Assembly: GCA_036172245.1 (NCBI GenBank)
Contig: JAYWIR010000018.1
Span: 1,426,001-1,490,000 of the forward strand
Direction of reading: 5' to 3'
From: Raillietiella orientalis
Taxonomy: Eukaryota
DNA: 64,000 bases
The translations under genes and the position numbers were made by a program. This document shows, piece by piece, positions 1-64,000 of this stretch. Numbering within the stretch: position 1 is the stretch's first letter; each line of letters starts with the position of its first letter. The notes beneath the pieces were generated by a model. The model ran no database searches, was not told the DNA's origin, and worked only from the letters and a program-made list of their open reading frames with translations.

Positions 1-3000
1 CTCCTTCCCCCGCATCTTCCCTTCTTCCGCGGCTTCTGGGGGCGACGTCCGCGCTTCTCCAGCGCGTCGTCCAGAAGGGGGAGATCCTAGCAGCCAGGCA
101 CCCCAACCACCCCTTCTCACCCGCTACCCGAGCGCCGGCCGCTTTTCCATTCAGCATGCGCGCAGCGTTGGTCTCTCGCCGATCGAATTCTGACCGATTC
201 CTTCAAAGGGCGGAGCCCCTACCATCCGTTCCCGTCCTGGGGTGGGAATAGAGGGTGTGCGCCTTCCTTCGGAAGGGGCGACGGGGTGCGGAACGGGAGT
301 CTGCATTTGGGTGTTCCCTCCCGGAACGTGCGCTTGGAAGTCATTCACGGGGCAGGCACAGCCATCCTTTCCGCGGGAAAGAGGACCGTCTCGCCTTTCT
401 GTCTTCAGTGGGAGATGCTCCGAGGAGCGGGAAGCCACCTCCCCATCTCTCTTTATGGGCGAAATGCGAGCAGGTACACGCACGGCGCATGATCTTCACC
501 ATTGGACCGTTGTCTCGAGATGCTGAGGATCGCTGAACCTTCTAGGATCCCGCTATTGAGATCGCATCGGCCCTGCGCACGTTCCAGTGACCTCACGCCG
601 ACGGCTGACGCGCGCAACCCTGTCGGCGACTACCTCTCGGAGCACACCCGAGCGGGGTGCTCTCGGACCCCAGGGGTCTTTCGCTGTTGCTGCTGATGGT
701 GAGCTGCGAAATGCCGCTTCTGGCGCCACCCCCCCGTGCTCCTCGAAGGTCAGCGAGGCATCTCCCCCGTTCCACCGCGACCCGATGCTCCCGGGAGGCG
801 GGCGAGTCGAGGCTTTCCTTCGGTGGCCGCGCGCCCGCGTGTTTTCGCCAGCATTCTCCAGTCTCCTCCTCTTCGCTGCGATGCCGAGGTATTTGTTTTC
901 GGAGCGCTCTCGGCAGCCTCCGAGCGGCGACGCGCCTCGTAAATCTCGCGGGGCGATCGCGGGAAATTCGGCGCGGACCATTCCATTTCGCGCCGGTTTT
1001 CGTTCCACGCCGGATGAGGAGCAAAACAAGGAGGAAAGTAGGGAAGAGGAAGGGGGGGATGAAGAAAAATCGATTGACGCAGGCTCAGGAGCAAGCGGAG
1101 TCGGAGAGAAGCCCCGTCTCCCTTCCTGATAAAGAAAGGGGGACAGGGGAGGGGGTGCGATTGCTTCAGAGCAATCACGGACGGCGATGACCCCAGCGGG
1201 CCTTGGAAAGTCGGCGCTCCGCAGACGCTACGGTCGAGTGGGGGATGAGCACGGCGGGTGTTCTAGAAATGGCGGAAGGGAGGGGGAGGAGGACGAGCGG
1301 GGAGAAGCCGCCCCCGCAGGCCCTGGAGGGGAAGAGTCAGGAGAAGCCCTTGCCAGGGAAGAGAGCGGCCGCGGTGCCAGTCGGCGTCTCTCGCAGCGTC
1401 TCTCCCTTCGCCGGAAACAGCGGAAGGGAGGAGGGGAGGGGAGAGAGCCTTCAGGTTAACCACCTGCTTCCCCCTGTCCTGACTCCTTCGCCCTGCTTGC
1501 GAGGTTGTGCGAGACCCTTGGCGCCCCTGGAAGGACGCCGATCCTACAGAAACGCGAAGGGAAACACATTTTCTCTGGAATCCACGCAAGGGCGAGTCGG
1601 CCTCTTGTAGGGAGGGGTAGAGGAAGGAAGGATAGTCGCAACTCGCCAGAGCGCATCCGCACCGCACCGCACCGCCCCATCCCCAAGTGTATCTCATTAC
1701 GGAACAATCGTCAGGAGCTGCCTTTCTGGGTAGAAGAGGTGCCATCTCTAATGAACGCCGCCTTCCCGGTGCGCGCACTCCGGACCCAGCCCGAATGCGG
1801 TAGGACAGAGGGAGAACCCCAATTGCCCCTGACCCATGATCCGGTTGCTTCTTCTCGCCCCTGGTGGTTGTCTCCGTGTTGGACAGCCGCGTTCGCGCCA
1901 CAAAGAGGAACCCTCGCGGCTGCTGATGCAGGGGTTCTGCGCGTGAGCCGTAGGTTTTTCCACGTCTCCTTTCTTCGACGAAGAGGGGAAAGCAAACAGC
2001 GAAGACAGAAGAAAAAAAACGAAGAGGGACGCAGGAGGGCGATCGGTGGGGTCGCTCTTCTTTTCGGAGGAGAAGGACTGCCAGAGCGTGGAACCTCCTC
2101 TCCCTCCCTGCCCTCCTCCTCGTCCATCTACTACCCCCCTCCGCCTGTGTGCGTGCAGGTACCCTTTCGAACGACCGCCTCTCCAGTCCAGAAGGAAGGC
2201 GGTAGCCGTCTACTCGTTGCGGCAGCGGTAGGGGCAGTGACCAGTGGAGGAAGGAAGTGAGAGAGGAAGGACCTGGGTCTTCCTTTCGGGGAGGTGGGGT
2301 GAGGCCTCTGCTGCCTCGGAATTCCTCAAAGAGCTCCTTTTCCTGGCCTCTCCCTCGCCCCTTTTCTGGGAGCTCTCCCCCTGCTACTTCCTACTGGAAA
2401 GATCCTGTGGGTCTAAAGGACGTTACGGGAGCGCCGGGTTCCGCGGTCTTCTTGCTCCCTCTCGCCCTACTCCCTTCCTTCCTCTTCGTCGCCTTGCAGC
2501 TTCCCTGCTTGCTTCAAAGCTCCGCGTAGGCAACGGCTTCTTCTGTTGTCTCCCCCCCCTCTTTCCTCGTGATGTCTTCTCGGTAATGCTCTCACGGGGG
2601 AACAGAGGTGGTATCAGCTCCCTGTTGCTGCTGCTACCCAGGAAGACCCCTCTCTCCTTGGAAACAAGCTCTCTTCAGAACGCCAGCACTGTCGCTCCCC
2701 CCTCTTTCCCTGCATGCGAAGAAGGAGATCATCGTCCATCGCCTTCTGGGTCCCATCGCCTGCAGTATCCTTGGGCCCCTCCGGCCAAGCAGGCCCAGAG
2801 CGCCGCTGTCTTCGGGTGTTGCAGGACGCAGAAGGAAAGACTCTCCGCGGCACCTTCCTGAAGCTGCCCGCCCTGCAAGCCGCTTGCCTCCCCAGGAGGT
2901 CGGGTTGTCTCCAAGTGTGCGAGGTCCCTCTCCGTCATTTCCACTGTCAACCCTCCACCTCCCCCCCCCCCTTCCTTCCTGAGGTTTTCCCTGCGTCCCT

Positions 3001-5638
3001 AAGCTGGCGGGTGGCAGGGGCAGTCGACTAGGCTCCATTTCCAGAGAGTGGAGTACGGGACTTTCCTCCCGGCATCTCCCATGTCCCTCTCGTCCAGGAG
3101 TTTCTCCTCCCGAGTTTCTGCTTTGGCGGAGGCATGACTCCTTTTCTCGCCCTCCTGGACTAGGTTTGATTCGGACAACCTGCAGGAACAGGGAGAGAGG
3201 TTGCCATGGCGATGACTCTCTCGCTCGATCCACGCAGACTCCGGCAGCGAGAGCGCCACACGTCGTTCTCCCACAGAGAGTCGCAGTCCCTCTCCCGGCA
3301 GCCGCTGCGGAAAGAAGGGCTGCGATGGCGCCTCCCTTCCACGAGCCCTCAGAGTATGAGGAGGACAGGAGCGGCAAGGCTCCCGGGGAAAGACGTATCT
3401 CCGAAGAAGGGAGAGCGGGATGGTCGCTCCCGATGGCGTGCTTAGCGTCCCCCGCCGAGAGGAGGAATCTGCGAAAGCGCACGCGCTGTTTGGTCCCCCC
3501 CCCCTCCTTCTCCGTGAGCGTTGCCAGGGCAGCCCTATAATGGGAAGGAGGAAAGTGACTTTCATTCCGCCACCCGACGACGTGCAAGGTGGAAGAGGAA
3601 TGGGATCCTCATCGCACCGAATTGGTTCCCCTCCCCTCCCCTCTATTCTTTCTCGGATGAGGAGGGGGGAGTGTAGTACGCTGTCTTTCGCCACAGTGAT
3701 TTTTGAGGGCGACTGGACCTCCAAGACCTCCCGCACCACTCCATGAAGTCCTAGAAACAAAAGACAGAGCGAAGCAAAACACACGCGCGCACACACGCAA
3801 ACACGCGCAGAAAAAGGAAAAAAAAAAAAGAAGAAGACCCAAACGGAAACCCTGGTTGCTAGGCTACTTGGCTTTGCAGGAACGTCCCGTTCGTGTGAGC
3901 GCGATTCCGTCATTACGCATGCAAATGGAACCGCGCCCGTCCACGCTCTAACGAATTCATCGAATCCGAATGGCAAGATGAAAGCACCACGTGACGAGGC
4001 ACGAACACCTGCCAGTCAGCTACGGACGCATACCGAAGGGAAGTTGCCATGGGAAACGCACAGGGGAAGGAAGGCCAAAAAAGGAGAGAGAGAGAGAGAA
4101 TAAGAAAAGGCCGCTTTTTTGTTCTTTTTTATCCCGTTCTCCTCTCTCGTCGGAAGCTCAGCATCCAAGGAACCATTCGTGTTGTCCATCAGCTCGTAGG
4201 CAACTAACGCAGATCGTCCGCGGGCCGTCGCGTTCGCGCCATGCGTTCCGCAGCGGCGAAGGTTTCAGCCCCCTCCTCATCCTTTATCCAGCAGGCGGGC
4301 GCCTCCTCAATGCTTTCAAGGTCCTCCCTTTGGTCCTTTGCTTGATTGTTCCCCTCTTCCGTCTCGTTCGGAACCCGTGCCCCCACCCTTCTCTGATAGA
4401 AGAAGGGTTTCTGCATGTCAGCAAGCTGATGCACCTTGCGGCTGCACCTGACGCGAGCGCGCTGACTCACGGGGCGTGGAGGACACTCCGTTACCCTGGT
4501 AGCCAGGAGAATACTCACGCGAAAATGCGCCCTTCGGGTTCGCGGCGGGGAGGATACCGCCCAAATCTCTTCTTGGGCACGAGCAGAGCCGTGTGGGCAG
4601 GCTCTCTCAGTGGGAGGATCCAGCGATTCCCTTTCTCTGCTCTGCGGGAAGTGTAGCTCCTCCTCCCAGTCCAGGAGAGGGCTTGCTCCTTTCTCGGCTT
4701 GGCGCTGTCCTCGCTGCAGCAAACCCTTCCTTCTCCATCTCAAGAGGAAGGAGTTGGTCCGTGCCCTCAGCAGCGGTATCGGAAGAAACCTTCCGCCTCC
4801 TTGTTCCTGGATCCCATGGGCAGAGAAAGAATTGCATGTGGACTCTCTCGAGAGGACAGCTCTAGGAGAAAGCTCTGGGAGCGGAAGATGGCTCCGAGGA
4901 AATAAGAGGAGAGGAGCCGAGATTCCATCGGGATCCGTATGCTTTACCCCAGAGAAAAGCCTGCTTCCCAGACCGAATCTGGATGTCTCGGGAAGGAGAC
5001 CAGATCGAAGGGGGAAGCATCTAGGAAGGCCAGCTGTGACTTCTCCCCTTCGGGAGCGGTGGAGGAAGGGTAGAGAGCAAGGGTCTCCCTTTGCAGCCAC
5101 TGCGGAAACTCGGCAGCTCTTCCTGTTCCTCCTGTGGATAGGGATGTACCTCAGCGCAAGGGCATGCTTCCGAGAAACCTCTCCTTGCTACCCCTGAGGG
5201 CCTACAAGAGCCATCCAAGGGGATCCTACGGCCTTCCCGCCCGACGGCAGCGCCATCTCGCAAGAGAGAAGCTGCGAACGGACACGCCAAGCCGGAAAGA
5301 AGGGGCTGCGCGGCTGAGGGAGCGCGCTCCGAAGGGAGGACGTTCCCTTGAGCGTAGAGGGGGAGGGGGAAATATAGGGAGAATGCGGTTTTGTATGAGA
5401 ATTCTCTCACGTATCCGACGGGTTCTCCCCGCGCCTTCCAGCTGTTTTGTTCCCTTCTTTCCCACCCCCGGGTTTCGTGCGCTGGAGCTCGATGTGGTGG
5501 GCGTTCGAGGGACCCTCCTTCAAGGTTGGTCGGTCCGAGAGCGTAGGAGGGGGAAGAACTTCCCGAAAGCCACCGGAAGGAGGCCGGAAATCGGGAGTCC
5601 CCTGGACCTTGAACTCAGTGCGCTTCTTCCCCTTCCAG

Positions 5639-5840
5639 GAGCAGCACTACCTGTTTGTCGTGGAAGCCCAGGACTCAGGGGAACCCAATCTGTCTTCAAC
5701 GGTGACGGTGTACCTCAACGTCCTCGACGTCAACGACAACGCCCCCATCTTCGATCCCATGAGCTACAGCGACGAGGTGTCCGAAAACGCCACCGTGGGC
5801 ACCGTTCTGCTTCAGGTCACCGCGACCGACCAGGACTCCG
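5639..5840 (+). CDS. ft: Fat/FAT4-like cadherin, first exon visible in window (gene is 5'-partial)
   Basis: ttccag| acceptor and |gtgaga donor. Encodes EQHYLFVVEAQDSG...VLDVNDNAPIF...ATDQDSG (cadherin DxNDNxP and AxDxD motifs). Phase 1 end matches the next exon. Confidence 0.9.
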
Positions 5841-6266
5841 GTGAGAGAAGGATCCCGCTCTTCCTCCCTTCTCCTGCCAGCCCGTTGCCACAGTTTTCAC
5901 GTCCTGAAAGCGCTCCGGGAGGAGGCGGGAGCAAGGGGGCAACTCCCGGAGCCCCCTCCATTGTGCAGCGGCCGCCGATTGGCTGGCCTTGAGAAAGCAC
6001 GTTCTCGTAGCAGAAGTTCCCCTTCGCGAGTTGCGCAGGAGGTGGTGCTTCTTCCCTGCGAAGAACGGTCTGCCGGCAGAGGCCTGAGGTCGTTGCGGAA
6101 CCCGCCTGCCGTGGGGTGGGGAGGCAGGTTTCGCGCCCCGAGGGCATTCCCACTCCTTTTTCCCTTCAATAGGGCAGGCAGGAGTGAGGAGGTTGGACAG
6201 GACCCTCTTCCCTCTTTTCCATTCTCCCTCCCATCTCAACGCCCTTCCCCGTCTCCCACCTTCCAG

Positions 6267-7394
6267 AAGACAGAGGAGAGCTGGAGTATTGGATAGAATC
6301 CGGGAACGACGACGAGGCGTTCGCCATCTCTGCCACCAACGGCACGGTTCAAGTCAACCGCGCCCTGGACCGGGAGCTGAGGCCGTCGTACGCGCTGGTG
6401 GTCGTGGCCGCGGACAGGAGTCCGAGGAGGCTGTCTTCTTCCGCCCACGTGTCCATAACTGTGCGCGACGTCAACGACGTGACGCCGAGGTTCGTCAGCC
6501 CTCCCGAGGTCGAAGTCACGGAGAACGCTCCCGCCGGGACGATTGTGACGGCAGTGAAAGCGGTCGACGAGGATGAAGGGCGCAACGGTCACGTGGAGTA
6601 CTCCCTGGATCCCGGGTCACCCTTCTCCCTGGGCGTGGTGGACGGCATGCTGCGCCTGACCTCCCCTCTGGACCGCGAACTCCGCTCCAGCTACGCGCTA
6701 CGGATCACCGCGCGCGACAAGGGCAGACCTCCTCTGTCCGCCTCTCTCGACCTGGTGATCCGCGTCCTGGACGAGAACGACAACGACCCCGTCTTCGACT
6801 CGCACCAATACAGCGCCCTGGTCGCCGAGAACGCCAGCGTCGGCGCGGTGGTGACGCGCGTATCGGCCACGGACCTCGACTCCTCCTTCTCCTCCTCCTC
6901 CTCGACGGCTGGGAGCGGGAAATTCCCGGAGATCGGAGACGAGGAGCTCAACTACTCGGTGGTGGCCGGAGACCCCAATCTGGACTTCTCCCTGTCGAAG
7001 AGCACGGGCATCTTGCGCGTGGCGAGCAAGCTAAACCGAGAGAGGACGCCCCGCTACGTCCTGTCGGTGAGGGCAGAGGACTCCGGCGGGAGATTCGACG
7101 TCGCCACGGTCACGGTGATCGTCAACGACGTGAACGACAACGCGCCGGTCTTCGTGGATTCGCCCTACGTCGTCCATGCGCTGGAGAACAACGCGAGGAA
7201 GCTGCCGCTGGCGCTGGTCACGGTCCTCGCCCGCGACGCCGACAGCCCCGCCTACAGCACCCTCAGCTACCGGCTCAGGGACGGCGACAAGAGGTTCTCC
7301 ATCGACGCCTCAACCGGGGAAGTGGCTCTGCTGAGCCAACTGGACAGGGAAGAAGCGGAAACGCACACCCTCGTCGTGGTGGCCATGGACAACG
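6267..7394 (+). CDS. ft: Fat/FAT4-like cadherin exon (cadherin repeats)
   Basis: ttccag|AAGAC acceptor, AACG|gtagga donor. Repeated LDRE, DENDNDP and DVNDNAP motifs. 1128 nt, phase 1 to phase 1. Confidence 0.92.
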
Positions 7395-10300
7395 GTAGGA
7401 ACAGTCTTTTCCGCTTTCCCCGGAATGGGAGCAAAGGAAACCTCCGCCCCCCATTCCCAGTCTCTCTGCAAGAGGGCGGTGGTGCACGTGCCCGGCTGGC
7501 AGCATGGGGGGAGTCGAGGCAGGCGAAGAGCGGCCTCGCTCCCCTTCCACACTCCCTAAAGCCATCCCGGACCTGCTCCCCCCCTCCCTCTTGCATCGAG
7601 AGGGGGGCAGTCTCCTCCTCTCTGCACCCTCCCCTTATCTCCCTGAGAGGGCAGAAAGCATCCTGCAGGCATCCCTTAGGTTGCGGGACGGCGCTCCGAG
7701 GGGACGAGGGCTCCATTCCTTTCGAGCCCCACCTCGCCTGCAGGGCATCCCCGCGTTCCTCTGTGGTTTTTTCCAGCGAATAACTCTTCGTTAATTGAAC
7801 TTGTAAAGAGCTGAGGGATCGAACGGAACTGCTGCCCCACCGGAGCAGGAGGACTCGGGGAGGAGGAGAAACTGCCATCCACTTCCTCTTTCCACACCGC
7901 CCGCCCACCCACCCCCGTCAAAACGGGAGGCAAAAGGGAAGAGTCCTCCTGCTTGGACCAGGAGAACCGCGAAGCAGCTCGCAGTGGCAGTCCCTCCGCA
8001 GTCGCCTGGGATCTCCTACCGGGGTCGGAATGGGACAGCGACGAGGACGAGTCAGATAACTCCCGCCCGCGTCCCGTCAGGACGCCATCGGACCCTTGGT
8101 CCGAAGAAGATTCGTTGATCTGTTTTCTCCCGCCCCCTCTCCCTGCAAGACACGAAAGCTCCGGGTGGTTGCTGTTCCAGCCGGAGGAGAAGGAGGGCGA
8201 GGTTGCTGCGTGGCTCCGGTTCTTTCAGCGTCTTTCGGAAGGACGTTGCCTTCCGTCTCCGCCCCGCCCGCGGCCAAGTTCTCTTCGCGTTCGCGCGCAA
8301 GAGAAGGGGAGGAGTGGTCTTCGAGGTCAGTGGGCAGGCGCGTACCGATGGCGGGAGGGGTACCGGTTCTCCCAGGGGAGGCTACGACTGGATGGCAGGG
8401 AGGTCTCGACGCATGCGCGTGTGCCGAGAAGTCGCCGGGAGGTGGAAAGCAGGGGGGAGGGGGAGGATGGCGGGAGTTGCAGGCAAGCTCGCAAGGCGCA
8501 TCTTCCCGCTGCGGAGAGCGCGCGCCGGCAGCGGCCGACAACTCGCTCCCTGCTCCGGCGAAGGGCGCAGATGGCGAGCGAGATTCCCGAGGGCGACGAT
8601 CCGGTGCAGCGTCCCTCACCCTTGGCGCAGGGGAAAGAGGCCCAGGACTCTCTCGCACGGACAGGGTCGTTCCGATCCACCCGTGGCTACTCCCAGGAAT
8701 CTCTCTGCGCCGGGTTCCCGGCTTCCTCCCCTCTTCCGTCTCCTCTTGTCCTTTCGTTCGAGGTGGAGTGAGGTGGGGTGGGTAGGGGTGCATCTCCATC
8801 CTTGGTGCGTGGTCGTGGTCCCAGCTTCCAATCCGCGCGTGCACTCCCTCCGGGGGAGGAGATATGCGCGATACGCGCGCATCCTCCGGAAGAAGCAGGG
8901 TAAGATGGAACGGAAGGAGGTTTCCCTCCTCCCTTTCCCCGGGTACCCTACCGTGGGGGCAGGGTGGCGCCCCCTCGCGGAGCGCCCCGCGTGCTCTTTC
9001 CACCTTCCTGTTTTCTTTCGTTCGTGGCCGCTTGGCGAGGGAAAGCGCGGTGCTCTTTGCTCCCGCTCCGCGGACGCACCATCCTACGCGTGATGGATGG
9101 CCGCGTCGCGGCTAATCGTCGCGATTTATATCGAGAAGAGGAGCAGGCATAAATCTCGTGGTCCTCCCTTCGAAGGTTTCGCATTAGCATCGCGGAGGAT
9201 TCCCGACTGTCTTCAGCGGAGGTGGTCATAAATTTGTCTCGAGTCGTAGAGACCCATTCGAGAAATGAAGCGGAGGGGGAGGGGGGTGGAGGAGGGAGAA
9301 AAGAAGGAAGGAGGGGAGGAGTTAGGGAGGCAAGAAGGGGGAGGAGGAGGAGCAGAAGCAGAGGAAGAGAAGGAACGCTGACCGGAGAAACAAACAAGAG
9401 ATGACGTCGCCGTTGCCGGGTCAGCGCTTCAGCGTGGCATCCTTTCCGCCGCGCGCGCTCGGGCGATCTGTCCCCTCTGCCTGGCAATCCTCTGAGGCCG
9501 ATGGAGCGTCCGTCCCCTGCGCGGTGGAGACGGCGCGAGAGAGTGGGGGAGGCAGGGAGAGGGGAGCAAAGGCGCACGAGGCGGAATCTCGTGGAGAGGG
9601 CGAAGTCGGCCGCCGCCCGCGGCGGTGGCGACGGAGGAGGAAGGGAAGCCGGCTGAAAGCTGCCCGAAGGACGAGCGCACACGAGAGGGAGAAGAGCAGG
9701 AACGTGGGAGGCTTTCCGGATCTTGAAGACTGGACCTGCCCGCCCGCTCTTCCTGTTTCCGATGCACCGCCTCTTCCGCTTTCTCGGCTCCGGGTCACTC
9801 CGCCCCCGTCACGCCCCCTTGGTAGCAAGGATGCGGGGCTCTGTCCCCCTAATCCTACTCGACTCGTCCGCGGCGCGGAGATTTTCGCGCACGATAAGGG
9901 AAAAATTTGGGGAGTGGGGGAGGGATGCGGAGGCAGCCCTGTTTACCGGATCGAAACTGGACCTCATCCCTTGCTTTAGGGGTTTTTCGTTGCCATTCTT
10001 TTCAGGGGAGGTCATTCTTCGCCCGGATTTCACGCACCTTCAGAACGCCGCGTGCCCCTCTCTTTCCCTGCTGCCTGCTTTTCTTGACGACGCCACCCTA
10101 AGCCTCCCTCATCTGTCCCCTATGGAGGGGGATTTTTCTCCCTCGGTCGATTCCACGAGATTTTTTTTTCAATTCGGGCGCGTTTCCAGGCAACCTGTGG
10201 AACACGAAACCCGGGTCTCCATTTCAGGATGATCCAGCGGGATTCTTCCTGGTACTCAGATTGATCAAGGAACTTGCACGAGGAGAGGGGGCGATCACGA

Positions 10301-13300
10301 TAACAACGGACGGAGAGCGTCATCTCCTTGAGTTTCCTGTGACGCCCGCGTGAGCTTCACTCGATGGAAGAGGCGCCGGAAATTTCCGTTAGAATCGCGG
10401 CTGCAGCTGCCGATGAGCCTGAAGCGCGCGCGCGCAAGCACGCACGCATGAGCGTGCTGAGCGAGTCCCCTACTGCCCCCCTCCCTCCCCCAGGACGCAA
10501 TCCTCCTTCCCTTCGGGAACGTTTCGCGCAGTTCGGTCGACAACGGGACGCAGGGGCGGAGGGCATGAGCGTGTGCGGAACACCCCCCACCCGATTTATT
10601 TCGCCCTGCTCGCGACTGACCTGCCACGGGCTCCTGTGCCCCGAAAAGGGAGGAGGAGGGGGGCAAGAGGTGGGAAGAGGCAAAGTGTCACACCGGACTT
10701 GCTTGGCTGCGCGCGCATTTCGGGCACCAGCGAGCCGCGGATTCTCGCAGTTTGATTGGCACGCGGCGCCACCACTGCGTGCTCCTCAATCCCGTCTCGT
10801 CGGTGCTGCTGGGGAGACCCAGCCGCCGCTCCGTTCTCAAGAGCGGGCCGAGAGACTGACCATTATCCCGGTAGCAGGCGACGTGACACGCTTCACGTGA
10901 GAATCGTTCGGAACAGCGGCCGGCGCACGTTAATCCATCGTGACGCGGTCGTTGCTTCGGATCTGCTTCGCCATCGCTCCCGCGTGGTGGCGAACGCGCG
11001 ATGGCTTCCGCCGGCGAGCCCTCGCTTCTCAGAGACCGCCGCCGCCATGGCGACCGGCGCGGGGTCCACTCGAGCGTCTGCTCTGCGGCCGCTTGCCCAG
11101 TTCCGAGTAGCAGCAGTCGAAGATGTCTAGACGGACGACGGGCAAAGGCGAAAGCCGGGCGCGTGGGGCACCTCCTCCACAAGAGACATCCGACGTCCCG
11201 GCTGCCCCTGGGACAGCGTCGCGGATGCTGCCACTCTCTTCATCCGACGCCGCGGTGTCTCCTGGAGCAACAGCAGCCGGCCGGCCTTCCTCCGTGCCAC
11301 ACAACCCAGGGAATCACATGCTTGGAAGGGTACATCGCAAAGTCTCGCGGTGCGGCACCAACCGCGCAGGCGCTGCGCAAGTGAGTGTCTTCCCTCCTTT
11401 CGTCGAAGGAGCCGCCGCGCCAGCGGTCCGAGCGGCGAGGTTTCCTAAGCACCTTGCGCGCTTTTCCTCGTCGCCTCAGGGTCCTGCGACAGATTGCGCG
11501 CGGGATCATTCGAAAAGTCGTCCCCTATGACGGGTAGGCAGAGGGACCAGCGTCTTTCCGGGAAGCGGTCCGATGATCGCGCTGGAAGGAAGGATGGGGG
11601 GGGGGGTGGCCGAACAGAAAGCGCTGCTGAAGATAGGAGAGAGAGCTGGTCTTCTGTCGTCTGGAGACGACGGCGGCGGTTCCCGCACGTGGTCGTATGA
11701 CCGAAGGAGGCCGCGCCTAAGTCGCGGTGCCCTGATTGGGCGCGGGAATTTCTGAAAGGAGGCAGGGAACTCGCTGCAACTTCGAGAAATTGCCAGAGCG
11801 CTCTCTCGCATCCAGGGTAAAGAGAGGGAGAGAACTTTGGACTCCCCGCGTGAAGTAGGAAAATCTGGAAAGGGGGGGGGGAAGCAGGCGGCGAGTTAGG
11901 GCGAATTTTTCCAGCCTGGGCAGCACGGGAAAAAATCGAACTGTGCCGCGGAGGATGCGTTGCCACACCCGGAAGACGGAAGCACCACGCGTGTGGGAAA
12001 AAAAAGGAACTAGCTCTGGTCGCTTCGGCTCCCCGGGTCGCGAGGGGGTTCCTTTCGGTTGTTTGCCTCTTTTTGCACGGCGGTTGATGGTGACTTGAGA
12101 GCGAGGACGGGGGAAGGTGCTCCCCGTTCTTGCCCCCCCCCCCCCCTTTACTCCCCCAAATGAAGTGTCGCCGGCACAAAAGTTGGGCCCTCGGTGGGGT
12201 GTGGAAGCACCTCCGTTTCCGTCGCCCGCTGCTGGGTTCGCTCTGGAAGAGGCGTGCTCCGTTCTCGAGAGTTCGTAGTTGATGAGGAACGGACGGGCTC
12301 TCTTCCTTCTCGGACCCTTCCCGCGCGTTCGTCTCCCCCCTCCCCGCCCTCTCGAGATTGGACAGCTCGATCAATTCCTGACCGAAGTGCTCTCCTGCGA
12401 TCGCATCCTTCCCCGCTCCAGGAACGTTCGGACGAAGCCTTCGACATCAGCCCGATCCGCTTTGCTCTTTTGGGTACGAGAAGCATCCTTCCTCTCCTCC
12501 TCGTGGTCTCCGCAGCCATCTCCGTCTTTTAAAATTCATGGGCAATCGTTCGCTTGCGCGCGTTTTGTTTTATCTCTTTTCCCGGTTGCTAATAGGGTGG
12601 TTTCAATTCGGTTGTGATCTCTGCTGCTCCGTTTCGGCGTGCGTGGCGAGTTGGTGCGCGCAGCCTCCTCCTCTCAGAAGCGGCCACCCTTTCCCAGGGA
12701 AAGAGTGCTCCCGCCCTTGCCTCCGCAACTTGGCTTTTCGGACGGACAGATCTTTGTGCGCTCCGCATTCCCATGATCCCGGCCCTCCTTCCCTCCCGCT
12801 TCACCTCCCGTCGCTTTCAACGTCGAAATCCAGCTTCCTCTACTCTCCTCCTGCCTTCCCGCTCCCACCAGCTCCATGGAAGTTCAGCTCGGGTCGTGGT
12901 CATCGAGGGGACTCAAAGTCTCCCGTCGATTTTTCTGGTTTCCATTCGGGCACCGCCGAAATCGCGCCGAAGGTCACAGAGCGCGCTTCGCGAGCGCATC
13001 TTGCAGGGGCGCTCGAGGCGGAACTTTCACCTTTGCCGGGCTCTCGCGAGAAGATGCGCGCCGCTTCCCCTGCCACAGTTCGCCTCCTGGGGACCCTGTT
13101 TAAAGCTCACCCGTTTTTCTTTCCTTTCCTTTTCCTTTTTGGCACACTTCCGCGGTCGCATTCGTCTTCCCCCCTTTCCTCGTGCTCGCCACGTCTCCGT
13201 GGGCCTGTTGTTGTTCTGGGGTCGTTTCAAGAGAACAGGCCGCCTGTCCCCCCACCAATCCCAGCGGCAAATCGTCGTCCGAGTGCATTCGAGGAACGCA

Positions 13301-16300
13301 TCCTTCGTTCGAACCACTCCTTGCAGATGGCGATGTGTTGACGGAACGAGCACGACGCGGAGCCGGGTCGATGAGGTCAAAGTAGGCTTTTCCTCTCGTG
13401 GTGTCTCCTTCAGGCAGCTGGAATCCCCCCCTCAAGGGACAAAGGGAGAGGAAGAAAAAGGTCATCTCTGATCTCTTGTTGAAACTGGCGATGCCTCAAG
13501 GTGCTGGTGCGTTCGAAAATGCCACGGGTTCTCAATTGGATGTTGATGGCGACGTGACTTCTTGCTGGGGTCCAAACAAGCCGTGTAAAGAGGGAGAGGA
13601 AGAGACTTCCAGAGCTCGAAAGAGGACGGCAGCAGACGAAACTTTCGGATGCAAGGATTACCCTGGATCGTGGACCTCGACCGATCTTCGGAGCGGGTCG
13701 ACGGGGAGGCGAGGTTTTGAAAAAGACGCACGGACGTGCCATGAACCTTCGCGGCACGTGGTGGTTCTCGCGGAAGGCAGTCCTTAACGAACCTTGTCGT
13801 TCATCATGTCATGATTACGTGACGAGCCGTCCGAGAATCTGCCTGAGCGCTGACCTTTCGATTTTCCGTGCAGACGCTCGCCACAGTCAGTTGCGGTCTG
13901 TCCGCTTTCTCCTCCGCCCGCGTTTCCGCACGCTTGCGGAAGTCTGCTGGTAGGCGAGGGGGGCAGTTCGGCCGGCGCCCCATGGTCGATGGCGCGGGCG
14001 TTCCGGAGGAGGTCGCTGCCACGCGTTAGAGCGAAGCCGTGCACACCCCAGAGCGAGTCCCGGGAGGGGACGTACGTTTCGGTCACCGTTCACATCCTCT
14101 AAATGGTCTGACTCAGGAACCTCTGTTTCACCGGAGACGAAAGAAATCGAGAGCTGGGCGGAACGTCTATCCCAGTCACCGTCTTCCCGCCCGAGTTTCT
14201 GAATTCCGAGGTCTCTTCTTCCTGCCTCCCTGATTCCTGCGCTTAGTGTGAGTTTCCTTAGCAAATTGCAAAAAAAAGAAAGAAGCAACATCGAGCATGA
14301 AGCTCCTCTCCTTGAACGGGAGAAGAAAAACGCGTTCTCTCTTCTCCTCCTCCGCCCCTCCCCGTGTTCGGGGGAACGTGCACCACAAAGAGGAGGAGGC
14401 TTGGCAGCCATCGTGGCCATGATCTTCTCCCTGCAGCGCTGGCGGACCGAAGTCCCAAGCTGCTGGCGCATTTGCACGAGCAGCATATCCCCACTGCCGT
14501 GCGCTTTCGAGTCCATTCCTTCCTCGTTTTTTTTCCTGATGATCTAGGGGAGGCCCAGCGTAGCAAGAGACTCTCCCGTCTTCCGATCCGACGGAGATTT
14601 CTTTCTTTCTCCCGCCGCATTCCCGATCGCCGGGAATGGTACCAAAGACCCTTCCAGAAATCCTGCTCGACGCGCCGGGGCCCTTCCGACGTGTGCTGTT
14701 CCCGGGACGTCCCCGTCCCTGGGAGTTCCCGCCCGGGATACGGGACGCTGTACCTGAATGCCGGAATTCCCCCCTCCCCTTTCCTCCTTTTCGCCAAGTC
14801 TCCAACGCTCGGGAGTATCTCGCCCTGGCAGCTCGCCTGCTTTTGCCGATCCCGTTCGTTACTTCCAGGCTCGCTCTGCTGCCATCTTGTCTTTTGGCTG
14901 TTGCTGCTGCTGTTTTAACCTCCCCCTCCCCTCCTCTCTTCTTTTTTCCCGCAATCAAGGTGGTGCTTTTTGACAGCGGTGGCCATGTCAAGAAGCACTG
15001 CACCAAGTGCACTACTCACCAGCACGGCCACCGAAAGTGAAACAAACAAACGATGTGTGGCTGCCCGTCTGCTGGGGAAAGACAGCGCGCGCCATTATCA
15101 GCCGGCCTGCACGAGCGATCACGATGCAGCCGAGGAGACGCATGTGGTCATTATTTCTGGAGTTGGCGCGAACGATTTATCTGCATCTGCGATCGCCTCT
15201 CCTTGGAAACGAAGAACTCTGTCGATTCCGAAAAAAACCAATTAATCAATCAATTAGGTTCCCTCGAGGTAGCGCGATTCTTCTCCTACAAAACAACAGC
15301 AGCAGCAACAACAAAAAAAAATGCTCGCAACACATAAAAGGGAGGAGAACGAACGCGACGGATGCTGGAGCGCTCGCTTCCTCCGTACCTTCGATTCGGA
15401 ACGCGGCTGCTGCTTCTGTCGGTGCTGCGCTTTCGCTTCGTTGCTTTCTTGGGGTGGTCGCATTGTGCCATCATCATTCTTCCCGGACATTTGTTTAGGA
15501 GATGGTGAGCGCGCGCGCGCACGTCCCGCGCGCAACCCCGAGCGTTTTTATTGTGCGGCCATCTCTCCGCGGACGAGCAAATCTCGCTGACGTCAATGTC
15601 AGCGAGATTCGCTTTCCCTCCCGCGTGCGATTCACGCCTCCGTCGGCTGTCAGCCCGGATGACCCGGAGATTTCTCCTCGCGGTTCCCGAATTTCCGTCT
15701 CCAGCCCGAAAATTTCGGAAAGAGGCAGAGAGGGAGGAAGACTGACAGTTGCCCGCGCCCGCCTTTGTTCCGCAGGTTCGTCAGACCGCGGAGGATGATT
15801 TTCGTGTCACAGCTCTCGCGCGGAGGTTCGGAGAGGGGGGATCCTTTTCTCTCGGAGTCTCTCGCGGACTTCCTCGTTCGGCCGCCCGAGGACTCTGCCG
15901 GTGCTCGCTCGCAGCGCCGTGCGGAAGAGGGGCGCGTCTCGAGTCTACGCCTCTCGCCTCCACCTCCCTCCTCGTGGTGGCGCGAAAGGAATGGGGGGGA
16001 GGGAAGGCCGCCCTTTCGGAGTTCGGGCAGCCTCCCCCAGCTTTCCCTCTTCTGGGACGTATGGCAGGGTCCGCGGTCTGCTCGGTGGTCGGGAGCGGAC
16101 GCTGCCTGTGACACGACGCGAACGCCTGTGAGCACAGCGGAACTTTCCAGAGACACTCCCCACGAGGCCCGCTCGTGGATACGGGAGCTTCGAAGCTCGT
16201 CGGCTGCATCAGGGCGCTTCCCAGTTCCTCAAATTTCGCTTCCTAAGAACAGCAAATCCCCAGGAAACGGCGGGCTACTGTCGCGACGAGCTCCGCAGTG

Positions 16301-18086
16301 GGGACTTTACGTTCCTGTAGGAGGGAGAACGTCCTTAACGCTACGAACGTATGACCCGGGCCGCTTCCACCCCTGCGGCACCGCTATAAGAGTTCCTCGG
16401 GAACTTTCTGCCGAGTTGAGGTCACAGTCTTGCCGGTGCCTTGAGGCAGCTCCCATCTTCGTGAGTGGACTTTCAGCCTGTGGTGTCGCGAGGTGTGCGG
16501 CGAATGCGCAAGGTGGTATCTTGGAGTGCGGCACTCCTGATGGGTCGTCAGTAGCTGCTGTTCTTTTGGAACTGCGTCGCCGGTGGGGACTTCATACCTG
16601 CCGCTTACCCCCTGGGCTTCAGGATAGCCGGGAGCCCAGTGAGCGAGCGTGCGAGGCAAGGCAACCTCGAGCCCGGAGGTCGCACGTCTCGCCTAGCGCG
16701 TCGAGCGAAGCGCCCATCCGCGCTTTCCCTCTCCGAGGGAAGCATTGAGGAGGATGAAAACGTTCCGAAGGCGTGACGTCATGCCGCCGCAGTCTTTTCC
16801 CTTCCCGAGTGGGAGACTGGCGAAAAGACTCCGAGGACCATGCCGACGTCAGGGAAAGCACAAGGGCGCCTCCCCGAAGCTGTTTTTTTGCAAGCGCCGA
16901 GGGCCAGCAGAGCGTTTCAGCCTTTCCTGGCCAGACCCACTTGTCTGTCCGCAGCTTTCTTCCTTCGGGGGAGCGAAGTCCCTGGAGTTCCCTTCAGAGA
17001 TTTCTCTCCTCTCAGCCGCCAAAGCGTGCGAACTCTGGCGAGAGATGGGAAGTACCAATCGAACTTCCACTGCAATCTCTGCAAGAATTAGCAATCCATG
17101 TCCGCAATGAACGTGGACATCGATCACTAATGGTGGCCGTTCACGGTCCTCGTGGGTCAGTAGTAGGCACCCTAGGTCTCGGAAGCATTCCTCACAGAGA
17201 GATGTCCCTCCCACACCTGAGCGCCGCGCCCCGGGCGTACCCGGGTGGCAACCCACAACTGAGCGCCGTGAATGGAAACTCAACTACCGTTGGTCTCATG
17301 GATGCGAAATGGGGAGACAAACGAGGTCATTCTCTCCACCCACTAGGGGGGGGGGGTGGAGGCGCTTGGAGAGGGACCCCGGGCAGATCCGAGAGTTCCA
17401 AGTTCTCATCTCTCCTCCTCTCTCCTCCGAATCTTCCCGGAGGACCGCACCACTCGATCCCACCGCGCGCATGCTCGCCAGGTTCAAACATCCCGTCCAC
17501 ATTCCTTCATTTTGTTGTCGTTTCTCTTTTCTCTACCCGCATCGTGGTCGATTTGTGGATCAGTTTGTGGATGTTGACCTCCTCATCCACAAGCACGTGA
17601 ATGAGCTCCGTCCGGGAACACTGCCTCTCCGAGCGGTCTGCCACCCGGATGGCATGGAAAGGTTACCTTTGGCGACGCCTCAACCAGAGCAAGCAGCATG
17701 GGAGGAAGCGTCCTCTGAGACCTTCCAAGGTCCTAAACCGTTCCGGTACGGATTAGGTGGCTTCCGGGGAGCTAGGCGAGGGAACGGAGTGAACCATGGG
17801 GCGGCAAACGCTGCATGCCGGCCGTGTTGCCCGACCCTTTCCTTCTGGGATGGCCTCCACCGAAGAGAAGCCTCTTCGCCTTCGCTACCCAAGCCTTCGC
17901 GGTTGCTATCTTCGCATGCGCGAAGAAGACAACTCCGGCTACTTAGCAGGCATCCCTCTGATCCCTCCCCTCCCAACCGATCCTCACCCCTTTTTTCTTG
18001 AGTATTTCTTGAGCTTCAGATCCTCAATCCTCCCGTAGCACTTCGGACTATTTGGATGCCCCGTCTTCATTCGGTGCTGTTTCCAG

Positions 18087-18267
18087 GTACCCCGCGCCTT
18101 ACGGGAACGGGAACCGTGCACATCATTGTGGAGGATGTGAATGACCACGCTCCAGAGTTCGAACTGGACCACTACGTCGCCTACGTGAAGGAGAATCAGC
18201 CAGCGGGCACGCGCGTCTTCCGGGTCCAGGCGAGCGACAGAGATGCCGGTGTCAACGCTGATCTCAG
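18087..18267 (+). CDS. ft: Fat/FAT4-like cadherin exon after the 10.7-kb intron
   Basis: ttccag|GTACC and CTCAG|gtaagc. Continues AMDNG|TPRLTGTGTVHIIVEDVNDHAPEF in frame with the 7394 donor. Confidence 0.9.
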
Positions 18268-19059
18268 GTAAGCGTCGGATGGGGCTCGCGCCGGCGCATG
18301 GCTCCTTCCCCCGGGATGCGCTCCCAAGAAAAGTTCCCATCGTCCCGCTTCGACGGCGCGCAGGACCGCCGCCGTGAGACAAGTAGAGTCTCCCGGTTGG
18401 CCAGACCACTCTGGGGAAGACACGGGGTCGCCTCCTCACAAATGGCATGCATTTGTGGGGGCAGCGTTTAGCGCGTGTTCCCTGGCCATCTTCCGCCTGC
18501 TGCTGGTCCCGGATCGCCCCCACGGTGGACCTTGCTTCCGGAAATCCCGGATCGTGCACCCAGACCGCTGCTCCAAGATGGCGCACTCATCCCAAGGCCT
18601 ATCCCCTGACGCCCCCCCCCTTCTGACGTGTCTGTGTTTTCTCACTGTGTTCTATAGGGACGTCTTCCGTCCCTGCCTCGGATCTTCTTCCGTCCGCATT
18701 GCCCAGCCTAGGGGGTGGGAAGACAGGCAACCATGTTCTTCCCCCTTCGATCCCAGGATGTGTGTGAGCCCCCTCGCGCGGGAATAGGTCGCGCGACAAG
18801 AACTATGCGATTTCGCCAACATGATGGGAGCAGGGGAGAAGGAAGGGGGTGAGGTGGAAGGGAGGCCAAGGAGGGAGTTCGTTTTTGTCAGGTCCCCGGC
18901 CTCCTGGCTATCCTCTCCCTGCCCCACCCCCCTCGCCTCTTCTCTCAGGGAGGGGAAACTCGGCTGCGCCCTGCGGACTCTCTCTGGCAGAACTGCTGGA
19001 GAGCGTACCCCCCTCTCTCCCATCCCCCTTTTCACGACTTTCCTCCTCACGACCCGTAG

Positions 19060-19310
19060 GTACCACCTGTCGACGCACGCAGACAAGTTTTCCGTGGACG
19101 AGAGCTCGGGGACCATCACCACCCTCGCGCCGCTGGACAGGGAGAGGCAGGACTCCTACGGCCTTGTTGTCACGGCGACTGACTCGGGGCTTTCGGACGC
19201 GCTGACCACCTCGACCAACGTCACAGTCGTCGTGCAGGATGTCAATGACAACGATCCCATCTTCGATGCTCGACCGGCGAGCGTTTGCATCCCGGAGGAC
19301 TTGTGTCCCG
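19060..19310 (+). CDS. ft: Fat/FAT4-like cadherin exon
   Basis: ccgtag|GTAC and CCCG|gtaagg. Encodes RYHLSTHADKFSVD...LDRE...DVNDNDPIF; phases are consistent. Confidence 0.9.
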
Positions 19311-19391
19311 GTAAGGTCCCAGGGATCTGACTGCGCATCACAGAGTTTTCTCCCTCTCTTCTCTCTCCTTTCCTGTTCCACACCCCTGCAG

Positions 19392-22300
19392 GAGATTTCG
19401 TCTTCGGGATCACCGCGAAGGACGCCGACTCCGGAGAGAACGCTAAGGTCACGTACTCCCTGCGCGAGGAGCAGGGCACGCCGGCGTTTCAGATCGACCC
19501 GGTCACTGGGATCATCACCCTCAAGGAGCAGCGTCCCGGAGGAAGAAACGCCTCCATCCTCCGGATTCTCGCCACGGATTCCGGGACCCCCTCCCGCTCT
19601 TCGGAGATGGAGCTGACCGTCTGTTACCGGGAGAGGAAGCAATTTCCGTCCATCGGCCCGTCGGGTGGCCGCTTCGTGATCCGGGAGAACGCGGGGGACG
19701 CGCCCTCCAGGATCACCTCGCTGGAGGGTTCCTCGCCAAAGAGAGGGGAGCGGGGTAGAGTGCGCTACTCCATCGTGGGGGGAAACTTCGGAGGGGAGTT
19801 CTCGGTCAACGTGACCTCGGGGGAACTGCAGGCGTCGTCGCCGCTCGACCGCGAGGCGAGGTCCCGCCACGAGCTCTGGATCGGCGGTTGGGACTCGGAC
19901 GATCCGCCACTGGGCGCGTTCGTCATGGTGACAGTCGAAGTGGAGGACGCCAACGACAACGCGCCGTCCTTCGGCCTTCCAGCGTACAAGCTGCAGGTGC
20001 CCGAAGAGGAGACTCCCTTCTTCGAGCTATCCGCAGTCCGAGCGACCGACCCGGACAGCGGCGACAACGGTCGCGTGACCTACCGACTGCTTCCGGCGGA
20101 GAGGAAGGAGGAGGCGAGGATAGACGCCGACGCCGACGAGATCCCCTTCGAGATCGGCGAGACCACGGGGTTGCTGCGCACCACCCACAAACTGGACAGG
20201 GAGCAGCGCGACTCGTACGCGTTCCTCGTGGAGGCGTCTGACCTCGGCAGTCCTCCGCTGAGCCGCCGGACTCACGTCTTCGTGTCGGTCCTCGACAAGA
20301 ACGATAACCCTCCCCGCTTCAGCCGGCTGTTCAGCGTGAACGTGACGGAGAATGCCCCCGCGGGTACCTTCGTCGTCCAGGTGACCAGCTCGGACAGGGA
20401 CGTGGGAGCCAACGCTCGAGCAACGTACAGCCTGGTGGAGAACCCTGGTGGCAAGTTCGCAATCAATTCCTCCACCGGGATGGTGACGACCCTCGAGGTG
20501 TTGGACCGGGAGGAGGCGGAGGAGTACGCGCTGAAGGTGGCGGCTGAGGACGGGTCGTGGAGGTCGGAGACGCCCCTGACCGTGTCCGTTCAGGACGAGA
20601 ACGACAACGCCCCCGCGTTCCGCAGCCGCTCATACTTCTTCGAGATAGCCGAGTCCCCCAGCCCGGTTGCTTTCGTGGGACGGGTGGAGGCAGAGGACCG
20701 GGACAGGAAGGGAGCCAACTCGTTCGTGTCCTACTCTCTCCGACACCGCTCCGATCTTTTTGGCATCGACCCCAGCTCGGGGGAGATCCTTTCGAGGAGA
20801 GCGCTCTCTTACGAGCGTGGAGTCGTTCGCGGATCTCCCGGGAACCGCCACTCGCTCGTGGTGGTCGCGACGGACGGTGGCGTGCCGCCCCTGTCCGGGG
20901 AATGCATGGTCATCATCAGCGTCCTGGACACCAACGACCACGCGCCGAGGATACTCTCCAGGGACCTCTTCCTGCCCGTGGTGGAGGGCCTGGATCCTGG
21001 TTACCGGGTCGGTCGGGTTGAAGCTCAGGACGACGACGTAGGAAGGAACGCGGAGGTCACGTTCTCGGCTGCCGGGGGGAACGCGTCCTCGTTCCTGGAC
21101 ATAGAAGAGGATACCGGCTGGATCTTCCTCTCCCGGCGTCCCGACTCCAGGAGGAATGCTGTGTTCGTCCTGACCGTGCGCGCCAGCGATCAGGGCATTC
21201 CCCGACTCCACGACGAGGTGAACGTTACGTTCGTGGTCACAGGGGTCAACGCCTTCGAGCCAGAGTTCCTGGTGTCCAGCTATCAGGTCAGCGTTCCCGA
21301 AAACGAGCGTCCGGGAACCACGATCGTGACCGTCCGCTCGTTCGACCGCGATGAGGGGGTCAACGGGATGACCCGCTACATGCTGGAAGAGGGTGACCTG
21401 GATGGCACCCTGATCCTCGACCAGGACACGGGCGACGTGGTTCTGGGACGCCCGCTCGACTACGAGCTTCTCCGGGAGTATCGCCTGAACATCAGCGTGG
21501 TCGACTCAGCCATGTTCCCTCGCCGATCCGTGGCCACACTGACCGTCGTGGTCACCGACGTCAACGACAACATCCCTGTTTTCAACAGCTCCGAATTCCA
21601 TGTGAGCGTGCCTGAGAACTTGCCTCCGGGAAGCTGGGTCACCGAGCTGTCTGCAAATGATCCGGATTCGCCTCCCAACGCTGTCGTCCGCTATGCCATC
21701 GTGAGCGGAAAGGACAAGGACAGGTTCTCCGTGGGGGAAGACACGGGCATCGTCTTGGCCCTGGTGACCTTCGACTACGAGATCAATAAGGAGTACTCCG
21801 TGAACATCCTCGCCAGCAACCCAGGCACAAGCTACAGTGGGATAGCCAAGCTGAAGGTGCACGTAACGGGAGTCAACGAGTACTTCCCCAAGCTGGCGCA
21901 GTCGGTGTTCCGCTTCTATGTGTCCGAGTCGGTGCCTGTGGGCACTGAGGTGGGCACGGTGACCGCCAGCGACCAGGATGACGGAGAGGACGGGGAGGTC
22001 TTCTACCTGCTAGTCGGTCAGAGCGGAGAAAAAAGCTTCTGCATCGACCACGATTCCGGGGTACTGAGAGTCGCGCGACCCCTGGACAGGGAGTCCCAGA
22101 ATCGCGTGGTGCTCACAGTGATAGCCAAGAACGCCGGAAGCATCCGGGGAAACGACGTGGACGAAGGGCAGATTATCGTGACCATTCAGGATGACAACGA
22201 CCCGCCTGCGTTCGCCAAGCCCTCTTACCAGGCCAGTGTCTCCGAGACGAGTCGCATCGGCTCCGAGGTCATCGTGCTTCAGGCCACAGACAGAGATGCC

Positions 22301-24339
22301 AAGCCACCCAACAACCAGTTCGGCTACTGGCTGCTTCCTGATCCGGAGGTCGGTGGCAGAGATGGCTCTGAGCTCCCCTTCCGCATCGACCGCGTCTCTG
22401 GCCGCGTGGAGACCGCCGCGTCCCTGGACAGGGAGCGCACCGAGTCCTACCACATGCTGGTGATCGCCATCGACAAGGGTTCCCCTCCGAAGACAGGGAC
22501 GGCCTCACTGGTCGTCCTCGTGGAGGACGCCAACGACAACGCACCCGAGTTCCCCGAAGGCGGTCTCCGGGGGTTCGTCTACGAGAACGAACCCTCCGGC
22601 ACCGTGGTGATGGTGCTGTCGGCCTTCGATAGGGACTCCACTGCCAACGGTGCTCCCTTCTCATACTTCTTGGTCGACGATGGAAAGCTCGAGCCGCCCT
22701 TCGAGCTGAAGAGGAGCACCGGGGAGCTCTCCACGACCCGTGGCCTGGACCGCGAGACGGATGCTGAGTTCTTCCTCGCTGTCCGCGTGGAGGACTCCGG
22801 CATCCCGACCCTCTCCTCCCTGCACAAGCTCCGAATCTCCGTCCTGGACAAGAACGACCGCCCATCGAGACCCAGGAGGGTCAGGGTGCACGTGTTCTAC
22901 CTGGCGGGAACCTTCTCCGGGAAGATTGCGGACATCCGTCCCCTGGACGAGGACCTCACGGGGGACTACCGGTGCTCCTTGGCTTCGGGAGCTTCCGGAG
23001 GCTTCCTGTCCGTGGAGAGAGGCTGCGAGCTCCACTCCTCCAGGAATGAAGAGGATGACCTTGTCGTCAACTTCACCTCGTCGGGAAACGACGGCGTCCA
23101 CGACAGTGTAGTGTCCTCAGTGTCCGTGAGCTTCCGGACGCTGAGCAACTGGACCTTGGAGAACGTCGTGGTCCTCAGCATGATGAACACCACCCCGAGC
23201 GCTTTCCTCCAGAAGGGCTACCGGGGCCTGGTGGAAGTCCTGGAGGAGCTCTTTCCCCGCGACGAAGTCATCGTGTTTTCCATTCTGCCCGTGGACCACC
23301 GCTCTGACGTCTTCCTCGTCGTGAGAGATTCCTCCGGCTACAGGAGCCCGCAGGAGATCAGGCAGAGCATCCTCTTGTCGGAAAAGAGGATTTCCAGAGC
23401 AGTGAACGTGCAGGAGTTGGTCGTGGACTTCCGTCTGTGCTCCGAGTCGCCGTGCAGAAACTACGGGCAGTGCTCGGAGGTCATCAACATTAACAGGGAG
23501 ATTCATATCGCGGACAGCCCCTCCTTGGTCATAACGTCCCCTTCACTGAGCAGGCAGACAACCTGTGATTGCCCGGAAGGATTCATTGGCCCCAGGTGCG
23601 AGTTCCGGAAGGATCCTTGCGCGTCCAGCCCCTGCTTCGAAGGCGCCTCCTGCATCGACCGCGGCTTCGATTTTTACTGCCAGTGCCCCCTTCACAGGGA
23701 AGGAAAGACGTGCGAGGTGGTCATGCAGAGGGTTTGCGAGAGCGACCCCTGTGCCAATGGGGGAACCTGCCAAGAAATGGCCTTGGGGAAGTTCTTCTGC
23801 CTGTGCCGATCCGGGTTCGAGGGGGTGAGCTGCGAGACCGTCTCCGATTCGTGCCTGCTCCACCCCTGCAAGAACGCGGGGAAGTGCGTCAACAGCTACC
23901 CTGGGTATTCCTGCTTCTGCCCTGCCAACTACTTCGGCGCCCACTGCGAGAAATCCTCTCTGGGGTTCACGAGGCTGTCCTACGCTCAGTACCCCAAGCT
24001 CGACCCCAGCACCAACGATATATCCATCACGTTCTCTTCCAACCAGAAGAACGCACTGCTGGCCTACAACTACGGGTCGTCCAACCAGGGAAGGTCCGAC
24101 TTCTTGGCCCTGGAGATCGTGGACGGAAAGCCGCGCTTCTCGTACGCAGGCATGCGCACGACGACCAGCTCGATCCAGCTGGACAAGGACGTTGCTGACG
24201 GCGAGTGGTACAAGCTGAACGCCATCAGGAACGGCAAAGTCATTTCCCTGAGTCTGTCCGTGTGCACGGACGGTGAGAACTGCACCGAATGCGACCTGTT
24301 CGACTGGGGTTGCTACGTGGACGGCCACGGAACGGCAGG
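19392..24339 (+). CDS. ft: Fat/FAT4-like cadherin large exon: cadherin repeats, EGF-like repeats, first laminin-G domain
   Basis: 4948-nt open exon (contains ORF 19607-24343) with many cadherin repeats, Cys-rich EGF modules (CxNGGTC, CxCxxGFxGxxCE) and LamG (DFLALEIVDGKPRF, VADGEWY). ctgcag| acceptor, |gtgagt donor. Confidence 0.95.
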
Positions 24340-24473
24340 GTGAGTCGCAGGAAACGCCAGAGAAGATCTCTTCTTCGCCCCCTTCTCCCTTGTCCCCCCG
24401 CCTCTCTCTCCTTTTCTCGCTCTCTTCTCATGCCCTTCTCCCACCCCACCTCTACTGATTCGTGTCTTTCCAG

Positions 24474-24975
24474 CACCCTCAACTTCAATGGTAACCCCAT
24501 GTTCGTCGGAGGCGTCGAATCGGTCAGTGCTCTCCTGGAGCGACCCGGTCAGGTGGTTACCGATGACTTCGTTGGGTGCGTGGCCTCCGTTCTGATCGAC
24601 GGCAAACCCTCGGAGATGCTGCGCTCCTCTGGGATATCGGAGTCCTGCGCTCGTTCCGTGGACCCCTGCGAGAGCAACCCGTGCGGCCCGGAAGCCGTGT
24701 GCCACGACCTGTGGGACTCCCATGTGTGCCACTGCTCCAATGGACTGGTGTCCACGGACTGCGACGAGGAGTTCAACCCGATCACCTTGGTCGACTCCTA
24801 CGTGTCCTTCAATGTTCTGGAGACCTACAGGAGGTACCACCTCTTTCCTGGGTACCAACAGTGGAAGAGGGACGACTTCCATCCCTCCAAGAGCCTCTCC
24901 TTCCTGCTGAGGACCATCAAGCCCGAAGCCGTGCTCCTTTACTCTGCTTCCGATTTGGGATTCACTTTGATCAAG
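24474..24975 (+). CDS. ft: Fat/FAT4-like cadherin exon (LamG end, EGF, start of second LamG)
   Basis: ttccag|CACC and AAG|gtaagg. Encodes GTLNFNGNPMFVGG...DFVGC...CESNPC. Confidence 0.9.
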
Positions 24976-25490
24976 GTAAGGGTCAAGGCCTCGACCTCTC
25001 TTCACTTGTCTCGTCCTTGCGCACTCACCCTCGCAGTTGGTTCTCTAACCGCGCCGAGAACCGCCAAGCAGTCCTCGGACGCTTCCCTGTTCCCCTTCTC
25101 TTCACAGCTTTTCCGGCACGCATGTTTCCCTTTTTCAACCGTTCCCTCGGTAAGCGGAGCGTGGACTCCTCCCGGTAGGGGGAGCGAGCGATCCGTTCTC
25201 TGAAGCCCCCTCGCCCCCAGCAGGTCTCGGCCCGGCGGCAGCGGCAGCGATGGTGGTGGTGGTGCGTAGGGAGGAGCGGGAAGAGGCAAGTTTCGCGAGA
25301 GGAGGAGGAGAGCAAGGGTCACAGGGAAAAGATCGAGGAAGGCTTGTTCTGTGGAAACCAAGTTGCCCCTAGGCTGTGAGGGTGACCGGTCCCTTTCCGG
25401 GGTGTCCACTTTTTCCGCGTTACCTGTCCTCGCGCCTCCTTGAGTGTTCGGAGGGCAGAAAAATTCATTCCTTCTCCCTTCTCCTCGCAG

Positions 25491-27293
25491 ATCGAGAACG
25501 GGATCCTGAGGTACACGTCCAGGTCGGGCACGCAGTCTCCTGTGGATATGACCGACGATGGGAACACCAGGCTGGATAACGGGAAATGGCACAACGTCAC
25601 CCTGACCTCGGACGAGGACTACTTTTCCCTCCTTCTGAACGGAAATCCCATCGGGGAGGAGCTGGATGTCCGGATCATCCATGACTTTCTGGACCCGCGC
25701 CTGACGCGGCTTAGCATCGGCGGAGGGGACATCCCGCACAACCACTCCGGTAAGTCCCCCGTGACAGGGCGAGGAGAGGACTACTCCTCTTCCGCCTTTC
25801 CTCCAGGATTTCATGGGTGCATGTCTACATTGGTGATCAACGGTGTCGTGCAGGCGTTCATCGGTGAGGGACCGTTCCTGGAACCCGTCCACCACGGGTC
25901 CGTCCACTTGGGCTGCTTCCCAGAGGCTTTCGGCGCGCCGGGCTCCGCCGACCCTCTCAGCATCGGCGTGACGCTGGTCATCGTATTCTTCGTGGTCCTG
26001 CTCGTCGGCCTGACCATCAGCCTGGCGGCATTCCGCCTGCGCAGGCTCCGTAGGGAGAAGCCAGGAGACCCGCGCAAGCAGAACGGGTTGGCTCCGTCCG
26101 GAGGCGGCCGCTACGCGGCCAACGGTGTCCACACGGGCGACGCCCTCAAGTCGCGCCTGCAACCCGGCCGCCGGATCAAGGAGCTGGCAGACCGACCTCC
26201 GCGGCCGGATGTCCTCGAGAGGGAGATGGCGCCGCCACACCCCATCGTCCGCTCTCATCCCTTTTCACCTCCGCTCCCGGACGCCGCCGAGTACCCGGAG
26301 CACTACGATCTGGAAAACTCCAGCTCAATCGCCCCTTCCGACATCGACGTGATGTTCCACTACCGGGGCTACCGCGACGAACCCCTCAAGCGGTACAAGT
26401 CCGGCCCGCGCCCGCCGCCCTCCGTCTACAAGCACAGACACTCCCCCCATCAGTTCCCTCCTTCCCCTTCCCCGCGAGACTTGGTGCGGAATCCCGGTGT
26501 CACCTCCTCCTCGAGGGGCTCCCCCGGGACTCTCAAGATGCAGAGCACCCCTCTGGCGAGACTGAGCCCCAGCAGCGAGCTTTCCCACCCCAGGATCCTC
26601 ACCCTCCAGGACATCAGCGGCAAGCCGCTGCAGAGGGCGTTCCTGGCCGGTTCCCAGGGCGCTCGCATCAAGGACGTCACCTCGGCGAGCGAGCGCAGCC
26701 TCAACAGTCCCATCTCCCGGCTCAGCACGGGCAGCACAACGTCCCCTCCCCCTTCCCTTGAAGAAGACAAGCGCGTCGTTGCGGTGGACCGGTCGCGCGG
26801 TCGCGGCTCCGGGGCGTGCAGCCTCGTCAGCACTCTGGACGGGATGTCGGACGACTCCGACGGCGGGGGAGGTGGTGGTGGCGGCGGCGACGTGGCCGGA
26901 GGCAGCGTGGACGACGGAGACTCCAGCTCGGAATGCAGCGGGAACGACTCGTTCACCTGCTCGGAGATGGAGTACGAGGCCGGGAAGGACTTTGGGTCGG
27001 AGAACTCCTTCTTGCCCTCCGGGAGGTTCCCAACGGACAAGGACTTCGACTCCTTCCGCGGTTCCCTGAGCACCCTAGTCGCATCGGACGATGAGCACTC
27101 CGTGGTCGGCGGACGCTCGGGCGGGGTCTACGCCAAGGGCTCCGACTTCGGCTGGGACCACCTGCTCAACTGGGGTCCCAACTTCCAGAGCCTCATGGGG
27201 GTCTTCAAAGACTTGGCAGAGTTTCCCGACTCCCCAGCGCTGAGGTCGAACCACAGATTCGAGATCAGAAAGCCAGACGAGGAGTACGTGTGA
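25491..27293 (+). CDS. ft: Fat/FAT4-like cadherin last exon: LamG, transmembrane helix, intracellular domain
   Basis: TM segment IGVTLVIVFFVVLLVGLTISL. Fat/FAT4-type intracellular motifs EHYDLENSSSIAPSDID, SFTCSE, FRGSLSTLVASDD, WDHLLNWGP and C-terminal EEYV-stop identify the Fat (ft)/FAT4 class rather than Fat2/FAT1-3. Confidence 0.93.
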   Translation: MENGILRYTSRSGTQSPVDMTDDGNTRLDNGKWHNVTLTSDEDYFSLLLNGNPIGEELDVRIIHDFLDPRLTRLSIGGGDIPHNHSGKSPVTGRGEDYSSSAFPPGFHGCMSTLVINGVVQAFIGEGPFLEPVHHGSVHLGCFPEAFGAPGSADPLSIGVTLVIVFFVVLLVGLTISLAAFRLRRLRREKPGDPRKQNGLAPSGGGRYAANGVHTGDALKSRLQPGRRIKELADRPPRPDVLEREMAPPHPIVRSHPFSPPLPDAAEYPEHYDLENSSSIAPSDIDVMFHYRGYRDEPLKRYKSGPRPPPSVYKHRHSPHQFPPSPSPRDLVRNPGVTSSSRGSPGTLKMQSTPLARLSPSSELSHPRILTLQDISGKPLQRAFLAGSQGARIKDVTSASERSLNSPISRLSTGSTTSPPPSLEEDKRVVAVDRSRGRGSGACSLVSTLDGMSDDSDGGGGGGGGGDVAGGSVDDGDSSSECSGNDSFTCSEMEYEAGKDFGSENSFLPSGRFPTDKDFDSFRGSLSTLVASDDEHSVVGGRSGGVYAKGSDFGWDHLLNWGPNFQSLMGVFKDLAEFPDSPALRSNHRFEIRKPDEEYV

Positions 27294-30200
27294 TCCTTTT
27301 CTCCATCCCCGCGCGTCCGGGTTTGCGCGCCTGTGGTCGACGATTGTGGCTCCATGGAGAAGAGCGATGTGCAACCACAGGGGAGGGGGCTGCCGCGGTG
27401 TGGAAGACCCTCGAGCCGTGCGCGCATCTACCCCACCCCCTCCCCTTCCCCAGGTAGTGACGGCCTCGCGGTGATTCTGTGAAGCAAGCTGGTGCCCGTG
27501 GAGGTCAGAGTAACGGCGGCTGATGTTCGCGGTTGCTCGGGTGACGAGTCACTCCGCGGTCCAGAGGTGTTCCGCGATCTTTTTTTTTTTTTACCGTCGC
27601 TCTTCCTACTTCCTTCCCCCCTTCCTTTCCGCTCTCCTCACAGTGCCCTAGAAGGCAGTCCCTATTCTCTTGTCCGTTTTTTCTTTTGTTTCCTTTCCCT
27701 TTTCAAGATTCCTCATGCGGTGGCGCCACTCGATCGGCGGTCCCGGAAAGGCTCCGCCCGTTCTTGATCTCTTAGCCGCTGCGGCAGGGCGTCTTTCCCC
27801 CGAAGCTACCATAGTAAAAATGCTGTCAAGAAATTCTTTGAAAGTTCGTTTTGGGTTCTCACGGGAGAGGTCAGACCAAGAAGGGAGGGTTCCGATTCCA
27901 CAGTCACCTCTGGTTCTCTGAAGAACTTTCAGGGAACTGTCTGCTTTCTCGATGTAGGCAGCTTTCTTTCCCTCCCTCCGCATTTGTTGCATCCACTCGT
28001 CTACTACCCAGAATTCTCAAAGATGGGTCGCTGCCTCGCAGGAGGCAACTTCTGGTTCCCAACGCAACGGTCCCGGTCGCTCTCCGTCTGGGAGAAGGGG
28101 ATGGAATCTCCGCTCCCTTGCCGAGGCGAAGGCGAGACGGTGGGGGCCAGGAGCTTCCTGGTGGTATTCCGTGAGCGCGCAACAGCATCGACTTGCGGGA
28201 GTTGACCTCGGACAAGTGCACGCACGCTCAGGAGGTGGCAAGGAAGACAAGAGAGCCAAACCACACCTCCTTCGCCTTTTTTCCTTCCCCTTTTCAGCCA
28301 AAGGAACGAATTCCAACGATTCCCTGCAGATACCGGAAATGTCCGCCGCGCTGCCCATGCGCTTCCCGAGACCAGCGGAAGCGAACGGCGAAGCGGCCCC
28401 TGTGATCCGTGTATGCGCTTCTCATAAATCCGCTCCACGCTCTCAGGTGCTCGGAATTGCCCTCTCACGACAGGTCCCTTTCATCCCAGCTCTGGCTACC
28501 ACAGTGGTCTCGATGCCCTGACGGATGGACCGAAGGGTTCCTAGAGCTGTCTCTCGGAATTGCCCTCGGGCGGGAGTGCCTTCTCACGAACGATGACCAC
28601 CTTGCCTTCTGCATCAATCTCCGCGTTGCTTGCTCCGGTTCCCTTGACGCGCTTGCATCATCTTATCATTGACGTCTTCCTATATCAGGTACAGAGTGAA
28701 TGAACGAGGAGAGAACCGGTAGCAGCTGCTCGGGAACAATTAAAAATGCGGTGTCTCCAGCTTCGGCGGTTATTTCGAATACTCGTGCCTTCCTACTTAC
28801 TTCCGGAGGAACGAGAAATAAAGGGAGTACCCCGTCGCTGTTGATGACCACCAAATTCTCCTTGCTGCTGCGGCTTTTAGGACAGCAAAGAGGAACCGAA
28901 AACACTATGAAATGAACGCGGAGGCACCCGAGTTGCTGACGCGTTCTCCGAAGGCGTAAAGACCGCAACCGACCAGTCCTTCCACATACTGCAGTCTTTC
29001 ACGAGTCCAACAGACGTGTGTTCCGGGAATGAGACCTCCTGCTAAAGGTCTCATCTTGAAAGAAACGAAGGAGAAAAACCATTCCCACAAGGAATGGATT
29101 CCAAGACCCTAACGAAGAGAGAATTGATTCCCTTAAGAATAAAACACTTCAATCTAAGTGTTTCTTTCACTTTGGGGGGAAAGACCCACGTGTCTCTCTT
29201 ACCATCTAGCCATCTCTTCTCGCGGACAAGAATTGGAATTTTCGATTACCCAACCAGGTGAGGCTGGAAATCTTTTACGTCGAGGATCCCATTTTCCCAT
29301 TTTGTCAACTTGCAAATTGCTTGAACGTGCTGAGTGAGAGCTTAACGATCTTTGTCCCCCCCCCCCCCCGACCTACACCTGTTGCTTTGTATTGCTTCCA
29401 TGTTGGCGTCCAGACCGATGTCACATAGCTGGCAGGAATCCTGACAAGCCGAAAAAGCTCTCGCGAAGTCGCTCGCTGCATAAAGGCGCTGCAAAACTTG
29501 ACCGATCCAAGAGTGGTCACAACAAAACTTGTCCCAGGCAAGTATCTCGGATCAAAGGAAAACAGAATTTCCCTCCCGTTAGTTCGACTATATTATCACG
29601 TGGTTTCATGGCCGTTTTTACTGACCCCAACCGACTACTTGCAAAAACTCCAAGTCATCCAAAACTGGGGGGGGGGGAGGGTAACCATCAACAGTGAACG
29701 CATTCTAAGATCAAGAATGATGCAGGCTGTCCATGTTTGATAAAAACTAATTTTGATCTAACCAATTCGCTTGTTCCTTCTTCTTCGAAAGGTATTCAAC
29801 ATCCGTTTCTCGATATCTTTCACGACCAATAAAAACAGCTAACTGCTGTTGGTCTTCCTTCCATCCGATCTACGTTGAAAGCAAAGATGAGCATAAAACA
29901 CAACTCAAGCAACACTTCAAAACTTGAGAATGAGCCATTTACTTATCACGAGGTTGGATTCCTGTTCGCAGAGGCTTCTCATTTTTGGACGGGTAGAAGA
30001 AGAGCCTTGAGGTGCCTTTAATTTTCATTTTGTGCACCAAGGAGTCAGCTGTCCTTCCATTTGAGTAGATTAAAGATGCACAATCCTGGAAAACTTTTCA
30101 GAGCATTATCGATCTCCTGGGGGGGGGGGGGATTCCAACACGAGATCTCAGCCTTCTTGTGCTTTAGTGAACAAAGATTACTTACTAGTCAGACATCATC

Positions 30201-32734
30201 GACTAGCAGCTACTGAGAACTCCAGAGCTTGCCGCTATAAGTGGAAGCCGTTACATCTCTGCTTTTACTATCCTTCACAAGCTTTAGGAAAACGATTTTT
30301 ACTCGGCGTTAATGACCTTTCCAGTTCCATAATAATCTGGTGAACGAATGAATTATTGGACTCTCAACTTGGTCATCTCACTGCTGCGTGAGTCTGTTCG
30401 ACTCCATGCTTAACAACACGTTGCAAACTCACGATCCGATTTTCTTGCTGCGACCGTGCTTTTCCTTCGCTCAATTCTGAAGAAAGCTCAAATCTCTTAG
30501 CACATCGCTTCGACTGATGGAGAATGCAGCTCTGAAGAGCGCAGGAAATACGGTGTTCAGATTCAACGTGGGCGTGAAACCCGCTCGTTTCGGATTATAC
30601 CAACTTTTGCTTGAAAAAGGCTGAGAGGCAATCCTCAATATGTTGTGTCTCCTTCTCTTGCATTGTAGAAATCGATCCCTGTTTTCCATTATCCTAACGA
30701 ATAGCTCTCTGTCTACAATAGGAGAAGCCCTCTTGTCACATCGTAGTCCTCAGCATCCTCAGGTTCTTCCCTCCAGCTTGAGAAAAATGTGCTTTTGGTG
30801 AAGTGTCTCTTCGAATTGAAGGGCGGAAGACGGAAAGGCAAAAATGGCGAAAAAAAAACTTTAGCTTTTATTGATGATGATTTGACTTTTGGATATACCA
30901 TGACTCGCGGGATGGTTGCTCTGTTCTGGAGCTCAAAACGGACATTTGGTGTGTTCCTTATTTGAAAAAAATTTGCTATGGCTAATCTATAAGCTGGGTG
31001 TAAGCATATGCCAGAGGCGGTCCCTGTCTTCTTTGATCGCCGCTTGTAATCCATTCCATCATTGCTCTATTCTGAATTTCTAGCTTTTTAGGTTGAAGGA
31101 AAAGTCGTGAAAATGAAAGTGTAAATCATTTTTAGCGCAAATAATTGTTTCACGTTTAGGAAACTTTTGAAAACTTTCTCCTTAAGAATTTTCACACAGA
31201 TGAAAATAAACAAAGAATCCTTTTAGCTATTGCATCATGCAGAAGCGAGGAAGACGTCGATTTCTAAGTTGGCCAAAATTGATTTGCCGTAGGTAATAAC
31301 AGAATCAGAAGACACAGAATCAAAGGCGGAATCTCGAGAACATAAAGTTCACATGAAATTCCGGCTTAATGGTCTAAGCTTGATGGAGAGTTAGCTGTCG
31401 GAATGCAACTCAAGAGCACCTTCTTGGTCATGAAATGCATCTCAAAGTCATCGGAGAAATGCAAACTCTTCAGAATCCCCTAGTTGCCTTCCGATGAAGG
31501 TGAGATGACATCATTCCCCATGATTCCTCCCGTTGTCGAGATCGAAACTGTTTGCCGTCTCACGGATTCAGACAGGCGTTTTCCCGCTCAAGAGCAAACT
31601 GTCTATCTCGGTCCCGATGGAATTCAGATGGCTTGACTAGTAGTGGCTGTCCACAGAGATGCAGAGTGAACTGGACTGGGCATTCGAGATGTGCACACAT
31701 TAGGAACCGAGCTTCCACTTCCCGACCGTGGTTTTACGGAGAAACATCCATTCAGTTCATGGCCGACCCAAACGGCCAGCTTCTGGAAGCAAAACCTGCA
31801 AAAGGTGCTCTTTGCAGGGAGAGAAACTTTGCACTCCCAAGTCAGGATGAGTTCTGAGGAGGTGCTCAGACGTCTTCGGACAGGCAGATTACCAGAAGTA
31901 CAGGAGGCACGTTTCCCTCCCTGCTCAACAGCTGCCTTTGCCCAAGCTTGAGAAATCCTATTCTGGACACCCTCGGTGCAGATCATAGATCGGATTCTGC
32001 ATTGGGATCAGTGAATAGGAAGAATGTCAATAATACGAAGGACCTACCTTACTCTTTCGATGTTACAATACATACGGCACAACACCCACGCGTAATGGTG
32101 CTGGAAGATCCCACGAGCAATGGAATCCAAAAATGAATGCAAAATCACAAGGCTTACAAACAGTCCCTGGGCTGGAACTTGATCAAGCTCATTACTCATG
32201 AACAAGCGTAAGGAATATGCACGTGCAGCAACGAGAATTTTCACATTATTCTTTGAAAATGGAACTCGAGCTATCTTTTATGACTCTCGAGATCAGTTTG
32301 CTGTGTGTGAGATGATGGCATCATTCCGATGAATCCTCGGGAAAGAGCTGCTAAAAAAACTGTATTTCATCAAAGCACGGCTCTTATGCAGAAACTGAGT
32401 AGTAAGTAAAATTAATGTTTGGATGTGATGAACTGAATGACTTTCTAAAGGAAATGTCTTGTTTTGCTTGCGTTTTTCAAAATCCACAAGATTTGCGAAT
32501 AAGATTTCAATTTCGACTATGGCTGTATATAATTTGTGCAATGCTCCCTGTGAATTTCATTTTTAGTCAATATCAAATACTTGAGAATAGATACTAATGA
32601 CTCATAACACATGAATTTTTATCACAAACACATCAGTTGGCCCGGATGTGGTACAATACTACCGGATACCTTCGAGTTTTTTTTTTTTTTTTTTTAGAAA
32701 AAGAGGAATCGAATTTTATTGTCCATAAATAAAT

Positions 32735-35700
32735 TTACATTTCTTCCAATGTTAGTGATTGTAACTTGAGTTTTCCTTCCTCACGTGCATCATCTTCCAG
32801 TAAGGGTAGGTGAGTTATTTGAGAATTAAGCAAATGACTGGGCACATAGAAAACATTATTTCCAACAGACATCTTGGACTGCAACAATAATAGTGACTTC
32901 CTCAACTGATATGTTTTTTTTGCCATTTCCGCCTGGCAGACATAGTCCACTGGGCAGTTAACAGAAAGCAATGCATGTTGATGTGACAATGTCATCAGCT
33001 CTGATTGCAGCTGCTCCAGTTCATGTGGTTCTGCAATTCTATCAGCAAGTCTACTCCAGACCTGAGACACCCGCAAATATCTGGAAAAAATCTGGCCACC
33101 CTGAGCCCAATCGGCTATATGTTGCTGATGAGGAGTCAGTTGCTCCAACATTTCTTCAAGGAAATGATGGCGCTCATTCACAACAGCACTAGCAGCAAGG
33201 TGATGTACCAGTATGTGATGACACTCAGCCCAAAGTCCAGCTTTAAGAAGGTATCTGGCTTCTGCCTCATACAACTTCTCAGAGTGGGCATGCACAGCCT
33301 TAGCACCATATACCCAGCTAGCAGGAAGCTGGAGAACATCCAGCAAGAATGCTTCCTGTTCTGGATTTTCTACTGCTGAAGCTTGCCTCATAAGTAAATG
33401 CTTAATGGCAACAGCACGCTGCTGCACATGACTGAGATGTAACAACACGAAGGCAGCCCACTGCCACAATCCCAGTGATTCCAGCTGACAAGCATAATCC
33501 ATATGTAACTTGTCAATACTATCTGGCAAAAAATGTACATCTGGCATAGCACCCAAGCATTCAAGAAGCAACCAGCTGTCTGCAATAAATCAATCTGGCA
33601 AGTTCAAAGTCTTCTTACCTCAGTCTGCACTCCAGAACATCATCAGTATGTCCTGCAGGACAAAGCAGCTTTCCTGCATGCTGACAACACCCACAATACA
33701 AACACAACAGCTGATATCGCAAATCCCATGGACCTTCTTTCTCGTGTTTCTGCACATATGGAGCAACAGGTGGATATCCATATTCCATTTGGGTAAAATT
33801 ATGCTGATACTGTAGTAAAACTTCTCTGATGGAAGCAAAAGGTGGACAAAAGTACCACAAATGCAAAGCAAATGTACGCAACCAGTCAAGGTCTGCACAT
33901 GTACTGATCAACTGCTGACTGCTTTGCCACTCAGGCAACCCAGCTAATAGTGCTATTAACTTTAAGCGATGTACATCCACAAACTGATCTGCTTTATGCT
34001 TCCGCCAAAAATCCAGCTGGCAGACCAAAAGTTCACGGAAAACATGAGAGCCAAGTGCTTGGCACAGCAATAATGAAAGACGCCAATCACCATTCTGTTG
34101 TGCTACATTTGCAGCTTGGGTAATCTGAAGCCCTGTCAGGAGACTAAATATGATGTCAACATGAGATTCATTAAGATGGCGTTCCATCTTTCCACACTCC
34201 TGTTTGATATCCACTGCAGTAATTTGCTCCAGCCAATGACTAAGCATCTGCCTTCTGGATACTTGTTCCTGATAGCTGTTGGCTTCTATGCTCTGATTGA
34301 GATGTTAAATTCTGAACAAACATACCAAATTTCTTAGGAGAAGAAAGACGACCCCAAAGAGCCATACATAGGTTCCAAACTTGAGTCTCATAAGTGCTGC
34401 TAGATGAACGTCCTGCTAAATTAGACAAGGCATGAATGGCCTCTGGACCCAATACAGTATGAGCTTGGGGACATTCATTACAATCAGGGGTGGTAATCTT
34501 GGTTAGCTTGAGCAAAGCTTTTAGGAATTCCTCATGCTGTTGTGTGTTCTGATTGCTATTGCCCAGCTGTTTGATGAATACAGGACGAGATGGGGGAAGC
34601 AGGAGGGAGTTACTGTCATCCAAACTACGCCATGGATGAATCCATTGCAGTGCAGATGTCCATCCCACTCGGAAGGAGCAGCCCATAAAGCTACTCCAAT
34701 CACCAAATTTTTGTCCAATTTGACCCATCAAAGATAAAGTCAAAGACAATTCAGCATATGGTTGAGATAAGTTTGTTTTTGGTATTAGATGGGGTCGTAT
34801 CAAATCATTCTGCAATGAAGTGACCAGGGCAGAAGCCTTCTCAGAAGCATAATAGTTCTTATGCATCTGAGACACCTTAGCACCAGGTCCAAGTGGTCGT
34901 TTTAATAAGGCTTTGCCTCGGGGAAGTAAGGCAGATAGAGCTGAAAATCACTGAAATGCGATTGCAACTCCTAATAACAGCACTCACAAATTTCTCCTAT
35001 TTCCTCTTCCTTTTCTTCTTCAGGAAAGAAGCATGCTTTCATGAGCTGCACGCGTTGGCTGGAAGCTCCCAAAGCTTTAGCTAACTTCTGAGTAGAAGGT
35101 AGGATTGCTGAATGAGAATCCTTGGGAGCCACATCTTGCATTTCTTCATCAGTATACAAAGCAGATGATATCATTGGAGACAAAAAATCTTTTGAAGGAA
35201 TGGAGTCTATCATCAAGTCTCCTTCTTGAGCTGCTTGTGGAATAGGTTGCTGTTGTAGTTGCAAGGGAGGACCACTGGCAACTGGTAACTCTTCTTCATC
35301 TGAATCTTGTAATCCATACTTAGAAAAATGAGGTACCTACAAATCTTTGTATTTAAAAAAAAAACACACACAATTACAAGTCTGAAATTCACCTGAAATA
35401 TCCAGGAACCCGTCTCTGGTTTATAATCCAGAAATTTGGCACCCATGTGAAGAGTTGCCCGCTCTAAACGTTCAGCATAAGCTAAACTCTTAATACGCTC
35501 AGGGTCAGATATTGGTGTGCGTGTTGTTTTGTCACTAGGCCACACACAATCTAAGGTTACTTCAGCTCTCCGATTTAATCCTTGTCCAAAAGGAGGTTTT
35601 TGAGAATCATCAGGATATACAATTACTTCCTTGTGTCTTATATGTACTGAAGCAACTCTGATATCCAAGAGTTCCATTTCACATACCTATGTCATCAAGA

Positions 35701-38700
35701 TGTAACCCTGCAACATTGATGCTTCCAGGAAAATAGATGCTTCCATAGCCTTGTCTGCCAACAGTGAATCCATCCACCCAGCATTCATCATGCTCATCTA
35801 CCTGAGTGGTTAAGGCTTCTAAACTAGGAACTGTATAATATCCGCAACGTTGCAAAATAATCCCAGCAGGATGTAGTTGCTGATCACCACTGTTTATATT
35901 AAGTCCTTCATTTTCTCCTCTGAATTTTACAGGAAGTATTTGGGTATCACCATCTGGTTCCAAAATGAACTTTTTTTCATCAGCATTCATAACAGTTATT
36001 GTGTCTTCTGAAACAACTGGAAACATGTTTCCAGAGTCAGTGCATACACGTGTATTGGCAAAAACATGGGGTATGAATTCTGGAGTCGACACAAATCCAT
36101 ATTTCGAAAAATGAGGCACCTAAAGAACCTTTTATTTTCAATGAGTACATACACAGTTCTCACCTGAAATACCCAGGAACCTGTCTCTGGTCTATAATCT
36201 AGAAATTTGGCACCCATGCGAAGAGTTGCCCGCTCTAAACGTTCAGCATAAGCTAAACTCTTAATACGCTCAGGGTCAGATATTGGTGTGCGTGTTGTTT
36301 TGTCACTAGGCCACACACAATCCAAGGTTACTTCAGCTCTCCGATTTAATCCTTGTCCAAAAGGAGGTTTTTGAGAATCATCAGGATATACAATTACTTC
36401 CTTGCGTCTTATATGTACTGAAGCAACTCTGATATCCAAGAGTTCCATTTCACATACCTATGTCATCAAGATGTAACCCTGCAACATTGATGCTTCCAGG
36501 AAAATAGATGCTTCCATAGCCTTGTCTGCCAACAGTGAATCCATCCACCCAGCATTCATCATGCTCATCTACCTGAGTGGTTAAGGCTTCTAAACTAGGA
36601 ACTGTATAATATCCGCAACGTTGCAAAATAATCCCAGCAGGATGTAGTTGCTGATCACCACTGTTTATATTAAGTCCTTCATTTTCTCCTCTGAATTTTA
36701 CAGGAAGTATTTGGGTATCACCATCTGGTTCCAAAATGAACTTTTTTTCATCAGCATTCATAACAGTTATTGTGTCTTCTGAAACAACTGGAAACATGTT
36801 TCCAGAGTCAGTGCATACACGTGTATTGGCAAAAACATGGGGTATGAATTCTGGAGTCGACACAAATCCATATTTCGAAAAATGAGGCACCTAAAGAACC
36901 TTTTATTTTCAATGAGTACATACACAGTTCTCACCTGAAATACCCAGGAACCTGTCTCTGGTCTATAATCTAGAAATTTGGCACCCATGCGAAGAGTTGC
37001 CCGCTCTAAACGTTCAGCATAAGCTAAACTCTTAATACGCTCAGGGTCAGATATTGGTGTGCGTGTTGTTTTGTCACTAGGCCACACACAATCCAAGGTT
37101 ACTTCAGCTCTCCGATTTAATCCTTGTCCAAAAGGAGGTTTTTGAGAATCATCAGGATATACAATTACTTCCTTGCGTCTTATATGTACTGAAGCAACTC
37201 TGATATCCAAGAGTTCCATTTCACATACCTATGTCATCAAGATGTAACCCTGCAACATTGATGCTTCCAGGGAAAAAGACACTTCCATAACCTTCTCTAC
37301 CAACAGTGAATCCATCTACCCAACATTCTTGGTTTTCATCTACCAGAGTGGCCAACTCTTCCAAACTGGGGATGGTATAATAGCCACAACGTTGCAAAAC
37401 AATCCCAGCAGGATGTGGTTGCTGATCACCACCACCTATCCTCGGTTCTCCATCTTCTTTCGAGGTTTCAGGAGTTATTCCAGCATCACCACCACCTGGT
37501 TCCAAAATGCGGTTTCCTCGATTAGCATTAAGAACTGCTATTGTGTCATCTAGGGAGTTGTTTCCAGAGGCATTGCATAAAAATTCGTCAGAAACCAAAG
37601 GCTGCCTAAGTTCTGGAGTTGAGGTAAATGGCTGCAATCTAGTTACCATGTTAATAAGTAGGGAACTCCATGCTAATTACCCACCTAGATGTCAATGGCT
37701 CAGCTACTGAATTATCTCCCTCCTTGACTGCATCCACTGTTACATTCTGAGGATTATCATCTGAAGTGCTTTTCTGGATGACCAGTCTTTTCCAACTTTT
37801 TCTGGGAACAAATGCTCTTGGACTGACAGTTGTATTGTTTTCTTCCAATCCTTCAAATAAAGAGGAACGATTCATAGCTATTGGAGTGATGGGGGTAGGT
37901 CTCAGAGCTGACTGCAATTGAGAGCCAACTTTGTACTGATTGGCACGCAGAAATGCCCTCTGATAAATGGGATTTGTAGGTTTTAATATCTCCTCGCGGC
38001 GTCCTGTGTCATGCAATATACCACGGAAAAGAGGTGAATCTCCATAAGGACTGCTTGCCAAAGAAAGCACTTGTTGATGCACATCTTGGACCTGAGTCAC
38101 TGGGCCCATGCTATCACAAATAAGCAAACATACATGTCATGTAGCTAAATTACCTGCTAGTTTGCAAATTTCCGACATTCAAGTTAGAAGTACTCATTCC
38201 TATGGCACTACCCATTCCAAAAGGCAAAGTGTTACCAAAACCTGATGGAGTTCCAAAATTCATAATTCCAGGTTTATTGGTCAAACTGGAACCAAAAGGA
38301 CTTGGAGCCTGCCCTGCCGTAATCCCTGTGGCTCCAAAACTGGGAGCAGCAGCACCAAAATTGAATGTGCCCATAGTTGTGGCTGGTTTATTGGCACCAA
38401 AAATTCCACCCGTGGAAGCTGGTTGTGCACCAAAACCACCAAAGCTGCTGGCAGTGGAAGTGAAAGGAGCCCCAAAAGCAGCTGGTTTGGAGCCAAACAG
38501 AGATGTGTTAGTGGTTGCAGGGGCACCAAAAGTAAAAGTACTAGGAGCAGTTGTAGTACTCCCAAATGTTGGTTTATTACTAGCAAAAAGGCCTCCCTGG
38601 AATATCAACTTGATGATGGTCCTCTGGAACTTATCTACTAACCTGTTGCTGGTTTGTCTGACCAAAAGTAAAAGCTGTTGTTCCAAAACTGGTGGGCTGA

Positions 38701-40718
38701 GAAGTACTTGCCCCAAACAGAGTACCAGTAGGTGCTGTAGCTGAAAAGAATTACATTTGCTGGTTGGGATTCCAAATTAAGTTTCTAATAAACCTCCAAA
38801 TAACGGCCTATTACTCTGTCCAAAAAATCCGCTACTGCTGATAGCTGGAGTGCCAAACACAGATGAAGTAGTTGCAGGTGTTGCAAATGTTACAGGTTTG
38901 CCAAAAGTAGGTGCCTGAACTTGGCCAAACAATCCACTGGCACTAGTGACAGCTGGAGTGCCAAAGCTTCCTACATGACTATCTCATAAGAATCAACAAC
39001 TATGTGAACACTAAATTTACCAAAAGCTGGTTTGTTAGCTGTAGCACCAAACAGTCCACCTGTTGCTGGTGTGCTAGCATTAGCACCAAATAGAGGTGTA
39101 GTTACTGAAGCACTGCCAAATCCTAAAGGCTGACTTCCTTTACGGTTTGCTAAGTAGTCTTCATAACGAAGTTCCTGAAAGTTTTCAGAACAATAACTTG
39201 ATTTATCCACAAAACACTTACTTCCAGAGACTTAGTTTCATATTCTTTCATGCAAGTAATACATTGATGCCTTGTGTTGATCTGAGTTTGAATGCCATTT
39301 TTCATCATGGTATCATTGCCAGTTGGAGGACTGTATTTCATTGTTGTGCCTGTAGGTTGGTTTAGGGAACTGGTACCAAATGTGGTACCAAATAAACTGC
39401 TAGCTGTAGTGGTAGTAGGAGTTTGTCCAAATAATGATGAACCACCCGGTGCAGAAAACAAACTGCTCCCACTAGACATACCAAAGCCACCAAATACAGG
39501 CTTATTGGCTTGTCCAAATGTCACAGTATTCTGGCCAAAAAGCGTGCTAGGTTGAGAAGCTCCAAACAAACTTGTGGATGGTGCATTAAACCCTGAATAA
39601 AAACATTCATAGGTATCCACGATATAACACCGTACCAACCTCCAAAAGTGCTCGTAGTTGCTGGAGCAGCAGCACCAAATGATGTGTTTGCATTTCCAAA
39701 CAGACCACCAGTATTTGTGGTACTAGAACTGCCAAACATGGAGGTGTTTGTACCAAATGATGAAGTTCCAAAACCTGCTGGTTTGGTGCCAAATGCTGGA
39801 GACTGCTGACCGAACAAATTAGTGGAACCACTGAAAGTTCCTGGAAATTGCACACAAATATCAAAAATCCATCCAAGTTTTACACTGTATAAATTTCATT
39901 CACATGAACCACACAATACATACTACAAGCAAATATATTCAGCTGCTGCCTTAATGTTAACAACAAATGTTGCTAGTATTATTTCAAAACATAAACGACA
40001 GCAAATGAAAATGGAATAAATGATTTTCTTACTACTTTGATGTACATGTTCCACACAAGTTGGTTACATATGCAAATTCTAAAACCCACTATTATGTCTG
40101 ACTTCGGTGTTTTTCACATCCGTGAGGTTTTTGTTGATTTGCATTTAAAAAGGAAGGATTAACTCATCAATCTATGGACGCATACACAAAAAAAAAAGGA
40201 TCCCTGATTTCTAAATTTGAAACACCAATCTACGATTTGATGAAACAAATAACTAAATCAAATCTTTGGCTTTTCCTTTTTTTCCTATTTAAAAAATAAT
40301 GGCTATATATACTGCAAACAGAATATACTACAAATTACGGTGAGATCGGATCTCGAAAGGAAAGAATTACGGGAAACAAACAGGTCTTTTTTTCTTTGAC
40401 ATTTGGAAAAGCTCAAGAGAAAAAAATGACATTCCCAAAGTTCAGTGGATTCATTCTTAACGCTTTTTGAATGTAATGTATCGTACATCGGAGTTTGTAG
40501 GGATACTTTGGGGCATTTTTCAAATTTTAATCTAAAGATGGAAAATGAGCTATTGGACATACACCCGAAATCCCTCACCCCAACAGTTGATAGGTATTCC
40601 CATAATTTTATAGAAAATAACTCTATACTGGTAATAGGTTTGCAAATCTCATCAAACAATATTAAAATTAGACGATTAAAAGCATACCTGAACCAAAAGC
40701 TGGTTTATTGCCAAACAT
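32735..40718 (-). CDS. NUP98: Nuclear pore complex protein Nup98-Nup96 precursor, 18 exons, ~2136 aa, with three tandem autoproteolytic domains
   Basis: Exons in transcription order: 40718-40688, 39840-39640, 39592-39222, 39174-39021, 38970-38794, 38740-38643, 38596-38154, 38110-37685, 37638-37229, 37188-36935, 36890-36458, 36417-36164, 36119-35687, 35646-35393, 35336-34988, 34940-34326, 34285-33619, 33575-32735. All introns are GT-AG and all phases join (6411 nt). Contains FG/GLFG repeats, GLEBS motif ([23 protein letters not shown]), SPYGDSPLF, autopeptidase domains (HPAGI...KPPFGQGLN...[14 protein letters not shown]) and the Nup96 body ([29 protein letters not shown]). Confidence 0.95.
35393..37638 (-). 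repeat. Tandem 771-bp-period repeat (3 copies of the Nup98 autoproteolytic-domain exon pair)
   Basis: ORF ends at 35679/36450/37221 are spaced exactly 771 bp. Unit = 433-nt exon + 40-nt intron + 254-nt exon + 44-nt intron. About 35636-37271 reads as a perfect repeat; the outer parts are diverged. Confidence 0.95.
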
Positions 40719-43700
40719 ATTAGCTATCAAAGCATTGTAGTTCTAATTAATAAAAACAAACTGTATAGAGAATGCTGATAGCTACAGGATGTTTTAAAAT
40801 TTGAAACCAATTTCGCAAACAATTGAAACATTCATTATTTGCGATTCACATTGAGCACTTCAACAAACAAACAGCAACGGATTCATGTGACATCGCAAGT
40901 TCGAATAAAAGATACCAAGACATCCCTAATAGAAATTAGGTAAAACATAATACCAAAAGCTTATTAATCATGATTAAATAATTGAATGCATAAGTTGATA
41001 TGAGAAAGTATAAAAAATTATAAAAATCAGAACAAAGATATCAGTTTTCTTCCATTACCGGACACATATTTGATTTTGTGTTTATGTTAAATTCTGACTT
41101 GTTCATCTACATTAAAGCATAATATTACCATTATATTCCAGAAATGAGTTCTGAAACAAGAAATCACCATGCGTATAACTCCTCTACAAAATGAACATAT
41201 AAAATCCAAAAGCCCTTCAACAGTAAATAGTCCGCTGACCAATCTGTTAGCCCTACTCATCAGTCTATCTTTAATCGAGGTTGTATCAACCATCTCAAAA
41301 AACAGATCTATTCCCTATACCATCAAGTGCTCTTATCTGCTAATTTACCATGTATTTAAATCCCAAATATTTCTTTTCGAGGATCTTAATTTACGTTTCA
41401 TTCGTTTAAATACCGGTAGCCGAAATCTTCCGTCTAATGTGCCGAAATTTCACCCTTGTTTCCACTTGATATATTTTTGAATGAATCCATATTCATTCAA
41501 CAGACATTTTTATAAATGAAACTGGGAAAAGCAATTCATATCATTCTATTACTTTCTATTTTATCGAGAAAGTACTGATATGATTAGCGTGTTGGAATAA
41601 AAGTTCCTAGGAAAATCCAAGTGGAAAAAGTGAATTGATTTTTCTGGAGTACTCTTATTTTAAATGCATTATGGAGTGCTTTCTGAATAATGGTTTATTT
41701 GTAATAAACCAAAGGAGACTGTTAATAATACTTTTAAAAATGCACTTCATGAATAATATATATCTAGAATGTTTAATACCGCCTCCTCGTACTGATCTCA
41801 AACCTTAAAACGCCAATTCGAAGAAAACAAACTATGCAGTTCACTTTATTATAATATCATGGATAGGTTTCTGTTTCTTTGCACTAATAAATCTTTGCTA
41901 TTTTTATTAAATTAATTTGATTATAAGGTCCTCTATTCATTTGTAATGCCATTAGTGACAGAATCCTCTTGTACACTTAGTATCACCTACTTTATTGAAG
42001 GAGACTTTCATACAGAATCTTTGCATTCATGTTTATTGCATAGTGTATTATAGCATCTTCTAAATTTAACTATTCAGAAGCTTGAAGAAAACTATTTCTA
42101 AAAAATTGGTGAGTGTTTACATCAACATATAAATAGGGTTTTCCAGTAATATTTTTTTTGTATTAGTATTTATGAGACTGAATAAACATTTTCTTGGTAA
42201 ATTATTTTCTAATAAAATATTTGTGGAACAGTATGAAACTCAATATATCATGAATTTTCATCCTGCTATTCTCATCTCTTGTTTCCTACTTATAATACTA
42301 CTCTTTTTCTTTTTTAAGGAAACGATGAAAATTATCAAATGCCTTGCAATGTAAAAAGGTTTCCACTTTTCTAAGAACTTTCTTCTTTCGTCCTACAAGT
42401 AACAACCCCAACAGCATTGACTTGCTCACATGTGGGTTGACTTCCCAATACAGCATGTTTCTTAACCGAAATTTTTCATGCATGATTAATCTTATAGTGC
42501 ATTGCTTGCGTTTCATATAATCTTCCAGAGGAACGATCCAATATTAAATTTTTCAAGAAAGCACTCGAAATGAAAATTTTTTGTATGTTGAAGCACAAAA
42601 CTACTGAATGGAGTGTGATTGAAGTCATTCGTTCATAATGAGCCAATTCCGTTAGTATATTAATACAAGATATCAACTCATCTTTACCTAAACTCTTCGA
42701 ACCAATAGTATAAAAGCCCTAGCTTTTATACTATTCTCTCAAGTTGGGGTGAACTGCAAGCAGCCGAAATATTCTACACTTTATATCGAAGAAGTACCGC
42801 AGGACTTTGCATTGCTGAACAAAAGAATATAATGAACATATGCTACGAAATTAAAATGTGCATGCTCCACGCAAATTAAGTGCTGTACTGGAAGTTGTCC
42901 CGTACTGGATCGTATTTAGCAAAGTTGAGTCATTTTGGCGATGGAACCTTTTCTCTGCAAAAACCCAACATATCTGTAGAAAGAAAACTATCAACGGACG
43001 CAGCTCCTGTAAATGGAGTCCAAATACCTTTTTGATGTTCACATTTCGAGATCCACTTACATCGCCCCTCGAATACAAAGTCTATAATCACCCCGACTAA
43101 CTGCAAAGAGTTTTCTGAACAATTTCTAATGAGTGTTTTCTAAGAATTGTGGCCTTTACGTTTCCTGGGGTTTCTCCTGGCTATGAATTCTAATTTCACT
43201 TTATATACTAATGAGTTTCTAAACTTGCAATTTGTTACTATGAGAAGGATGCTGTGAAATGTTTAACAGTAACCTCATACAATTTGTATCATTATTGAGC
43301 TTCTTTTTCTCTAATGCGTGCGTAGACAATTCTTTGGATACGGTTTTTCTATAATCTGATTCTGCTCTCTTTATAAGTGGTAAGAAGACAGCAACACATT
43401 AATCCTAATTATTCGAGCATTCTGCTTTGAAGCGAAGTAGCAATCTTTGACGATTAACATTCAACTTGACCTGTAGTCATGCAGGACTGAAGGAAAAAGA
43501 TACTTTACTTCTAAACTTGCTGAACTCTTTTCTATTTCTGTTTCCATGGATCTGATCAATAATTCCATGATTATTCATTTCATTATGATTATAACTAGCG
43601 AATGGTCCCTACAGTTTCAAAGATGGAAAGATTTTAAATACAGTCACGGTAACGAAGATTGTTAATTTCAAAATCGTTTCAATGTACTCGGAGAAGACCT

Positions 43701-45858
43701 AATTGGGTTTTTTGCTTAATTAGATTTAGTAATGTGTATTTCTGGCCAACATAGTATGTTTACTCAAACTGGTTTCATATTTATAAATTTTTCATTTAAG
43801 TCTGCAATCTGCTACTTGAGCTTTCAGTAGAATGTGATCAATTAGATTATCGTATTAATAGGATTCAATGATTATTGTGGAATCTATAAATAGATATTCT
43901 TTGCATTCTTTCATGAGAAAGGTGTTCAATACTTTCAAAATTCCACATATCTATCCCGATACTTCAATGCAGGCCAAGAAAATAAATGATCATTTAATGG
44001 AATTACAAGTTTCATCAATGTTTTTCTGAAGAGCGAATTACAAACACTGATATCGTTTCCAATAAAGGAAACATATATAGATTGACTTTGGTTAAAAGAT
44101 TGCATTTTAAAAACGAACTAATTATTTTTAGTGTTAATGAATTAATTATTATTTAAGTGTTCTTTCACCTATTTACTATAGGAAACCAAGAGAAATCCAA
44201 AATAAATATGCAATCAGTGTCTAGAACCTATCTGTATGAGTAGACAGATGAATTTGAATCGATTGGATCTATTTGTATCAAGCTATTTCTTCGACAAGTG
44301 AGAATCCTGAACAAACATACATATATCTATAAATGTGGTGAAGAAAGATGGTACAAACATTGCATAAATATAAACACTTCAATAGTCTATATAGAGAGTA
44401 CACTTACACATTGTTAAGAGACATGTACCTATGTATGAATATCTTTTTTTATATGTGCAAATATAAGGACTGGATCCATATATCTACAAATATGTATGCA
44501 AATGAGTTTGTGAGAACTTGCATTGAGAGATGAACAGAGATCTATGAGAACTGGACGAAGGATGCTAGAATTAGAACTATTAGTGACACATGCATAAATG
44601 AAAGGTGCCATAATAGATCCGCTGCCCCGTGTTTATGTGTTCATCTTTTTCGTTTTTCACTATTCCAGTTTTATGATATTGATATGGATATGATATTGAA
44701 GTGCATAAGCATCAACAACATCTTGATTTCAGAAACAGTTTTATAGAGAAGGAAATACATATTTAGACATAGAATAGAAATTGATTCTTAGTATCAGACA
44801 GTCTTTTAATTGTTTCAATCGGTAGATTATTCTTGATGTACTTAACTTGAAGACAGTCTTAAGTATTATCATGGGATTTCTGTCATCACACAGTTTATAG
44901 ATTATCCGATTGGTAGACGAATACCAGTTCAATCCTGCTTGATATGAATGTGTAAGGTAACATCTGAACTTGTTTATTTTCCTAGAAGTTCGAATAAGAA
45001 AGACGAAATAAAATAATCATTAATGTTGATTGTCACAAATGTGCCGAAATTATTCACTTGCGCAAATTTCAATGACCCTATAACAAACCATCATGGTTTC
45101 TATTAGCATTCATTTCCAAGTAGATGTTATCAACAACTTGAAAGATTATGTTCCTCAACTCTTCACTAATAGAATACGTATCAGGTTTCACCTATATATG
45201 CTTTTGAAATAATTACCTTCGAAAAAATTTCTGTTTCCGTTTCATAGAAGGTTATAAACTCTGTGCAACTCAAACTTGTAATTTCATTTTGCAAAAAGAA
45301 AGAAGTCAATAGGGATTTAGTATATTGAAGTAACCAAATCTACATAAATTACAAACAATCTTTGCCGTCTTTCACAAATATTTTGACACTCCTTTATTGT
45401 TAAGGCAATTCATATAGTGAAATAGATGCAAAAACTAAATGAAAAATAGTATTTTTTTGAAGGTTTCGAAAAGTACATTCATGACTGTTGAGCTCATTTA
45501 TGTACCTTTCATAGCACGTGAGAACTACAGCATAATTTCATCATTTTTTCTGAAATATTGGAATACTGATTCAAATAGATGCAATATATTTAAAGAGGTT
45601 GTTTTGAATCGTTTAGTATTCAGTGTTCCATTCGTATTATATTTACATATGTACAGATATGTACATATATACACACACATATGCTCACATACACATGCAT
45701 GCACTATTGGCAACGTGTGTAAGACGGTTGCCACCACCTGGAGGGCGTCGAGTGCCGCCTATGTTGTGGTGAGCTTATACGGAGTGCCAAGCCCGCATAA
45801 GTTGAAGAGAGCTACAATCCCATGTGCAGAACCTACCATTACAGCATATTAGTCAAAG

Positions 45859-47592
45859 ATGCTAATACGAGGGTTTAGCGGTTCCTTACTCGCCATCCGA
45901 CATAAACTGCAGATACGTAAAAACACCGTTACCAGTCTTAACAGTAAGGAAATTTAATAGGACATTGAGAGCTTGAAGGATCATTCTTGAACAATGAGCC
46001 GCATTTTACACGAACTCAATCTTGTGCAAACCTGATTTAGTGAGCTTAATAAAGTAATGAAGCCGTAAATTGGAACACAACATTTAAAAGACGTTTAAGT
46101 AGCGGTTTCCTGGTCTGATGCCTTGAGGCAGAAGGAAATGGCGAAATGTTGCTCGGTTGCAAATGTTGGACATTCTTTTTATGTTTTGTTTTGTAATTCA
46201 CTGTAGTGTAAACTTTAAACTGTGATGAAAGTGTTGAAATCAAAACTGCAATGATTTATAATATAGGACGTTATGTTTTAGTTGCAAATGGATTGTCTGA
46301 AGAACAACAGCAAATCCAACAAGTTGCTCTGGAATTTGCCCGTAATGAAATGGCACCCCACATGAGCAAATGGGATCAGGAAGTAAGTACTTGTTGTAAT
46401 GCTTAATGAGTAAGCAATGCTTTTAAGGAAATTTTTCCAGTTGATACGTTGAGAAAAGCAGCCAGTCTTGGATTTGGAAGCGTTTTTGCAAGGGAGGAGT
46501 TTGGAGGATCAGGTCTAAGTAGACTTGATGGAAGTATCATCTTTGAAGCCCTTTCTCAAGGATGTGTAACCACCACAGCCTTCTTGACCATTCACAAGTA
46601 GTAAATTACTGATTGTTCATTTGAAAGTATATGAACAGCTTACAACACTTCTGATAGTTATCCTCTCATTTCAGCATGTGCGCTTGGATGGTAGATACGT
46701 TTGGTACAGTAGAACAGCGCCAGCAATGGATACCAGGTATCTCTTCTATGACCAAAGTATGTTCCTACTGCCTGACTGAGCCTGGATCTGGATCAGATGC
46801 AGCCAGCATATCAACTTCTGCACAAAAAGATGGACAATTTTATGTTCTCAATGGATCCAAAGCATTTATTAGTGGAAGTGGAGAAAGTGATCTGTACATA
46901 GTTATGTGCCGTACAGGAGAGCCAGGACCAAATGGTATTTCCTGTATAGTTGTGGAGAAAGGTGCTCCTGGTCTTAGTTTTGGGAAAAAAGAAAAGAAAA
47001 TGGGATGGAAAGCTCAACCTACAAGAGCAGTTATTTTTGAAGACTGTCGGACTCCTATTGAAAATAGAATAGGCAAGGAAGGTGATGGATTTCGTATAGC
47101 TTTGAAAGGTCTTACTGGTGGACGAATCAATATCGGTGAGCTAAAAGAATTGAGCTCAATATGATACAGATTTTAGCATCATGCTCTTTGGGTGGAGCAC
47201 ATGCAGCTTTAGAGGCTGCTATCAAGCACACCCAAGTGCGTAAACAATTTAATAGGCCCTTGGCAGACTTTCAACACACTCAGTTTTTATTGGCTCAGAT
47301 GGCTACAAGGCTGACATCTTGCCGTTTGATGGTGCGCAATGCTGCACAATCCATTGACGAAAATCATCCTGATGCCAACATGCTGGTAGCTATGACCAAA
47401 TTGATGGTGTCTCAGCAATGTTCAAAAATTACCAATAATGCCCTCCAATTACATGGAGGGTATGGTTATCTGAGTGACTATCCTATTGAACAGTATGTTA
47501 GGGATCTTCGTGTGCATGAAATATTGGAAGGCACTAGTGAGGTTATGCAACTCATTGTGTCTCGAAATCTTTTTAAATATGAATTCCTGTAG
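45859..47592 (+). CDS. ACAD8: Isobutyryl-CoA dehydrogenase (ACAD8-like), mitochondrial, 5 exons, ~410 aa
   Basis: Exons 45859-45943, 46282-46382, 46428-46597, 46675-47135, 47177-47592 (1233 nt, in frame). Basic N-terminal leader. Motifs [77 protein letters not shown]. Confidence 0.92.
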
Positions 47593-48124
47593 CTATTTCA
47601 TTGGCTGTGAAAAGGGCAGCTGGAACAAAGTCATACATGTGTTTATACAAATTGGCATGGTTAATGGATTGCCTTTTTCATTAGTGTGCTTTCAAAAGTA
47701 GAATACTTATTTATGTAAGCATTAATATTGAGTCATACAAATAATTTACAGTTGTTTTTTGTGTTCATTTGCATACAAAAATTGTTTGTTTTTACTTTAT
47801 GATGTACAAATGTGTGTAAGAGAAGTATGATAGTCCAACACACCACAATTCAAACCAAACATTTACAGTTGATATGGAAAATGTATGCAGATATTTTTGC
47901 AAATTGGAAATATATGTGGAAAACATGGGTATAAGAACATAAATGTCTACCACACAAGACCTATTATTCTAATAGAATCCGTAGTGGGGATGCTACATGA
48001 TGCTAGTGGTGCATGGCTGTTGAGTAGTTTAACTAGGTGCTGTAGGTATGGATGGATGTGGATATTCTGGAAGTCCTGGCTAATAGTGCAAAAGGAAACC
48101 AAAGAGATGTTCCATGATTAATAC

Positions 48125-48192
48125 CATGTTGTTACCACTTTCTGTTTTTAATTACGCACCTGTAATTAAAAACAAAAAGTGGTAACAACATG
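48125..48192. repeat. Near-perfect inverted repeat (31-bp arms, 1 mismatch, 6-nt loop)
   Basis: CATGTTGTTACCACTTTCTGTTTTTAATTAC-gcacct-GTAATTAAAAACAAAAAGTGGTAACAACATG. Confidence 0.85.
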
Positions 48193-49453
48193 ACAGCTAT
48201 AATGCCTATACTCCCACTAGGTTATTAGAAAAAATAAAATGTTAGAAAAAAAAAATATAAGTGCATGCAACAAGAAAGAGCAGCGATTTAAATGCCCAGC
48301 ATTCGTTGCTTTCATCCAACTACCACAAAAAAAGTCAGAGATTGTTCCAGCAATACTCAAAAACGTCTACACAAAACGACTCTGAAAAAAGTTTGGATTT
48401 CGACGAGTGCGATACCCATCAAGGGAGTCATGTGGTTTGTCAAATTATACTATAGAGAAAGCACTTTTGTGATTCACTTGTAGAAATGCAGTTAATGCAT
48501 CAACTCTCGCGAACTGAGTGGTTGGTGAAAGCAAAGTGGTCTTAATGGAACTCATCCATTGGAGTTACCAGTTGTATTTCATTAATAAGCCTCAAGATCA
48601 GTAATGAAACCTCAAAAGAGCTACTTGAAAGTATAAAGAGGAAACCAAAAGACGACAGATAAATTATTGGAAGAGGAAGGCTCTTTTTCTGGGCTGTGGG
48701 CATGTATGGAAACGTTTGTTTGCTAAAACTACATCCACTTCTTCGCAGTCCTGGGGATACTTTGAGATCTTGCAGCCTATAAGAGCACACTGCCATATCA
48801 GCAGGTTGCATTCCTGTATCGTGAGAAAGGAGAAGGATAAAGTGGGAGAGTACGTGTGTCCTCACGCTTGCTTGAAGCTTCACTGTATGAGGTGCAAAAT
48901 TTTACCTTTCGAGAACTGTATAGGGAATATGTCTGTGGAAAGATAAAACAGTTCACACATAAAAACATGTCTGTGGGAATAGGCTTCCCACCCTCTCAGT
49001 GGCCAGGTGAACGCGATACAAGTGGTTGGGACTCAATTTACAGCACAAAGGCTCTTGCGAATAATAGAACTTTAGGGCTTCTGAATTCAAGTTTGGAAAC
49101 AATATCTTCATCCGTAACACTTCTGTTATTAATCCTGGAGTCATCTCTTTCAACACTATTTTATCTCCTAAATGTCAGATCATGGTGAGCGAACCCCATC
49201 TATCAGAATGGAACCATTCATTTCTGAAGCAGCTGACCCAATATAATAAACTTAGATTTGGAAGAGCTATCAAAAGCTATGTCAAGGGTAGCAATAACTG
49301 ATAATTATAGGTTTTAATACTTATTTATACTTTAATATAAATTATACAATTTTCCCCAAATTCCACAAGGGGTGGGATAAACTTACACTTTCATTCACAC
49401 TGTTTGAGCCCTTTCAGCTGGAAATCCGTTTTGGGTTTCATAAAGTACTGCAC

Positions 49454-52400
49454 TCAGGGTGGGTTCCTCGATGTTGTTGTCTGGGCTTCGTCCTCAATCC
49501 TCTTCAGGATGTAACGGTACGTCCAGGCCTGGAGTCTTCCACAATTCCTGATACCGATCTCCTTCTGGATCAATCCTTGCAGAATCTCCATCAGAGATGC
49601 GGCTATCCTGGCTTTCCTAATCTTCCACCACCGCACAAGTATAGCGGTGATGAGGAGAGCAATGGTTGTTCTCACCATAGGGTTGTAGCAGGGAACATTT
49701 GCATTTCCCTGAGACATCCCGGCAAGTGTTCCCATCACCGAGGTGGTGGTCATTCCTATGATCCTTTTCAGGATAAGCCAGTCTCGGAGCAGTGTGGGAC
49801 ACGTCAAGACGTGTAGTCTCGTATCCGTGTCTCCACATGCCTGGCAGTCTTCATCTTCCCGTTTTCCAGTAAAATATTTTAATCTAGACCCGCTCAGGGT
49901 TCCTCCGTGGTAAAACATCAGGAGGTTGTCCTGGGTGTCCTGCGGAAGGTCACTCCTCCAGAGTGTCGTGCCGATCGCTAACAGGTAGATCCTGTCACTC
50001 CCGTAGCGATCAGCGGCTTCCTGGAGGGCACTGATGTCCTTATCCTCTTCAATTATCAGTCTTCGGAGGTCTTGTTTGTTCACCCTGGACCAGGCGAAGT
50101 CCCTATGGTTTTTCCACACTTCGCATGTCCCATGGTAAATCTTCCTAACATCATCTCTATATACTGAAGTATCCGAGAATGATGTAGGTATTCTCCTCTT
50201 CTCCATTCCTGGATACGTTGTAGGTTAATTCTGGGCCGCTGGTAGATCCAGCTTCTCGTATCCGAGGGCACTTGAAGCATCCAACGGATCACCAGGATGG
50301 ATTCCTCCTGCCAGAGTTCCCTACTTCTTGGGACAATCTTCAGTTGGTGCTTTCGCACCAGCTGTTGCTTCCCTCTCCAGGTGGGGTCGATGGTGAGCCA
50401 TTCCCCTGCTCGCCCTAGCAGCACAGTCATAGGGCCTTCCGAGTTGTTTAACAACATCCAGTAGGCTCTGTGAGCCGCGTATGGCCAGTCATCCCATTGA
50501 GCAGCGATTTCCAGGATCTGTTGCGTATCCATGATTTCCACGGAATGTGCAAGCGACTTCATCCCGGAACCGCCCTCTTCCTTGTGACGACACAAGGGTT
50601 TCAATGTAACCCTGGGACGATATTTCCCCCAAAGGGTTTTCCTCTGCAGTTTTTCCACTTCTCTGGTGGTGTCCTTGTTCAATCGGTGGGAGGCCGCTCC
50701 GAAAAGTGTCTTTGGAAGGAGTACTCCATTCCAAAGACTGGCCTTCCCCTTCATGCCAAGGTCCAGTGAAGTGTACTTTGCTGCTTCCTTCGCTGTTTTC
50801 TCTAGGATTTCTGTCCATAATAGTTTCGACGCGAAGTCTCCGTCAATGTGAACTCCTAGTTATTTAGGGTGGTCCACTGTTCGGAATGCACTTCCCGTGA
50901 GCACGGAGAGTTCCAGAATTCCGATAGGCAAAAGTTGGCTTTTCTGGGCATTGATTTTCAAGTCCAATCCCTTTTCCATCAGCTCCATCACATCCAGGAA
51001 CGCTTTCTGTTCTCGTTCTCCCTTGATGAAGAAAATGAGATCATCCGCGTAAGTCAGATTTGTGAGCTTTTGATCGTCGATGGTAATTCCATGGAGACGT
51101 CCACCTCTCTCGATGAAAGAAGACAGTGCCTCCATGTAGATAACAAACAGCATCGGGCTTAGTGAGTCGCCCTGACGGACTCGTCGTTCCATCCGAATAT
51201 CTGCTGTTTCTACCACGTTGATAGTAATTCGAGAGTACTGCTTCTGAAGTACCATCCTCATGAAGTTGCTGAAGTATTCCGGAAGGCCCAGCTTTTCCAT
51301 AATCTTCAGCAGCATCCCATAGTCGATAGTGTCGAAAGCCTTCTCCATGTCGGTGAACACCAGCACCAGGTTCTCACCGATGAATCGGCTAAGTCCCACA
51401 GTGGCCTGGGCACACTTGACATTGTCCGACATGTGGCGTCCGGGCACCGCGCATGACTGAACGGGAGAAATCAGCCTCGGTATAACCTTGCCTAAGCGGT
51501 TGGCCCAGATCTTTGCCAACCACTTGGTATCAGAGTTCAAGATTGAGATTGGCCTCCATTGGGCAACCTTGGTTAGGTCGCCTCCTTTTGGCAACAATTT
51601 CATCCTACTCTCGTAGAAGAATTCTGGTAGTCCTCCTTCTTCTCGGATGCAGAGGGTCAGCTGGTGGAACAAACGCAGGTAAGCATGCAGGTACCTTGGG
51701 TAGTGCGTCATAGGAACACTATCCGGGTCTGCCGCCACATCCTTGCGTAATTCCAGAAACGCAGCCTTTATCTCGTCTTCGTAGAAATCCTCCTCCAGTC
51801 TCTTCCTTTGGAGGTCATCCGTCTTCTTTCCTAGATGCTTCATGAAGACCTTTTGATTTATTACACACAATTGTTGTCGTCGGAGGTGCCCCGTGTAATG
51901 CCTTCGAAAGACATCCACGATGTCTTCCGTCGTTCGTCGACTATAGCCGCCGTATTGGATACAGAAGATGCCTGTTGTCAGATTCTTCCTTTCCAGCACA
52001 CCGACTTCCCCTTTAACATTTTGAAAGACGTACCGACTCTCGTACTGTTCGTAGTACCTTGAGAGAGAGCGATCTTGGGTGTTCAACTCCCGGTACGCTT
52101 CCTGTCTCAACCTCTTGTCGGCAAACTGCATATTGCAGAACAAATGGATCCTATGATTCACACTGTCCCAGTCGGCGACTCTGCTGATAGTTGTATCTCG
52201 CAGAATCGCCTCGATGACTTCCTGGTGACAGGGGAGCGTCTCGAACCAGGAGGGCATGCAGATGAGCGCCGCCCTGGTGGCCTTGTTGCGACGAGGATTT
52301 TCCGTTCGGAGGGAGAACCGTACTAACGGATGATCAGACAGCAGAGTCTGCATGTCACGAAATCCTTGTATGCGGTTCTCGATTTCCGAACTATGCAGGA

Positions 52401-52774
52401 CATGGTCGATCGGCTTGTGGCTAGCTGTTCTCCACTGAAGTTCAGAATCATCGGACAGCCGCCGATACGCCGTCCTTCCTCTAGCGTCCTGGGAATGGGT
52501 GATCACATCCAGAATGTTCAGATCACCTGCAACGATGAGAATGTCCTTCGGTGCGACTCGTTTGCGGAGAGCTTCGTGCAAAGCCTCCGCGCACCGATGT
52601 TTCAGCTTCCATATACGTTCACCAGGAACAGTGAACGTTAGCGGACCAGGACAGCTGTACGCCGATAATTCGTCCAGGCATGGGACAGAAGCTTTCCAGG
52701 ATTGTGTGGGCGAGCTCGTTCTTCACGAGGATCGCCACACCCATGGTTTTCTTTTGCCCCTTGCTGACGAACAG
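49454..52774 (-). pseudogene. Element A ORF2 (APE endonuclease C-part, reverse transcriptase, C-terminal zinc finger), disrupted
   Basis: ORFs 50860-52581, 50080-50754 and 49454-50206. Premature TAA at the usual KYLG position (50860) and a frameshift near 50200. Confidence 0.9.
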
Positions 52775-53690
52775 GAAACACAGCTGCGATGGTGCACCAT
52801 GGCCATCGCAGCGAAGTTGTGAAGCACCCCTTGGTGTGTTCCGGCCCGAATCCTCGCCAGACGTATGTCCAGTACCCAAGGACTCGCGTCGTTTCTTCTG
52901 TGCCGCGGTCGGAAGATTCGAAGATGCGGTCTGCTCCTTGGACGCATGGCGTCCCTGGCTAAGGAAAATGGCTGGATGGTTTGCAGCTCCGCCAACTCCT
53001 CCGCTTGGCTGGAGGAGAACGCTGGCACGTGGGCAAAGATGAGTGAGGGAAGTCACGAGACGTGGAACTGCCTGCGGGCCGGCATATACGCCCGCCGCAC
53101 TATGAGGGAAATACTGGAATTTCCCGCGAGCTGCATGTGGGCGGAGAGGATCTTCCTTGCTACGGCGATGCCCTTCCTGCGGAGGGCGCTTTACAGCAGC
53201 CGGAAGCCGAGGTGGCAAGTCTCCTGCCGAATCGCAGGCACAGAGAAGTTGATCAGTGGCTGGACCATGGGAGAGCTGGCGGACGCCACAACCCCGAGCG
53301 TCCAGCCAAGAGGATTGAGGAAATGGGGCGAGCTGCTCGGCATCCAGACGGATGACTTGAAGTGGCCCCCAATTTTGAATGGATCCAGGATTCTTCCCCT
53401 GAAGTGGCAGGAGTCGGCGCTTCTCTTGTTGCATTGGAGTCTACCCTGCAACGCGCGCCGCTTCCACTGGACGCGGGGAAGTTTTCACCCGGTCACGCCG
53501 GGGCGTTTATTAAAAAACACTTTACATTTGCGGTACTAGGCCCCGCTACGGCCAATATTTCATGGGACCTGCCAGGAAGCCGGTTCTGAGGCCAGCTTGT
53601 CCTCCTCGGCAGAGGAGGGGATAGGGGGTAAAACAAAAAGAAAAATAAATGAAATAACAAAAAGAAACTATTTGGGGGGCCGAGAAGGGA

Positions 53691-56593
53691 TCACAACCCG
53701 CTAGAGGAAGAGACTATCCTTTCCAGGATGCCCTCGAGGTCCCTCGTCATAGCTCCCAGATGGGACCAGCCGATCGCGATTCGCAGGTAGCGACCCGCGT
53801 GTACGATGGGGTCCCTGTCGCTGCTCCCTCTGTTTGCTGCGCTCCAGGCGGCCACAATCCCTCGGAGGCAGCAGAGCGCTGCCAGGGTTGAGGCTGGTGG
53901 CAGGGCGTCTCGCACGAAGAGGAGTCTCACAACGTCTCTGGGGGTACTGCCGGCCGGCATAGGGAGGGTCGTAGCATAGCGTTCCCACAAGGGCCGAAGG
54001 GCAGCGCAGTCCACTAACAGATGGGGGAGGGATTCCTTCTCCCCACACACTGCACAGTTCTGTCTCACGTTCCCCAACGTCCAGTGGTGGCGGCGCGCGT
54101 TGCAGGGAAGACCCCAGTGCAACAACAACAGCGCCGTTTCCTGCCACTTGAGGGGGAGGGTGGATGCGTCTCTAAATAACGGGGGCCACTCTAGGTCATC
54201 CGCCGGGATGCCAAGCAGCTCGCCCCATCTCCGTATTCCATGCGGGTGAACGCTTGGGGTTGCGGCGTCTGCCAGTTCCCTCATTGTCCACCCGCTTAGA
54301 TCCTTCTCCTTGCCCGCTTTCCGGCAGGAGACTTGCCATCTCGGCTTCCGGCTGTTTTGAAGCGCCCTTCGTAGGAAGGGCAGCGCCGTGGCCAGTGGGG
54401 TCGTCTCCGCCCAAGTGCTTCTGGCGGGACACACGGGATCATGTTCCGCAGCGTGCAGCGGGTGTAGATGCCGGTGCGCAGGCGGTTGCAGGATTCTCCA
54501 CTGATGTGTTTCAACTTTGCCCACGTTCCAACTGTTTCTTCCAGCCATGCGCTGGAGTTGGCAGGGCTGCAGGCCATCCACCCGTTCTCCTTTGCCAGGG
54601 TGGCCATGCGTCCCAGGAGAACTCCGCATCTTCTTATTTTCCGGCCGGGGCACAGAAGAAAAGACGCGAGTCCTTCAGTCCCGGACACACGTCTGGCGAG
54701 AAGGCGGGCTGGAACGCACCAAGGGGTGTTCCACATTTTCGCTGCGATGGCTAGAGTACGCCACCGCAGCTGTGTTTCCATTCGCTCCATCGTCAGGACG
54801 CTAAGACCTCCGTCCCGACGTGGAGCGCACAAATCCTTTAAAGGCACACGAGGCCTCCCGCCGCCCCACAGGGCGATGCGTAGGTCCTTTGTTCTTTTTT
54901 TCAGTTCACGGGGTACGGGGCAAACAAAAAGCAGAGGGCGAAGGAGGGGGGCCGCGAACGCGTTCCACACAGCGGCCCGTTCCGGCAAGTGAAGCTTGCC
55001 TTCCAGGAACGGGCCGATCGCTGACTCCACTTTTTGGAGACGACCTGACCTTCTGACTGGCAGAAGTCCCCCAACGGAACGCCGAGGTACTTCAAGTACC
55101 TCTCCGTGGGGATCCCCAAGCGGATCCAGTCAGGCCGTCCGACCCACGTCGCACCAACCGCTACCACCGATGACTTCGCCTTATTTACCCGTAGTCCAGT
55201 CCCGCAGCTAAGCAGATCGAAGAAATCCTCGACTGCGGCTGCCGGGGCGGACATGGGCAAAAGGAGCAGAAGATCATCGGCGTAAGCCGCTACGGCCGGC
55301 GTACCTAGACACGAGCTTGGCAGGGCAGCCAATGTCACCCTGTATGCTCTCAGCACCAGTTCGAAATAGGTGCTAAAGAGCAGGGGACTCAGGCTGTCGC
55401 CCTGCCGGATGCCGCGCCTCACCGGCACGCCGAACATGTGCTGTCCTCTGAAAAACAAGTTGATGATCGCATTGCGCCAGCAGGCGCGCAGGTAGACCGT
55501 TAAGGTGTCCGGGAAGCCCATGCGATCCAGGAGCTCCAGAAGGAGTTCCTGGTCCACGCAATCGAACGCTTTGTGCAGATCGACTGCGATCGCTAGAGCC
55601 CCCTTTCCTTCCCGGTCGTCCCTTACTTGCTGCGCTGGCGCCCTCAAATCAGGTTTGTCGACATTCCGTTCTTTTTCCAAATTTTTCTCGCGTTGCACAT
55701 GGAACCATGTGCTGGCGAAGAACAGGTTCGCTTCCATGCTTCGTCCGGGAACAGCGTACGTCTGTTCCGGGCTGACGAAGCTGTCAGCTACCTGCCCCAG
55801 TCGCGCAGCCCACAGTCCAGCCAGCAGCTTGGCGTCCGTGTTCACAATCGTGATCGGACGCCAGTTGCATAATTTTCTGAGGTCTCCTCCCTTAGGAAGG
55901 AGCCTCACCCTGGCTGACCGAAACGAGGCGGGAACATCGCCTTCGTTTTGGATCAGCCGTGTCAATTGGAGCACCAGGGGGGTCAGCTCTGCAGCGAAGC
56001 ACTGAAAGAACTCCGCCGGCAGGCCGTCCTCCCCTGGCGCCTTACGCCTCTTGAGCCTTTTAATAGCGGTGATGATTTCACCGGTCGTAAAAGGCTCGTC
56101 GAGGCTTTCTTTCTCCTCCTCTCCTATGGCCGGGGCTCCATCTGGGAGCAAGCGCCGCGAGACGTCCCACTCCGCAGGTACCCTGGCTTAAAGGGAGGAG
56201 TAAAATCCACGCACGAGGCGACGTATCGATGCCGGGTCCGAGTATTTCTGGTCCAGGTCGTCCAGCACGCTGGGCGGCCCGGTTTGCCAGGCTTGACGCT
56301 CGGCCCCGGCTTTGTACTCGGCCAAGCGACGGATGTCAGGGGTCCTCGCGAAACGACAGGCGTGCAAATACGCTCTTTCGTTGCGGGCCCCCTTACCAAA
56401 TCCCCGGGGCAGGCGGTGCACAGGGAACTCCTCGCAGAACTCGCGGACCGAGGCCTTCATGCGGTCCCAGTCTTGGAGATTCCGGAGGATGACGCCTCCC
56501 AGTACTTGGCGGAGATGTTCTGCCGCACCTGAGATGCGCGTCCAGTCCCCGGGCAGACGCCACGCCCTGGATGGTGGTCCTTTGTCGCGAGGC
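53691..56593 (-). pseudogene. Element B ORF2 3' part (reverse transcriptase and CCHC domain), frameshifted
   Basis: Overlapping ORFs 54901-56151, 54296-55030 and 53691-54653 with RT motifs and CAVCGEKESLPHLLVDC. Confidence 0.9.
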
Positions 56594-56701
56594 TTCCCCG
56601 TGTCCTTCTAGGGAGCGGAGTTGGTTTGGCATTGCTCAGCGGTCTAGTTAGTGCGAAGGTTTTCGGTGGTTTTGTCTGGTGTGTAGGAGCGCCGGTGTCC
56701 C

Positions 56702-58424
56702 ATGGCAGAAATGCCTGAGGACACCGCGATGGAAATTGGGGGAGGAGAGGCGACTTGCTCTCCACCACCCATGAAAGTGGGGGCGTCCGCCGTCACGGAA
56801 TCCGGGGCACTTGCCCCATCGGAATCGGGGGCAGCCGCCCCTTCGAGACCCTCTTCGCCAGCGGCGAGGAGTTGGAATGCCGTCGTTGCTGCACCATCCC
56901 CGGCTGCAGTAGCGGAGTAGACTGCCTACAAGGACAGCGGCTACAAACCGTCGCTGATCTACAAGGTAGGCAGTGTGTTCGACGAGAAAATTACACGCTC
57001 CTTTGAAATGGAGCTGCAAAGACTGAATGTGAGGGAGGAAGACCTCGAGGGCCTCTCCGTCCTTAATGGGGGGCAGCGAGTTGAGCTGACTTGCAGAGAG
57101 GCAAGTCTGGCGCAGCGCCTGCTAAACACCCCCATTACGGTGGACGGCCGCAGGATCTTCCCTGTGACGGAGGACCGCTCCGTCGTGGTCCACCTCACGG
57201 GCGTATCACTCCGAATGGACAAAACCAGCGTCCATGAGGAGTTGTCAAAACACAGTAGTGTGCACGCGTATTGGGCCAAACCCAATGTCTTCCGAACGTA
57301 CGGAAGGAAGGCTATTCAGTGGGATGGCCGCTGCCCGCGTCACACTACCGGAGAATGGTGGGTTTCCCCACAAACTAGATATCGGCGAAGAAAAAGTCGA
57401 TGTTTGGTACGTGGGAAAGCCCAAGTATTGTGGCCATTGCGATGCTACAGGGCACTTAAAAAAACGGTGCCCTAACATCCAATGCCACTTATGTGGAAAC
57501 AAGGGCCACATCCGCAAGGTGTGCCCAAGACGAGAAATCCCGGTCCCTCCCGCTGCCAAAAAGGCAAAGGGGAAACGGGCGGGAGAGACGAATACCATGA
57601 AGCAGGCCGTAAGGAGCCAGATGCCAGTCCCTAAGCCATCCCAGCAAACGTCGGTTGAGAGCACTCCCGACGACGCTGGCGACGGCGAAGGCTGGCAGAC
57701 GGTACAGCCCAGAAGAAAGCCCAGGAGTCCCGAACGAAGCGCGGGGAAAACAAAAACGCAGCGCGAAAAACCGTGCTGCGAAAAACTTCGCGCGTGTTCG
57801 GTGAAATTAGAGCGTGTGGAGGCACTCGATGCCGCCACCGGGGGAGCAATCCCCCCCCTCGCGTCCGCCGAAGCCGCGACGGTCGATGGCGAACCCTCTG
57901 GGGAAACAGAGGGGGAACCGCGCGCCGCGCTCGACGCGATCGAGGAGACCGCCTTCCAGCAGGCGGTGGAAGAACTCACGGCAGAACTGCAAGGCCGTGA
58001 GAAGAACTCCCGGAAAGGCTTACGAAGGCCGGCCGCGAGGAAGGCTCCGGATGCAGGTGAGGCCGAACCGGATGCCGGAAGTGCGTCCTCCTCAACGGAG
58101 GCGCCACCAAAGAAGACGGGACGCAAGTCCCAGAATCCCAGGAGGCGCATACGGATCAAGAAGGAGGAGGATGAACTGGCACCCGAGGGGGAAGCCGGCA
58201 GCGTGGGAGGCGAGGGTGGGAATCTTTCATTTCTCGACACCGTGCAGCTGGCGACCCCCATGGAGGAGGAAGTACAGGTGGGTGGAACCCCCCTTCCTCT
58301 GCACGGCCCTGACGAAGACTCGGCCCCCATGGAGGAGGGAGAAGCGGTGCGCGACGCACCCCCTCCTCCTAGCGTCCCGCCCGACAAGGTGGCGGGAGCC
58401 CCATTGCCACTTTCCCAGGATTAA
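56702..58424 (+). pseudogene. Element B ORF1 (gag-like, two CCHC knuckles), one stop and one frameshift
   Basis: ATG 56702, SWNAVV motif, in-frame TAG at 56918, frameshift near 57330. Knuckles CGHCDATGHLKKRC and CHLCGNKGHIRKVC, followed by a low-complexity tail. Confidence 0.82.
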
Positions 58425-58442
58425 CACCTGGGCTCGCCTGTC

Positions 58443-59119
58443 GCCGTAGGATCCGCGTAGCCTGCTGGAACGTCAACGGGCTGCGCGACGACGGCAACAG
58501 GTGGGATACGGCCGACACCCTGCGCGACTTCGACCTGGCGCTCCTGCAGGAGATCCACGTGATCACCGCGGAGAACGCCCAGGAGATCGAGAGGATCGCA
58601 GGGGGTCGTCTGTTTTGGCAATGCGGCGCTCGCAACACCTGTGGCGTCGCTTTTTTTATGAAGCCAGCAGTCGCCTCCTTCGTCAAGGACGTACGCTTCG
58701 ACAACGACAGTCGGGTTGGCCAGCTCATCCTTAGGTGGTCCGACTCGATCGACCTTGTCGTGACCAATGTGTACGCTCCGAGCGGAGGATGCGGGTAGGG
58801 GGAACGTTCCCGGTTCCTCGAAACCCTGAAGCGCGACTGGCTGGCGGATACAAACGTACGCAAAGTGCATCTGATCGGTGGGGATTTCAACATCCGCCTG
58901 CTCTCAGGTGTGCCTTGCGGGCAAAAAGACGCAGCCAACGAGCTGTGCGCTGCTATGCGCACGCGCAACTTGTTGGGGGACCTACCGGAAATGGTCCAAA
59001 GCGTAGACCACGTCTTCCTTGATGCCGACCTGTGCCCACGGGTCGGCAGACGAGGGAAACTTCCGTCGACGCTATCGGACCATTTCCGGTTGATATTCGA
59101 GGTTATGCCTCGCGACAAA
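58443..59119 (+). pseudogene. Element B ORF2 5' part (APE-type endonuclease)
   Basis: Motifs ACWNVNGLR, LLQEIH, GVAFF, NVYAP, IGGDFN, VDHVF, LSDH. In-frame TAG at 58796. Confidence 0.88.
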
Positions 59120-59916
59120 GGACGCGGGGAAGAGTGAATCCTGAGTGTGCCAGGTGTGGGGAGCGGGAGTCCCTCCCCCACCTTATAGTTCACTGCCCTG
59201 CCCTCCGGATTCTTTGGGATCGTCTTGGAACGGCCCTTGGGATACCGGTTGGTGGCAACCCGAGAAAAGTTTACAGTCTTCTCTTCGTGTGGGACGCCAT
59301 GAGGCTAGCCGCAGCCCTGGCAGCACTTTGCTGCATCCGTAATATTGTGGCGGCCTGGAGTGAAGCCGAAGATGAAGATTCCAACGTAACGGACGTCATC
59401 CCGTATGCTGTTCGCTTCCTGCAGAGAGCTACCGGATGGCCCCAGCTGGGTAGATTGAAGGAGGACCTCGAGGGCATCCTGCAAAGGATGGATCCTCCTC
59501 GAAGTGGGCAGTGATCCCTTCCCATGCCTTAAAAACTTTTTTTTTTGGTTATTTTTTTATTTTTCTTTGTTTTTTCCCCCTTCCCCTTCCACTGCCGAGA
59601 AGAGTCACGCTGGTCTGCGTCCTGGCAGGTCCGGCGATATGCTGGCGGTTAGTGGGGCCTTGTACTGCGTATTGTACTGACCTTTGGAAAAGTTTGAATA
59701 AACGTCCCGGCGTATCCGCGTGGCATCGCTGACGAACAGTTGACCGTTCAAGGGTGATCCGACATCCCAACTGGTGGGTTTCTTGCAGACACGATATCTT
59801 GCTGTGCGATGATCCGTACAATCCTTTTTCTTTTGCCTTGGTTCGTCAGTCCATTGACATTCCAGAAGGCGATGTTGATTCTCCTGGTGGTGGACAAGGA
59901 CGAGGCCATGAAGAGG

Positions 59917-61416
59917 TTATTTTCTTGTTTTCCTGGTCTTCATCTGCCGAGGAGATCTCTTCGTTCTACCGGAGGCAGAAGGCTTTTCGCTTCCTGAGTC
60001 ACTTTCCATGCCGGTGAGGTCGGTGGCTTCTGCCACTTGTTCCAACTTCTCCATGACACTGCGTGGAAGCATCTCCAAGCTCACCCTCGCACAGTACTCG
60101 GTCTTCACGTTAAGAAGCTTGTTCTCCAGCTTCTCGCGGTGGGCCTCCTCCATCGTCCTGTTGATGTCCTCCTGGACCTCACAGAAACGTCGTAGGAGTT
60201 CTTTCTCCTTCCTTTCTACTTCACGCTGGACATCCTCTGCCAGCTTTCCCAAGTCCTCGGTTATCTTCAGAGTTCCCTCCTATACCGGAGACACTCCGCC
60301 TCTACCCTCTTTTCAATCTTCTCTGCCATCTCGCCATCCTCTGCTACTTCCTTTGGTTTCTCGGATACTTCTTGCTCCTTTTGGAGAACCCCTTTTTTCC
60401 TTTTTCCTCACCTCCACAAAACCGTCCTCAGACACGAGTGGGACTTCGCCCTTCCTCCTCGACTTCTCTGCTACTACTTTCTTCGGCTCTTCAGCCGGTT
60501 TTTTCTACTCTTTCCCGCACGGGGGAAACTCCCGTGCATAGTACGCCAGTTCGCGTATTTCGGACAACTCCACCTCGTGTGGCCCGGAGCCTTGCAAAAG
60601 GCACACACCACCGGCTGCTGACACGACCTGACCTGGTGCCCCTGCTTACCGCAGCGGAAACACCTAGACCTCGGACAAGCGCCGACCTTATGCCGAACCA
60701 CTTGCACTCTGTGCAGGAAATTGGCTGTTGCCTATAGCGGACGTAGACTTACTGGGAGTCCTTATCGATGTGGACCAACCCTGGAATTTGCGCCCCCTCC
60801 AACAGCTTTATTTTTGCTCTAACGTCTCCAAAGAACACTTCACGAGAGTGGTTCCTGAACTCGACGTCCAGGACTTCTCCATACTTGGCCAAAAAGTTCC
60901 AGATGGCTTGTTTCTTTGTTGCAATACAAACGCCACCTAGGAACACTGTGGTGTATGGCATTTCACCAATGCCCCGCACCAACCGGTCTTGAATATTAAT
61001 GCCTTTCTCGATGAGAGCTTCGATCAGGGGTTCACTATCAGTATAAATAGTGAACCCTGTAGTGCTGGGTATGATCGCCGGCACATGATCGAAGTCAACA
61101 TTTGCCTTGAAGAGGGCTAAATACATTCTTTTATGTTATTTATACGGATAAGTCCGGTTTTAAACGTGATGGGTTTCACGTCTGGACTTATCCGTATTAT
61201 TAGTTCGTCCTTATTCTCTATCGTCCCCACTTCGGGCTTACCAAAACTGCGGTTTCGCTGGGCATTGGTGCCCGCCACTACCGCCGCGTACGACACTGGC
61301 CGCGATGTCGCGGCCGCACAAGACGGCGTCTCACCCTTCGAGCTCCGCGCCACGTGGGAGCTCGAGGGCTGTGTCTCTGGCGTCTCCTCGGGGGTGACCC
61401 GAGGCTCCGCCGTCAC
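59917..61416 (-). pseudogene. Element A ORF1 (gag-like, RRM-like region, zinc knuckles, coiled-coil), frameshifted; start approximate
   Basis: Fragments 61117-61416 (SYAAVV), 60749-61126 (IWNFLAKYGEVLDV), 60474-60707 (CCHC), 59917-60252. Confidence 0.8.
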
Positions 61417-64000
61417 TCGATCACCCGACGCTACCTCTCTTGTCTGGGGTGACGTCGGCCTCTATCTCCTGCATCTTGGCGGCGAGTTGCTGCACTCCTG
61501 TCGTCGAGATGGACGCAGTCCCTCCACCGGGCTGTCCCTGTTCTTGCAGGTGGTTAAGTCTTCCGTTGCACTAACACTATTAGTTTCACGTCACTGTTCA
61601 CTCTTTTGGCAATTCTTATTGACCACTCGGGGCAAGCAAAAATTGCCGCGGCAGTGATGTTACTCACTGCCTTGGCGGGGTATTGGGTAAAGTTTTCAAC
61701 TAGCAATAATCGCGGCTCTGCACGCGTCCTCGCCTACGATAATGCCCGTGCACAAGGCAATATAAATTATACAATGATGTTTAATTGGCAATTGACGTGA
61801 AATAAGTTTTTGAAGCCCAATAATTTTATAGTTCCAATACTGACCGAATCCACCTGGTGGACATTTTGTCTTAACGCAAAGTGGTACATGACCTTCAAGA
61901 AGCATTCAACAATAACAGTTGCTCTATAAAAGAACTAATCAAAAGAATGCAAGCAATAGATAGAAGGAAAAAATTGAAGAAAAGGAGTATTTCCTAACTT
62001 AATGGGATCTTTATCGTATTAAGGGAGAGACTCAACGAAGACAAAACACAAAATTACACTTTAGCAGCTTGCTTTATTGATAGATTTATTGATTAATGGA
62101 TTTATTGAAGAATTATTGATTATTAGCATTCATTGAAGATCTTGTACTATTGCTCAGGCAAATCTTGTAGTATAAGTATGAATCCATATGGGAGTTCATT
62201 CCAGAATAAATAGCACCACAATAAATGGAGTTACTTTAAAAATACAGAATTAATTTGCAATTCCATCAGAATGGTATTTCTGGAAAAGTCAAGCTGAAAG
62301 TAAGGAAAAAACAGTAACAAAAAGTTTTTCAGCTTCAAAGTGGAACAGCAATGAATTCAACACTCTAATTTAAACCCCAATGATCAAAGCACAAAGACCT
62401 AACATATAAGTGAATAAAGCATTGCAAAGACTCCATTTCTCATCTGGGAAATGTATGCTTTTTAAGTAATTTACACTCCATGCAACAAACCTTGCAGCAA
62501 ATTACAGAGAATTCAACAAAATACTTCTGATGTGTACAGTATGAGGTATGTAGCTTTGTACAGTATACTTTCGAACTGGATCTTGTTTGAATCTACATGA
62601 GAATTTTGAAAATATTTAAGGTCTTTGATTTCTTAAAACGGAATATGCCATTTATGAGCCGCTCTGACTAAATAAGATATAAAACGTACCCATCGCACAT
62701 ATGCGTCGTATTTCGCCTAAGGGAATGCACTAGAAATATCTTGAAATTATCATCTACAGCCGGACATGTCAAAGTTGCCAACAAAGGGAGAACTTAAAAC
62801 ATCTGGTGATGATGACCCAAATTCACACTTAGACCATACCAACTTGCAATTAGGTGTGTGAGACATGAGAATCCCACATCAATCGACTATTCTTTTCTCA
62901 GTCCATCTTTTAAAACTTAATTTTAAATATCACAGCTTGAGCACTCGGAACCAATAGGAGCACTTGAAGATTTTTGACTATTGAATTAAATATGAATATA
63001 AGTGCTATGTCTTCGAAAATTCATTCTTCTCCATTCTCCTGGAATTATGAATGAATACTGATGTACGTTTTATTTCTATATTGTTTTTTCAGTAATTCTC
63101 CTTGAAGTACTGAAATAATGACTGGTTTCTCCGTTTGGGGATCCTTATGAAATACTATCAAAAATGTTGTAATTAAAAGTATTGGAATATCATTACGTTT
63201 TGGTTCCGCTAGCGCTTGCTAAGTTGTTCCTTTACGAAATAGTAAGAAAAGCTTTTGTATATTGGAATTGACCGTATTACGGTAGAGAGAGTAACGTATC
63301 TGTACCTCCTTTTCTAGGGATGAATAAAAGAGAACATTTATATATCGAGGAAACTTCCGATTCCTCCTTGATATTGACCAATCCAAGACTCCTATAAAGC
63401 ATAAATTTCAACGTGAGTAAGCAATTCTCAAGTTGACTAAAACAAAGAACTGTCCAATGATGAAACCACTGAGTTCTAGAAAAACAATAGTTTGTTGAAT
63501 ATCATTATGTGATGTGTAGATATATTGGGCATTTAATAATATTGGGCTTTTGCTTTCTAAGAATGCTTACATGTAAAGAAATAAACGCGGTCACAAATGG
63601 AAATATTATCATAGACATAAATTCTGCCAAAATGTGTTGCTTTCTGGGTTTCAGAATCATATTTGGAAATCCTGTGGATGATTTTTTTTTTTTTTTTTAT
63701 GAAGAAAAACGAGAATTGTCAAAATTGTACCAGAAAAGCTAGCAATCGGAAAGCAATTAGCTCAAAAAAGTTCGAATATACGAAAGTATTGTAGACTAAA
63801 GTCTACAGGCAGACTGAACAAGCTGTATGGCTTGACAATAAGTACATTGAAAAATGTATAAAAAGGAGAAATATAGTAAACCGAGGTAGTCACGCTTTTT
63901 GCCATTGACTGACAAAAAGTGGCTTTGAGGCAGAAAAAGGAAACAACCGAGAATAGAACAGAATTTTGATTTTAGATGTTTTCCTTAGTTAGAAAATAAA

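Follow-up and report, generated by a model that had tools for sequence, protein, structure and literature searches.

How many self-cleaving docking domains can a single nucleoporin precursor carry? The autopeptidase domain of Nup98 has two jobs: it makes the single cut in the precursor and afterwards serves as the anchor of the main barrier-forming FG protein on Nup96 or Nup88. As described in passages of one study, Nup98 cleavage takes place in cis, during or soon after translation, and the domain binds either the N-terminus of Nup96 (residues 1-20 in the assay) or the propeller of Nup88 (PMC11148069). The same passages state that pore assembly stops early when the Nup98-Nup96 contact is blocked, and the study proposes a checkpoint function in pore assembly for this contact (PMC11148069). 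The precursors of this family (S59, PF04096), Nup98-Nup96 in animals and Nup145 in fungi, consist of FG repeats with GLEBS, a linker, the autopeptidase domain up to HF/S or HF/T, and Nup96 from SKYG. The stretch of DNA analysed here (64 kb, the window) contains a gene with the same order, but it encodes the domain three times, and at least twice, where the known S59 precursors that we examined (the best 150 proteins and 22 of 22 metagenome loci) have one. The gene is thus a natural experiment on the number of docking domains tolerated per pore, on an indirect Nup98-Nup96 link and on the multiplication of a self-cleaving module into a polyprotein. We favour, with a probability of about 0.55, a genuine in-frame tandem amplification inside an invertebrate Nup98-Nup96 gene, in which the extra exons are included, the domains cut themselves and the products form a chain.

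The gene and its three domain exon pairs

As far as it was modelled, the Nup98-Nup96 gene occupies 32735..39841 on the minus strand, as indicated by Pfam, tblastn and an open 2158-aa model with 16 exons and 15 introns (35-56 nt each). FG repeats and GLEBS are followed by three autopeptidase domains and by Nup96. The N-terminal Nup98 part matches PF21240 (68.1 bits) and includes 38 FG and 3 GLFG motifs as modelled, and two exons in the same frame match PF12110, the Nup96 family (147 and 85.2 bits). Three single-domain orthologues are colinear with the whole gene in tblastn, and each of them matches the repeat region three times (E 1e-17 to 1e-60); the repeat domains are therefore not due to chance. 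The first coding exon of Nup98-Nup96 was looked for and not found. Since the model takes the shortest possible introns, with some donors placed wrongly (e.g. 36925 for 36934), and since its exon 38759-38154 is probably misframed in part, the N-terminal length of Nup98 is approximate. The adjoining cadherin gene is of arthropod type: its Atlas neighbours are arthropod neural cadherins, all in rows under 0.9, and the sole Atlas row above 0.9 is a CELR3 fragment cluster whose commonest phylum is Chordata.

The repeat region (37638-35337, minus strand) comprises three tandem units of 771 bp, each an exon pair that encodes a complete PF04096 autopeptidase domain interrupted by a 40-nt intron. The spacing was obtained from a repeat search; Tandem Repeats Finder, whose longest period is 500, gave a blank. 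In the first unit, exon A1 (37229..37638) encodes the linker and the N-terminal half of domain A, and exon A2 (36935..37188) encodes its C-terminal part, ending in ...WVFQ. Exon B1 (36458..36890) opens with VPHF/SKYG, the first cleavage site, and continues through a linker region of 77 codons into the N-terminal half of domain B, and exon B2 (36164..36417), the C-terminal part of this domain, is identical to A2. Exon C1 (35687..36119) is identical to B1 and carries the second cleavage site, while exon C2 (35393..35646), the C-terminal part of domain C, is 7 nt and four residues (R>H, R>H, R>K and V>I) away from A2 and B2. The first Nup96 exon (34988..35336) starts at the third cleavage site; its 3' end lies at 34988, where there is a GTGAGT donor, or at 34979, both of which are in frame. 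All seven of these exons are on the minus strand. Over positions 2-53 of the 148 in the PF04096 profile, the first exons of the three units reach 43.8, 43.5 and 43.5 bits, and over positions 49-141 their second exons reach 90.7, 90.7 and 90.5 bits, so that all six lie above the Pfam gathering cut-off of 28.4 bits. Gap-free alignments to solved human and frog Nup98 domains were obtained for the A2 part of domain A (84 residues, 115.7 bits to 3tkn_C) and for exon B1 (76.6 bits to 1ko6_A).

The earlier note had described three domain exon pairs in one open, correctly spliced frame, each with QKPP...GLN and followed by VPHF/SKYG. This description holds throughout: all six exons belong to PF04096, every repeat-region intron is GT..AG and 40-56 nt long, and the spliced frame is open across the three copies, compared with 51 and 74 stops in the other two frames. 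QKPP...GLN is present in 3/3 copies, and the F/S positions after the three domains are 36879/36878, 36108/36107 and 35325/35324, as originally given. Because the introns are tiny, all are expected to be removed, and the mRNA would thus encode all three domains. The predicted inclusion junction joins the end of a second exon, ...TTTCAG, to the start of the next SKYGF exon, GTGCCTCATTTTTCG.

Tandem duplicate exons often serve as mutually exclusive alternatives. Such an arrangement of A1 and B1 was considered and rejected since the exon phases forbid it: A1 (410 nt) begins after two carried-over bases and B1 (433 nt) begins at a codon boundary, so that a splice from the upstream exon into B1 would destroy the frame. 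Mutually exclusive duplicates elsewhere interchange, whereas the units found here add up in frame.

The older duplication and selection on the second domain

The oldest event would have been a duplication of the segment that runs from the pre-domain linker to the first eight Nup96 codons (VPHFSKYG), which would have produced a second complete domain opening with its own cleavage site. The first exons A1 and B1 are now about 75% identical. Over the 67 domain codons of the first exon, dN is 0.084 and dS is 0.478 (12.5 differences over 157.2 non-synonymous sites and 15.5 over 43.8 synonymous sites), giving a dN/dS of 0.18 (Fisher p = 1e-5); purifying selection acts on the duplicated domain. The linker indels that separate A from B comprise whole codons. 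No stop occurs in the 77 codons of the B1 linker, for which the probability by composition alone is about 0.003, and the other two frames of this exon contain 7 and 13 stops. Taken together, the dN/dS value, the in-frame indels and the stop-free linker argue that the second domain has long been kept as coding sequence, and this selection means that the two-domain state is no accident of one genome.

The selection is also the strongest reason to think that translation includes the extra domain. The extra exon pairs could instead be skipped by splicing A2 directly to the Nup96 exon at 35336, in which case the gene would make a normal single-domain protein and the duplicates would be silent. A module measures 433 + 254 nt, i.e. 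687 nt or 229 aa, and the frame is accordingly kept when one or two whole modules are lost. Nevertheless, we regard skipping as very unlikely. A dN/dS of 0.18, in-frame indels and a 77-codon linker free of stops are unlike an exon that is never translated, and introns as short as these (40-56 nt) are as a rule recognised individually, so that exons are seldom skipped.

We continue to prefer inclusion of the extra exon pairs. The two parts of the unit differ in divergence. In the homogenised 3' part, exon 2, dS is 0.055, compared with 0.48 in the diverged 5' part. The two-domain gene would thus have been kept by purifying selection while gene conversion homogenised its 3' halves. At the 11 residues that differ between A and B, comparison with 61 homologues places the commonest state in A at nine and in B at none, and copy A is accordingly the ancestral-looking copy. 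Almost all the amino-acid change since the old duplication therefore falls on the B lineage, which indicates that constraint has been weaker on B than on A. The B-lineage changes are conservative (V/I, I/V, E/A, A/T, L/Q, N/H, E/Q and F/Y).

The third unit and the number of copies

The most recent gain of a copy has left a clear footprint. From 35635 to 37271 (1637 bp, 2.1 units) the sequence repeats itself exactly every 771 bp: none of the 866 positions compared is a mismatch. Copy A equals copy B from unit offset 379 onwards, and B equals C up to offset 473; no alignment is possible between the intron that follows C2 and the one that follows A2 and B2. Between these limits lies a 95-nt tract (37177..37271, minus strand) that takes in the last part of exon 1, crosses the 40-nt intron and extends into the beginning of exon 2. 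The old first and second units do not differ in this tract, the putative crossover site, which has equivalents at 36406-36500 and 35635-35729. The middle unit alone pairs a B/C-type base at 36501, a plus-strand A, with an A/B-type base at 36405, a plus-strand C; the two lie 97 nt apart. This mosaic is, we infer, the product expected of one unequal crossover in the 95-bp tract of a two-copy allele, and a single recent event of this kind may have added the third unit. Tandem exon duplications with concerted evolution have the same features as this region, namely a homogenised 3' part, a diverged 5' part and a newest unit that is a clean mosaic.

The same mosaic would arise if the gene really had two domains and the third unit were an extra pass of the assembler around a repeat loop; the gene would then yield three pieces, one of them a free module. 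The exact 771-bp periodicity over 1637 bp without a mismatch suits this explanation, as does the assembly graph of a two-copy gene, which would contain exactly such a loop. The mosaic does not decide between miscount and crossover, because the pattern is also what a genuine unequal crossover would leave. Reads from run X1 (share 0.07) gave four records: two exact 151-nt contigs and two matches of 35-37 nt that are less than 90% alike. One 151-nt contig, a separate trace of the tandem architecture, corresponds to 36044-36194 with no difference, crossing the junction of exon 2, a 44-nt intron and the SKYGF exon. The two contigs have a depth of 2-3 and lie away from the stretch on which the number of copies depends, including the unique 36501/36405 combination of the middle unit, and X1 may be the source sample of the window itself. 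On the other side, assemblers tend to collapse repeat loops, not to expand them. In addition, the 64 kb contain no N although they run through LINE copies, which suggests a long-read assembly, and long reads would span the 2.3 kb of the repeat. We therefore consider an extra assembler pass unlikely, while giving it real weight.

Our preferred reading remains a genuine third unit, and the third copy is either very recent, and possibly polymorphic, or an assembler miscount. Only the two-domain, three-piece gene is secure. The proposal of three domains and a four-piece product in the earlier note thus stands for two domains and three pieces; the third copy, base-for-base identical to its neighbours, does not share this security.

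Predicted products, their cleavage and their relatives

The mRNA would encode, in order, the FG/GLEBS region, domain A, module B, module C and Nup96. The sequence data themselves show the domain architecture, its open frame, the selection on it and its rarity, and from these we predict exon inclusion, cleavage and binding. Each domain would cut itself in cis, like the single domain elsewhere; the match in fold length to solved domains and the HF/S-KYG kept in every domain point to this. Cleavage would release Nup98, one or two FG-less modules of 229 aa (approximately 25.8 kDa) and Nup96, so that the pore probably gains one or two small docking proteins. Each module would have SKYGF at its start and a domain at its end, with an FG count of 1, compared with 38 in the Nup98 part. 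The sizes expected in the earlier note, about 859, 229, 229 and 819 residues, agree approximately with the model, which gives 878, 229, 229 and 822 aa without the first exon. A "polyprotein" is thus a plausible reading, with support for part of it.

Alternatively, the domains could be translated with the internal sites left uncut or poorly cut, so that tandem domains would stay on one chain, act as a multivalent anchor and release no free modules. At least nine of the 11 residue changes lie on the B lineage, and the residue at +5 from the cut differs, with F in the modules and L at the start of Nup96; both observations would fit a weakened internal site. However, HF/S-KYG is present in 3/3 copies, the C-terminal two-thirds of the domain is identical in A2 and B2 and 95% identical in C2, and the changes in B are of the conservative kind listed above. 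Poor internal cutting is thus improbable in our estimation.

With self-cutting domains, the preferred reading, each domain would stay on the adjacent downstream SKYG end after cleavage, and a non-covalent chain Nup98-B-C-Nup96 would result. Nup96 would then be contacted by domain C and not by Nup98's own domain. Free modules could also take Nup96 or Nup88 sites. As a tentative functional proposal, which we put forward as possible but doubtful, the modules may be FG-less adaptors of fixed stoichiometry, each built from a SKYG end and a docking domain with an acidic linker between them. They might daisy-chain Nup98 to Nup96, polymerise head to tail or cap Nup96 and Nup88 sites, and so act as a built-in regulator or spacer. 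If this is true, the gene holds a natural regulator or spacer of the Nup98-Nup96 contact.

Besides the number of domains, the gene differs from the known precursors in its two or three cleavage sites and in its predicted products, which include FG-less proteins that combine a SKYG ligand end with a binding domain. Several copies of the C-terminal domain per organism are likewise found in yeast, in Nup145N, Nup100 and Nup116. According to passages of one report, all three bind Nup82 in vitro, which suggests docking sites common to them (PMC8907234). Nevertheless, the yeast copies are separate genes, each with its own FG domain, whereas the extra copies here lie in one frame, are FG-less and would come in a fixed 1:1 ratio with Nup98 and Nup96.

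The supposition that multi-domain Nup98 is not common held in the databases searched. Among the best 150 of 1561 matches from 1.84 billion representative proteins there were none; 148 of these 150 had a single matched stretch, and the two with two stretches proved on checking to be single domains. A second autopeptidase domain was found at 0/22 metagenome loci, where the window as a control gave three, and the junction peptide HFSKYGF-x-STPE, searched as a degenerate DNA pattern, matched no metagenome stretch. A full-text search of the main texts of openly accessible papers returned no Nup98 with more than one autopeptidase domain. The three-domain arrangement was thus not found in any other sequence compared, and these databases and metagenomes gave no relative of equal architecture that would show fixation in a lineage. 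For exon 2, the closest relative seen has 86% identity along 43 residues and lies on a contig that ends just past the match. For exon B1, a word-based protein search gave bird Nup98-96 only (59% over 44% of the exon); spider Nup96 (35%) and reverse transcriptases (at most 32%) were also returned by the word-based search.

Three autopeptidase domains in one reading frame

An animal-type Nup98–Nup96 gene occupies roughly 39841–32735 on the minus strand. The Gle2-binding sequence lies upstream with FG-rich exons (PF21240, 68.1 bits) and the Nup96 domain downstream (PF12110, 147 and 85.2 bits); between them, Pfam matches six exons to the autopeptidase family PF04096 (12 stretches scanned, three of them without any family). 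The three tandem copies A, B and C each consist of two minus-strand exons: A1 (37638–37229) and A2 (37188–36935), B1 (36890–36458) and B2 (36417–36164), and C1 (36119–35687) and C2 (35646–35393), with the first Nup96 exon following from 35336. Against a cut-off of 28.4 bits, the first exons score 43.5–43.8 bits over PF04096 positions 2–53 and the second exons 90.5–90.7 bits over positions 49–141; there are therefore three complete autopeptidase domains, each with a 40-nt intron inside. The introns of the repeat region (40, 44, 40, 44, 40 and 56 nt) are all GT..AG, and the spliced frame is free of stops, against 51 and 74 in the two other frames. The autopeptidase exon pair thus occurs three times in one open frame, as the earlier note had proposed, and the motif VPHF/SKYG follows every domain, with the F/S boundaries exactly where that note had placed them (36879/36878, 36108/36107 and 35325/35324). 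Compared with the solved domains of human and frog Nup98, exon 1 aligns without gaps to 1ko6_A (76.6 bits) and exon 2 to 3tkn_C (115.7 bits). Each of three library orthologues that have one domain finds three matches in the window, collinear with the remaining gene. All 15 modelled introns of the gene measure 35–56 nt. The 1.2 kb read upstream (40700–39500), where the G+C profile gives 31–42%, holds no obvious start for the first coding exon.

Two ages of duplication and the copy number

The units are spaced at 771 bp. A and B differ at 154 of 771 positions, all in the first 379, and the 45 differences between B and C all lie at or beyond offset 474; exon 2 accounts for seven of these 45, and the intron after it, unalignable between the two copies, for the others. 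The stretch 35635–37271 is exactly periodic (0 mismatches at 866 compared positions). A2 and C2 (37188–36935 and 35646–35393) differ by 7 nt, with a dS of 0.055; since exon 1 has a dS of 0.48 and the introns that follow exon 2 are unalignable, the similarity of exon 2 indicates a gene-conversion tract with sharp limits. One boundary of the old duplication falls within exon A1, ahead of F-T-S-T-P-E, and the other behind SKYG, eight codons into Nup96; therefore each extra module, a piece of SKYG, linker and domain, begins with its own cleavage site, and the unit coding length of 687 nt keeps the frame. At the junction (…GGATT|TGTG…), both parents read ATT (36870–36862 against 37630–37622 and 35316–35308), a possible 3-nt microhomology.

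The ancestral gene would have had two units, U1 (A1 + exon 2a + intron 2a) and U2 (B1 + exon 2c + intron 2c). A 95-nt tract that runs from late exon 1 across the 40-nt intron into exon 2 is identical between the old units, and one unequal crossover in it would give U1–[B1 + exon 2a + intron 2a]–U2. The window shows just this arrangement, and a single history of this kind fits the pattern; the third unit is without any age. However, the identical string would result if an assembler went round the graph of a two-unit gene one time too many, and the mosaic by itself fits both; against such a loop, the window is without N and runs through LINE copies, which makes a long-read assembly, and hence a correct unit count, likely. 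A contig from one public sequencing run, which holds a small share of the region and may be the source of the assembly, matches 36044–36194 exactly over 151 nt, reaching from late exon 2 through the 44-nt intron into the SKYGF exon. The piece also fits one unit upstream, and it confirms the duplication junction, not the copy number. The three-domain architecture is real in the sequence, with the third domain less secure than the second.

Selection on the second domain

Across those 67 codons of exon 1 that belong to the domain, A1 and B1 give a dN of 0.084 and a dS of 0.478 (ratio 0.18), with 12.5 non-synonymous differences per 157.2 sites against 15.5 synonymous per 43.8 (Fisher p = 1e-5). 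In the linker before the domain dN is about equal to dS, as is the case for disordered linkers. The B1 linker nevertheless runs for 77 codons without a stop, for which composition alone gives P about 0.003, against 7 and 13 stops in the two other frames of the exon, and in length it departs from A1 by whole codons. Among 113 library homologues aligned over at least 55 positions, A is the nearer copy in 84, B is nearer in 12 and the two tie in 17. A and B differ at 11 residues; there, the commonest state of 61 ungapped homologues is that of A at nine and of B at none, so B has taken nearly all the amino-acid change; its changes are conservative, at a rate well under the synonymous one. By these comparisons the old duplication is real, long-standing and selected, and there is good support for the two-domain state being biological and under selection. 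Splicing that skips whole modules would keep the frame and is possible, but the introns of 40–56 nt make it unlikely and it leaves the selection signal unexplained. Use of B1 in place of A1 is out of frame.

Predicted products, rarity and surroundings

The Nup98–Nup96 fusion is reported to be cut in cis by the domain, during or shortly after translation, whereupon the domain anchors Nup98 via the flexible Nup96 N-terminus (residues 1–20 in the binding assay) or the Nup88 propeller; nanobodies blocking these contacts arrest pore assembly early (PMC11148069). Since all three domains match the fold length and keep the HF/S-KYG site, each should cut itself. The modelled lengths of the pieces, 878 (part of the N-terminus lacking), 229, 229 and 822 aa, bear out the predicted sizes of about 859, 229, 229 and about 819 aa. 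Modules B and C, which differ at four residues, have predicted masses of 25.8 and 25.7 kDa, a pI of 5.1 and a single FG per module, the Nup98 part having 38. Cleavage would leave every domain beside the SKYG end just made, and the simplest outcome would be a non-covalent chain Nup98–B–C–Nup96 with domain C on Nup96; free modules might also be competitors at sites on Nup96 or Nup88, or associate head to tail. Yeast is reported to carry the domain in three separate paralogues, Nup145N, Nup100 and Nup116, all binding Nup82 in vitro (PMC8907234), whereas here three domains share one frame.

Exon A2 (84 aa), searched against 1.84 billion representative proteins (E up to 0.001), gave 1561 matches, of which the best 150 were examined; domain scores add, so multi-domain proteins would rise to the top. 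A single stretch matched in 148 of these 150 and two stretches in P0054 and P0057. Pfam found a single domain in both and in seven of the longest matches (9/9), that of P0054 being split by an insertion. The highest identity among the best 150 was 73%, so no close relative is represented; the representatives are clustered at 50% identity, which may hide variant members. A metagenome scan with exon A2 gave 22 loci, in each of which local tblastn found one domain (13 of them extend 1 kb or more past the match in either direction, counted from coordinates), while the window as positive control gave three, and a degenerate junction-peptide pattern had no metagenome match. Multi-domain Nup98 is not common in the databases searched, and full-text literature searches, subscription journals lying outside their scope, yielded no description of a Nup98 with more than one autopeptidase domain. 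The closest exon 2 relative seen (L018:1531–1659, 86% identity over 43 residues) lies on a metagenome contig of 1848 nt that stops 189 nt past the match, before further domains could show.

On the plus strand, a classic cadherin gene adjoins (1–28500; ORFs 6188–7783, 19331–24343 and 25386–27293), with giant exons of up to 1670 aa in which 11 stretches match Cadherin, beside EGF and laminin G. In the Atlas, a CELR3 fragment cluster, most commonly Chordata (five members with known phylum), is the one row to score over 0.9; arthropod neural-cadherin rows at 0.85–0.88 are leads only. G+C is about 60% in the cadherin gene against 41% in Nup98–Nup96, with a steep fall between 28 and 30 kb. Another block with a G+C of about 60% holds LINE-type reverse-transcriptase ORFs (RVT_1, zf-RVT; 50860–52722, 53691–54674 and 54901–56187, minus strand); their best database relatives are at most 32% identical, so the lineage is poorly sampled.

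Follow-up and report, generated by a model that had tools for sequence, protein, structure and literature searches.

Within the 64-kb window (the whole stretch of DNA analysed, 64,000 nucleotides), the minus strand carries an animal Nup98-Nup96 gene, and the seven introns read in the APD-unit part of the gene are 40-56 nt long. Two full-length orthologues give collinear tblastn matches running from 39802 to 32744, with the exception of the APD segments, which match three times, and they place the APD between the FG/GLEBS Nup98 part and the Nup96 part within one gene. The best protein matches of the C-terminal exon carry PF12110 together with PF04096, and for the Nup96 part the nearest named matches, with 36% identity, come from an annelid and a mollusc, another record reaching 39%. 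A Pfam scan of the pre-repeat exon found no Pfam family. Three APDs are in frame in the gene, in place of the single APD of the canonical architecture.

The APD region consists of a 771-bp unit repeated three times in tandem, each unit comprising a linker exon, a 40-nt intron, a second APD exon, the next intron, and eight codons of the Nup96 exon (Table 1; exons A1/A2, B1/B2, and C1/C2 belong to units 1, 2, and 3). The period was obtained from a direct-repeat search, in which this was the sole long direct repeat within the window; Tandem Repeats Finder, with a longest period of 500, reported nothing. The two APDs that the preliminary description had claimed as a minimum are thus an undercount. 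Under consecutive splicing, the frame is open through all three APDs, with 229 codons per unit, and the unit boundaries are all phase 0, while the internal intron is phase 1 in every unit.

Table 1 Features of the Nup98-Nup96 gene and its APD units (positions in the window).
Feature	Position	Strand	Basis
Nup98-Nup96 gene: FG/GLEBS part, linker, three APD units, Nup96 part	32744..39802 (ends approximate)	-	tblastn and ORF listing
Pre-repeat exon, disordered Nup98 linker with SPYGDSPLF and EEILKPTNP motifs	37681..38109	-	sequence reading
Exon A1: ancestral linker (PFTSTPE...) and N-terminal half of APD 1	37229..37631	-	PF04096 positions 2-53, E 4.4e-11
Exon A2: C-terminal half of APD 1 (HIRRKEV...WVFQ)	36935..37188	-	PF04096 positions 59-139, E 1.8e-23
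Intron before chimeric exon, 44 nt, contains AATAAA	36891..36934	-	
Chimeric exon B1: VPHFSKYG (36890-36867), diverged linker (FVSTPE...), N-terminal half of APD 2	36458..36890	-	
Switch interval in unit 2, from unit-3-type to unit-1-type	36406..36500	-	all three units identical there
Exon B2: C-terminal half of APD 2, identical to A2	36164..36417	-	
Exon C1: second chimeric-exon copy, 100% identical to B1	35687..36119	-	
Exon C2: C-terminal half of APD 3	35393..35646	-	
Intron before Nup96 exon, 56 nt	35337..35392	-	
First Nup96 exon, VPHFSKYG then LQDSDEEE...	34990..35336 (low end approximate)	-	direct reading and tblastn

The domain identity of the units was established with PF04096 (Nucleoporin2, Nup98-96 autopeptidase S59). 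The scan took in five of the six half-domain exons, the sixth (C1) being a perfect copy of B1, and against a gathering cut-off of 28.4 bits the scores are 43.6 and 42.9 bits for the N-terminal halves and 83.7, 83.7, and 83.3 bits for the C-terminal ones. Both halves also align to solved Nup98 APDs, with C2 as the query for the C-terminal half. VPHFSKYG follows each of the three APDs and matches the orthologue consensus cut-site peptide, HFSKYG being at least 90% conserved among 40 orthologues. By its predicted place in the precursor, C2 should be the half-domain that frees Nup96.

Direct reading confirms the chimeric exon noticed in the preliminary description. From 36890 to 36846, the minus strand reads as 15 codons in which VPHFSKYG is fused in frame to FVSTPE (TTT GTG TCG ACT CCA GAA, then TTC), a paralogue of the PFTSTPE (CCA TTT ACC TCA ACT CCA GAA, from 37631) of the upstream linker exon, and the homology extends through C..SGN, (D/E)DTI.V.NA, ILEP, and GDQQ.HPAGI into the APD. 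At 35336-35313, the same octapeptide is followed by LQDSDEEE as the start of Nup96. The two octapeptides share the codons CCT CAT TTT and TAT GGA and differ at GTG/GTA, TCG/TCT, and AAA/AAG, i.e., at three of 24 nt, all third-position and all synonymous, as originally described. Also as described, the introns preceding the two VPHFSKYG exons, 44 and 56 nt long, align poorly, and the linkers are strongly diverged, A1 and B1 differing at 83 of 216 aligned nucleotides in addition to a 9-nt indel. The breakpoint had been placed just after the cleavage motif, and the duplication junction indeed falls at 36867/36866, inside a 3-nt ATT microhomology common to both parents. The linker start originally given, 37638 (LQPFTSTPE), fits one of two equally frame-consistent splice models (donor AG/GTGGGT with acceptor CTAG/A), while the model adopted here joins donor TGG/GTAATT to acceptor TTGCAG/CCA and starts the exon at 37631.

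Support for this junction outside the assembly comes from a public run, apparently of DNA (word share 0.12 for 33000-39000), in which a 151-nt contig covers 36815-36965 without a single difference, reaching from the end of exon 2 across the 44-nt intron and 76 nt into the chimeric exon. No RNA run came up for 33000-39000. This contig has a depth of 2, fits both identical junctions, and may derive from the assembled sample itself; contigs of this run cannot count copies. The only other record on 36459-39500 is a 37-nt piece with seven differences in the FG region, probably unrelated. At least two APDs had been considered real, and this claim stands, both on the contig and on the divergence of the copies, because such divergence cannot come from an assembler.

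The copies do not share one history along their length. Units 1 and 2 show a dS of 0.41 over the linker and of 0.53 over the exon 1 part of the APD core, along with diverged flanking introns and a 3-codon indel, in line with the old first duplication originally proposed. Only the initial ~430 nt of the unit are of this age. The remaining ~340 nt, among them the 40-nt intron, were homogenised later: units 1 and 2 are 100% identical there, and unit 3 matches them at ~97%, with seven differences between units 1/2 and unit 3 in the 254 nt of exon 2. Relative to A2, C2 carries four derived residue changes (R>H, R>H, R>K, and V>I) and three synonymous ones, and two of the four replacements lie in columns with at least 90% agreement among 40 orthologues. 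Protein constraint alone was rejected as the cause of the second-exon similarity, as dS is 0 to 0.054 there against ~0.5 in exon 1, and it is further ruled out by the 40-nt intron being identical in all three units. The likeness over the last ~340 nt points to gene conversion.

As to selection, the preliminary description held that purifying selection acts on the internal cleavage site. The eight codons with no nonsynonymous and three synonymous changes agree with this, yet the evidence against chance from the motif by itself is suggestive rather than strong, as three random single-base changes in 24 nt are all synonymous with P = 0.011, or P = 0.037 when only transitions are allowed (one of the three actual changes is a transversion). 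The APD core adjoining the octapeptide gives stronger support, with an omega of 0.16 (Fisher P = 1e-5). A dN/dS near 1 across the duplicated APD had been named as evidence to the contrary; the folded core is far from such a value, whereas the linker does show it (~1.4), and over the entire unit omega is 0.70. For the B lineage alone, P = 0.03, assuming that synonymous changes split evenly between lineages. Nine of the ten core residue differences between A1 and B1 are derived in B1, all of them conservative (V/I, E/Q, F/Y, R/K), and A1 outscores B1 against 68 of 86 orthologues. The upstream copy is almost unchanged, while the downstream copy is faster-evolving with a folded core that is still constrained. 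A set of decaying pseudo-exons was rejected in view of the intact splice sites, the core omega, and the open frame (P = 0.027), which stayed open in 2.7% of 20,000 trials when the 110 observed A1/B1 differences were placed at random. The three earlier proposals of an old duplication, purifying selection, and two real APDs are accordingly supported, with the qualifications given above.

The third unit requires separate consideration. Unit 2 has no private differences: its first 524 nt are identical to those of unit 3, its last 343 nt to those of unit 1, and the switch lies between unit offsets 428 and 524, where the last A/B and the first B/C difference are located. This third copy is either the product of a very recent unequal crossover or of an assembler looping twice, so that the locus may be counted as two or three units. 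It is quite conceivable, if somewhat short of probable, that the true locus has two units, in which case the old duplication into A and (B1+C2) would be real and the middle unit an assembly artefact, arising when a cycle of the 95-bp shared segment, A2, the 44-nt intron, B1, and the shared segment again was traversed twice. Unit 2 being an exact chimera that switches inside a stretch identical in all three units agrees with such a loop, as does the single 151-nt contig over the junction, which is compatible with either number of copies. However, a single unequal crossover in the 95-bp stretch would yield the identical structure, the window is otherwise free of long direct repeats and duplication artefacts, and assemblers collapse tandem copies more often than they expand them.

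Taken together, the anatomy of the DNA suggests that an old in-frame tandem duplication copied the gene from codon 2 of the linker exon through codon 8 of the Nup96 exon, the breakpoints being joined in the 3-nt ATT microhomology. The resulting chimeric exon would encode the last APD strand and the cut site VPHF/SKYG, followed by a second linker and a second APD. Both paralogues would have stayed intact, their 3' halves being homogenised later by gene conversion, and unequal crossing-over would have added the third unit very recently, unless the assembler did. Consecutive splicing of the units would be expected with introns of 40-56 nt, giving a precursor of the form FG-Nup98-APD1 / linker-APD2 / (linker-APD3) / Nup96, in which each predicted APD would cut its own C-terminal HF/S bond in cis. 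The products would then be Nup98 ending in APD1, Nup96 starting with SKYGLQDS, and in between one or two free FG-less pieces of 229 residues, which would start with a ten-residue sequence opening the SKYG-linker part and end in an APD. Self-cutting would thus probably yield additional pieces of the protein that have not been described before. Here, the VPHF of the chimeric exon had been regarded as part of an extra cleavage site; as read from the gene structure, it would now be the C-terminal strand and the cut site of the FG-bearing Nup98 itself. Since VPHF completes the APD of this Nup98, its conservation is expected. The DNA itself establishes the anatomy of the locus, its open frame, which domains it encodes, and how selection has acted, while the pattern of splicing, translation, cleavage, and what the free modules would do are inferred; we consider this explanation as a whole reasonably probable.

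Alternatively, the units could serve as cassettes, with one APD per mRNA (e.g., A2 joined to the Nup96 exon, or A1 to C2) and a canonical protein with variant linkers or APD halves. Tandem exon duplicates often become alternative exons, and with phase 0 boundaries and a phase 1 internal intron every skip is in frame, although matching phases by themselves are no sign of alternative use; since unit skipping or A1-C2 joining preserves the frame, a canonical single-APD product could also arise. Such use of the units is nevertheless unlikely. Skipping means removing 771 or 1542 nt, compared to the 40-56 nt of the seven introns here, and a cassette entered from the pre-repeat exon would start with a cut site lacking a preceding APD. 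Moreover, the core of B1 is under purifying selection, and the VPHFSKYG at its head, kept through three synonymous changes, is needed only if B1 follows an APD half. Because this octapeptide is conserved in B1, A2 would be spliced to B1, since only then is APD1 completed.

Even with consecutive splicing, the downstream APDs might be translated without cleaving, leaving Nup98 and a Nup96 extended at its N-terminus by one or two inert APD folds. Most of the core replacements did arise on the B1 lineage and C2 has four more, two of them at highly conserved columns, and in fission yeast an uncleavable Nup98-Nup96 is viable, according to excerpts of PMC4483485. Against this stand the intact HFSKYG after every APD, the conservative nature of all replacements (V/I, E/Q, F/Y, R/K), and the low omega of the core, which make inert downstream folds distinctly improbable.

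In general, the locus resembles the canonical animal precursor, as exemplified by human NUP98-NUP96 and the APDs in 1KO6, 2Q5Y, 3TKN, and 5E0Q, by having the same Pfam domain and the same order of FG repeats with GLEBS, disordered linker, APD, HF/SKYG, and Nup96, and its second APD exon shares 67-73% identity with the nine library proteins of highest score. It differs in that the module of linker, APD, and cut site occurs two or three times in one frame, so that the APD of Nup98 precedes another linker-APD and Nup96 is preceded by an FG-less APD. Several APD-fold domains arising by duplication in one lineage are likewise found in yeast Nup145N/Nup100/Nup116, and the C-terminal domains of Nup116 and Nup145 are among the PDB matches of C2. 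Yet the yeast copies are separate genes, each with an FG domain and only Nup145 preceding the Nup96 homologue, while the copies described here are intragenic, without FG repeats, and each keeps its HFS site. To our knowledge, only Nup145 self-cleaves among the yeast paralogues.

Searches for similar arrangements elsewhere gave no counterpart. None of the best 150 of 1561 library matches is a tandem-APD protein, 148 having a single matching stretch and the two with two stretches being single-APD proteins, and none of 22 metagenome loci has a second APD. The protein encoded by the chimeric exon had no match among proteins of similar length and, among longer ones, only a bird Nup98-96 with 59% identity over the APD part, and a degenerate DNA pattern for a 12-residue peptide had no matches in metagenome contigs. 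Likewise, a full-text search of the literature available outside subscription journals returned no description of tandem APDs in a Nup98-Nup96 precursor. The gene would thus be a new variation on a known system, its expression and cleavage being predicted.

The excerpts of PMC4483485 also describe Nup98-only isoforms of vertebrates and fission yeast, in which the APD removes a short C-terminal tail. In these isoforms, as predicted here, the APD cuts off whatever follows HF/S and not Nup96 alone; their tails are short and made by alternative splicing, as far as those excerpts go, whereas here a full second linker and APD come from duplicated exons. In the portions of PMC11148069 consulted, the Nup98 APD has two jobs, one precursor cut and then anchoring the main barrier-forming FG nucleoporin to the scaffold, where the cis-cleaved domain binds via the Nup96 N-terminus or the Nup88 propeller, a contact for which an early checkpoint role in pore assembly has been proposed. 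If confirmed, a natural precursor whose two or three APDs are competent to cleave would be a ready-made experiment on this anchoring logic, and FG-less APD modules, if released, should compete with or bridge the Nup98-Nup96 contact. More tentatively, and with considerable doubt, it could be speculated that polyprotein processing yields a new pore component, namely a 229-residue "SKYG-linker-APD" module, free and FG-less, that brings along an APD and a Nup96-like N-terminus of its own. Through its APD, such a module could take the place of Nup98 on the Nup96 N-terminus or on Nup88, or the modules could daisy-chain Nup98 to Nup96 via successive APD-to-SKYG contacts; either way, they would tune how many barrier-forming copies of Nup98 are anchored per pore, and their copy number, two or three units, would still be changing through unequal crossing-over. 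If the copies are skipped or uncleaved, the case would be an ordinary lineage-specific exon duplication. At the level of the gene, the locus cleanly illustrates how intragenic duplication through microhomology can give rise to a chimeric exon that works, with gene conversion and unequal crossing-over shaping the copies afterwards.

The Nup98-Nup96 precursor gene lies on the minus strand, where collinear tblastn matches of two full-length orthologues display the animal-type order of FG repeats with a GLEBS motif, a disordered linker, an autoproteolytic domain (APD) and Nup96. The sole break in this collinearity is that the APD segments are matched three times; in having more than one APD, the gene departs from the canonical form. 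Every half-domain tested scored above the Pfam cut-off for PF04096 (Nup98-96 autopeptidase S59), and the APD halves align with solved Nup98 APDs along their length. Judged by sequence, the domains are unambiguously assignable to S59/PF04096 and the gene to the Nup98-Nup96 precursor. The nearest named matches of the Nup96 part are from an annelid and a mollusc (36% identity).

A direct-repeat search identified three copies spaced exactly 771 bp start to start, the only long direct repeat within the 64-kb window, which Tandem Repeats Finder missed because its longest period was 500. In each unit, a first exon encodes the linker and the N-terminal APD half, and beyond a 40-nt intron a second exon of 254 nt encodes the C-terminal half up to ...WVFQ; the following intron and the opening 24 nt of the next exon, encoding VPHFSKYG, complete the unit. 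Seven introns placed in this part of the compact gene measure 49, 40, 44, 40, 44, 40 and 56 nt, all GT...AG, and consecutive splicing leaves the frame open across three APDs, with 229 codons added per repeated unit. The intron before exon A1 has two frame-consistent splice models (...TSRW joined to PFTSTPE, or ...TS(R)LQPFTSTPE); the linker start at 37638 in the preliminary description uses an alternative, equally in-frame donor/acceptor pair, and 37631 is the start in the other model.

Features of the Nup98-Nup96 locus and its flanks (window positions)
Feature	Position	Strand
Nup98-Nup96 gene	about 39802 to 32744	-
Intron before A1	37632-37686	-
First exons A1, B1, C1 (units 1, 2, 3)	37229-37631, 36458-36890, 35687-36119	-
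Second exons A2, B2, C2	36935-37188, 36164-36417, 35393-35646	-
44-nt introns	36891-36934, 36120-36163	-
Octapeptide, B1	36890-36867	-
Octapeptide, Nup96 exon	35336-35313	-
Linker island, A1	37556-37530	-
Linker island, B1	about 36785-36760	-
Switch stretch, unit 2	36500-36406	-
Short-read contig	36815-36965
Cadherin frames	6398-7783, 19607-24343, 25440-27293	+
RVT_1/zf-RVT frames	50860-52581, 53691-54653, 54901-56151	-

As the preliminary description had claimed, exon B1 starts with the Nup96-start octapeptide, and its codons (GTG CCT CAT TTT TCG AAA TAT GGA) differ from those of the Nup96 exon (GTA CCT CAT TTT TCT AAG TAT GGA) at three positions, all synonymous. After GGA, B1 reads on in frame as TTT GTG TCG ACT CCA GAA (FVSTPE), the start of a linker resembling that of A1, which reads CCA TTT ACC TCA ACT CCA GAA (PFTSTPE) from 37631. 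From FxSTPE, the peptide alignment of A1 and B1 reaches into the APD, taking in several short conserved islands and interrupted by a single 3-codon indel, and the resemblance is therefore homology; a chance likeness of the hexapeptides FVSTPE and FTSTPE is thereby ruled out. Among the three sequences compared, the chimeric exon matches the Nup96 exon as far as ...TAT GGA TT and the linker exon from A TTT on; the switch thus falls within a shared ATT, placing both breakpoints in 3-nt microhomology. The introns preceding the two VPHFSKYG exons are diverged as described (44 versus 56 nt), being alignable only with large gaps. Each 44-nt intron, one before each chimeric exon, contains AATAAA, and its retention would continue the frame for about 60 codons; in sequence rich in A+T the AATAAA may have arisen by chance, or it may mark the end of a Nup98-only transcript.

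Codon alignment with Nei-Gojobori estimates, proposed as a check in the preliminary description, showed that the constraint expected of the duplicated APD holds for its folded core and not for the linker, with the whole unit in between.

Substitution rates between repeat units
Region	Codons	dS	dN	omega
Linker, A1 vs B1	72	0.41	0.58	about 1.4
APD core in exon 1 (HPAGI...LDDI), A1 vs B1	62	0.53	0.084	0.16
Whole unit, A vs B	219	0.246	0.174	0.70
Exon 2, A2 vs C2	85	0.054	0.021	0.38

Synonymous and nonsynonymous counts in the core differ significantly (Fisher P = 1e-5), and the absence of nonsynonymous changes in the octapeptide has P = 0.011 for random changes and 0.037 for transitions only. Together with the core dS, these values support an old duplication and purifying selection on the internal cleavage site. 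When the 110 observed A1/B1 differences were randomly placed on A1, the open frame survived in 2.7% of 20,000 trials. Polarised against 40 orthologues, A1 carries the consensus and B1 the derived residue at 9 of 10 core differences, all conservative; A1 outscores B1 against 68 of 86 orthologues, and its linker aligns with orthologue linkers from about residue 24, that of B1 mostly only from the APD onward. Since A1 keeps the consensus and scores higher, the upstream copy is the conserved one, and the downstream copy has a free-running linker and a relaxed yet constrained fold. The weakest link of the selection argument is the test on the B1 lineage, with changes at 8 of 41 synonymous versus 10 of 145 nonsynonymous sites (P = 0.03) when half of the synonymous changes are assigned to B1. 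Both linkers retain a short island, (D/E)DTI.V.NA, directly before the APD; it is similar to the orthologue consensus SLDDTISALN and is a candidate for a Nup98-linker linear motif not described before.

The 3' halves have a different history. From unit offset 429 onward, no difference separates units 1 and 2 (100% identity); units 2 and 3 match at 100% over the first 524 nt and then differ at 8 sites, the same at which unit 1 differs from unit 3 in that part. As the 40-nt intron is identical across the three units and dS drops ten-fold, gene conversion must have homogenised the 3' halves at a time well after the duplication, and protein constraint is ruled out as the cause of their likeness. 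In exon 2, A2 and C2 are separated by 3 synonymous and 4 nonsynonymous changes; all four replacements are derived in C2 relative to 40 orthologues, and two, R>K (YRPETG) and V>I (WVF), fall in columns with at least 90% agreement.

Unit 2 is an exact chimera: through offset 428 it has unit-3 sequence, at offset 524 and beyond it has unit-1 sequence, and the switch occurs within 95 nt that the three units share without a difference. From an ancestral A1A2/B1C2 locus, a single unequal crossover between its two units would give exactly A1A2/B1A2/B1C2. The same arrangement would arise if the assembler, meeting the cycle to which a two-copy locus gives rise in the assembly graph, had passed round it twice, and a third unit of such artefactual origin is a serious possibility, if somewhat short of even. 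In one public run (X1, presumably DNA; Logan contigs, word share 0.12), which may be the assembly's own sample, a contig of 151 nt and depth 2 runs with 0 differences through the 44-nt intron, with 31 nt of exon 2 on one side and 76 nt of the chimeric exon on the other, and is compatible with both identical junctions. The junction is thus present in short-read data, and the two-APD structure, claimed previously as at least two real APDs, is with high probability real at the DNA level.

According to passages of PMC11148069 and PMC8421043, the precursor is cut in cis by its APD, either during translation or shortly afterwards, the cleaved APD anchors Nup98 via the flexible Nup96 N-terminus or the Nup88 propeller, and Nup96 residues 1-20 sufficed for APD pull-down. 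Translation, cleavage and function of the units are here predicted from sequence. With a VPHF/SKYG of its own behind it, each APD should cut, which would release Nup98 with APD1 at its end, one or two free 229-residue pieces starting [10 protein letters not shown] and carrying a diverged linker of roughly 74 residues before a terminal APD, and Nup96 starting SKYGLQDS. The units are probably read consecutively, since the VPHFSKYG heading B1 is useful only after A2, where VPHF completes APD1 with Nup98's cut site, and since skipping a unit would remove at least 771 nt in a gene with 40-56-nt introns; both points speak against cassette-type alternative use yielding the canonical product, which is considered unlikely. 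Slightly less probable still is that the downstream APDs are translated and non-cleaving, although fission yeast, as a passage of PMC4483485 reports, tolerates an uncleavable joint molecule. With consecutive reading and cleavage, the free modules, which bring no FG repeats along, could take sites on Nup96 or Nup88; alternatively, they may be held by the preceding APD through the same SKYG start, bridging Nup98 to Nup96.

A protein search with the A2 exon against 1.84 billion representative proteins gave 1561 matches, and among the best 150, 148 had one matched stretch; of the two with two stretches, one was a fragment that retains an unspliced intron and the other a protein with a single APD. 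As whole-protein scores sum over domains, any protein in which two APDs are well conserved should top this ranking, in which tandem forms of weak similarity would be visible only down to 98 bits. No second APD was found in the DNA available at 22 metagenome or metatranscriptome loci encoding an A2-exon relative (14 of them flanked on each side by 750 nt or more), and no description of tandem APDs was found in full-text literature, a scope that leaves most subscription journals outside. In yeast, the APD fold has been multiplied as separate genes (Nup100 and Nup116, whose domains are among the PDB matches), whereas here it is multiplied inside the precursor.

The G+C content is 0.58-0.64 at 1-28000, 0.41-0.45 across the Nup98-Nup96 gene and 0.31-0.33 at 40-46 kb (both within 30000-50000), and again 0.57-0.60 at 52-60 kb, a heterogeneity over 64 kb that is unusually strong for an invertebrate-like genome and may stem from isochore-like structure, repeats or a mis-join. 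In the left flank, which is rich in G+C, a neighbouring gene for a CELSR/Flamingo- or FAT-like cadherin, convergent with Nup98-Nup96, is represented by very long open frames; one of them, of 1578 aa, carries 10 cadherin stretches along with EGF and laminin G domains. On the right, where the flank is also G+C-rich, open frames match RVT_1 and zf-RVT and represent LINE-type retroelement copies.

Follow-up and report, generated by a model that had tools for sequence, protein, structure and literature searches.

Nested transposon stacks and piRNA clusters hold elements within elements, the order of which is readable from the nesting; the clusters are long, TE-dense and strand-biased. The twin-priming model of inverted insertions reportedly goes back to Ostertag and Kazazian in 2001.

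For human L1, the available text of bioRxiv 10.1101/2024.08.27.596794 gives an internal duplication (median 22 bp) in 283 of 1,703 5'-inverted insertions, 22 "templated insertions" that copied DNA at most 15 bp from the insertion site, and a median of 0.54 kb for the inverted arms. Chimeras of L1 with U1, U2, U4, U5 and U6 snRNA are already known, with U6/L1 accompanied by the rarer U1, U2, U4 and U5 forms (bioRxiv 10.1101/2025.02.02.635956, as excerpted), and the work on such chimeras by Buzdin 2002 and Garcia-Perez 2007 is cited in the part of PMC4494074 used here. The same part of PMC4494074 states what the original prediction had also said, that many Tx1-clade families are target-specific, some of them for transposons: it describes Tx1L in Tx1D, Keno in U2 genes and Tx1-Mar in Mariner, as well as Tx1-8_Crp and Tx1-4_AMi, Tx1-clade LINEs found in LTR retrotransposons.

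Here we describe a nest of three L1/Tx1-like retrotransposon copies (A outermost, C in A, and B in C) that forms a 12.4-kb block in a 64-kb window, by which we mean the whole stretch of 64,000 nucleotides analyzed. The block probably arose through three successive TPRT events at one intergenic spot, involving a run-on into U4 snRNA, a 5' truncation, a twin-priming-type insertion of B, and harmless stacking.

Architecture of the Nest and Order of Insertion

All three copies are enclosed by exact TSDs, of 17 nt for A, 12 nt for C, and 13 nt for B (none assigned to a strand):

49334..49350, left copy of the A TSD, AATATAAATTATACAAT; exact, two copies in the window
61759..61775, right copy of the A TSD; exact match to the left copy
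52763..52774, left copy of the C TSD, GCTGACGAACAG; exact, two copies
59728..59739, right copy of the C TSD; exact match to the left copy
53469..53481, left copy of the B TSD, GGACGCGGGGAAG, adjoining the 3' end of B; exact
59120..59132, right copy of the B TSD; exact

Each string has exactly two exact copies in the window, at the positions where the original prediction had placed them, and for all three 0 of 100 shuffles gave two matches. Removal of the guests restores the hosts in frame, as had also been claimed (a slash marks the junction). Rejoined over B with a single TSD copy, C is gapless at the junction and colinear with B (73% identity, 1,342 columns), and its reading frame is restored as FHWTRG/RVNPEC. 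Rejoined over C, A reads in one frame (...GQ/LFVSKGQKKTMGVAILVK), and of 246 tblastn HSPs obtained with database LINE proteins, one crosses the junction left by excising C (P0133, E 3.6e-4). Because removal of the guest restores the host element, the insertion order was A, then C, then B; the order first proposed is thus borne out by the nesting, the TSDs, and the host restoration together. The nesting is real yet commonplace.

A related genome was available as run X1, a DNA run sharing 0.10 of words, in which 352 of 495 records placed were under 90% alike. One X1 contig links 52774 to 59827, that is, it represents an A-like copy without the insert; this empty-site support, like the colinearity of B given below, comes from single contigs in the one run, of a genome related but not identical. 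The left flank (48500-48966) is uncovered in X1, where no empty-site allele of the locus was seen, and X1 therefore stems from another locus or species.

The claim that guests lie antisense to their hosts is correct for C within A and for the 3' 3.1 kb of B, but not for the 5' 2.5 kb of B, which lie on the plus strand and are sense to C. In sequence, the targets of A, C, and B are unrelated to one another, and their first-strand nick sites (CAAT/GATG, CAGC/AAGG, GAAG/AGTG) yielded no consensus worth claiming.

Classification of the Elements

Judged by their sequences, A, B, and C are APE-type LINEs of the L1/Tx1 group. Their assignment to this group in the original prediction agrees with a best solved-structure match to human L1 ORF2p and with the C-terminal zinc finger: In PDB, human L1 ORF2p is the best match of the RTs of both B (E 3.5e-42) and A (E 5.3e-35), in each case ahead of R2. 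It should be noted that identity of the RTs to the closest proteins in the database, most of which are unnamed, is only 24-35%. All three copies have decayed, carrying stops and frameshifts, and are dead.

C is made up of two pieces:

52775..53468, plus strand, left piece of C, 5'-truncated, starting past the RT core and ending ...FHWTRG (blast to B)
59133..59727, plus strand, right piece of C, with RVNPEC..., zinc finger, 3'UTR, and the 3' end ...AATAAACGTCCCGGCGTATCCGCGTGGCATC (Pfam)

The left piece is 77% identical to, and colinear with, B 54778-54083; the right piece is 71% identical to B 54056-53530 and contains a zf-RVT match (E 0.0035, below the Pfam cut-off). DNA identity between C and B is 73-77%. 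No endonuclease is expected in C, given its truncation. C, a 5'-truncated copy of 1.3 kb, belongs to a second, GC-rich family and entered the endonuclease-coding region of A on the opposite strand, making a 12-nt duplication. When metagenomes were scanned with the 17-nt motif common to the 3' ends of B and C, 119 loci were found, of which none (0 of 119) resembled any of the six nest segments (blastn E 1e-8 or better); on inspection they were rejected as relatives of B and C, being fortuitous matches and an unrelated repeat with the same palindromic motif.

Element A and Its U4 Head

The insertion of C divides A, which begins with a U4 snRNA:

49351..52762, minus strand, 3' part of A, with the RT and, as far as 52762, most of the region coding for the endonuclease (Pfam, PDB match, motif script)
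59740..61622, minus strand, 5' part of A, with the endonuclease N-terminus, ORF1, and leader (junction translations, sequence reading, ORFs)
61623..61759, minus strand, full-length U4 snRNA, the 5' terminal 137 nt of A, inside the A TSD (Rfam RF00015)

The 3' end of A reads ...GGGGAAAA at 49351. A C-terminal zinc finger, CQACGDTDTRLHVLTC, lies at 49799-49846 (CX2C...HX4C motif, located by script) and the RT at about 50929-51588, with a Pfam RVT_1 match of E 6e-28 in ORF 50860-52722; ORFs 49454-50224, 50080-50859, and 50860-52722 together show one in-frame stop and one frameshift or more. Within the 5' part, the ORFs are spread over several frames, and the endonuclease N-terminus (NIAFWNVNGL..., LQETH) occupies three; the endonuclease is called from motifs alone (NVNGL, LQETH, GVAIL), 59740..61622 having 0 Pfam matches at E 0.01 or better. 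ORF1 starts with an ATG at 61474 and has two CCHC knuckles near 60.57-60.67 kb, preceded by a leader of about 148 nt.

The U4 match covers model positions 1-138 of 138 (RF00015, 93.3 bits against a gathering score of 46, E 1e-19), includes the Sm site AAUUUUUG, and is the sole Rfam match at gathering score within the 64-kb window. U4 lies 5' of A and in sense with it, both within one TSD. The earlier reading of the sequence had not included this head.

From this arrangement, A with its U4 head would be either a U4::LINE chimeric retrocopy or a member of a U4-associated family. In either case, an L1/Tx1-like LINE RNA was copied into AT-rich DNA, making the 17-nt duplication. In a chimera, the reverse transcriptase would have run on from the RNA 5' end into U4 snRNA. 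We infer that the two were joined by a template switch, or that the RNA was joined beforehand; the order in the insert is U4, then LINE. It is possible, though we favor it less, that A comes from a U4-associated lineage, whose copies are headed by U4 or insert into U4 genes as Keno does in U2. Two X1 contigs (depths 11.8 and 25.9) link U4 at 61718 to A-like 3' ends, one to 49349 with 20 letters between and the other to 49483, the ORF1 region of A is nearly uncovered in X1 (0-1.3), and Tx1-clade families aimed at U2 and U5 snRNA genes are listed in the part of PMC4494074 used here. However, a complete U4 (1-138) upstream of A and inside a non-U4, AT-rich TSD is the layout of a template-switch chimera; the common breakpoint at 61718 may just mark where the U4 of the relative stops aligning at 80%, and the shorter sides of the two joints are only 37 and 89 letters. 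If true, the U4 link of family A would lengthen the list of snRNA-associated LINEs.

Element B Consists of Two Arms

A single TSD pair around B encloses a direct 3' arm and an inverted 5' arm, both of one element, with two short duplicated sequences at the arm ends:

53482..56592, minus strand, direct arm of B, with RT, zinc finger, and 3' end (Pfam, PDB match)
56577..56593, minus strand, first copy of the 17-nt core GCCTCGCGACAAAGGAC, at the 5' tip of the direct arm; repeated exactly, in inverted orientation, at 59107-59123
56593..56605, minus strand, third copy of the B target, inverted (GGACACGGGGAAG on the minus strand); one mismatch, CpG-type
56606..59119, plus strand, inverted arm of B, with 5'UTR, ORF1, and endonuclease (Pfam, tblastn)
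59107..59123, plus strand, second copy of the 17-nt core, overlapping the right TSD of B by GGAC; exact inverted duplicate

The direct arm ends 3' with ...AATAAACGCCCCGGCGTGACCGGGTGAAAA at 53482, with a tail of only 4 A, and contains a zf-RVT match at about 53985-54161 (E 7.9e-5, below the Pfam cut-off) and the RT at about 55075-55872 (Pfam RVT_1, E 1.6e-21). Its sense start, ...(G)CCTCGCGACAAAGGACC, encodes KPRDKGPPS, directly past the endonuclease. On the inverted arm, the 5'UTR starts TTCTAGGGAGCGG..., the first ATG of ORF1 is at 56702, and two CCHC knuckles lie at 57429-57527 (Pfam zf-CCHC on the plus strand, E 0.0067, below the cut-off). The endonuclease follows at about 58466-59083 (Exo_endo_phos, plus strand, E 2.6e-6 and 0.0049); residues 36-179 of a zebrafish pol-like protein match 58448-58891 in frame +2 by tblastn, and the arm ends ...FEVMPRDK. 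Decay is seen in both arms: at least one in-frame stop and at least two frameshifts in the direct arm, and one in-frame stop in the endonuclease plus one stop and a frameshift in ORF1 of the inverted arm. The sequence TTCTAGGG... is the putative 5' end of B, and the arm seems to reach the 5'UTR. An Rfam search over the nest found 0 ribozymes and 0 other RNAs at the 5' end of B; two sub-threshold matches, ncS54 and mir-1991, were taken as chance.

The third target copy coincides with the inversion junction and adjoins the duplicated core. At one mismatch or fewer, the 13-mer of the B target has 4 matches in the window against 0.11 expected. Microhomology at the B junctions amounts to GGAC (4 nt) and G (1 nt), GGAC being common to the start of the B TSD and to the element sequence past CCTCGCGACAAA. 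An X1 contig (depth 16, shorter side 112 letters) joins 56593 to 59101 on opposite strands; the endonuclease and RT are therefore colinear in a copy from the relative. The inversion, the third target copy, and the 17-nt duplication are new against the earlier reading of B as a plain antisense insert.

That the plus-strand segment with ORF1 and endonuclease is a separate fourth element, as its opposite strand and the target-like 13-mers at its borders could suggest, is scarcely credible, and we rejected it: The segment is without a 3' end, which no TPRT insertion can lack, its end coincides with the start of the minus-strand arm, with which it shares the 17-nt core, and the X1 contig of the relative has both parts colinear.

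Integration of B

B, about 73-77% identical to C, entered C directly before its zinc finger, giving the 13-nt duplication. The structure of B agrees with a 5' inversion of the twin-priming type, accompanied by an internal duplication and by a copy templated on the target overhang. The final structure is read directly from the window, and from it we infer the following steps of integration. A nick in the plus strand would have primed cDNA from the 3' end of B, while the minus-strand overhang would have primed internally on the same RNA through the 4-nt GGAC match directly past the endonuclease; this internally primed cDNA would have copied ORF1 and the 5'UTR to give the inverted 2.5-kb arm. The first cDNA may have passed the internal primer site by 17 nt, producing the duplicated core. 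Once at the RNA 5' end, the second cDNA may have continued onto the single-stranded target overhang, copying its 13 nt as far as the duplex, which would leave the inverted third target copy; a 1-nt match may then have paired it with the first cDNA.

In the classical form of twin priming the cDNA ends are joined directly, save for a small deletion or duplication. Because the 13-nt inverted target copy separates the arms, B is filed as a variant of twin priming and not as its classical form. This copy, which classical twin priming does not predict, counts against our explanation, as does the length of the inverted arm, 2.5 kb against a human median of 0.54 kb in the available text of bioRxiv 10.1101/2024.08.27.596794. 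It also counts against it that a later flip between two staggered breaks yields the same end structure, between which and twin priming the sequence cannot discriminate. According to this alternative, which we regard as rather unlikely, B was inserted full-length and antisense, and a 2.5-kb piece was flipped later, or before ligation ended, between two staggered double-strand breaks with staggers of 13 nt at the right TSD copy and 17 nt at GCCTCGCGACAAAGGAC; the 3' overhangs would have paired through their terminal bases (GGAC/GTCC and G/C) before being filled in. Such a flip accounts at once for the inverted duplicates of the 13-nt target and the 17-nt core and for both microhomologies, its stagger sizes agree with the TSD lengths here (12, 13, and 17 nt), and TSD-retaining inversions at L1-made break ends are reported in the excerpted text of bioRxiv 10.1101/2024.12.14.628481. 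However, it requires recutting at both original nick positions together with a simultaneous cut 2.5 kb off, and the 4-nt match between target overhang and element is equally predicted by internal priming on RNA.

The middle target copy, CTTCCCCGTGTCC in the sense of B, could alternatively be the 5' flank (TSD) of a parent copy carried on a read-in transcript, if B were site-specific for this sequence in C-like ORF2 and inserted by ordinary twin priming. It does lie directly 5' of the B leader in B sense orientation, one base off the local TSD; families of the Tx1 clade that target transposons, LTR retrotransposons included, exist (PMC4494074, section 15), as do 5' extensions of SINEU-2B from the flank of its master copy (same source, as excerpted); and X1 has a B-like 3' end antisense within another B-like copy. 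We nevertheless consider a parental flank improbable: The shared stretch ends at exactly 13 nt, with the core of B itself beyond it instead of C-like flank, decay would account for the single mismatch, a CpG transition, the nest in X1 is elsewhere, at 58615 in the endonuclease, and C took an unrelated target. Twin priming with a copied overhang remains our preferred reading of B.

Locus Setting and Target Preference

Downstream of an isobutyryl-CoA dehydrogenase gene, at a distance of about 1.75 kb, the nest occupies AT-rich intergenic DNA; an exon of this acyl-CoA dehydrogenase is similar at about 68-74% to the isobutyryl-CoA dehydrogenases of many animals, none of them a close relative. The window is gene-dense, with a cadherin gene, Nup98-96, and the acyl-CoA dehydrogenase. 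A tblastn search of the 64-kb window with 18 LINE proteins gave 38 HSPs, all of them inside the nest, and no LINE RT elsewhere; the intergenic stretches 28.5-32.7 kb and 39.7-46.7 kb contain no ORF of at least 150 aa.

The nest is most likely not a dedicated trap locus. A transposon-trap or piRNA-cluster-like region that gathers antisense insertions, for which the three stacked elements speak together with the antisense orientation of the primed (3') part of each guest to its host, we consider very improbable. Two antisense orientations occur by chance in 1 of 4 cases, and B runs sense to its host over half its length. The 64 kb yielded no LINE sequence beyond the nest, which is flanked by compact protein-coding genes. 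As the window is gene-dense and no other LINE RT was found, the piRNA-cluster reading is unsupported; in place of the TE-dense region of many families that marks such clusters, host genes flank the nest.

The stacking most likely reflects harmless landing in a dead element within a compact, gene-dense region, where an insertion into such an existing element would do no damage. GC content is 0.51-0.60 in the elements against 0.32-0.37 in intergenic DNA, and 0.23, 0.53, and 0.64 at the target sites of A, C, and B, respectively. B and C may favor GC-rich targets, which in AT-rich intergenic DNA would mostly be other elements; this explanation by safe haven and GC preference may apply here, on the count of two insertions. 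X1 contains one further antisense joint, of a B-like into a B-like copy, as the sole hint of a preference for retroelement targets.

Comparison with Known Systems

Nested LINEs with a readable order are routine. This one short stretch probably keeps three textbook side-reactions of TPRT, namely 5' truncation, snRNA template switching, and twin priming with internal duplication. They are mostly documented for mammalian L1 and would occur here in very divergent L1/Tx1-like families of a poorly sampled animal lineage, which suggests that they are general to the L1/Tx1-like group. The inverted target copy at the B junction is an unusual and sharp footprint that, if recurrent, could constrain models of the 5' junction. 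One can also link several readings, a combination that we hold to be doubtful: The target copy at the B junction would be the footprint of the normal 5'-junction jump of the RT onto the overhang, made by the internally primed cDNA, A would be an undescribed U4-associated L1/Tx1-like lineage (U4-headed or in U4 genes), and B and C would favor GC-rich LINE coding sequence.

Set against the long piRNA clusters, this nest is single and isolated, and its window is gene-dense. With the target-specific Tx1-clade LINEs, as described in the available part of PMC4494074, the nest shares the APE endonuclease, the RT, the C-terminal zinc finger, and an ORF1 with CCHC knuckles, as well as guests that lie within other transposons. 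In contrast to these LINEs, its three targets are unrelated, without a recurrent one, the target of A is plain AT-rich intergenic DNA, and the elements are placed at the level of the L1/Tx1 group only.

The snRNA/L1 chimeric retrocopies, so far as the excerpted text describes them, resemble A in having a full-length snRNA 5' of, and sense to, the LINE within one enclosing TSD. Whereas the L1 part of the human chimeras is usually strongly 5'-truncated, A retains ORF1 and a 148-nt leader and is close to full length; its host is not a mammal, and X1 hints at a repeated linkage between U4 and A-like ends.

B differs from the 5'-inverted insertions of human L1 in the 13-nt copy of the target overhang at its inversion junction, in an inverted arm of 2.5 kb that apparently reaches the 5'UTR and is not 5'-deleted, and in belonging to a GC-rich, non-mammalian L1/Tx1-like family with a tail of 4 A only. 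In the accessible text on the human insertions, the features shared with B are one TSD pair with a direct 3' arm and an inverted, more 5' arm, an internal primer site microhomologous to the target overhang, an internal duplication at the inversion point (median 22 bp, compared with 17 nt in B), and, in some cases, neighboring DNA of the insertion site copied into the insert.

Nesting and Insertion Order

Three L1/Tx1-like LINE copies are nested in the window, with A outermost, C inside A, and B inside C, each with its own target-site duplication (TSD; 17 nt for A, 12 nt for C, and 13 nt for B).

Layout of the nest, read from the sequence (window positions, strand, feature)
49334-49350, no strand, TSD of A, left copy
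49351-52762, minus, A, 3' part
52763-52774, no strand, TSD of C, left copy
52775-53468, plus, C-left
53469-53481, no strand, TSD of B, left copy
53482-59119, both strands, B
59120-59132, no strand, TSD of B, right copy
59133-59727, plus, C-right
59728-59739, no strand, TSD of C, right copy
59740-61758, minus, A, 5' part
61759-61775, no strand, TSD of A, right copy

The three-fold nesting is real and well above chance: each TSD string occurs exactly twice in the 64-kb window, where the original prediction had placed it, and two matches were found for no string in 100 dinucleotide-preserving shuffles per string. Removal of a guest also restores the host protein, as had been proposed, at both junctions. 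C, rejoined across B with a single TSD copy, aligns gap-free at the junction with the homologous region of B (73% identity over 1342 columns; B and C share 77% and 71% in the two pieces of C) and reads FHWTRG/RVNPEC across it. Rejoining A over the C insert gives ...GQ/LFVSKGQKKTMGVAILVK, a stretch with the LQETH motif of an apurinic-type endonuclease on one side and the GVAIL motif on the other; one of 246 tblastn HSPs spans this junction. Since both hosts are restored, A was inserted first, C second, and B last, as originally proposed. One contig of X1, a DNA sequencing run from a related, not identical, genome, jumps from 52774 to 59827, representing an A-like copy without the guest.

Identity and Decay of the Elements

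A Pfam search assigned RVT_1 to A and B, zf-RVT to B and C-right, and Exo_endo_phos to B, with a weak CCHC knuckle in ORF1 of B; two such knuckles in ORF1 of A were read by eye from the sequence, and A has a C-terminal CX2C...HX4C motif. The best solved-structure match for the RTs of both A and B is human L1 ORF2p, ahead of R2 proteins. The nearest relatives in a collection of 5.8 billion proteins, many of them with an Exo_endo_phos, RVT_1, and zf-RVT architecture, share 30-35% identity with B and 24-32% with A. Judged by these domains, structure matches, and low identities, A, B, and C are very divergent LINEs whose families are new members of the L1/Tx1 group. All three copies are decayed; ORF2 of A and of B is interrupted by stops and frameshifts, the endonuclease start of A is scattered over three frames, and the endonuclease of B has one in-frame stop.

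The B and C families appear to make no use of a long poly(A) tail. The 3' end of B (53482-53500) has four A's only, and that of C (59700-59727) reads ...GGCATC, without an A-run. An unrelated repeat in metagenome contigs (L019, L024, L036, L041, and many others) opens ...ACCGTAAAACTTCT. B and C have a 3'-end motif in common that makes up half of a palindrome within this repeat, AATAAACGCCCCGGCGTTTATT, but the repeat showed no broader resemblance to either element.

Structure and Origin of B

B had been described as a simple insert, which misses its structure. The RT, zinc finger, and 3' end lie on the minus strand (53482-56592), the leader, ORF1, and endonuclease on the plus strand (56606-59119; both by Pfam and tblastn), and the stretch between these arms, 56593-56605, is the TSD of B in reverse complement with one CpG-type mismatch. 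If S denotes the TSD and S' the TSD in reverse complement, the plus strand reads S; the 3' arm in antisense, with a core at its end; S'; the 5' arm in sense, with the core at its end; and S again. This core, GCCTCGCGACAAAGGAC, is an exact 17-nt sequence common to both arms, inverted; its overlap is GGAC with the right TSD and G with the middle copy. The plus-strand arm closes ...FEVMPRDK and the minus-strand arm opens KPRDKGPPS, and an X1 contig links 56593 to 59101 on opposite strands, so that endonuclease and RT are colinear in a relative's copy. The matching arm ends, the inverted core, and this joint indicate that both arms are one element. The proposal that each guest is antisense to its host holds for C in A and, within B, for the 3' arm only, B being half sense to C through its plus-strand 5' arm; such a rule has two events (chance 1 in 4) and one X1 joint behind it.

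Over 48500-62500, X1 has further joints. In one, 58615 and 53485 are separated by a single letter, which places a B-like 3' end antisense in another B-like endonuclease region; in another, 55867 meets 58568 on opposite strands, a colinear copy with an internal deletion.

The layout of B most likely originated as a twin-priming 5' inversion. One nick would prime at the 3' end of the RNA and the other overhang internally via 4-nt microhomology; at the RNA 5' end, the internally primed cDNA would copy the 13-nt single-stranded target overhang, halt at the duplex, and then pair with the other cDNA. Copying only up to the duplex would account for a middle copy of exactly 13 nt. Its derivation from the flank of a parent copy is a third reading, weakened by the match stopping exactly at 13 nt, where the adjoining bases are B's own core. 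As a rival to twin priming, B might first have inserted normally at full length, after which two staggered breaks, one of 13 nt at S and one of 17 nt at the core, would have let the intervening segment flip with microhomology at the tips; the end product would be identical, and inversions at L1-made break ends retaining the TSD feature have been described (bioRxiv 10.1101/2024.12.14.628481). Under twin priming, the preferred reading, B resembles human L1 5' inversions in its internal duplication (17 nt): such duplications are reported in 283 of 1,703 5'-inverted insertions (median 22 bp), together with 22 "templated insertions" copying DNA at most 15 bp from the insertion site (bioRxiv 10.1101/2024.08.27.596794).

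CACT...AGTG, an inverted repeat of 4 nt, borders the B target (53465-53485, 59116-59136) and places the nicks on both strands 5' of AGTG; the second-strand cut resembles a first-strand cut on the opposite strand.

Genomic Surroundings

The original prediction of a transposon-trap or piRNA-cluster-like locus is unsupported: the window is gene-dense, and none of 38 tblastn HSPs for LINE RT (18 query proteins) lies outside the nest. From 6.2 to 27.3 kb, ORFs with Pfam matches belong to a plus-strand cadherin/EGF/laminin-G gene of very large size. It is followed by a Nup98-96 gene (32735-39722, minus strand), in which Nup96 and GLEBS domains were recognized, and by an isobutyryl-CoA dehydrogenase-like gene (46212-47592, plus strand) that is compact, its introns being very short; the nest starts about 1.75 kb past the last domain of the dehydrogenase-like gene. 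The best database identities of the Nup98-96 and dehydrogenase-like genes are only about 70-74%, marking the host lineage as poorly sampled. Intergenic stretches of the window contain no ORFs of at least 150 aa. Within the cadherin gene, 19331-24343 (plus strand) is a single 1670-aa FAT/CELSR-like open frame with 11 cadherin repeats, EGF domains, and a laminin-G domain, and 6188-7783 and 24277-27293 are further cadherin and laminin-G frames.

GC content is 0.32-0.37 in intergenic DNA versus 0.51-0.60 in the elements, and 0.23, 0.53, and 0.64 at the landing sites of A, C, and B. It is strongly bimodal (1-28000 vs. 40000-46000), with 0.57-0.68 in cadherin-gene coding regions and 0.31-0.35 in intergenic DNA; the B/C family has the GC of coding regions, not of intergenic DNA.

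Nested LINEs are a phenomenon of known kind. For these two events, nesting would be better explained if, in so compact a region, insertions are harmless when they strike an element that is already dead; B/C may in addition prefer GC-rich targets.

A U4 snRNA at the Head of A

A further feature, missed in the original account of A, is a complete U4 snRNA at its extreme 5' end (61623-61759, minus strand; model positions 1-138 of 138; 93.3 bits vs. a gathering score of 46); no other Rfam match in the 64 kb reaches its gathering score. The position of this U4 within the TSD of A implies that it came in with A. In two X1 contigs, U4 position 42 (61718) is fused to A-like 3' ends, at 49349 and 49483, and the A family may be in standing association with U4. 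This possible link and the inverted target copy at the B junction are the only two parts meriting follow-up. Tx1-clade targets given in PMC4494074 include U2, U5, 5S, microsatellites, DNA transposons, and LTR retrotransposons; a text search found no mention of U4 snRNA in the main texts of PMC4494074 and PMC4640811. U1, U2, U4, U5, and U6 are given as known partners in human snRNA/L1 chimeras (bioRxiv 10.1101/2025.02.02.635956; PMC4494074), which have the same layout as the U4-headed A, but the LINE part of A is nearly full length.
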